NCBI GenBank assembly: GCA_002245135.1
Contig: NGBS01000885.1
Span: forward strand, 124,001-162,872
From: Proteromonas lacertae
Lineage: Eukaryota
Direction of reading: 5' to 3'
DNA: 38,872 bases
Shown: positions 1-38,872 of the stretch, in pieces
Position numbering within the stretch: position 1 is the first letter of the stretch
Layout: each line of letters begins with the position of its first letter
Translations under genes and position numbers: made by a program
Notes under the pieces: model-generated
What the model was told of the DNA's origin: nothing
Database searches by the model: none
Seen by the model: the letters and a program-made list of their open reading frames with translations, nothing else

Positions 1-1
1 C

Positions 2-1494
2 ACTACAAATAGTGGATGGTATTACTTTGTAAATAATGGAAGTAGAACAAAGAATATTCCAAGAATATATAACAATAAGAATGGATTTATAAAAGGTAGA
101 AATTCTCTTCGTTCTTATAATGGTTTGGACTTTTCTTTTACTAAAGTTTGTTATGGTGATAATGGTTTTAAATGTATAAATGTGAGTATTAATCTAGTTG
201 ATTATCCTGATTTGTCCAGCTATTATTATTTTAATACAAATGTTACTAGAATTAAAATAGGTGATAATAGTCAAAAAGTAGAATATTTAGGAATAAAAAA
301 TGTAATATATGGTGATAATATTGAAATTCCAGAAGGAGGAAGAGTTTATATAACTGATTTATTTGGTAATGAGAAGGATATAAAAATTAATAACAAAGAT
401 TTTGTCCAGTTTTTTCCAACGTTAGAAACAGATGGATTTGCTGAAGGAGCTGTAGTAGTAAAAGATAAAAGTGGAAAAGTAACATATTATGACAGTTTTA
501 CTGTTTATCATCAAGAAAATGGAAATAGAGTTGCAATAGAGTATGAAGATGATGGAAAGTTTATACTATCTCCAGCAGTAATGCCAGATGATGAACATTC
601 TACTACTACATCAATGTTATATCCAGTGACATTCAAAGCTAATAATTGGTATAATTATCCAATCCTAAGATTGGATTATAATGATTATGTGTTTGTAGAT
701 TTTCGAGGAAATGTTCCTTATGATTTAAAAATTGCAATAGAAACAGATATGGGAGAATATAGTCGAGATTTAAACGCTATGGGTGGATTAAGTAGTGTGT
801 CTTATAAACTAACATTTAAAGAGCTGAATAGAGCAACAAGTGGATGGGCAGAAATAGATAGAATAAAATTCAATAAAGATGTTGAAATTCAAAATATAAG
901 ACCAATATATCTTAACAAAATAGGAAATCAAATGGAGTCTGTTTATGCTAAAACAAATTCATTCGATTATGATGGATATAAATATACATTTGATTGTCCA
1001 TACTACAGAAAATATTATATTTATAATAAAGTGAGTATTGATATAAATGGATATACTTTTTCATTTAATACGACAACATCTAAATACATTGTGGATAGTT
1101 TAGTATATCCTACTATTCATCCAACAACAACATTAAAACCAACTACTTTATCTCCAACTTCATTACCTACATCAACATCAATAGATCCTACTTTTACTCA
1201 ACCAACGAACTTCCAACCATCTGATAATAATGATTATACCGATTCTAGTAATTATGATACTAATCCTTCTAATCCTCATAATTCTTCTGATTCAAATGGT
1301 AATTCTGATTCAGATGGTAATACTGGTTCAAAAGAATTTGATATGACAATTTTTTAATTGGTGTAGCAGTTGGTGTAGTAGTTGTTTTATTGGTTATATT
1401 ATTAATTGGATGTATAATATATAGAATGAAAGCAGTGAAAAGAGCAACATCAAAGGAAGTTTCAGTGAAAACTACTATTAAATATAATGTATGA
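2..1494 (+). CDS. 5'-partial type I cell-surface protein (ectodomain, Pro/Thr/Ser-rich stalk, C-terminal TM helix) with a frameshift at a T6 run
   Basis: Frame is open from base 2 to TAA at 1355-1357 and ends in a PTTTLKPTTLSPTSLPTS stalk. One extra T in the T6 run (1350-1355) continues it into IGVAVGVVVVLLVILLIGCIIY-RMKAVKR, a TM helix plus basic stop-transfer, ending at TGA 1492-1494. Confidence 0.7.
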
Positions 1495-1648
1495 TATATT
1501 CAAATTGACTATTGAGGTTATATTTATTTTCATACTCTTTAATTAACATACTTCCAAAAAATAATTTATATACATTATACTAAATGATTTATTTATAAAT
1601 ATGTATATATCATAATTATTTACATTAAATATCTAACACAAACAGAAT

Positions 1649-2010
1649 CTAAGCAAAGAATTCTGTGTCTATATCATTCACACAGCTTTCATCTTCTTCC
1701 TCTTTCTTCATCATCATTTTAATATGACTTGAATACATCAATCTCTTGGGAGAAACTGTATCACTTTTATTATACACAATAGAAGGCTTTTTCACTAAAT
1801 TATTGTTCAATTCAAATGAACTTTTATTATTTAAATAACTACCATTATTCTTTAACACGTTTGATTTTTGCTGTTTATTCTCATTATATTCTTTCAATTC
1901 TCTTTCTTTTTCTTTAAAGGAATCTGCATTAATTATTACTCCAGGAAGTGTATCTTGTTGAATTTCTTGAGCATTGTTATTATTATTGTATATCTTTGAA
2001 TAAATTTGAC

Positions 2011-2042
<32 letters not shown>

Positions 2043-3654
2043 TTTATGGATGATTTTTTTGTTTTTGAATGAGTTGAGAATGTAGAAGTTTCATTACTTT
2101 CTTTATAATCATTATTTAATGAAGTCATATGAATATTTTGATTATTATTAATTGACATTTGATTATTATTATTATTTTGAGATAAAGGAGTAACATAAGT
2201 TGATTTATCACTTAATAACCATGAAGAATAATCTTTAGTTGTTGTATTTTCACTACTTTCAAAATTCCTGCCATTTCTTCCACTAGAGGAATAATCAGTA
2301 TCATCATCATCATCATCATCTTCATCTTCATCATTATTATTATTTTCACTCGTTCCATCTGTTTTATTACTACTCTCTGTAGAAGATGGATATATTTTAT
2401 TATTGTGCTTTTTATTACGAAGTTTTGAATTGGATGATTCACTTTCTGTTGTTTTTCTGTTCTTATTCTTTTCATCATTATTATTAATATCTTTATTATC
2501 AGCTTTATTAGTTTTATTATTATTATCACTTCCTACTTTATCTTTTTTCTCATTTTTCTTATCTTTACCTTCTTCTTCTTCTTCTTCTTCTTCTTCTTCT
2601 TCTTTTACTACATTCAATGTCTTTTTATGATGTTTAGAAGTATTATTATTCGTGTGATTCGTATGTGAACTAAATCTACTTCTTCTATGATTTGTACTGT
2701 TTTCATTATTATTTATCCTTGCAATTTCCTTAAATCTTTGTTTTACTACACTTACTAATGAATATAATGATATATTCTTATCTTCTGGAGTGATTTCAAA
2801 ATCATAATAATATGGGTTTGACTTAAGAAATAATTGATTTCTAATATACTCAACACAACTGCCATGGGGAAATAATCCATTGTGACATAATCTATATAAA
2901 CGAATTTCACCTATATTCCTTAGACGGATGGATATTGACTTGGAGATTTCGAAGGTTAAAAGATATCTTTGACAATGTCTTCGAAATTCTAATAATGGTG
3001 AGAAAGGACGAGGGATTTGTTGAATTAATTCACTTAAATCTGTTACATTCAACATATTGGAGTTGTTCCTATGAAGTTTAAAATTATTCAATTATAATTT
3101 ATACATATCAAGTCTTTTAAAGCAAATTGAAATTGCTTCTTCTTTGGAATATTGCTCTGATGGTTTATTTATAGAAAAGATAAATGCATAAATATCAATA
3201 AGGGATAATGAAGAGCCAAAACCAAAGAGGGTTAAGTAAAGATCTATAAATACGGTAATTGGTGTGGCTCCATTGATTAAAGTTAATATAAAAAAGTCAT
3301 TCCAGCTAAATAACTCAGTTTCTAAGATTTATATAAATACTGTAGAAAATACTATAATAGGATTTAAGTCTTGCTGAAAAACGATTAACTGGTAATTTTA
3401 TAAAGTTCAAAAAGGTAACTATATTAAAAGGTTTATTATTTGACATTCTACAATATAACATAGAAGAAAAATACACCATAAGGTTTAAATAAGCATATCT
3501 AATTCGTTTAATCTCCTCATATTGTACTAGCAATATAAACCAAAATAATATACAATGAAAAACTTTGGCATATGCTACACTCTCACTAGATAATTCATAT
3601 TCTTTGATAAAGTCATTCTAATGCAATAAACAACAATATAATCTATACTGACAT
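1649..3654 (-). CDS. EF-hand-like protein with a long low-complexity (N/E/D/Q/S-rich) C-terminal tail
   Basis: Model: ATG at 3654 and four short GT-AG introns (3618-3648, ~3527-3554, ~3322-3352, 3069-3104). Splicing the last one gives FKRLDMNNSNMLNVTDLSELI, an EF-hand-type loop, and joins ORF 1649-3091. Confidence 0.6.
2017..2603. repeat. Coding trinucleotide microsatellites (TTG)n, (TCA)n, (TTA)n and (TTC)n
   Basis: Visible directly at ~2018-2043, ~2301-2333 and ~2569-2603. They encode poly-Q, poly-D, poly-N and poly-E in the minus-strand gene. Confidence 0.9.
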
Positions 3655-3977
3655 AAAAAAAATTGATTTAAATAATAACGATTTAAAACGGGTGTGTGAA
3701 AAAATGATTTTTGAAAAGACTGTATTATTGAATGTATTTCTGTTGTTCAAGAAACAGAAGGGATGAAATAACAGCTTCATATGCATGATTACACCCAAAT
3801 AAACTACAATACAATATATTTAAATTAAAAGAACGAAAATAATTCTTATTTTTTTAAAGAAAACAGTAAAAATAGTAAAAATGGAAAATTAATATACATA
3901 AACATTTATATTAGAAGAATATACTAACCTAATCACTTTTTATTCATAATCAAACCTTCAAGCTTATTTTTTATAAA

Positions 3978-4906
3978 ATGAGTGATTATTCATCATTGCT
4001 GCCTTCAGATAAAATAAAAGATTATGAAAATGAATACTATATATACCATAGTGTTCAATCACATATTAGTACAATTGATGAAAGAGGTAGAGCAACAGAG
4101 AAGCTAAATATGGGTATGCCTGATATGCTGTATGGTAAGAATGAATTATCAATAAAAAGTAAAACAAAAGATTTTGAATTAAATGTATAATATTTAATAA
4201 TTGAAAAGATTACCTCAATCTAATAATTTTATAGTTTAATCCATATGATGCATTAGACAAATGTCACGAATATTTTGAGAAATATCCAGAAGTCAAAGTA
4301 ATTGAAGCAGAAAGTTGGAAAATAGCAAAACAGAATTTCAAAGAACTTCCACACAACTACGATTGGACCTATTCAACCACCTATTTAGGAACATTTAAAG
4401 GAAGTTGTAAATATGAATTAATAGAAAATAGTGGAAGGTTACCTATGGATAAACTCACAGATACAACTGATAAAGTTGAGTTTTTTGATTCATTGTATTT
4501 ATATGAAGATGAGTTATGTGATAATGGTGAAGTTACTTTAAATGTAAAAATTGTAAGTTTTTTATCACTAATTCTAAATAGAGAGTAATGTCAAGTTATA
4601 TCTTCATATTACAGAGATATTTCATGCAGTTAAGAGATGTTATCATTAGAGTGATTGATACACGTTATTATATTATATCATTTTTGTTTAATTCAGTTAG
4701 ATTTTCTTTAATTTTGCTGTTTTACCCATTTGAAGGAGATATTATTCGTGATGTTTGTATTAGAGAGAAGATTGTATGATTTTTTGATGTTATTTCTTGC
4801 ATAGATAACCGGAAATCCATCTTATAGTCAATTAATCAAAGTGGATGAGAGATACCTTGAAATTGATCTTATTAGTGAAAAAACAGATACTATTCGTTTA
4901 TTATAA
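3978..4906 (+). CDS. TIPRL: TIP41-like PP2A-family phosphatase regulator
   Basis: Spliced translation gives MPDMLYGKNEL, YDWTYSTTYLG, LPMDKL, FFDSLYLYEDELCDNG, VKIRVM and IRVIDTRYYIPF, which match TIP41 family motifs. Introns: 4185-4234, ~4553-4581, 4675-4725 (AT-AC), ~4774-4804. Confidence 0.9.
4675..4725 (+). other. Candidate U12-type AT-AC intron in TIP41 (51 nt)
   Basis: 5' ATATCATT, branch-like TTCTTTAAT, 3' TTTTAC. Removal gives DTRYYI|PFEGDIIRD, the normal TIP41 spacing. Retention inserts 17 hydrophobic residues in frame. Confidence 0.65.
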
Positions 4907-5153
4907 TATATAATTATGTGTTTTAATTGAGATTTGTGTGATTGTAATATTGAACTGTTGTTCTTCCTATAATTACATTTATGCAAGCAGCTTAAAGAGA
5001 TTACAAAGTGTATATCAAGTAAATAAAGTCTGAATGATAGTGTAAAGTGTGTTTTAATCTTTTGCATTTTAGAATAAAAAATTAAATAGGAATTTTAGTA
5101 TTTAAATTTCTCGAAACTACTAATCTGTTATTTTAAATAATTCAAAATTTCTT

Positions 5154-6247
5154 ATGGATTTCTTAAAGAGAGGTATATTGATGGGTATAATATTAACTAG
5201 GTAAGCTTGATTTATTCCTTCCAGCTGCTTATTTTCAATTAGCTGCTAATGGTATAGATTTTATGAATTTATTATTATTTAGTCTTTATTGATGTTGAAA
5301 AAGGTAAGGGTAAAGAATTAACACCTGAGTTTTTCAGTAGTTTCTCAGCCATTGCCGCAGTGATTTTATTTGCAGTTGCTTTAGTTTACAATCTAATCTC
5401 TTATGTATTAGACATGAAGAAATTATTTTCAGATTTACAAGATCCCAAAGAAGTAAACAAATTCTTTTTAATTCCTTTATACTTAGGTTTATTCTCTCAG
5501 TACTTTCCTAAAACCAATTCATTTAAAGATGATTCAAAAAGTGGAATGGACACAATGAGAGCCATTTGTTATATTCATGTTATTTTCAGTTTGATAGTTT
5601 TATTGGTTTACTTATGGTTTTTCAGTTTGAAACATATCAATTTAACCATCGCAATTCCAGCCTATAGTTTTAAATCAATAGCAGGAGGAATAGATAGAAT
5701 GGCTGCTGCTTGTACAGGAGATAATTCAAAATATGCAGCTGGATGGTATGATACAGGGTTTTTAATGGCAGGAATTGGTAATTTTGCATTGTTATTATAT
5801 CTTGCCTTTGTAGTAGGTAAAGCAGTTCAAGGAGATGCTGAAGCATTAACACCAGTTTTAACATTCTCATCTTTAACCATTGTTACATACACAATGTTCC
5901 CAGGATTTGGATTTTTGGATAAATCTCAAGCTTACTATCTTGGTGCAATCTTCTGGTTATGCATTTTGGGTGATTTTAAGAAATATGCATTATTACAAAT
6001 AATAATGAGAAGTTATTATCAATGGATGTGGATAGCTGCAGCAACTGGAATTAATATGTTACATGCATATAGATATGATGGTTTATCTCCTGATAGAAAA
6101 ATGTACAAAGTAGTTGTACAAATCTTATTATACATTGGTTGGGGTATAGGCATAGTAATGATTGTGTTTATGGTTCTTCACATTTTATTTGCTAAGAAGC
6201 AGAACTTAGCTCAAAAATTCACTGCAGCTGCAACTACTTCAGTTTAG
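5154..6247 (+). CDS. ~10-TM SLAC1/TehA (TDT family)-like anion channel/transporter, copy 1
   Basis: ATG at 5154 (MDFLKR|GKLDLFLPAAYFQLAAN|VFIDVE), two short GT-AG introns, then ORF 5360-6247. About 10 hydrophobic segments. FSDLQDPKEVNKFFLIP resembles the TDT/SLAC E..HP...NFF..P motif. The family call is from motif memory. Confidence 0.65.
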
Positions 6248-6516
6248 TCAGACTATGAATAATACACTTGAGTTTGAAATTGTTTATTAGGGTAAATGTG
6301 ATTACATTGATATTGAAAGAATTTTTCAAATCAATACGAGTATTATATTATTCTAAATATTCATATATCACATTATATTATACTAATATCATCTGAATGA
6401 TAGTGTAAAGTGTGTTTTAATCTTTTGCATTTTAGAATAAAAAATTAAATAGGAATTTTAGTATTTAAATTTCTCGAAACTACTAATCTGTTATTTTAAA
6501 TAATTCAAAATTTCTT

Positions 6517-7650
6517 ATGGATTTCTTAAAGAGAGGTATATTGATGGGTATAATATTAACTAGGTAAGCTTGATTTATTCCTTCCAGCTGCTTATTTTCA
6601 ATTAGCTGCAAATGGTATGTTTTTATTTATAATTCATTAGTGTTCATTTACTCAGAGAAATACACAGTTGAGGATGGGAAAGGATTGGCTCCTGAATTTT
6701 TCAGTAGTTTCTCAGCCATTGCCGCAGTGATTTTATTTGCAGTTGCTTTAGTTTACAATCTAATCTCTTATGTATTAGACATGAAGAAATTATTTTCAGA
6801 TTTACAAGATCCCAAAGAAGTAAACAAATTCTTTTTAATTCCTTTATACTTAGGTTTATTCTCTCAATACTATCCTCACACCGATTCATATAATGGTGAT
6901 AGTGGAAAGAACATAATGAGTGCCATTTGTTATATTCATGTTATTTTCAGTTTGATAGTTTTATTGGTTTACTTATGGTTTTTCAGTTTGAAACATATCA
7001 ATTTAACCATCGCAATTCCAGCCTATAGTTTTAAATCAATAGCAGGAGGAATAGTATATATGGCTGATAAAACAGATGATATTAAATATAGACCAGGTTG
7101 GGAAGATACTGGTTCATTAATGGCAGGAATTGGTAATTTTGCATTGTTATTATATCTTGCCTTTGTAGTAGGTAAAGCAGTTCAAGGAGATGCTGAAGCA
7201 TTAACACCAGTTTTAACATTCTCATCTTTAACCATTGTTACATACACCATGTTAGGTGATCTAGGATTTTTAGGTAAAGATTTGTCATTTGGAGGTAAAG
7301 AGGTGGTAATATATGAAAATGGTACTAAATACTATTTAGCAGCAATTTTCTGGTTATGCATTTTGGGTGATTTTAAGAAATATGCATTATTACAAATAAT
7401 AATGAGAAGTTATTATCAATGGATGTGGATAGCTACAGCAACTGGAATTAACATGTTACAAGTATATCACTATGTTAAAACAGGAATATTTTTAGAGAGA
7501 AAAATGTACAGAGTGGTTTGTCAGATATTATTATACGTTGGTTGGGTAATTGGAATAGTAATGATTGTGTTTATGGTTCTTCACATTTTATTTGCTAAGA
7601 AACAGAATTTAGCTCAAAAATTCACTGCAGCTGCATCGACCTCAGTATAA
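6517..7650 (+). CDS. SLAC1/TehA-like transporter, copy 2
   Basis: Same exon structure and near-identical TM segments as copy 1, with different loops. Confidence 0.65.
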
Positions 7651-8409
7651 TAAGCACTTTGAATAATACACTTGAGTTTAAAATTGTTTATTAAGTTAAA
7701 TGTGATTATAATGAAATTGAAAGAATTTTTCAAATCAATATGAGTTTTTTATTATTCGAAATATTCATATATCACATTATATTATAAAAATAATGTCTGA
7801 ATGTGTGTTTTAATCTGTTTTAGAATAAAAAACTTATAGTCCAAATTCTATTCAAGCTCATACACTTTTTTATACAAATAAATACCATATATATAGTTAT
7901 TAAAGTCATATTTAGTAAGATTAGAATAATTTTTGAAATAATTCCATTCAACTTCAATTTGATATAAATACCCTCTTCCCTCAGTACTTGTGAGAAATTC
8001 TAGACATTTGTTGATTAAATAGGTGAACTACAACTTTACCATCTTTAAGTGTTTTTCTATCATTATATCATTAATTGTTGTTACACATTTGATGTAAGCT
8101 TAAGCAGTCATAGAAATTTTCAATTGCTACTACTCATTTTACTTTCAGATTGAAAGATAAATAACAATTCTAAAAAAAATTAGTTTTCATCAATTCTTTT
8201 AAAGTTGTCAGTTTAGAATTATTAAAACATCAAATCAGAGTTATATTCAAGTAAGTATACAGATAATATATTTTGATAGTCATTTAAAATGATGAATTTC
8301 TTGAAACGGCTAAATTTCTTATAAACCTGAGCTAAAGCTCTAAATTTTGACCATTGCCTTAGTATATAAATTTCTCGAATCTGTTATTTTAAATAATTCA
8401 AAATTTCTT

Positions 8410-9485
8410 ATGGATTTCTTAAAGAGAGGTATATTGATGGGTATAATATTAACTAGGTAAGCTTGATTTATTCCTTCCAGCTGCTTATTTTCAATTAGCT
8501 GCTAATGGTATAGATTTTATGAATTTATTATTATTTAGTATTTATTTATGCTGAAAAGGATGAAGATTTGACACCTGAGTTTTTCAGTAGTTTCTCAGCC
8601 ATTGCCGCAGTGATTTTATTTGCAGTTGCTTTAGTTTACAATCTAATCTCTTATGTATTAGACATGAAGAAATTATTTTCAGATTTACAAGATCCCAAAG
8701 AAGTAAACAAATTCTTTTTAATTCCTTTATACTTAGGTTTATTCTCTCAATATTACCCATTTACTGATTCATTTTATAAGAAAGGAGGAATGGATACAAT
8801 GAGAGCCATTTGTTATATCCACATAATTTTCAGTTTGATAGTTTTATTCGTTTATTTATGGTTTTTCAGTTTGAAACATATCAATTTAACCATCGCAATT
8901 CCTGCCTACAGTTTTAAATCAATTGCTGGAGGTATTGTTGTGATGACAAGTGCTTCAGATGCAAAATATGCGACTGGTTGGGAAGATACTGGTTCATTAA
9001 TGGCAGGAATTGGTAATTTTGCATTGTTATTATATCTTGCCTTTGTAGTAGGTAAAGCAGTTCAAGGAGATGCTGAATCATTAACACCAGTATTGACATT
9101 CTCATCTTTAACCATTGTTACATACACAATGTTCCCAGGATTTGGATTTTTGGATGAATCTCAAGCTTACTATCTTGGTGCAATTTTCTGGTTATGCATT
9201 TTGGGTGATTTTAAGAAATATGCATTATTACAAATAGTAATGAGAAGTTATTATCAATGGATGTGGATAGCTGCAGCAACTGGAATTAATATGTTACATG
9301 TTTATCACTACCTATATACAGCTGGATCTAATAGAAAAATGTACAAAGTGGTTGTACAAATCTTATTATACATTGGTTGGGGTATAGGTATAGTAATGAT
9401 TGTGTTTATGGTTCTTCACATTTTATTTGCTAAGAAACAAAACTTAGCTCAAAAATTCACTGCAGCTGCATCGACCTCAGTATAA
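8410..9485 (+). CDS. SLAC1/TehA-like transporter, copy 3
   Basis: Same exon structure. Sequence is a mosaic of copy 1-like and copy 2-like blocks. Confidence 0.65.
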
Positions 9486-9603
9486 TAAGCATTTTGAATA
9501 ATACACCTGAGTTTGAAATTGTTTATTTGTTGATTAAAACAAATTAAAAAGAAATAATTATCAAGCAAAGCTTGAACCTAAAAATATTTTTGAAAATTTC
9601 AAA

Positions 9604-11092
9604 ATGAATTTTTTGCAGAAGGGTATTGTTGTTTTCACTATATTTATAGGTGTTCTTGATCTATTTGTTCCAGGACTTTTTATGCAATATGCTGCTATAA
9701 GTATCACTTCTTAATTATCAACTAGTTTTTCAGCAAGCCGAAGATAAGGGGACAGAAGTAACAGAGCCATTTTTTTCATCATTTTGCGCTATTGTATCAG
9801 CTATATTTTCAATTGCTACTGTTTTGTTGATGATTTGCACTTATATAATGGATAAAAACGTATATATCAACAATATTAACATAAAATAGACATTACATCG
9901 TGATTTATTCACTACACAAGCAAACAAATTCTTCTATTTACCATTATACCTCGGTTTATTCTCTGTATATTACAAATTAACAGGAGATTCAAGAACAGAT
10001 GATGGTAAACTTATTTTAAAAGGAATTTGTTATGTAACAATCCTGCTCAATTTATTAATGATTTTTACTTATCTAATGGCATTTAGTAGGAGAAACTTCA
10101 GTTTATCAATATCCATACCTGCATTAAGTATATTTAAATATATATAATATTGATAGGTTTTTATATGGTAAAAGATGCAATTAAAGCAGTTGTTAAAGAT
10201 AGTAGTGATGAGTATAAACCAGGTTGGAATGATGCAGCTGATTGTATGAATGGAATTGGAATGTTTTTATTGGTTGTTTATATTGCAGTAATTGTCGCTC
10301 ATATATTAAAAGAAGGTAGTGAAAAGAGTGATAATTTAACACTCCAAATTGCGAATAATGGAGTTGAAGAGATGAAAGTGATCAAACAACATCCTGTATA
10401 TATATATATAATAAATATTATTTTTTCAATTTTTATAGTGTTTAATATTTTCATCGTTAACAATCACCACTTATCTTGCATTTGCTGATTTAGGAATATT
10501 CAATTTAATTCAATCATATTATTTATCATCTTTATTCACCATTTGTACAATTGGTACTTGCTATTCTTATTTTCTACATCATTATAAAACTAAGCAATTT
10601 AGATATACTGAATATATGTATATTTGTACAGCCATTGGAATGAATATGACACATTTATTCAATTATAAATTTTATAATCAAAAACATGAAAGGGAAATGT
10701 ATAAAGTTATATGTCAAATATTAATCTATATTGGATTTATAATGGCAATAATCAACTGTATTTTATATATAGTTTATATCGCAATTGGAGAACCAATTGA
10801 TTATGAAAAGAAAGAAATCGAAGAAGAAAAGAAAATGAAAATAATTAAACATGCAATTGTAGTAAGAAGAACTGTTGTTTCTGTGAATTATTCAGCTCAA
10901 AGAAGTCGACCAATTGCTATGTCTATAGGTTCTCAAGCTGGTGGCTTGCCTCCACAAAGAAGTCGTCCTGTGGCTGCTTCGATAGATGTGCCAAGACGTG
11001 GAAGACCAGTTGCTAATTCGATTGATGTTCCGAAAGTTAGTCATGGACCACAGCCTAAACGACCTAGACCACGTGTTGGAACTGTAGCATAA
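9604..11092 (+). CDS. Divergent fourth paralogue of the transporter with an Arg-rich repetitive C-terminal tail
   Basis: MNFLQK|GVLDLFVPG start has the same first two intron positions. Shared motifs: NKFFYLPLYLGLFS, LSISIPA, YKPGWND, FSSLTITTY, REMYKVICQILIYIG. Five GT-AG introns give a continuous frame. Confidence 0.7.
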
Positions 11093-11189
11093 CAACAAAG
11101 ATAAAAAATAAACAATAAACAATAAATGTAATTAATTATTAAATTAAGTTATAAATATATATAATTTCTATTGAAGGAAAGTTTTATGA

Positions 11190-11743
11190 TTATTTATATT
11201 GGTCTATTAGTTCATTTAATGCGTTTTTAAACATATCATTTATTTCACCTGAAAAAGGAAGTGGATTATTTGGATTGTATATCTTCACGGTGTGTTTATT
11301 TGGATCAGGAATAAAATCATCTAATTTCTTATCATCTGGATCATCATTTACTATTTTATCAATCACTTGTTCTAGTATTTCGACTTTTCTTTCTTCATCA
11401 TCTTTTTCATTATTATTTTCTTTTTCATTAGTTGTAGATTGTGATTTATTAGTCTGACTCTTTGGTTCCGCTACTTTCAATTCTACACTTTGCCATTCAT
11501 CTTCTTCTGTTTTCGGAATAAATACAGTTTCACAATTTATATTGTTTTCTTCCTATTGTGCACAATATAACTTAAAAATACAGGACATAACTGTTGAAAT
11601 AGTAGTATATCATCTGTTACATCTACATCTAAATTATCATCTTCAAACCAAAAGCTTTCAATGTTTCTTGCTATTTTTAATGTATTAGATAAAGAAATAC
11701 ACATGATTTTAATAAATACGAAACGATCAATTTTTTGAAACAT
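11190..11743 (-). CDS. Small acidic protein of unknown function (start uncertain, 11743 or ~11704)
   Basis: A 29-nt GT-AG intron (~11552-11581) joins ORF 11537-11743 in frame to EENNINCETVFIPKTEEDEWQSVELKVAEP and ORF 11190-11480. Confidence 0.55.
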
Positions 11744-11774
11744 TTTTTAAATTTTGAAATAAATAGCTAATTAG

Positions 11775-12101
11775 ATGTCTGTATATTTTATCATTTGTTA
11801 ATTAATTATTATATAGGATAGTAATCTTAATGATGTTATTGGATTTCAAAATAGATTAGATTTAATTGATGAAGAATGGTTACACGATACTCTTGAAGAT
11901 GATGGTATATTAGTCAGATTATTTATGTACAATAGATGTTGTTTTACCCCAGAATATTACTATTCCTCAGGAAATAATTGACTTGAGTATATTTCTCATT
12001 ATTATTCCATTTAAATAGCTGATCCATTTCCTAAACAACACGAAAAAACAAAATATATATTAGAACTAAAAATGAATCCAATAATCCAACTCAAATCATA
12101 A
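11775..12101 (+). CDS. ANAPC13: Anaphase-promoting complex subunit 13 (APC13/Swm1)-like; absent from the ORF track
   Basis: Four exons with three GT-AG introns: MS|DSNLNDVIGFQNRLDLIDEEWLHDTLEDD|DVVLPQNITIPQEIIDL|TDPFPKQHEK...LKS*. LDLIDEEW..D.L..DDV.LP matches the APC13 signature, and the size (~75 aa) fits. Confidence 0.8.
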
Positions 12102-12139
12102 AAATCAATAATAATTAATAAAATAATAACAAATGTCAT

Positions 12140-12273
12140 TTAATTACTCTTATTTTCTATTTGTACAGCTTCTCTAAAAGCGATATAAACAAATCCACCA
12201 TAAATAATCACAATGAAAAATCTACAGAAAAATTCTAGCCATGGATCAAATGATAGAGTCTTTGTAATACCTC

Positions 12274-12305
<32 letters not shown>

Positions 12306-13101
12306 AAATAAATAAATATACCCTATTATAAATGGTAAGAAAATATAAGCAATATAGAGTATTGGCAATAAAACGTTATTATATCTCAATATTTTACCTT
12401 TACAACCAAAATTTAAGAAGATAATAATGGAGAATAATATATATTGGATAAATTCAACTTCTGCACCTAAACCATCTATTATATACTTCCATGTAAATTC
12501 AGGTTGTCTTGCATTTACCCAAAATGGTAATAAATAGGTGAATAAACAGTCTGTAAATCCATATCCAATAGCAAAGGCAAGACATTTGTAGAATATTGAT
12601 TTAGCATGGTAATATTTTGAACGGAATAAGTATGTAAAGGGTAATGTGTCGATTAACACTGATCCAATACGAATTAACACCTATAAAAAATAAGAATATA
12701 TAATTCTTATAATGAATTTTAACAAATAAAACAATCAGAGCCCCTGCGCGCCTACTATCACAGATTCTTTCTCTGTTGGCGCTGTTTATCTATCACTTTG
12801 TTTTAAGATTTATATATATTGATGGATTTATTATATACTTGAATAAATATTTGTGAATTTGAAGAGTGTGGGAAACAATTCGCTAATAAAAACATCTATT
12901 TGAACAATATTTACATTTTTATTTATACTTTCAGCATTTGCGCCGGTATATAAATGAATCCTGCTGATACTGTTGCCATTGTATTACAATTATCTGATCT
13001 ATTGAATAGAATTATTGAAAATACATGTTAAAACCATAGTATGCAAGTACATATGGAGTAAAAGTCAATAATGTGCAAGTCAAAAAGTGTAGAAAAGCCA
13101 T
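12140..13101 (-). CDS. TMEM147: TMEM147 (ER BOS/nicalin-NOMO complex subunit)
   Basis: N-terminus MAFLHFLTCTLLTFTPY, then QMLK|MFLLANCFP and AIGYGFTDCLFTYLLPFWVNARQPEFTWKYI, matching the TMEM147 P.WV.AR..EF.WKYI motif. Four GT-AG introns, one of 158 nt (12681-12838). Confidence 0.88.
12728..12804 (-). ncRNA. Intronic box C/D snoRNA, predicted guide for U6 snRNA 2'-O-methylation (human C62 equivalent)
   Basis: Minus strand: AAAACAA-A-GTGATAGA (C-like box) ... CAGA (D') ... TGTGATAG (C') - TAGGCGCGCAGGGGCT - CTGA (D box) - TTGTTTT. It has a perfect 7-bp terminal stem. GCGCAGGGGC is complementary to conserved U6 GCCCCUGCGC. It is a GC-rich island in an oversized intron. Confidence 0.75.
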
Positions 13102-13176
13102 AAATTAAAAAAATGCAAAATCAAAATCAAGCAAAAGTTTGATAATTTCTTCTTTTTTCTTCAAACAGATGATATA

Positions 13177-14182
13177 ATGAATGAAAATACAAAAAAATTA
13201 AAATTTAGACAAAGAGTATTATGTTCTATTACTGCTGGAGGTTTTACCGTTTGTTTAACTACGCCTATAGAAGTAGTGAAGGTTCATATGCAGGTATGTA
13301 ATTACTATATTTTTTAAATAAATAGATGAAACCAGTTCATAAAGTGAAAATGAATCTTACTTATTTTAAAGATTTGGTTACATATCCTTTCAAATTGCTT
13401 TACAAAGTAGGAAGTGAAATGGGAATTCGTGCTTTATGGTCTGGTTTAGGATTATCATTTATTACTGTCGTTCCTTGTTCTGTTATGTATTTATCTTTGT
13501 ATGAAGTAGCTGTTCAAAAATTTCAAAGTTTAAAGTTAATAAAAGATCATAAATCATTAAACAATATTTCTCCATTTATTTGTGGTAGTTTAGTCAGAAT
13601 TTTTGAATCACCAGTTCTAACTCCTTTAGAAGTAGTAAGAATAAGACAACAAGCATAGTATATATATGTTATTATTATTATTATTATTGTAATAGTTTTA
13701 ATCCAAGCATTTTTGAGACTTACAGATATTGTTTAAAAGAAGCAAAAACAAAAGGATATAAAATCTTTTACAAGGGTTTCTTCAGTACTTTAATGAGAGA
13801 TATGTTCTGGGGAGGTTTGTATTGGCAAACATATACACTTACATCACATTATCTCAATAAAAGAAGTGAAATTAAGAAAATTAAGAAAAATTCATCCAAA
13901 AACAATTATAAACTAATCTCTTTCATATGTGGAGGAGTTGCTGGCTCTATTGGCACAATATTTGTCACTCCATTTGATACAGTTAAGACAGTTCAACAAA
14001 TTAATCGAGATGAAGCTGTAGATTTCATGACAGTAATAAAAGTGATGATTAAAAAGGAAGGAGTTATGTCTTTATTCAGAGGAACTGGTCCACGACTGTT
14101 TAAAGTATTTCCAACTTGTGCTATTTCAATTACTGTGTATGAAGTAGGAAAGAATTATTTTACTAAAAACAATAATAAATAA
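13177..14182 (+). CDS. Mitochondrial carrier family protein, SLC25A39/40 (Mtm1)-like
   Basis: Three PX[DE]XX[KR] motifs (TPIEVVK, TPLEVVR, TPFDTVK). GIRALWSGL and LMRDMFWGGLYW resemble SLC25A39/40. GT-AG introns at ~13294-13325 and ~13658-13696. Confidence 0.85.
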
Positions 14183-14628
14183 ATGTTTATCTATAATTAC
14201 TTTTAGTCTTTTAATAGATGTTGATCAGTAATATTACATTCTAACAATATCAAATACAGTATAACAGGGGATTACTTAAATAAAAAATAAAATTAATTTG
14301 ATACTACTTTGTAAACCTTTAATATACAATATTATAATGTTTACTATACCATATTATTTAACTAACACTTATTAACGAATTCTAGTTAAACCAATACTCA
14401 TTTTACGATTTCTTTAAACATAAAACAATCAAATTATAACTAAAAGTTTAAACATTTCTTCTTAACAAAACATGTAATTACTTCGACTGGTACATAAAGT
14501 TTGTTTTTGAAACAATATTCATATGTGTACTTGTTACAAACAGTTAAAAATTTGTTCTGTTTATTAGAATAGACTGCAATTTATTTTACTAATGAATAAC
14601 GAATAATTATATAGCCGTTTCATAATTC

Positions 14629-17600
14629 ATGAATTATCATTTTCTTAGGTTTATATTGCTACTACTGCTGTTCACACAAGTCAGCTGTAAAAATGCTATA
14701 AAAATTGGATTTTTAATGAATAATCCACACTCAAGTAGTGATGATGGTTATAGAGATGACTTCTTTAAGCAAGTCAACATCTCATCAACTTTTAAATATA
14801 CTGTAGATATAGTAAGTAAAGAAGTAGGTAGTAATGGACAAGGATTAGAAAAAGTATTATTGGATTATAAACAGAATGGCATTCTTAATATTTTCAATCT
14901 AGTCAAATTTGCGAATTATACCGAGATTAACACTCTGTTATCGGATAATGGTATGATATTGTGGAATATTCACCCTTTACCTGAAACACAGATATATAGC
15001 AATATCATATTCTTTGGATCAATATACAAAACACTGGAAAGATGTATATATTATATTATTTATTGTTTTACTGTTTTAGTGTACATTTATGCTAATGAAA
15101 ACCGAGACTGTGTATTTATTTATCAAAACTCTCATCCTTATGCTTCAGCCGTTAAAAAGATGTTGGAATATTTCCCAGTTCCTCCTCTAGAAATAATTGA
15201 ACTCCCTGAAACACCAACAGACTTAACAAATACAATATCCACATTGAAGAAATACCCATTAGTGAATCAAATAGGTTTTTCTTCCATAGTGTTAGTGAAG
15301 AATGCAATTTTGGCAGATTTAGTGAAAGCATATTATGACAATGGATTAGAAACCCAAGGAAATGATGGTGGATTTGATATCGATGTAATTCTTGAAGATG
15401 ACACAAATCCTTCAACATTAGCAACATCAGACCCAGAGTGGGAGTATATCAGGTTTGTATTAGCTTATAATCAAGATAAACCTGTCATAGACACAACATT
15501 ATTGACATCTGATGATAATCAAGTGGTTGTTCATAAACTGTATGAAAATATTGTTTTATATTATTATTTAATAGATTTATGTTATATAAAATGTTTGAAG
15601 CTGGTTATTTTAGATCAAAGACATTAGAATATCCAACTCTAATATACTCATTACATGATAGAAATGAAGATTTTGATGGTAGTAATACAATGACATTAAC
15701 ATCATATAATGTTATAATATATCCAATAATTGTTAATATATATACCACTACAAATGTATATACTTTATTATTCAATATAAAATCCACTTATGTTGAACAT
15801 ATGGGAAGACCAGAATTGATGAAGAATGTTTCTAGTCCTTTAAGTAAAGTGAATTATGTTCATTGTGTAGTTTTATTACATTATTTATCAGGTAATAACA
15901 ATTATTCAGAGAAAGCAGCATTAGTTGCTGAAATGCATCAAATTAGAAAATCTAATGAAGAAGTATATATATATATATTATTTAATGTTAATTAGGGTTT
16001 ATTGAAGATAACAGTTTATCCAATAATAATTGATTATAACAAACAATCCTTAAATGAAACAATGAAAATATTGAAATATTATTATGATTTAAATGTTTAT
16101 AATTTCATATTTACATCATTAACAATAGAAGATAGAAATCTATTAATTCAAAGTATATATAAATCATATTTTGTGTGTTTAAATAGAATTAAAATCAAAT
16201 GAAATGGAAGATATTCAAATAATGGCTGAAAGATATTCAACAGGTGTTGAATGTCAAGAGAAAATAGTTTACACTGGTTTATCATTTACAGTAAAAGCCA
16301 AATTTCTTTATATTAACGATTTAAGAAGTTCAACAGCTCCAGTAGCAATAATATCTAGTAGATTGAAATATGGAGAATTAACTTCGAATTATTTGAAGCA
16401 TATGTTGATGGAGAATGAAATAAAAGATATATATGAATATGTGATGAAAGATGATTCAATAGCTGAAGGATTTACAGCCATGTCTTATATTAGAATGCAT
16501 CTATTTGTAGATGATAATACAGAATCGAGTAATAAATTCTCAGGAAATGTGATTTTATGTTTAGAAAGTAGTTATGTTACATCCATATTAAATGCATATA
16601 AAGGATTATCTTTAGACCCATTAAAAACTTATGTGTTATACATAGCTGAATATGATGATAGAAATCCATTTATATTGGGTTATTACTCATTTGAACCATA
16701 TACATGGAATAGAGCCGATAAAGATTATTCTTTCATGAATACTATAAGTGAAATGGGTGGACATAATTCAATGTATATATCTTCGATGGAGTTTACTGCT
16801 TTTCATTCAGTTAAACTTTGGGATAAAGTAATTCGTAATTCAATGACATTGAAATTTGATTTATTAATTCAACAATTATTCACAGCAAGAATTGATACTA
16901 TTCATGGTCCATATAGTTTATCTGATTCTGGTTATTCTTACCAGTATATAGTAAAGAATGTAAAAGATAAAGCAGTAATGTCTTTAACAGATCAATTGGT
17001 TGAATCAAAAGCGAATTTACAGAGTTATTATTTTAATAATATAACAGGTGAAATGTGTGATTATAATAACTATATAACAGGAGGATCATTATTTATATCG
17101 AGTAGAAAAGAGTATTATATAGTGATTTTAGTTCCAATAAATGGATTTGATAGTAAAGAATCAATTGATATAGTTAGTAATATTTATTATGCAATTGATT
17201 TGATTAACACATTTGGAGGAATAGCGAATGGTATTTTAAGTCCATTATTGCCATTATATAAGAATAATATAACTGAAATAGAAGAAACATTGATAAATGA
17301 TTGTAAGAAAGAGAATGTAATAGCATTTTTAGGATTATTGAAAAAGAAAGAAGTAGAATATTTTAATCCAATATTACATAAGTATGATAAATTGTTGATA
17401 TTGTTTTATATCTATGAAGGTAATACATGTGAATCAAATATAATGGTTATATCTTTTTTCTGTTGATCTTAATATAATATATTTTCTTTAACTATCTCTT
17501 TTTTTTACTATTCTAGAGTAAATGAGAATAGTTTATATTTGACAATTGATACAATATTGAGTTTGACAAAGAATGTGATAATAATATATGATGATAAAGA

Positions 17601-20600
17601 TGAGTATAATAGTTTTTATTTATATATATAATAGATTTTCAATCTCATTAACTGAACAATCTAAGAATTATCTGATCTACAAAGGATATAATGATACAAC
17701 TTCCACAATAATAAAATCAGTAGGTTATGTAGATTTTAATGGAATTTGTACATCATATAAAAATCTTAATGAAAAAGTGGTATTTTTGGTTCTATCAATG
17801 GATGTAGATAATATAAAAACTAGTTATTCCAAATTTTATAGTAGATCTTGTTTAAATTCATATATGATCAATTATATATTTAGAGATAAATTTGACAAAA
17901 CTGATGCTTATCAATATTTTGTTTTTAGTTATAATCCACTTTCTACATCAAATTCTTTTAATAAACTAGTCCAAGATATAGAATTAGTTTCAGGAACAAA
18001 AGATTTAATCACTCAAAACTTCTTGAATGTTTATCAACCAATGAAAATATTGAGAGATGGATATTCAAAAATTGGTACTTTTAAGGTAGAATCCATGATG
18101 AATTATCTCCACAATTTAGAAATGAAAACAGCAGAATTGGATGGAGTGAAATTATCTGAATCTCATTATTATACCAAAGGATTTGCTATCATATTTTTAC
18201 CATGTGCAAGATCAGGTTTTATGGGTTGTATGGTGTTAGGTGATTTTGATCTCTTTGTGAATTATCCTTCACCAATGTATGGAAATGGATATGATACAAC
18301 AGTATTTATATAATGATTATTATTATTATTATAGATGTGGACAAACACTAGTAAAACATGCAATTTATTTTCATATGATATAAATAATATTTATAACAAT
18401 CCATTACATATTGGAATAATAATATCAAATGATAATTACCTAATAAAAGAACAAATAGAATTATTATTGAAATGGTCAGCAAACTATATAAGAAATGAAG
18501 ATTATCTAAACTCCAGAATAATTGTATATTTAATTGTTATTATTATTATTTATAGATTTATCATTATTATGAATGTCCAATGACTTCCTCCTTAATTGAA
18601 AAAATGGAAAATGATCAAAATGAATATAATATTCGAATCTTCATAGGTGGATGTGGAATAGATTCACTTCAACTATATTCTAACAGTTTATGTTTACAAA
18701 ATTCTATATTATTTTATACTGGAATAAATGAAGGAAATATTTGTAAAAAGAACATCTTCTTTGTATCTCCTTCACCTGATCAATTTATAAATTCAGCGAT
18801 GAAATTCTTATTATATGGATATGGAAGTAAAATCGCATTTATTTATGATAATAATGCAAGTAAAGAAAGTCAAAACAATCTAATTCTAAAAGCCATAAAA
18901 GAATTAGATATTCAAGTAATAAGTCATTTACAAATAGATTTAAATGAAAATGTTAATACTATAGCTTATAAAATAAACCAATTTATTGGTAATTTGGATT
19001 ACTATTCAAGTAGAAAAATAGATAATTTTTCAGATGCTTATATTATCTGTAATTTAGGTGATGATAAATTGAGATATTTCTTAAATAATTTAAATAATTA
19101 TAAGCTAAGTTATTATTATTACACATTCAATTTAGATAATTCATTTACTCAAAATAGAATTAGTATAAATTATTTCTTAATATCAGATATAATAAATCTA
19201 AAGAGTAACAAAATCATCAATTATATCAACAATGTATTAGGAAATGGTTATATAATGAATGGATATGAATTGAAGTATTTATTACCATTATTCTTGTTAT
19301 GTGAATCAATAAAAGACAGTTCTGTATTATCTAATTTTGATTCAACAGTAAATGAATTATATTCAAGTGATGGATTTGAAACGTTATTTGGGAAAGTAGT
19401 AGTTACTCAAGATAATGTGATAAGTCATCCACTAGCAATAAGTGCTTATAATAGTAATGGAATATTAACACATATGATGACTTTATTAGAACAATCCAAT
19501 GAAGCAAATGTATATATTGATTCAATATTACCAAAATCACTATACAGTTGTAACTGGCTTAGTTCAAGATCTGAGAAATACTATCGAACAGTGATAAATA
19601 TTGGTTTGTTATTATCATTAAGTGGATCTTATGCTAAACAAGATATTGCAATGTTATTATCATACATATTGATATGTAAAGTAATAAATGAGAAATACAA
19701 TGGAATAAGAGGATATATAATTTTACCAATAGTAAAAGATGTAAATTCTGATGTTAGTAAAGTAATTGGAGCTTTGGATGTATTTAAAGAAGAAAAGATA
19801 TCTTATATATTTGGATTAAGTAATTCCGAAATGCGAAATGAGATAAAAGAGAAATTATCTGAATATAAAATGATATTATTTTATCCTCATGATTATGAAG
19901 GATTAGAATGTAAAGAGAATATAGTATATGTTGGAATTCCATTTACATCCAGAACATTAATAAAATATTATATTGAAGGTGATTATTTAGAGACAAAATT
20001 TCGAGTTTTGATTTTATACAATGATGTAGAATACTGTCGAAAATCTAAAGATATATTGATAAGTGATTTATCGTCATTAAACATCAAAGTATTAAAATCA
20101 ATCAGAATATTAAAAGATGGAAGAAGTTATGAAGCCATAATCGAACAAGTATTTACATATTTAACTTCCAGTGGAATAATCATAGTAATGATGGAAACAG
20201 GTGAAATGCAATTTTTAGCTAAAGTATTTTATGAAAGTAAAATAGTAAGACCCAATTTCCGAATATATTATATTGGAGTTGATTATAATGTATTACCATT
20301 ATATTCTGGATATTTTGTGAATCAGTTGATAATGACAAGTAAGAAAGGAATAAAAGGAAATGAAATGAATGATTTGATAGTAGAATATTATAAAGATTTA
20401 TATCCATATTTAGTAGAATCCTATTATTCAACTAATAATATGTATTATTCAATAATAAGTGTATTAGCTTGGAAATCCATAATTGAGAATAAGAAATCAT
20501 TTTTATATGAAAATTTCATCAATTCAATAAGTGGAGTGAGTGTGAATTCTCCAATTGGAACATTAATGATAAATGAAAATCATATAATCTCAATTCCTTC

Positions 20601-23600
20601 GTTGATAATGACAATTCAAAACAAGAATTCTGTAGTCGATTTTAAAGTGTTATATGATTCTTCAACAGCTAGAATTCCCGATCCTTATTCAACTTATTTA
20701 ATAAGCGAAAATAAAAATATTTATAAATGTAGTTTTACCATTTCAATTAATAGTGAAAAATATTTGATAAATTATTTCCCATTATTTGTGATATTATCTC
20801 AAAAGAATGAAATTCATTTCTATCAAATGTTAGTAGCTTCAGCTGCGATAGTTGATGAGATAAATTTGAATGTTGAAACAACAAAGAAAGGTCGATTTCT
20901 GAATTTGATATATATATTCTACAATGATAATGATAATAAACTAAAAACTAAATTATTGAATGAAATAAATGAATTAGGAGTTGGAATAAAGAATGAAAAT
21001 GTGAATTTCTTGATGGTTGGATGTACAACCGATTATTGTCGAAATATAGCAGTTCGAATAACAGAAGAATATAATAGTTTATTGATAGTTAGTGGAAGAT
21101 TTATAGGTGAAAAATGTTATAAGAATGTATTTTATACCGGTCCAATAATCAATCAAGTAATTGATACAACAATCTCTTATATGGAAAATACAAATAAAGC
21201 AAACATAATCTTAATTAATACTCCAAATCCAAGTTGGGATAAATTCTATGAAGTATTTGTTAATTCAATCACATCTTCAATGAGAGTAGTTCAAAAGTTC
21301 AGTATGCAAGAAACTGAACGCTTTTCGATGGAAACAGTAAAACAATTAATCAATTCTTTAAGTGTAAGTAATGGAGGAATAATTGTTAGTTTCTTAAGTA
21401 AAAAGCCATTCTTTTCATTAATAGAAACTTTAGAGAAACTCAATCCTGATGAAAATAATTATTATATATTTTCAATGTCAATCTATGCTGATGAAGTTGA
21501 AAAGAAATATAATCGAATTCCTTATCAATTCTATTATGTTTCAAGTGTAGATAGTGCAGTAACAAGTAGTGATATAATTCAAAGAACTGAAGCTCGATTA
21601 TTGAAATATATTGGATTTTACAAAACAACTGATGATGGAATTTCCATGTCAATAGGAATAAATGCAATAATCAGTGCAATGAGTAATGCTGGTAGTTTAA
21701 ATTTGTTGATATTAAAACAATACTTATACAGTATATATCTAAATTCTGATCAAACTACTTGGTTTGATAAGAGTAATTATTTAGTTCGAGATATGTATGT
21801 ATATAAATACAGTGGAAAAGGAATAGAAGTAGTAAAAACAGTTCAAAGATCAATTCCTAAAGCATTTGATTGGAATGTTGCAGAAAATTATGGAAAAATG
21901 TGTGATACAACAACCTTAATAAATAATGAAAATATCAATAATGATGATGGTGGTGCAACATCCACAACAGAGATAATTCATGTGATATTAGTAACTTCAA
22001 ATTCAGGAATATATTATTCTGATTATGTAGGTATATCTGAAACATTTAAAGAAGCAATAATCCAATTAAATAATTTGGGAGGAATAAACAATAACAAACA
22101 AGTTGATTATTTAATAATTGATGATCAAAGTGATTCAACAATATGTTTTAACAGTTTAAATGAAGCGTTAAATACGAATGAATATGATGTGGTATTTAGT
22201 ACGAGTAATTCAATGTGTTTAGAAATGATATTACCCAAATTGAATGAAAAGAATATAAAACTATTTCATATTGGATTATTTGGAGGTGAAAGTTGTGAAA
22301 AGAATATAATTCATATTGGATTAGAACCAACCTCTATAGAAATCTATATAATGAGATTATTAAACCAAGGATTAAAGAATTTTGCAATAATTGGAACATC
22401 TGAATCTACTTCAATCAAATACAGTACATATGCTGAAAGATATATCGATTATTTGAAAGGAAGTGTGACATATTCCGTAAGTTTAGATGAGAATATAATG
22501 TCATTAAGTACAATAGCGAAGAATATAAAGACAATGTTACCAAGTGGAAATACAATTTTATTCTTTGGAAATGCTCGAATTCATTTATTATTATCTGAAG
22601 CTTTAGTTGATTTAGGTGTAACAACTGATGAATATGTTTTTTATTCATTCTCAACATGTGAAGAAGTAAGTCATTTGGCAGTATCAAATGGTTCAATAAA
22701 GAAATTATTACCATTCTTTTGTTTAAGACATTATTTAAACTCAATCGAATCAATTGGAAATATTGGATTTAAGAATATATTGAGATATCCATTACCAAGT
22801 GGTTTAGAAGTGAATGGATATCATGAATCAATGTATTCTTGTGTGTTATTTTGGGCTGAAACAATCAATCGATATTATTATTTAATAAGTGGAAAAGATG
22901 ATAAATCGATCAGAGATATAGGAATAGAATATTTCTACAAAAATGAATATACAACTCCAATAGGAAAATGGCAATTAGCAACAAATAACATAATCCAAAG
23001 AAGAACGTATGTAGGTCGATATTATAATGATGAAAATGGAAAAATAACAGTGAAAGCAATCGATGATAATGGAAGACCTAAAGCTTGGAAGAAGTTTATA
23101 AATACAGGATTATATAAATGTGTATTAAATGATACAAAGATAGGTTCAAAATACAAACAACCAAGTAACAAGATTGAGATAATAGCATCGTTGAATGGTC
23201 GAGATGAATTAAGAGGCCGAGAGATGGTAAGTGCGATATTATATGCAGTAGAAGAAATAAATACAAATGAAAATGGTTTAATAGGAAATCAGATTGAAGT
23301 AGATATAATTAGTAGTGATAGTGATTTAAAGAAATTAGATTCAATCAGTAAAGAAACCTCTGCATTAACAGGTGTAAATGCAATATTTGGTGGTTTATGG
23401 GATAAAGAATATAATATAATGATTCCTTATTTTAACAAAGCGAAGAAATTGTTATTTTATATGGGAATAGCGAAAGGTGAAAATTGTAATAGTTATGGAA
23501 TAGTGAATCAAGCTAATTTGAATCAATTACTTCATGCTTCTCGATCTACTTTATTGAGTTATTCAAAAGGATTTTGTATAATCTATAATGATAAAGATGA

Positions 23601-26600
23601 ATTTAGTTATGCCTCTAAAGAATTATTTTCAAGATATTTTGATTTATTGAAAAGAAAATATAATTTCTATATTTATAATGAGATAGTTAACAATGATGAA
23701 ATAAAGAATATAAAGAGTGATTATAATAAAGGTTGTGTAATAATGGATTTAGTGAATAATGAATTATCTTTATCTTTATCTGAATCATTATATTCTTTGG
23801 AATCATCTGAAGTAAATTTTGTATATATTCATTATTTTGTTGATGCATATGATACTAAAACAAATGAAAAATATTTTGAGAATCATATATTCTTTGGTTC
23901 TTGGTTTATAGCAGTTGGAACAGGAAGTGAAAGAAAATATGAAAAAGCGAATGAATTTTATATGAAAATGACAAATCGATTTGGTTCTTATTTCAAATTA
24001 GTTCAATCAACAGAAGCTGCTTATACAGCTGTAAAACTGTGGGAAATGGGAGTAAGAGAATCTTATAGTTTTGATCCAACATCAGTAAGAAAAGGAATGG
24101 TAGGAGTAAAGAAAGAGATAGGATCGAATTTTGTTGAATTAATGTCAAATAACTATATCTCTCGATCATTCTATGCAGCTAAAATAATGAATGGAAAAGT
24201 GGAGATAATAGCTAGTCCAACTGGTTTATTAGATCCAAATCCATTTTCTAGTGTAATGGAAGGAAATGAAGGTAAACAATGTGATTTTATAAATGAGAAT
24301 GGAATCTATATAAAATCCAATATAATTCATTTATTATTAATACTAGAGAAAGATTATCCTGTAAAAGAAGAAATAACAAATGCATATTTTGGATTTGATT
24401 ATTCTGTAGAATCTTCTAATTCAGTTGGTGGAATAAATGGTTATTATATAGTGTATGATAGTTTAATGTTGAATAGTGATGAGTTAGAAAACAAAACAAT
24501 GGAATATGTAAGTCGATTAGATGATAGTAAAAATGATAATAGTTTATACTATTTGGGAATATTTGGGTGTTTAGGAAGTGAATGTCGAAAAATGGTGAGT
24601 AAAATGAGTGAAGAATATAAAGTGATGTATTTCTATTTTGGTGAAAGTGAAGGTGAATATTTTTCTAAATATACTGTAACAGTAGGTAATACTCTAATTC
24701 AGAAAGTGAGTGTAGCAGCTGATTATTTGAAAGACAGATATAAGAATTTCTTTATATTGATAGATGAAGAAAATGAATATCTTTTTATTTTATTTTATTT
24801 ATGTTATATATATTTATAATCTTTAATTGAAGTTGATTATTTACAGAAGAATATTTTGGTCCATTTAATACAATATTCAACTCAGGAGAAATTCAATTAA
24901 CTAGTTTTACCATCTTATCTGAAACAGTTCATTGTGAAACAATAATGAGAAATTTTGCCAAATTAGTAAATATTTATGATCATTTAATAAGTATAATGTT
25001 TATATGTTTATTGTATTATTTATAGTTATAACAGCACTAAGTGAAGAACATTTAGCTGATTGTATTCCAGTATATAATAGTTACAAACTACAATCAAAGA
25101 GATTTTATTTATTATTTATGAATTACAATCATTATGCTTATCAATTATATGATTTGAAAGAGTTAAATGGATGTTATATTTCTGCATCATATCATGAAGA
25201 TATTAGTTCAATTTTGAATTATGCCTTTATAACAAATGCTCGAAATAATTATCGATCTGATTTTTATGTTTCAAGTGTATATGAAACAGCTTATTCAACA
25301 CTTACATATTATGAAGCAGCTGTAAATAGTGCAATTGCTCATTATAAAGAAGATATTGGTGATAATAAAGAAAATAATGAAGAAAATAATAATGAAACAT
25401 CATCAAATAGAGTATTATATTCAAATAATGATGATAATGAAATGAAAAAATCGTATATACATACAAGTATAAGAAGTATATATGAAGATAGAATATTAGA
25501 CACAATAATAATAAAACCAAATGAAACAGTCAGTTCTAATGATTCAAAAACAGTAAATAATAATTGGCCAAATAATGAATATATTCGATTATCTTTACCA
25601 TATTTAAAAGTGTCGTTACCTTCAGGAACATCATCACTTGATGATTCAAACTATGCAATTCGTTCAATGTATTTAATTGAGATAGGAAATGAAGGTCAAT
25701 TTATTCAAGTGTATCCTTCATTGGGAAATAGTAAACAATATCAACCAGTTCCATTTTCTAGTGGTAATATTGATGAACGAGATTATAATATAGCTGATGT
25801 AAGAATACTTGAATTAGATGAAGTATTAAAATATGCTTCACTTGGATTAGCTGGAATGAATATGATGTTAATAGTGTTAATAGTGATATTTGTGATAAAA
25901 TATCGACATAAAAGAATAATAAAATGTGTATCTCCTTTGTGGAATTATTTATATTTATTAAGTTATGTGATATGTATAGTTGGTTCAACAACGTTATATT
26001 TTACTCCTAGTAGTGGAAATAATAGTTTGTGTTATACTCGAATAATATTAATAATTTTTGGATTAACATGTGTAGAAAGTGTGATAATGGCGAAAGTGTT
26101 AAAATTGAAGCGAATAAAAAGAAATAAGATTCGAAAGATTCGAATTCGTGTGATGTCCTTTTTGTGGAATTTCTGTGTTGCTTTTATTCCCAATGCGTTA
26201 TTAGTGATATTATATATATTTGTAGCTCCTTCTGAGTATAATTTGAGATTAATAGATACAGAAAGTACATTTTTATTAAAGAGTTATGTAGAAGAATGTA
26301 GTGAGAATGATACATTTGTGTATAATAATAATAATAATAATATATATATAATAGGATAATTATTGGTGGTTGGAATGGAATTTATATGGCTTTAATGACA
26401 ATAATTTCATTTACAGTGCGAAAAGTGGAAGATGAATTTTCTGATTCAATGTCAATATTCCTTGTATGTCTATTGATATATATCTTTTTTAAAAAATGAA
26501 ATATTTAATAGATTTACCTTAATAATATTTTTTACTCTTTTTAATGTTAATATTATTCTGTTTAGAATATGTAACAAGTGATGATCAAAAATCTCTTTTA

Positions 26601-26834
26601 TTACTTCGAGGTTTAGGATATGGATTATTAATCTTATTAACATTAATAATCGAATATTTACCGAAAGTAATCTATTGTTTTTCAAGTGAAGAAGCCTTAG
26701 AATCTACGAACAGTTTAACGAATGATATTTCTAAGAGTAAAAGTATAGTAAATAAGACAACAACAACCATGATGACAAGCAGATCAGTTGTGACATTGAA
26801 TTCTCATAAAGATCCTTTAAAAAGAAAACATTAA
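14629..26834 (+). CDS. Giant (~3,905 aa) class C GPCR-like receptor with nine tandem UrtA/AmiC-like periplasmic-binding domains
   Basis: Signal peptide MNYHFLRFILLLLLFTQVSC. Introns: ~15043-15078 (in frame, optional), 15540-15574, 15963-15995, 16153-16186, 17449-17508 (AT-AC), 17604-17634, 18302-18334, 18524-18555, 24777-24844 (AT-AC), 24991-25025, 26320-26354, 26480-26535 (AT-AC). These give one frame of 11,718 nt. A repeated (Y/F)..EG.EC..NI.Y.G motif occurs in the ectodomain. The C-terminus has 7tm_3 hallmarks: KRIIKCVSP, LCYTR, IMAK, EEC, VRKVEDEFSDS, YLPKV. Confidence 0.85.
17449..17508 (+). other. U12-type AT-AC intron (60 nt, phase 0)
   Basis: 5' ATATCTTT, branch TTCTTTAAC, 3' TTTTTTAC. 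Gives NIMV|YSRVNE in frame. The nearby GT-AG option gives an immediate stop. Confidence 0.85.
24777..24844 (+). other. U12-type AT-AC intron (68 nt, phase 2)
   Basis: 5' ATATCTTT, branch-like ATCTTTAAT, 3' ATTTAC. Gives DEENE|EEYFGPF in frame with the next exon. Confidence 0.8.
26480..26535 (+). other. U12-type AT-AC intron (56 nt, phase 1) within TM6
   Basis: 5' ATATCTTT, branch TACCTTAAT, 3' TTTTTAC. Gives the continuous helix SIFLVCLLI|FFLMLILF. The GT-AG alternative runs into TAA. Confidence 0.85.
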
Positions 26835-26921
26835 TTTTTATATTATGATTATGTGTTAAAGATTATATAATAATAAAAAATTGATAAAATTTTAGTTATT
26901 ATTGAAATTACATTTGTGACA

Positions 26922-29335
26922 CTGGGGTCGGCAGGACGGGGACAGGACGAGGGATAGGGACGGGACACGTCCCGGGACAAAACCCTATCGGGACGTCCAT
27001 TTCCTCACGCTCAACTACCAATATGAGATATTATTCTATAGAATCTTAAATTTTTTTTTAATTTTTGTAAAAAATAAATTAATAATAAAAAAGAAATATA
27101 ATTAATAAGTTGGGCTTTGTGGTGGTCTGATATATTCATCATAATCACTTTCTTCATCTTCATCATCATCTTCATCATAATCGTCATGGTCATAACTATC
27201 TTCATTTGTAGTTATTCTGTCATTCAGTTGTTTCATTTTTATTCTCATCATATTATTAATTAAACTAATATTGAGTTTGTTCCTTGTTTTATTATGAATA
27301 AATGACTCAATACTAAACGTTCTTTCAATATATGCAGAACTTGTAGGGATTATGTTTAGATAATCAAATATTCTTTTCAAGTTGGGAAAATAACATCCGT
27401 AGCTATTGTACCATATCTTCGGATTCATTTCCTTCGAATTATCAAAAATATCAGCTGGAGACCTTCCATATCTCATTCTATTTTCAAAATAATATAACTC
27501 TTCTGTAAGCTTTTTATCACAAATATGAGAAAATCTATTTAAAATGTATCTTTTTATACTATTAACAATTCTTTCATTAAATTTTTTGGAACTACTCACG
27601 TCTAAATACTCACTTAATATCAATATGCTATAATTGATTAGTTTCTTCTCTTTTTGATATATTACACTTATTTTTTCTTTTTCTGTGCTACTCATTCTAC
27701 ATAGATCCTTTTTAGCTTTAGAGAGTACTTTATATGCAAATGAAAGAGTAGAATTGTCTCTACTCAAATATTGAACTTTTTGGTATATATATTCTGTAAT
27801 ATTATATAATTCTTTAATTATAGGTATTTCATTCTTATCTAATAAGTTAATTCTTACAAGTATCTCTTGATTATCTAACACACCTTTAAAAAGCTGGAAG
27901 TAACTACTCCAGCGAGTAGTAACTCCCTTTCTTATTTGTATATACTTTTTCAATTTATTGAATATTATTGTTCTAATCGTAACTGACGTATTTAGCTTAT
28001 GAGCTATTGTATTACATTTATCTAAAATAGGTTTATATTTATTAAGCTCCAAAACTTTCTTGCAAACTAAATTAAGTGTGTGACTAATACAGCCACAAAT
28101 AATCACAGGAGTATTGTTTATACTCTGGATTATCTTGCCTACACGCTTCATGGTGTAGTTGTTGTCGCTGCTAACTGCCACAATTTTATCAAGAGTAATA
28201 CCATATTTTAATAACGTAGTCTCTATTAGTTTGACTATATTTTTGGCTGTTTCATTCTCATCAATAAATACTGATTCGAGAAAGTAAATATTAATTTGTT
28301 TCACAGCAATATTTATGATGGATCTATTATTTGTATTAGTCCATCCATCTATTATAATACACATTTTTTCATTGGGTTTAATGCATTCTTTTACTATCTT
28401 CTCACCTTCTTCTTTAATTATATCTTTAACAGACTTGATTGAACCAAGTTTCAATGGAAGGGTTGATAGATTTGATTAAGTTTTTAAATGTTTTTGATTC
28501 AATCAACTTAAAACTACATGAATTCTCTATAATAAAATCAGCTAAATAACCGTTAATCTTTCTCTGATTGTATTTTGTTAGATCCAGTTTTTCTTGAACA
28601 ATTTTACTTTTTTTGCAGCTAATAAATTATAATCTATATATATTATACTTTTTCACATGTCTTTTTAAGCAAGTGGCATGACATACAACCATTTCTTTAC
28701 ATGTTTTACATTCAATTCTTTTCGACTTTTCAGTAGGTTTGGTTATGCTTACGTTTGTATTGAAGTAGTTATATACTTGATCATAAGGTCTTTTTACTGC
28801 AGACATTATAAAATGCAGCTTGAAAAATTCAAGTTTTTTGATAATTTTATCTTATTCTCTATAAACAGTCAATACGATTTGATATTTTGTATTAAAATTT
28901 ATTTTATTAACATAACCCATGCAAATTAAAAAATATTTAAAAAATAGATAATTTATAATTAGCTATAATTAATGTATGTTATATTTGATGTATAATTATA
29001 TATAATAACTAATTACTATTAATTAATGCATTTAAATCATATTCAGAGGTTATTCAGACCATATTATTTTGATCATTAGAAAACATATGATTATTGCATC
29101 ATATAATTATATATATGTCCTTATTAACTATATTTCAGACTATTTATGCCATAATTATGAAAAATGAAACCAAAAAATATCGGGACAGAGAAAATATGCT
29201 CTACCGCTTACTCCTTACGGATTATACTGTCCTTGGACAAAATGGACAGGTTCGATTTCCGTACAGAGGAAGCGAGAGTGGAACGGGACAGGGGACGGGA
29301 CAAAAGCAAAAAGGACGTCCCTCTGCCGACCCCAG
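26922..29335 (-). mobile_element. hAT-superfamily DNA transposon (2,414 bp) with 13-bp TIRs and 8-bp TSD
   Basis: TIR CTGGGGTCGGCAG at 26922-26934 and its reverse complement at 29323-29335. Direct repeat TTGTGACA at 26914-26921 and 29336-29343. GGGAC/GGAC subterminal repeats at both ends and an internal hAT transposase. Confidence 0.95.
27102..28806 (-). pseudogene. hAT transposase with BED zinc finger, 30-nt intron and a 1-nt frameshift near 28456
   Basis: ATG at 28806: MSAVKRP...ECKTCKEMVVCHATCLKRHVK|NC (intron 28619-28648), then LADFIIENSCSFKLIESKTFKNLIKSINPS. It then shifts frame into ORF 27102-28454, which has IDGWT, SSDN, CISH, TRWSS and SSAYIERTFS (DDE core and dimerisation domain). 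The frameshift may be a sequencing error. Confidence 0.8.
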
Positions 29336-29485
29336 TTGTGACATGGTTTTATTATTCAAACACAATCGAGGTATGATGAATCTCACTCTTTTCTCAACAT
29401 CAAATGTTATTATTAAAAAAACACATTTCAAAAACAAAATAATATATATCTAAACTTTTAACATCTACATCACTATTTTAGTATC

Positions 29486-32400
29486 TAACATATAATCATA
29501 ATATAAAAATTAATGTTTTCTTTTTAAAGGATCTTTATGAGAATTCAATGTCACAACTGATCTGCTTGTCATCATGGTTGTTGTTGTCTTATTTACTATA
29601 CTTTTACTCTTAGAAATATCATTCGTTAAACTGTTCGTAGATTCTAAGGCTTCTTCACTTGAAAAACAATAGATTACTTTCGGTAAATATTCGATTATTA
29701 ATGTTAATAAGATTAATAATCCATATCCTAAACCTCGAAGTAATAAAAGAGATTTTTGATCATCACTTGTTACATATTCTAAACAGAATAATATTAACAT
29801 TAAAAAGAGTAAAAAATATTATTAAGGTAAATCTATTAAATATTTCATTTTTTAAAAAAGATATATATCAATAGACATACAAGGAATATTGACATTGAAT
29901 CAGAAAATTCATCTTCCACTTTTCGCACTGTAAATGAAATTATTGTCATTAAAGCCATATAAATTCCATTCCAACCACCAATAATTATCCTATTATATAT
30001 ATATTATTATTATTATTATTATACACAAATGTATCATTCTCACTACATTCTTCTACATAACTCTTTAATAAAAATGTACTTTCTGTATCTATTAATCTCA
30101 AATTATACTCAGAAGGAGCTACAAATATATATAATATCACTAATAACGCATTGGGAATAAAAGCAACACAGAAATTCCACAAAAAGGACATCACACGAAT
30201 TCGAATCTTTCGAATCTTATTTCTTTTTATTCGCTTCAATTTTAACACTTTCGCCATTATCACACTTTCTACACATGTTAATCCAAAAATTATTAATATT
30301 ATTCGAGTATAACACAAACTATTATTTCCACTACTAGGAGTAAAATATAACGTTGTTGAACCAACTATACATATCACATAACTTAATAAATATAAATAAT
30401 TCCACAAAGGAGATACACATTTTATTATTCTTTTATGTCGATATTTTATCACAAATATCACTATTAACACTATTAACATCATATTCATTCCAGCTAATCC
30501 AAGTGAAGCATATTTTAATACTTCATCTAATTCAAGTATTCTTACATCAGCTATATTATAATCTCGTTCATCAATATTACCACTAGAAAATGGAACTGGT
30601 TGATATTGTTTACTATTTCCCAATGAAGGATACACTTGAATAAATTGACCTTCATTTCCTATCTCAATTAAATACATTGAACGAATTGCATAGTTTGAAT
30701 CATCAAGTGATGATGTTCCTGAAGGTAACGACACTTTTAAATATGGTAAAGATAATCGAATATATTCATTATTTGGCCAATTATTATTTACTGTTTTTGA
30801 ATCATTAGAACTGACTGTTTCATTTGGTTTTATTATTATTGTGTCTAATATTCTATCTTCATATATACTTCTTATACTTGTATGTATATACGATTTTTTC
30901 ATTTCATTATCATCATTATTTGAATATAATACTCTATTTGATGATGTTTCATTATTATTTTCTTCATTATTTTCTTTATTATCACCAATATCTTCTTTAT
31001 AATGAGCAATTGCACTATTTACAGCTGCTTCATAATATGTAAGTGTTGAATAAGCTGTTTCATATACACTTGAAACATAAAAATCAGATCGATAATTATT
31101 TCGAGCATTTGTTATAAAGGCATAATTCAAAATTGAACTAATATCTTCATGATATGATGCAGAAATATAACATCCATTTAACTCTTTCAAATCATATAAT
31201 TGATAAGCATAATGATTGTAATTCATAAATAATAAATAAAATCTCTTTGATTGTAGTTTGTAACTATTATATACTGGAATACAATCAGCTAAATGTTCTT
31301 CACTTAGTGCTGTTATAACTATAAATAATACAATAAACATATAAACATTATACTTATTAAATGATCATAAATATTTACTAATTTGGCAAAATTTCTCATT
31401 ATTGTTTCACAATGAACTGTTTCAGATAAGATGGTAAAACTAGTTAATTGAATTTCTCCTGAGTTGAATATTGTATTAAATGGACCAAAATATTCTTCTG
31501 TAAATAATCAACTTCAATTAAAGATTATAAATATATATAACATAAATAAAATAAAATAAAAAGATATTCATTTTCTTCATCTATCAATATAAAGAAATTC
31601 TTATATCTGTCTTTCAAATAATCAGCTGCTACACTCACTTTCTGAATTAGAGTATTACCTACTGTTACAGTATATTTAGAAAAATATTCACCTTCACTTT
31701 CACCAAAATAGAAATACATCACTTTATATTCTTCACTCATTTTACTCACCATTTTTCGACATTCACTTCCTAAACACCCAAATATTCCCAAATAGTATAA
31801 ACTATTATCATTTTTACTATCATCTAATCGACTTACATATTCCATTGTTTTGTTTTCTAACTCATCACTATTCAACATTAAACTATCATACACTATATAA
31901 TAACCATTTATTCCACCAACTGAATTAGAAGATTCTACAGAATAATCAAATCCAAAATATGCATTTGTTATTTCTTCTTTTACAGGATAATCTTTCTCTA
32001 GTATTAATAATAAATGAATTATATTGGATTTTATATAGATTCCATTCTCATTTATAAAATCACATTGTTTACCTTCATTTCCTTCCATTACACTAGAAAA
32101 TGGATTTGGATCTAATAAACCAGTTGGACTAGCTATTATCTCCACTTTTCCATTCATTATTTTAGCTGCATAGAATGATCGAGAGATATAGTTATTTGAC
32201 ATTAATTCAACAAAATTCGATCCTATCTCTTTCTTTACTCCTACCATTCCTTTTCTTACTGATGTTGGATCAAAACTATAAGATTCTCTTACTCCCATTT
32301 CCCACAGTTTTACAGCTGTATAAGCAGCTTCTGTTGATTGAACTAATTTGAAATAAGAACCAAATCGATTTGTCATTTTCATATAAAATTCATTCGCTTT

Positions 32401-35400
32401 TTCATATTTTCTTTCACTTCCTGTTCCAACTGCTATAAACCAAGAACCAAAGAATATATGATTCTCAAAATATTTTTCATTTGTTTTAGTATCATATGCA
32501 TCAACAAAATAATGAATATATACAAAATTTACTTCAGATGATTCCAAAGAATATAATGATTCAGATAAAGATAAAGATAATTCATTATTCACTAAATCCA
32601 TTATTACACAACCTTTATTATAATCACTCTTTATATTCTTTATTTCATCATTGTTAACTATCTCATTATAAATATAGAAATTATATTTTCTTTTCAATAA
32701 ATCAAAATATCTTGAAAATAATTCTTTAGAGGCATAACTAAATTCATCTTTATCATTATAGATTATACAAAATCCTTTTGAATAACTCAATAAAGTAGAT
32801 CGAGAAGCATGAAGTAATTGATTCAAATTAGCTTGATTCACTATTCCATAACTATTACAATTTTCACCTTTCGCTATTCCCATATAAAATAACAATTTCT
32901 TCGCTTTGTTAAAATAAGGAATCATTATATTATATTCTTTATCCCATAAACCACCAAATATTGCATTTACACCTGTTAATGCAGAGGTTTCTTTACTGAT
33001 TGAATCTAATTTCTTTAAATCACTATCACTACTAATTATATCTACTTCAATCTGATTTCCTATTAAACCATTTTCATTTGTATTTATTTCTTCTACTGCA
33101 TATAATATCGCACTTACCATCTCTCGGCCTCTTAATTCATCTCGACCATTCAACGATGCTATTATCTCAATCTTGTTACTTGGTTGTTTGTATTTTGAAC
33201 CTATCTTTGTATCATTTAATACACATTTATATAATCCTGTATTTATAAACTTCTTCCAAGCTTTAGGTCTTCCATTATCATCGATTGCTTTCACTGTTAT
33301 TTTTCCATTTTCATCATTATAATATCGACCTACATACGTTCTTCTTTGGATTATGTTATTTGTTGCTAATTGCCATTTTCCTATTGGAGTTGTATATTCA
33401 TTTTTGTAGAAATATTCTATTCCTATATCTCTGATCGATTTATCATCTTTTCCACTTATTAAATAATAATATCGATTGATTGTTTCAGCCCAAAATAACA
33501 CACAAGAATACATTGATTCATGATATCCATTCACTTCTAAACCACTTGGTAATGGATATCTCAATATATTCTTAAATCCAATATTTCCAATTGATTCGAT
33601 TGAGTTTAAATAATGTCTTAAACAAAAGAATGGTAATAATTTCTTTATTGAACCATTTGATACTGCCAAATGACTTACTTCTTCACATGTTGAGAATGAA
33701 TAAAAAACATATTCATCAGTTGTTACACCTAAATCAACTAAAGCTTCAGATAATAATAAATGAATTCGAGCATTTCCAAAGAATAAAATTGTATTTCCAC
33801 TTGGTAACATTGTCTTTATATTCTTCGCTATTGTACTTAATGACATTATATTCTCATCTAAACTTACGGAATATGTCACACTTCCTTTCAAATAATCGAT
33901 ATATCTTTCAGCATATGTACTGTATTTGATTGAAGTAGATTCAGATGTTCCAATTATTGCAAAATTCTTTAATCCTTGGTTTAATAATCTCATTATATAG
34001 ATTTCTATAGAGGTTGGTTCTAATCCAATATGAATTATATTCTTTTCACAACTTTCACCTCCAAATAATCCAATATGAAATAGTTTTATATTCTTTTCAT
34101 TCAATTTGGGTAATATCATTTCTAAACACATTGAATTACTCGTACTAAATACCACATCATATTCATTCGTATTTAACGCTTCATTTAAACTGTTAAAACA
34201 TATTGTTGAATCACTTTGATCATCAATTATTAAATAATCAACTTGTTTGTTATTGTTTATTCCTCCCAAATTATTTAATTGGATTATTGCTTCTTTAAAT
34301 GTTTCAGATATACCTACATAATCAGAATAATATATTCCTGAATTTGAAGTTACTAATATCACATGAATTATCTCTGTTGTGGATGTTGCACCACCATCAT
34401 CATTATTGATATTTTCATTATTTATTAAGGTTGTTGTATCACACATTTTTCCATAATTTTCTGCAACATTCCAATCAAATGCTTTAGGAATTGATCTTTG
34501 AACTGTTTTTACTACTTCTATTCCTTTTCCACTGTATTTATATACATACATATCTCGAACTAAATAATTACTCTTATCAAACCAAGTAGTTTGATCAGAA
34601 TTTAGATATATACTGTATAAGTATTGTTTTAATATCAACAAATTTAAACTACCAGCATTACTCATTGCACTGATTATTGCATTTATTCCTATTGACATGG
34701 AAATTCCATCATCAGTTGTTTTGTAAAATCCAATATATTTCAATAATCGAGCTTCAGTTCTTTGAATTATATCACTACTTGTTACTGCACTATCTACACT
34801 TGAAACATAATAGAATTGATAAGGAATTCGATTATATTTCTTTTCAACTTCATCAGCATAGATTGACATTGAAAATATATAATAATTATTTTCATCAGGA
34901 TTGAGTTTCTCTAAAGTTTCTATTAATGAAAAGAATGGCTTTTTACTTAAGAAACTAACAATTATTCCTCCATTACTTACACTTAAAGAATTGATTAATT
35001 GTTTTACTGTTTCCATCGAAAAGCGTTCAGTTTCTTGCATACTGAACTTTTGAACTACTCTCATTGAAGATGTGATTGAATTAACAAATACTTCATAGAA
35101 TTTATCCCAACTTGGATTTGGAGTATTAATTAAGATTATGTTTGCTTTATTTGTATTTTCCATATAAGAGATTGTTGTATCAATTACTTGATTGATTATT
35201 GGACCGGTATAAAATACATTCTTATAACATTTTTCACCTATAAATCTTCCACTAACTATCAATAAACTATTATATTCTTCTGTTATTCGAACTGCTATAT
35301 TTCGACAATAATCGGTTGTACATCCAACCATCAAGAAATTCACATTTTCATTCTTTATTCCAACTCCTAATTCATTTATTTCATTCAATAATTTAGTTTT

Positions 35401-38400
35401 TAGTTTATTATCATTATCATTGTAGAATATATATATCAAATTCAGAAATCGACCTTTCTTTGTTGTTTCAACATTCAAATTTATCTCATCAACTATCGCA
35501 GCTGAAGCTACTAACATTTGATAGAAATGAATTTCATTCTTTTGAGATAATATCACAAATAATGGGAAATAATTTATCAAATATTTTTCACTATTAATTG
35601 AAATGGTAAAACTACATTTATAAATATTTTTATTTTCGCTTATTAAATAAGTTGAATAAGGATCGGGAATTCTAGCTGTTGAAGAATCATATAACACTTT
35701 AAAATCGACTACAGAATTCTTGTTTTGAATTGTCATTATCAACGAAGGAATTGAGATTATATGATTTTCATTTATCATTAATGTTCCAATTGGAGAATTC
35801 ACACTCACTCCACTTATTGAATTGATGAAATTTTCATATAAAAATGATTTCTTATTCTCAATTATGGATTTCCAAGCTAATACACTTATTATTGAATAAT
35901 ACATATTATTAGTTGAATAATAGGATTCTACTAAATATGGATATAAATCTTATAATATTCTACTATCAAATCATTCATTTCATTTCCTTTTATTCCTTTC
36001 TTACTTGTCATTATCAACTGATTCACAAATATCCAGAATATAATGGTAATACATTATAATCAACTCCAATATAATATATTCGGAAATTGGGTCTTACTAT
36101 TTTACTTTCATAAAATACTTTAGCTAAAAATTGCATTTCACCTGTTTCCATCATTACTATGATTATTCCACTGGAAGTTAAATATGTAAATACTTGTTCG
36201 ATTATGGCTTCATAACTTCTTCCATCTTTTAATATTCTGATTGATTTTAATACTTTGATGTTTAATGACGATAAATCACTTATCAATATATCTTTAGATT
36301 TTCGACAGTATTCTACATCATTGTATAAAATCAAAACTCGAAATTTTGTCTCTAAATAATCACCTTCAATATAATATTTTATTAATGTTCTGGATGTAAA
36401 TGGAATTCCAACATATACTATATTCTCTTTACATTCTAATCCTTCATAATCATGAGGATAAAATAATATCATTTTATATTCAGATAATTTCTCTTTTATC
36501 TCATTTCGCATTTCGGAATTACTTAATCCAAATATATAAGATATCTTTTCTTCTTTAAATACATCCAAAGCTCCAATTACTTTACTAACATCAGAATTTA
36601 CATCTTTTACTATTGGTAAAATTATATATCCTCTTATTCCATTGTATTTCTCATTTATTACTTTACATATCAATATGTATGATAATAACATTGCAATATC
36701 TTGTTTAGCATAAGATCCACTTAATGATAATAACAAACCAATATTTATCACTGTTCGATAGTATTTCTCAGATCTTGAACTAAGCCAGTTACAACTGTAT
36801 AGTGATTTTGGTAATATTGAATCAATATATACATTTGCTTCATTGGATTGTTCTAATAAAGTCATCATATGTGTTAATATTCCATTACTATTATAAGCAC
36901 TTATTGCTAGTGGATGACTTATCACATTATCTTGAGTAACTACTACTTTCCCAAATAACGTTTCAAATCCATCACTGAAATATAATTCATTTACTGTTGA
37001 ATCAAAATTAGATAATACAGAACTGTCTTTTATTGATTCACATAACAAGAATAATGGTAATAAATACTTCAATTCATATCCATTCATTATATAACCATTT
37101 CCTAATACATTGTTGATATAATTGATGATTTTGTTACTCTTTAGATTTATTATATCTGATATTAAGAAATAATTTATACTAATTCTATTTTGAGTAAATG
37201 AATTATCTAAATTGAATGTGTAATAATAATAACTTAGCTTATAATTATTTAAATTATTTAAGAAATATCTCAATTTATCATCACCTAAATTACAGATAAT
37301 ATAAGCATCTGAAAAATTATCTTTTTCTACTTGAATAGTAATCCAAATTACCAATAAATTGGTTTATTTTATAAGCTATAGTATTAACATTTTCATTTAA
37401 ATCTATTTGTAAATGACTTATTACTTGAATATCTAATTCTTTTATGGCTTTTAGAATTAGATTGTTTTGACTTTCTTTACTTGCATTATTATCATAAATA
37501 AATGCGATTTTACTTCCATATCCATATAATAAGAATTTCATCGCTGAATTTATAAATTGATCAGGTGAAGGAGATACAAAGAAGATGTTCTTTTTACAAA
37601 TATTTCCTTCATTTATTCCAGTATAAAATAATATAGAATTTTGTAAACATAAACTGTTAGAATATAGTTGAAGTGAATCTATTCCACATCCACCTATGAA
37701 GATTCGAATATTATATTCATTTTGATCATTTTCCATTTTTTCAATTAAGGAGGAAGTCATTGGACATTCATAATAATGATAAATCTATAAATAATAATAA
37801 TATCAATTAAATATACAATTATTCTGGAGTTTAGATAATCTTCATTTCTTATATAGTTTGCTGACCATTTCAATAATAATTCTATTTGTTCTTTTATTAG
37901 GTAATTATCATTTGATATTATTATTCCAATATGTAATGGATTGTTATAAATATTATTTATATCATATGAAAATAAATTGCATGTTTTACTAGTGTTTGTC
38001 CACATCTATAATAATAATAATAATCATTATATAAATACTGTTGTATCATATCCATTTCCATACATTGGTGAAGGATAATCTAAGAGATCAAAATCACCTA
38101 ACACCATACAACCATAAAACCTGATCTTGCACATGGTAAAAAATATGATAGCAAATCCTTTGGTATAATAATGAGATTCAGATAATTTCACTCCATCCAA
38201 TTCTGCTGTTTTCATTTCTAAATTGTGGAGATAATTCATCATGGATTCTACCTTAAAAGTACCAATTTTTGAATATCCATCTCTCAATATTTTCATTGGT
38301 TGATAAACATTCAAGAAGTTTTGAGTGATTAAATCTTTTGTTCCTGAAACTAATTCTATATCTTGGACTAGTTTATTAAAAGAATTTGATGTAGAAAGTG

Positions 38401-38872
38401 GATTATAACTAAAAACAAAATATTGATAAGCATCAGTTTTGTCAAATTTATCTCTAAATATATAATTGATCATATATGAATTTAAACAAGATCTACTATA
38501 AAATTTGGAATAACTATTTTATATTATCTACATCCATTGATAGAACCAAAAATACACTTTTTCATTAAGATTTTTATATGATGTACAAATTCCATTAAAA
38601 TCTACATAACCTACTGATTTTATTATGTGGAAGTGTATCATTATATCCTTTGTAGATCAGATAATTCTTAGATTGTTCAGTTAATGAGATTGAAAATCTA
38701 TTATATATATAAATAAAAACTATTATACTCATCTTATCATCATATATTATTATCACATTCTTTGTCAAACTCAATATTGTATCAATTGTCAAATATAAAC
38801 TATTCTCATTTACTCTAGAATAGTAAAAAAAGAGATAGTTAAAGAAAATATATTATATTAAGATCAACAGAA
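29486..38872 (-). repeat. Right arm of the inverted repeat (runs off the window)
   Basis: Appears identical to the left arm up to ~35950. Small indels then increase, for a net ~14 bp shorter by the window end. Confidence 0.97.
29510..38872 (-). CDS. Second (inverted) copy of the giant multi-PBP GPCR, 5'-partial, with apparent frameshifts distally
   Basis: Mirror ORFs 29510-29800, 29985-31340 and 31525-35904 translate identically to copy 1. AT-AC introns are mirrored at 29809-29864 and 31500-31567. Indels at ~35950, ~36028, ~37322 and several beyond 38075. Confidence 0.75.

What the first reader, a model, noticed from the sequence alone, without database searches (positions are those of the whole stretch)
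14629..26834. Giant GPCR with nine tandem bacterial-type solute-binding (UrtA/AmiC-like) domains
Seen: after splicing, one ~3,900-aa frame runs from a signal peptide to a 7TM domain. A motif recurs about every 390-400 aa: PETQIYSNIIFFG (degenerate), GVECQEKIVYTG, YEGNTCESNIMV, NEGNICKKNIFF, FYPHDYEGLECKENIVYVG, GEKCYKNVFYTGPIINQ, GESCEKNIIHIG, GENCNSYG, SEGEYFSKYTVTVG. Most are preceded by an IG.L.SLSG......A...IN..GG-type start. Known: YP..YEG.E.S.NI.YTG..PNQ typifies bacterial urea/short-chain amide binding proteins (UrtA/FmdD/AmiC). Canonical class C GPCRs (GABA-B, mGluR, CaSR) have one Venus-flytrap domain. Inference: a receptor chaining nine diverged ligand clamps, possibly laterally acquired, to one signalling domain. 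It could be a multi-metabolite sensor for the host or gut environment. I know of no characterised receptor like this. The ORF track splits it into at least nine pieces, so automated annotation would probably miss it.
Basis: partly seen in the sequence, partly recalled or inferred. Interest (0 to 1): 0.92.

Follow-up and report, generated by a model that had tools for sequence, protein, structure and literature searches.

The report
Nine-clamp giant G-protein-coupled receptor
A single-celled eukaryote carries a gene predicted to encode one 3,917-residue surface receptor in which nine diverged copies of a bacterial urea-binding clamp, predicted to pack into one rigid array, sit on a GABA-B-like signalling domain; it likely senses small molecules other than urea, and it belongs to a large receptor family that we could not find described.

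Summary
Confirmed and extended. Twelve predicted exons at 14629-26834 give one stop-free 3,917-aa frame: signal peptide, nine ~385-aa type I periplasmic-binding (PBP) repeats, and a class C 7TM (Pfam 7tm_3 above cut-off). Three of the 11 introns are AT-AC minor-spliceosome type. No RNA was available, but unspliced relatives show the same layout: P0007 (signal peptide, repeats 1-8), P0039 (repeats 3-9 plus 7TM), P0037 (nine repeats plus a full 7TM). The repeats match bacterial UrtA (profile E 1e-49; predicted fold TM 0.87); no animal Venus-flytrap domain was hit by sequence. No repeat keeps more than 3 of 8 urea-pocket residues, so this is probably not a urea sensor, whereas five repeats of GC-richer P0037 keep all 8. 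Repeat order is conserved in 32 of 37 independent relatives, and AlphaFold places repeats 6-8 confidently together (pTM 0.84): likely a fixed, rigid array rather than loose beads. Ligands, expression and G-protein coupling are untested. The organism is likely a Proteromonas-like gut stramenopile (inferred). Swapped bacterial ligand domains on class C receptors are known; this tandem architecture was not found in seven literature searches. New variant of a known kind.

The parts
14629..26834 (+). Receptor gene, 12 predicted exons (14629-15539, 15575-15962, 15996-16152, 16187-17448, 17509-17603, 17635-18301, 18335-18523, 18556-24776, 24845-24990, 25026-26319, 26355-26479, 26536-26834); 3,917 aa
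   Evidence: junctions 8-11 collinear with unspliced paralogue P0038
14629..14688 (+). Predicted signal peptide (aa 1-20, by hydropathy only)
   Evidence: P0007 starts alike
14692..15848 (+). Repeat 1, most diverged PBP domain (aa ~22-395)
15855..17079 (+). Repeat 2 (aa 398-783)
   Evidence: close relative P0072
17107..18382 (+). Repeat 3 (aa 793-1176)
18398..19572 (+). Repeat 4 (aa 1182-1562)
19588..20751 (+). Repeat 5 (aa 1568-1955): most UrtA-like, best-conserved pocket, best candidate ligand site
   Evidence: TIGR03407 86 bits; AlphaFold pLDDT 85, TM 0.87 to UrtA 7S6E
20764..21924 (+). Repeat 6 (aa 1960-2346); pocket not conserved; extra position-specific cysteine pair
21970..23142 (+). 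Repeat 7 (aa 2362-2752); keeps UrtA S122, N246, S274 equivalents; extra cysteine pair
23161..24303 (+). Repeat 8 (aa 2759-3139)
24319..25789 (+). Repeat 9, membrane-proximal (aa ~3145-3600), with an Asn/Glu-rich insertion near 25343-25579; runs into TM1 without a cysteine-rich domain
25823..26678 (+). Class C 7TM domain (aa 3612-3866)
   Evidence: Pfam 7tm_3 55.1 bits; nearest solved chains GABA-B and GPR156, weak
26679..26831 (+). Short Ser/Thr-rich cytoplasmic tail (aa 3867-3917)
17449..17508 (+). Intron 4: predicted AT-AC minor (U12-type) intron; GT-AG alternatives exist
24777..24844 (+). Intron 8: predicted AT-AC minor intron at a position shared by many relatives
26480..26535 (+). Intron 11: predicted AT-AC minor intron inside TM6
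26922..29335 (-). hAT DNA transposon between the two gene copies, 13-nt terminal inverted repeats, 8-nt target duplication
29441..38872 (-). Inverted second copy of the gene from intron 4 to the stop codon, cut by the window end; recent duplicate or assembly artefact

Best explanation
The sequence shows a signal peptide, nine UrtA-type clamp domains and a class C seven-helix domain in one predicted spliced frame; this likely makes a cell-surface G-protein-coupled receptor whose clamps are predicted to pack into one rigid array, with a few of them (likely repeats 5 and 7) binding small molecules that are likely not urea. Shown by calls: domain content and order, UrtA-type sequence, loss of the urea pocket, a large family with a fixed repeat order. 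Predicted: splicing (three AT-AC introns), the clamp fold, one disulfide per repeat, packing of repeats 6-8. Inferred from class C biology: closure of a liganded clamp is passed through domain-domain contacts to repeat 9, which joins TM1 directly as in GABA-B, and the 7TM (probably as a dimer) activates a heterotrimeric G protein. Inferred history: a urea-binding protein of the Synechococcus-like UrtA subfamily entered eukaryotes, was multiplied in tandem on a class C 7TM, and in this AT-rich lineage the array froze at nine positions while paralogues multiplied and their pockets diverged, giving a receptor repertoire.
For: One frame; splice junctions 8-11 align to unspliced P0038; P0007 = signal peptide + repeats 1-8 + start of 9 in one ORF; P0039 = repeats 3-9 + 7tm_3 in one ORF; P0037 = 9 Peripla_BP_5 stretches + 7tm_3 positions 7-251 in one ORF. 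13 of 29 AT-rich relatives scanned in Pfam carry 7tm_3 in the same ORF, 11 above the cut-off (3 of the 29 were picked for having helices). UrtA type: profile of 8 sequences hits UrtA structures at E 1e-49 to 3e-39, AmiC 1e-15, LivJ ~0.2, no eukaryotic Venus flytrap among the 18 hits at E<=1; repeats 4-8 hit TIGR03407; Foldseek ranks UrtA 1-6, AmiC 7-10, first mGluR rank 27. Cysteine pair in 168 of 196 AT-rich repeats, 14 of 17 GC-richer tandem repeats, 11 of 98 other UrtA-like rows; these fall in one branch (SH-aLRT 93) with Synechococcus UrtA. Fixed order: 32 of 37 multi-repeat relatives outside the training set show consecutive positions; spacing median 385 aa, range 358-420, n=207. Packing: pLDDT 88.7, pTM 0.84 for repeats 6-8. 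Pocket conservation 0.64 vs 0.50 background over repeats 5-8 in five related proteins, 0.78 vs 0.49 in repeat 5. 7TM keeps Lys in TM3, Asp before TM6, Pro-Lys in TM7 and the TM3-loop cysteines, as do GABA-B-like relatives (their roles are recalled). G-alpha genes (7), class C 7TM (116) and PBP-I (182) are counted for Proteromonas lacertae in PMC12129017 Table S5.
Against: No ligand, transcript or G-protein data. No repeat keeps W120, Q144 or Y190, and across distant paralogues the pocket positions vary freely, which also fits dead pockets. Pocket conservation was not above background in 2 of 3 pooled tests (P 0.11, 0.14) nor in repeats 6, 7, 8 alone (P 0.47, 0.09, 0.19); the sequences are related and buried sites are conserved anyway. 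pTM is a prediction without inter-domain error values and covers three of nine repeats. The 7TM match to solved receptors is weak (E 0.008-0.1). The window's repeats are very long branches (2.8-3.5), and FastTree pulled them outside all bacterial rows. The organism is not identified; if it were Blastocystis, all eight tabulated strains have no G-alpha. 5 of 37 relatives did not show consecutive order.
Confidence: 0.58

Rival explanations
1. Same protein, but the clamps are mostly dead: the array is a rigid stalk, adhesin or surface coat that contacts large partners (bacteria, host surface, other cells) or senses force, and signals through the 7TM like an adhesion receptor.
For: Urea pocket gone in all nine repeats; residues conserved across 42 relatives are glycines, cysteines and core aromatics, not pocket residues; fixed order and predicted rigid packing; 17 extracellular N-glycosylation sequons; a large paralogue family suits surface variation.
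Against: Repeat 5 pocket positions are more conserved than background among close relatives (P 0.008); GC-richer relatives keep complete pockets in the same architecture, so the design began as a ligand binder.
Confidence: 0.28
2. A ligand-independent or G-protein-independent 7TM protein (as GPR156 or a silent partner subunit such as GABA-B2), acting only in heterodimers with paralogues.
For: Nearest solved 7TM chains include GABA-B2 and GPR156; the Trp-Arg of TM3 in relatives is Leu-Lys here; many paralogues are available as partners.
Against: Those matches are weak and reflect what is solved; core class C residues remain.
Confidence: 0.09
3. It still senses urea or short amides, using a remodelled pocket.
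For: UrtA ancestry; repeat 5 keeps S122, Y141, E146 equivalents and repeat 7 S122, N246, S274.
Against: In UrtA, loss of any of S122, Q144, Y190, N246, or of W120, strongly lowers or abolishes binding (PMC10392092, passages); every repeat lacks W120, Q144 and Y190.
Confidence: 0.04
4. Several neighbouring genes, a pseudogene or an assembly artefact rather than one receptor.
For: No RNA evidence; the window has an inverted near-identical copy with indels, so the assembly is imperfect here; no full-length relative above 3,629 aa in the word-index search (weak).
Against: Stop-free frame with ordinary short introns; relatives at 74-77% identity over 2,000 aa; unspliced relatives cover every junction between domains.
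Confidence: 0.01

Closest known systems
Class C GPCRs of animals, GABA-B type (Pfam 7tm_3 + ANF_receptor)
   Same: 7tm_3 domain, signal peptide, type I PBP fold outside, no cysteine-rich domain between clamp and TM1.
   Different: Nine clamps instead of one; the clamps are of UrtA sequence type and the repeat profile hit no animal Venus flytrap at E<=1; no solved chain matches more than one repeat (best TMq 0.31 for the three-repeat model).
Bacterial urea-binding protein UrtA (TIGR03407; PDB 7S6E, 7S6F, 8HIC, 8TG1) and AmiC (1PEA)
   Same: Fold (TM 0.80-0.87), the EG.EC..NI.Y.G motif and, for the Synechococcus type, a cysteine pair.
   Different: About 20% identity, far below the family cut-off (86 bits at best vs 492.75); urea pocket lost; fused in tandem to a eukaryotic receptor rather than serving an ABC transporter.
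Protist and fungal class C GPCRs with swapped bacterial ligand domains (Dictyostelium Grl with BMP domain; chytrid and gut-fungal receptors with SBP_bac_1, OpuAC, LysR_substrate)
   Same: Repeated fusion of bacterial solute-binding domains to 7tm_3, with lineage-specific expansions (PMC3251606, PMC5168858, PMC10445921; passages).
   Different: In the passages read these have other domain families and N-termini up to about 1,670 aa; none is described as UrtA-type or as a tandem array. Ectodomain here is about 3,600 aa.
Unnamed GC-richer tandem-UrtA receptors found here (P0037, P0077, P0102)
   Same: Tandem UrtA repeats joined by the same short linker, then 7tm_3.
   Different: Repeats are close to bacterial UrtA; 5 of 9 in P0037 keep all 8 pocket residues; repeat number varies (2 in P0102, at least 3, at least 9); their repeats do not map to the nine positions. 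Uncharacterised, organisms unknown.
Entamoeba EhVFT
   Same: Bacterial-like Venus-flytrap domain at the surface of a gut protist, possibly laterally acquired (PMC12965686, abstract and passages).
   Different: Single domain, GPI-anchored, no 7TM.

Membership tests
Class C (glutamate family) GPCR | 7tm_3 domain with seven helices | tested here: met
   55.1 bits vs cut-off 33.5 on one exon; seven segments; spliced domain collinear with relatives scoring up to 130 bits
Class C (glutamate family) GPCR | Large N-terminal extracellular region with signal peptide and a PBP-fold (Venus flytrap) domain | tested here: met
   signal peptide by hydropathy only
Class C (glutamate family) GPCR | Single ANF_receptor-type flytrap as in mGluR, CaSR, GABA-B | tested here: not met
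   nine domains of Peripla_BP_5/UrtA type; so not a member of these animal subfamilies
Class C (glutamate family) GPCR | Conserved TM3 Lys, acidic residue before TM6, TM7 Pro-Lys, TM3-loop 2 cysteines (motif roles recalled) | tested here: met
   alignment with GABA-B2 and with family 7TMs
Class C (glutamate family) GPCR | Dimerisation and coupling to a heterotrimeric G protein | not testable with these tools
   no genome held; G-alpha is counted in Proteromonas but not Blastocystis
mGluR/CaSR/TAS1R subfamily | Nine-cysteine domain between flytrap and TM1 | tested here: not met
   no such Pfam hit; repeat 9 runs into TM1
UrtA urea-binding protein (TIGR03407) | Type I PBP fold closest to UrtA | tested here: met
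   predicted models of repeat 5 and repeats 6-8; repeats 1-4 and 9 not folded
UrtA urea-binding protein (TIGR03407) | Score above the curated cut-off | tested here: not met
   19-86 bits vs 492.75 for repeats 4-8; no hit for the pieces of repeats 1 and 2
UrtA urea-binding protein (TIGR03407) | Pocket residues W120, S122, Y141, Q144, E146, Y190, N246, S274 | tested here: not met
   at most 3 of 8 in each of nine repeats by two alignments (residues from PMC10392092); mapping unsure for repeats 1-2
Minor (U12-type) introns | AT-AC ends, ATATCCTT-like donor, branch sequence close to the acceptor | tested here: met
   3 matches in the gene, 0 on the other strand, mean 0.01 in 300 first-order Markov simulations (pattern was written after seeing the introns)
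Minor (U12-type) introns | Spliced out in mRNA by the minor spliceosome | not testable with these tools
   no RNA holder listed; no genome to search for U11/U12 RNA

The most novel reading that the evidence does not exclude
An undescribed branch of class C GPCRs built on a laterally acquired urea-binding protein: in some eukaryotes (P0037 type) it is the first urea-sensing GPCR, and in this lineage it became a nine-position rigid allosteric array in which different clamps read different metabolites and one 7TM integrates them, multiplied into a repertoire of dozens of receptors that Blastocystis lost together with its G proteins.
Probability: 0.3. Interest if true: 0.92.

Novelty: new variant of a known kind. 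Interest (0 to 1): 0.8.

Why it matters
Every characterised class C receptor that we know of (recalled) has one ligand clamp per chain. A conserved nine-clamp chain on one 7TM asks how a signal can cross up to eight domains, and whether one receptor can add up several inputs. It offers a natural experiment on the long-proposed origin of class C receptors from bacterial binding proteins: here the donor subfamily is still recognisable, and relatives span intact urea pockets (P0037) to fully remodelled ones. P0037-type repeats make 'is there a urea-sensing GPCR?' directly testable, and would be scaffolds for biosensors. The family likely explains the tabulated 116 class C 7TM and 182 PBP-I entries of Proteromonas and their absence from Blastocystis. 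AT-AC introns inside a domain of bacterial origin must have been gained after the transfer, which bears on whether minor introns are still being created.

Tried and rejected
Expression: no RNA holder listed, so no reads could be laid; this is no evidence either way. No genome is held, so G-alpha/beta/gamma, paralogues and U11/U12 RNAs could not be sought. Word-index searches for relatives longer than 3,628 aa and for single-domain relatives of repeat 8 found nothing; the profile search then found both kinds, so those blanks were a sensitivity limit. Alternative genetic codes gave no longer frames that would replace splicing. GT-AG/GC-AG alternatives: for intron 11 the only one deletes TM6, for intron 8 the only one replaces about 30 core residues (127.0 vs 135.3 bits); for intron 4 six exist and one scores nearly as well (99.4 vs 100.7 bits). 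My first guess, Blastocystis (short introns, AT-AC introns), was dropped as less likely after Table S5 showed no class C GPCR or G-alpha in eight strains. Rfam found nothing in the window. The careful repeat tree did not finish; the quick tree is used. No complex prediction was run. Earlier findings of this scan: none returned. The Proteromonas genome paper is not in the library and may mention this expansion.
Full report
The window is 26% G+C and eukaryotic in build: genes broken by very short A+T-rich introns, among them a TIP41-like gene and a mitochondrial carrier. No genome is held and no RNA run was listed, so the gene model rests on sequence and on relatives.

Gene model. From the ATG at 14629, removal of 11 introns gives 11,754 nt, 3,917 residues and a TAA ending at 26834, with no internal stop. 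Eight introns are GT-AG and 31-35 nt long. Three (17449-17508, 24777-24844, 26480-26535; 56-68 nt) begin ATATCTTT, hold a branch-like sequence near their end and end in AC, as minor-spliceosome introns do. An enumeration of single in-frame introns shows that for intron 11 the only GT-AG choice deletes TM6 and for intron 8 it replaces part of the domain core; intron 4 has six GT-AG alternatives, one almost as good by profile score. The donor-branch-AC pattern occurs three times in the gene, never on the other strand, and 0.01 times per simulated sequence (the pattern was written after seeing the introns). Relatives agree: 20 genomic ORFs of the family end at the position of intron 8, and 9 of the 20 run on as Tyr-Pro-Phe or Tyr-Leu-Phe, which is what this donor encodes when read through; the close relative P0072 ends just after the intron 4 site; the unspliced paralogue P0038 aligns across junctions 8-11 with at most one-residue gaps. 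AT-AC introns are common in Blastocystis ST1 (PMC10639083 and PMC5608401, passages).

Domains. A profile made from related repeats only, with no window sequence, finds nine domains of about 385 residues; repeat 1 is weak (i-E 1e-5) but is backed by a shuffle control and by the ESM Atlas. The window's repeats are about 15-26% identical to each other, some pairs with repeat 1 not alignable. Pfam gives Peripla_BP_5 (266 bits, six stretches in the long exon) and 7tm_3 (55.1 bits, cut-off 33.5). Seven hydrophobic segments follow repeat 9 directly, without a cysteine-rich domain. The nearest solved 7TM chains are GABA-B subunits and GPR156, at weak E-values.

One polypeptide. The first search returned eight relatives, two at 74-77% identity over 2,000 residues. 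A profile search of 1.84 billion representatives returned 2,786 proteins at E<=0.001, of which the best 150 were listed. Together these give 52 A+T-biased multi-repeat proteins. P0007 has a signal peptide, repeats 1-8 and the start of 9 in one ORF; P0039 has repeats 3-9 and 7tm_3 in one ORF. These two paralogues, about 20% identical to the window's protein, cover all domain junctions without any splicing. 13 of the 29 A+T-biased relatives scanned in Pfam carry 7tm_3 in the same ORF; many of the rest stop at an intron position. P0037, of different composition, has nine repeats (the first incomplete, so at least nine) and a complete 7tm_3 in 3,745 residues. None of the multi-repeat 7TM proteins looked up had a name beyond 'urea transport system substrate-binding protein' for P0077.

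What the repeats are. The repeat profile matches solved UrtA at E 1e-49, AmiC at 1e-15 and Leu/Ile/Val-binding proteins near 0.2; no eukaryotic flytrap is among the 18 hits at E<=1. AlphaFold folds repeat 5 at pLDDT 85 (the alignment held bacterial UrtA-like rows, which may bias the model towards them), and Foldseek ranks UrtA first (TM 0.87), AmiC next, mGluR5 at rank 27. The three-repeat model, folded with family members only, gives the same ranking. Two cysteines, one in the EG.EC motif and one at the domain end, are kept in 168 of 196 A+T-biased repeats but in only 11 of 98 other UrtA-like rows, among them Synechococcus UrtA P0075; a disulfide is inferred. In a 38-row mixture-model tree the family's repeats (SH-aLRT 97) and the GC-richer tandem repeats (87) both lie in a branch (93) with these cysteine-pair proteins. 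Holding all 19 tandem repeats together gave a higher likelihood and was not rejected (p-AU 0.80); this allows one origin but does not show it. The window's branches are very long, FastTree placed them outside all bacterial rows, and the bacterial rows are only those the search returned. The 7TM tree did not separate the two groups cleanly.

The pocket. UrtA binds urea with S122, Q144, Y190 and N246, helped by W120, Y141, E146 and S274 (PMC10392092, passages). By two alignments no window repeat keeps more than 3 of these 8, and none keeps W120, Q144 or Y190; no A+T-biased repeat of 196 keeps more than 4, while 55 of 98 other rows and 5 of 9 repeats of P0037 keep all 8. So urea sensing is likely for P0037-type proteins and unlikely here. 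Among close relatives the pocket positions are more conserved than the rest in repeat 5 (0.78 vs 0.49, P 0.008) and in one of three pooled tests, not in repeats 6-8 alone; among distant paralogues they vary freely. This fits either a diversified repertoire or partly dead pockets.

The array is ordered. Repeats group by position, not by gene. With position-specific profiles, 32 of 37 multi-repeat relatives outside the eight training proteins show consecutive positions; five do not, mostly at weakly scored repeats; seven had a single full repeat. Spacing is tight (median 385, range 358-420, n=207), and repeats 6 and 7 carry their own extra cysteine pairs. AlphaFold models repeats 6-8 at pLDDT 88.7 and pTM 0.84; independent domains would be expected to score far lower (my inference; no inter-domain error map was given). 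No solved chain matches more than one repeat. A rigid array gives a physical route from a distal clamp to the membrane; it equally suits a stalk or adhesin.

Organism. Not determined. Table S5 of PMC12129017 (rows seen) counts 116 class C 7TM, 182 PBP-I, 7 G-alpha and 2 U11/U12-25K entries for Proteromonas lacertae and no class C 7TM or G-alpha in any of eight Blastocystis strains. An A+T-rich genome with short introns, AT-AC introns and a large PBP-7tm_3 family fits a Proteromonas-like gut stramenopile; this is inference.

Neighbourhood. An inverted copy of the gene from intron 4 to just past the stop lies at 29441-38872 (99.6%). It is identical over 6,458 nt, introns included; 20 differences, 16 of them one-base indels, crowd towards the window end (13, 5 and 2 per kb), as read errors at a contig end would. 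The 3' flanks differ from about 18 nt after the stop. Between the copies sits a hAT transposon with an 8-nt target duplication. A recent duplication and a fold-back artefact cannot be told apart without reads; neither affects the complete copy.

Comparison with what is known. Class C receptors with swapped bacterial binding domains are described in chytrids, gut fungi and Dictyostelium (PMC3251606, PMC5168858, PMC10445921; passages); Entamoeba has a single GPI-anchored flytrap (PMC12965686; abstract and passages). Seven searches of open-access full text, of which I saw the listings, showed no description of tandem or UrtA-type clamps on a GPCR; 7tm_3 with Peripla_BP_5 and Proteromonas with GPCR each returned 0 papers. 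PMC5447177 (passages) was not relevant. Subscription papers, including the Proteromonas genome paper, were not seen. The ESM Atlas's nearest large clusters to P0077 are single-flytrap diatom receptors of about 800-900 residues.

Verdict. The feature is real: a class C-type 7TM receptor with nine UrtA-derived domains in a fixed order, member of a large family. It is not a member of the UrtA family in function, nor of the animal class C subfamilies. It most likely works as a GPCR with a rigid multi-clamp ectodomain in which some clamps bind ligands other than urea (0.58); a mainly structural ectodomain is the main rival (0.28). New variant of a known kind; interest 0.8.

Noticed in passing
window 29441-38872 (-): Inverted, tail-to-tail copy of the receptor gene, identical over 6,458 nt and indel-rich towards the window end; recent duplication or assembly fold-back.
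   Followed up: partly
window 26922-29335: hAT transposon (DUF659 + Dimer_Tnp_hAT, upstream frames with a zinc-finger-like cysteine pattern) with terminal inverted repeats and an 8-nt target duplication; looks recent.
   Followed up: partly
window 5029-11089 (+): Three tandem paralogues (84-90% DNA identity) and a probable fourth, diverged one, of a multi-pass membrane protein of about 320-360 aa with no Pfam or PDB sequence hit; copies differ by indels in loop-like stretches.
   Followed up: partly
P0210, P0081, P0211, P0212: Two tandem UrtA repeats, a cysteine-rich stretch, one helix and a cytoplasmic glutaminase domain in one protein, cluster of 46 members: a possible urea-regulated receptor enzyme.
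   Followed up: no
P0037, P0077, P0102: GC-richer tandem-UrtA + 7tm_3 proteins with intact urea pockets in several repeats; candidates for urea-sensing GPCRs; organisms unknown.
   Followed up: partly
P0100, P0101, P0113, P0096: A+T-biased single UrtA-like domains with the cysteine pair, three with N-terminal hydrophobic helices; origin unknown.
   Followed up: no
P0063, P0082, P0179: Bacterial-type proteins with two UrtA domains flanking HEAT repeats and/or an NB-ARC/NACHT-like NTPase; not tandem and not in the eukaryotic branch.
   Followed up: no
window 24777-24844: The minor-intron position in repeat 9 is shared by 20 ORF ends of the family and absent from others such as P0038 and P0039: gain and loss of a U12-type intron inside a domain of bacterial origin.
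   Followed up: partly
window 2-1354 (+), 1652-3091 (-), ~3790-4650 (+), ~11150-12700 (-), ~13300-14182 (+): Neighbours: an unassigned protein with a Thr/Ser-rich stalk, a low-complexity protein, a TIP41-like gene, a DUF2053 membrane gene and a mitochondrial carrier; no evident link to the receptor.
   Followed up: no
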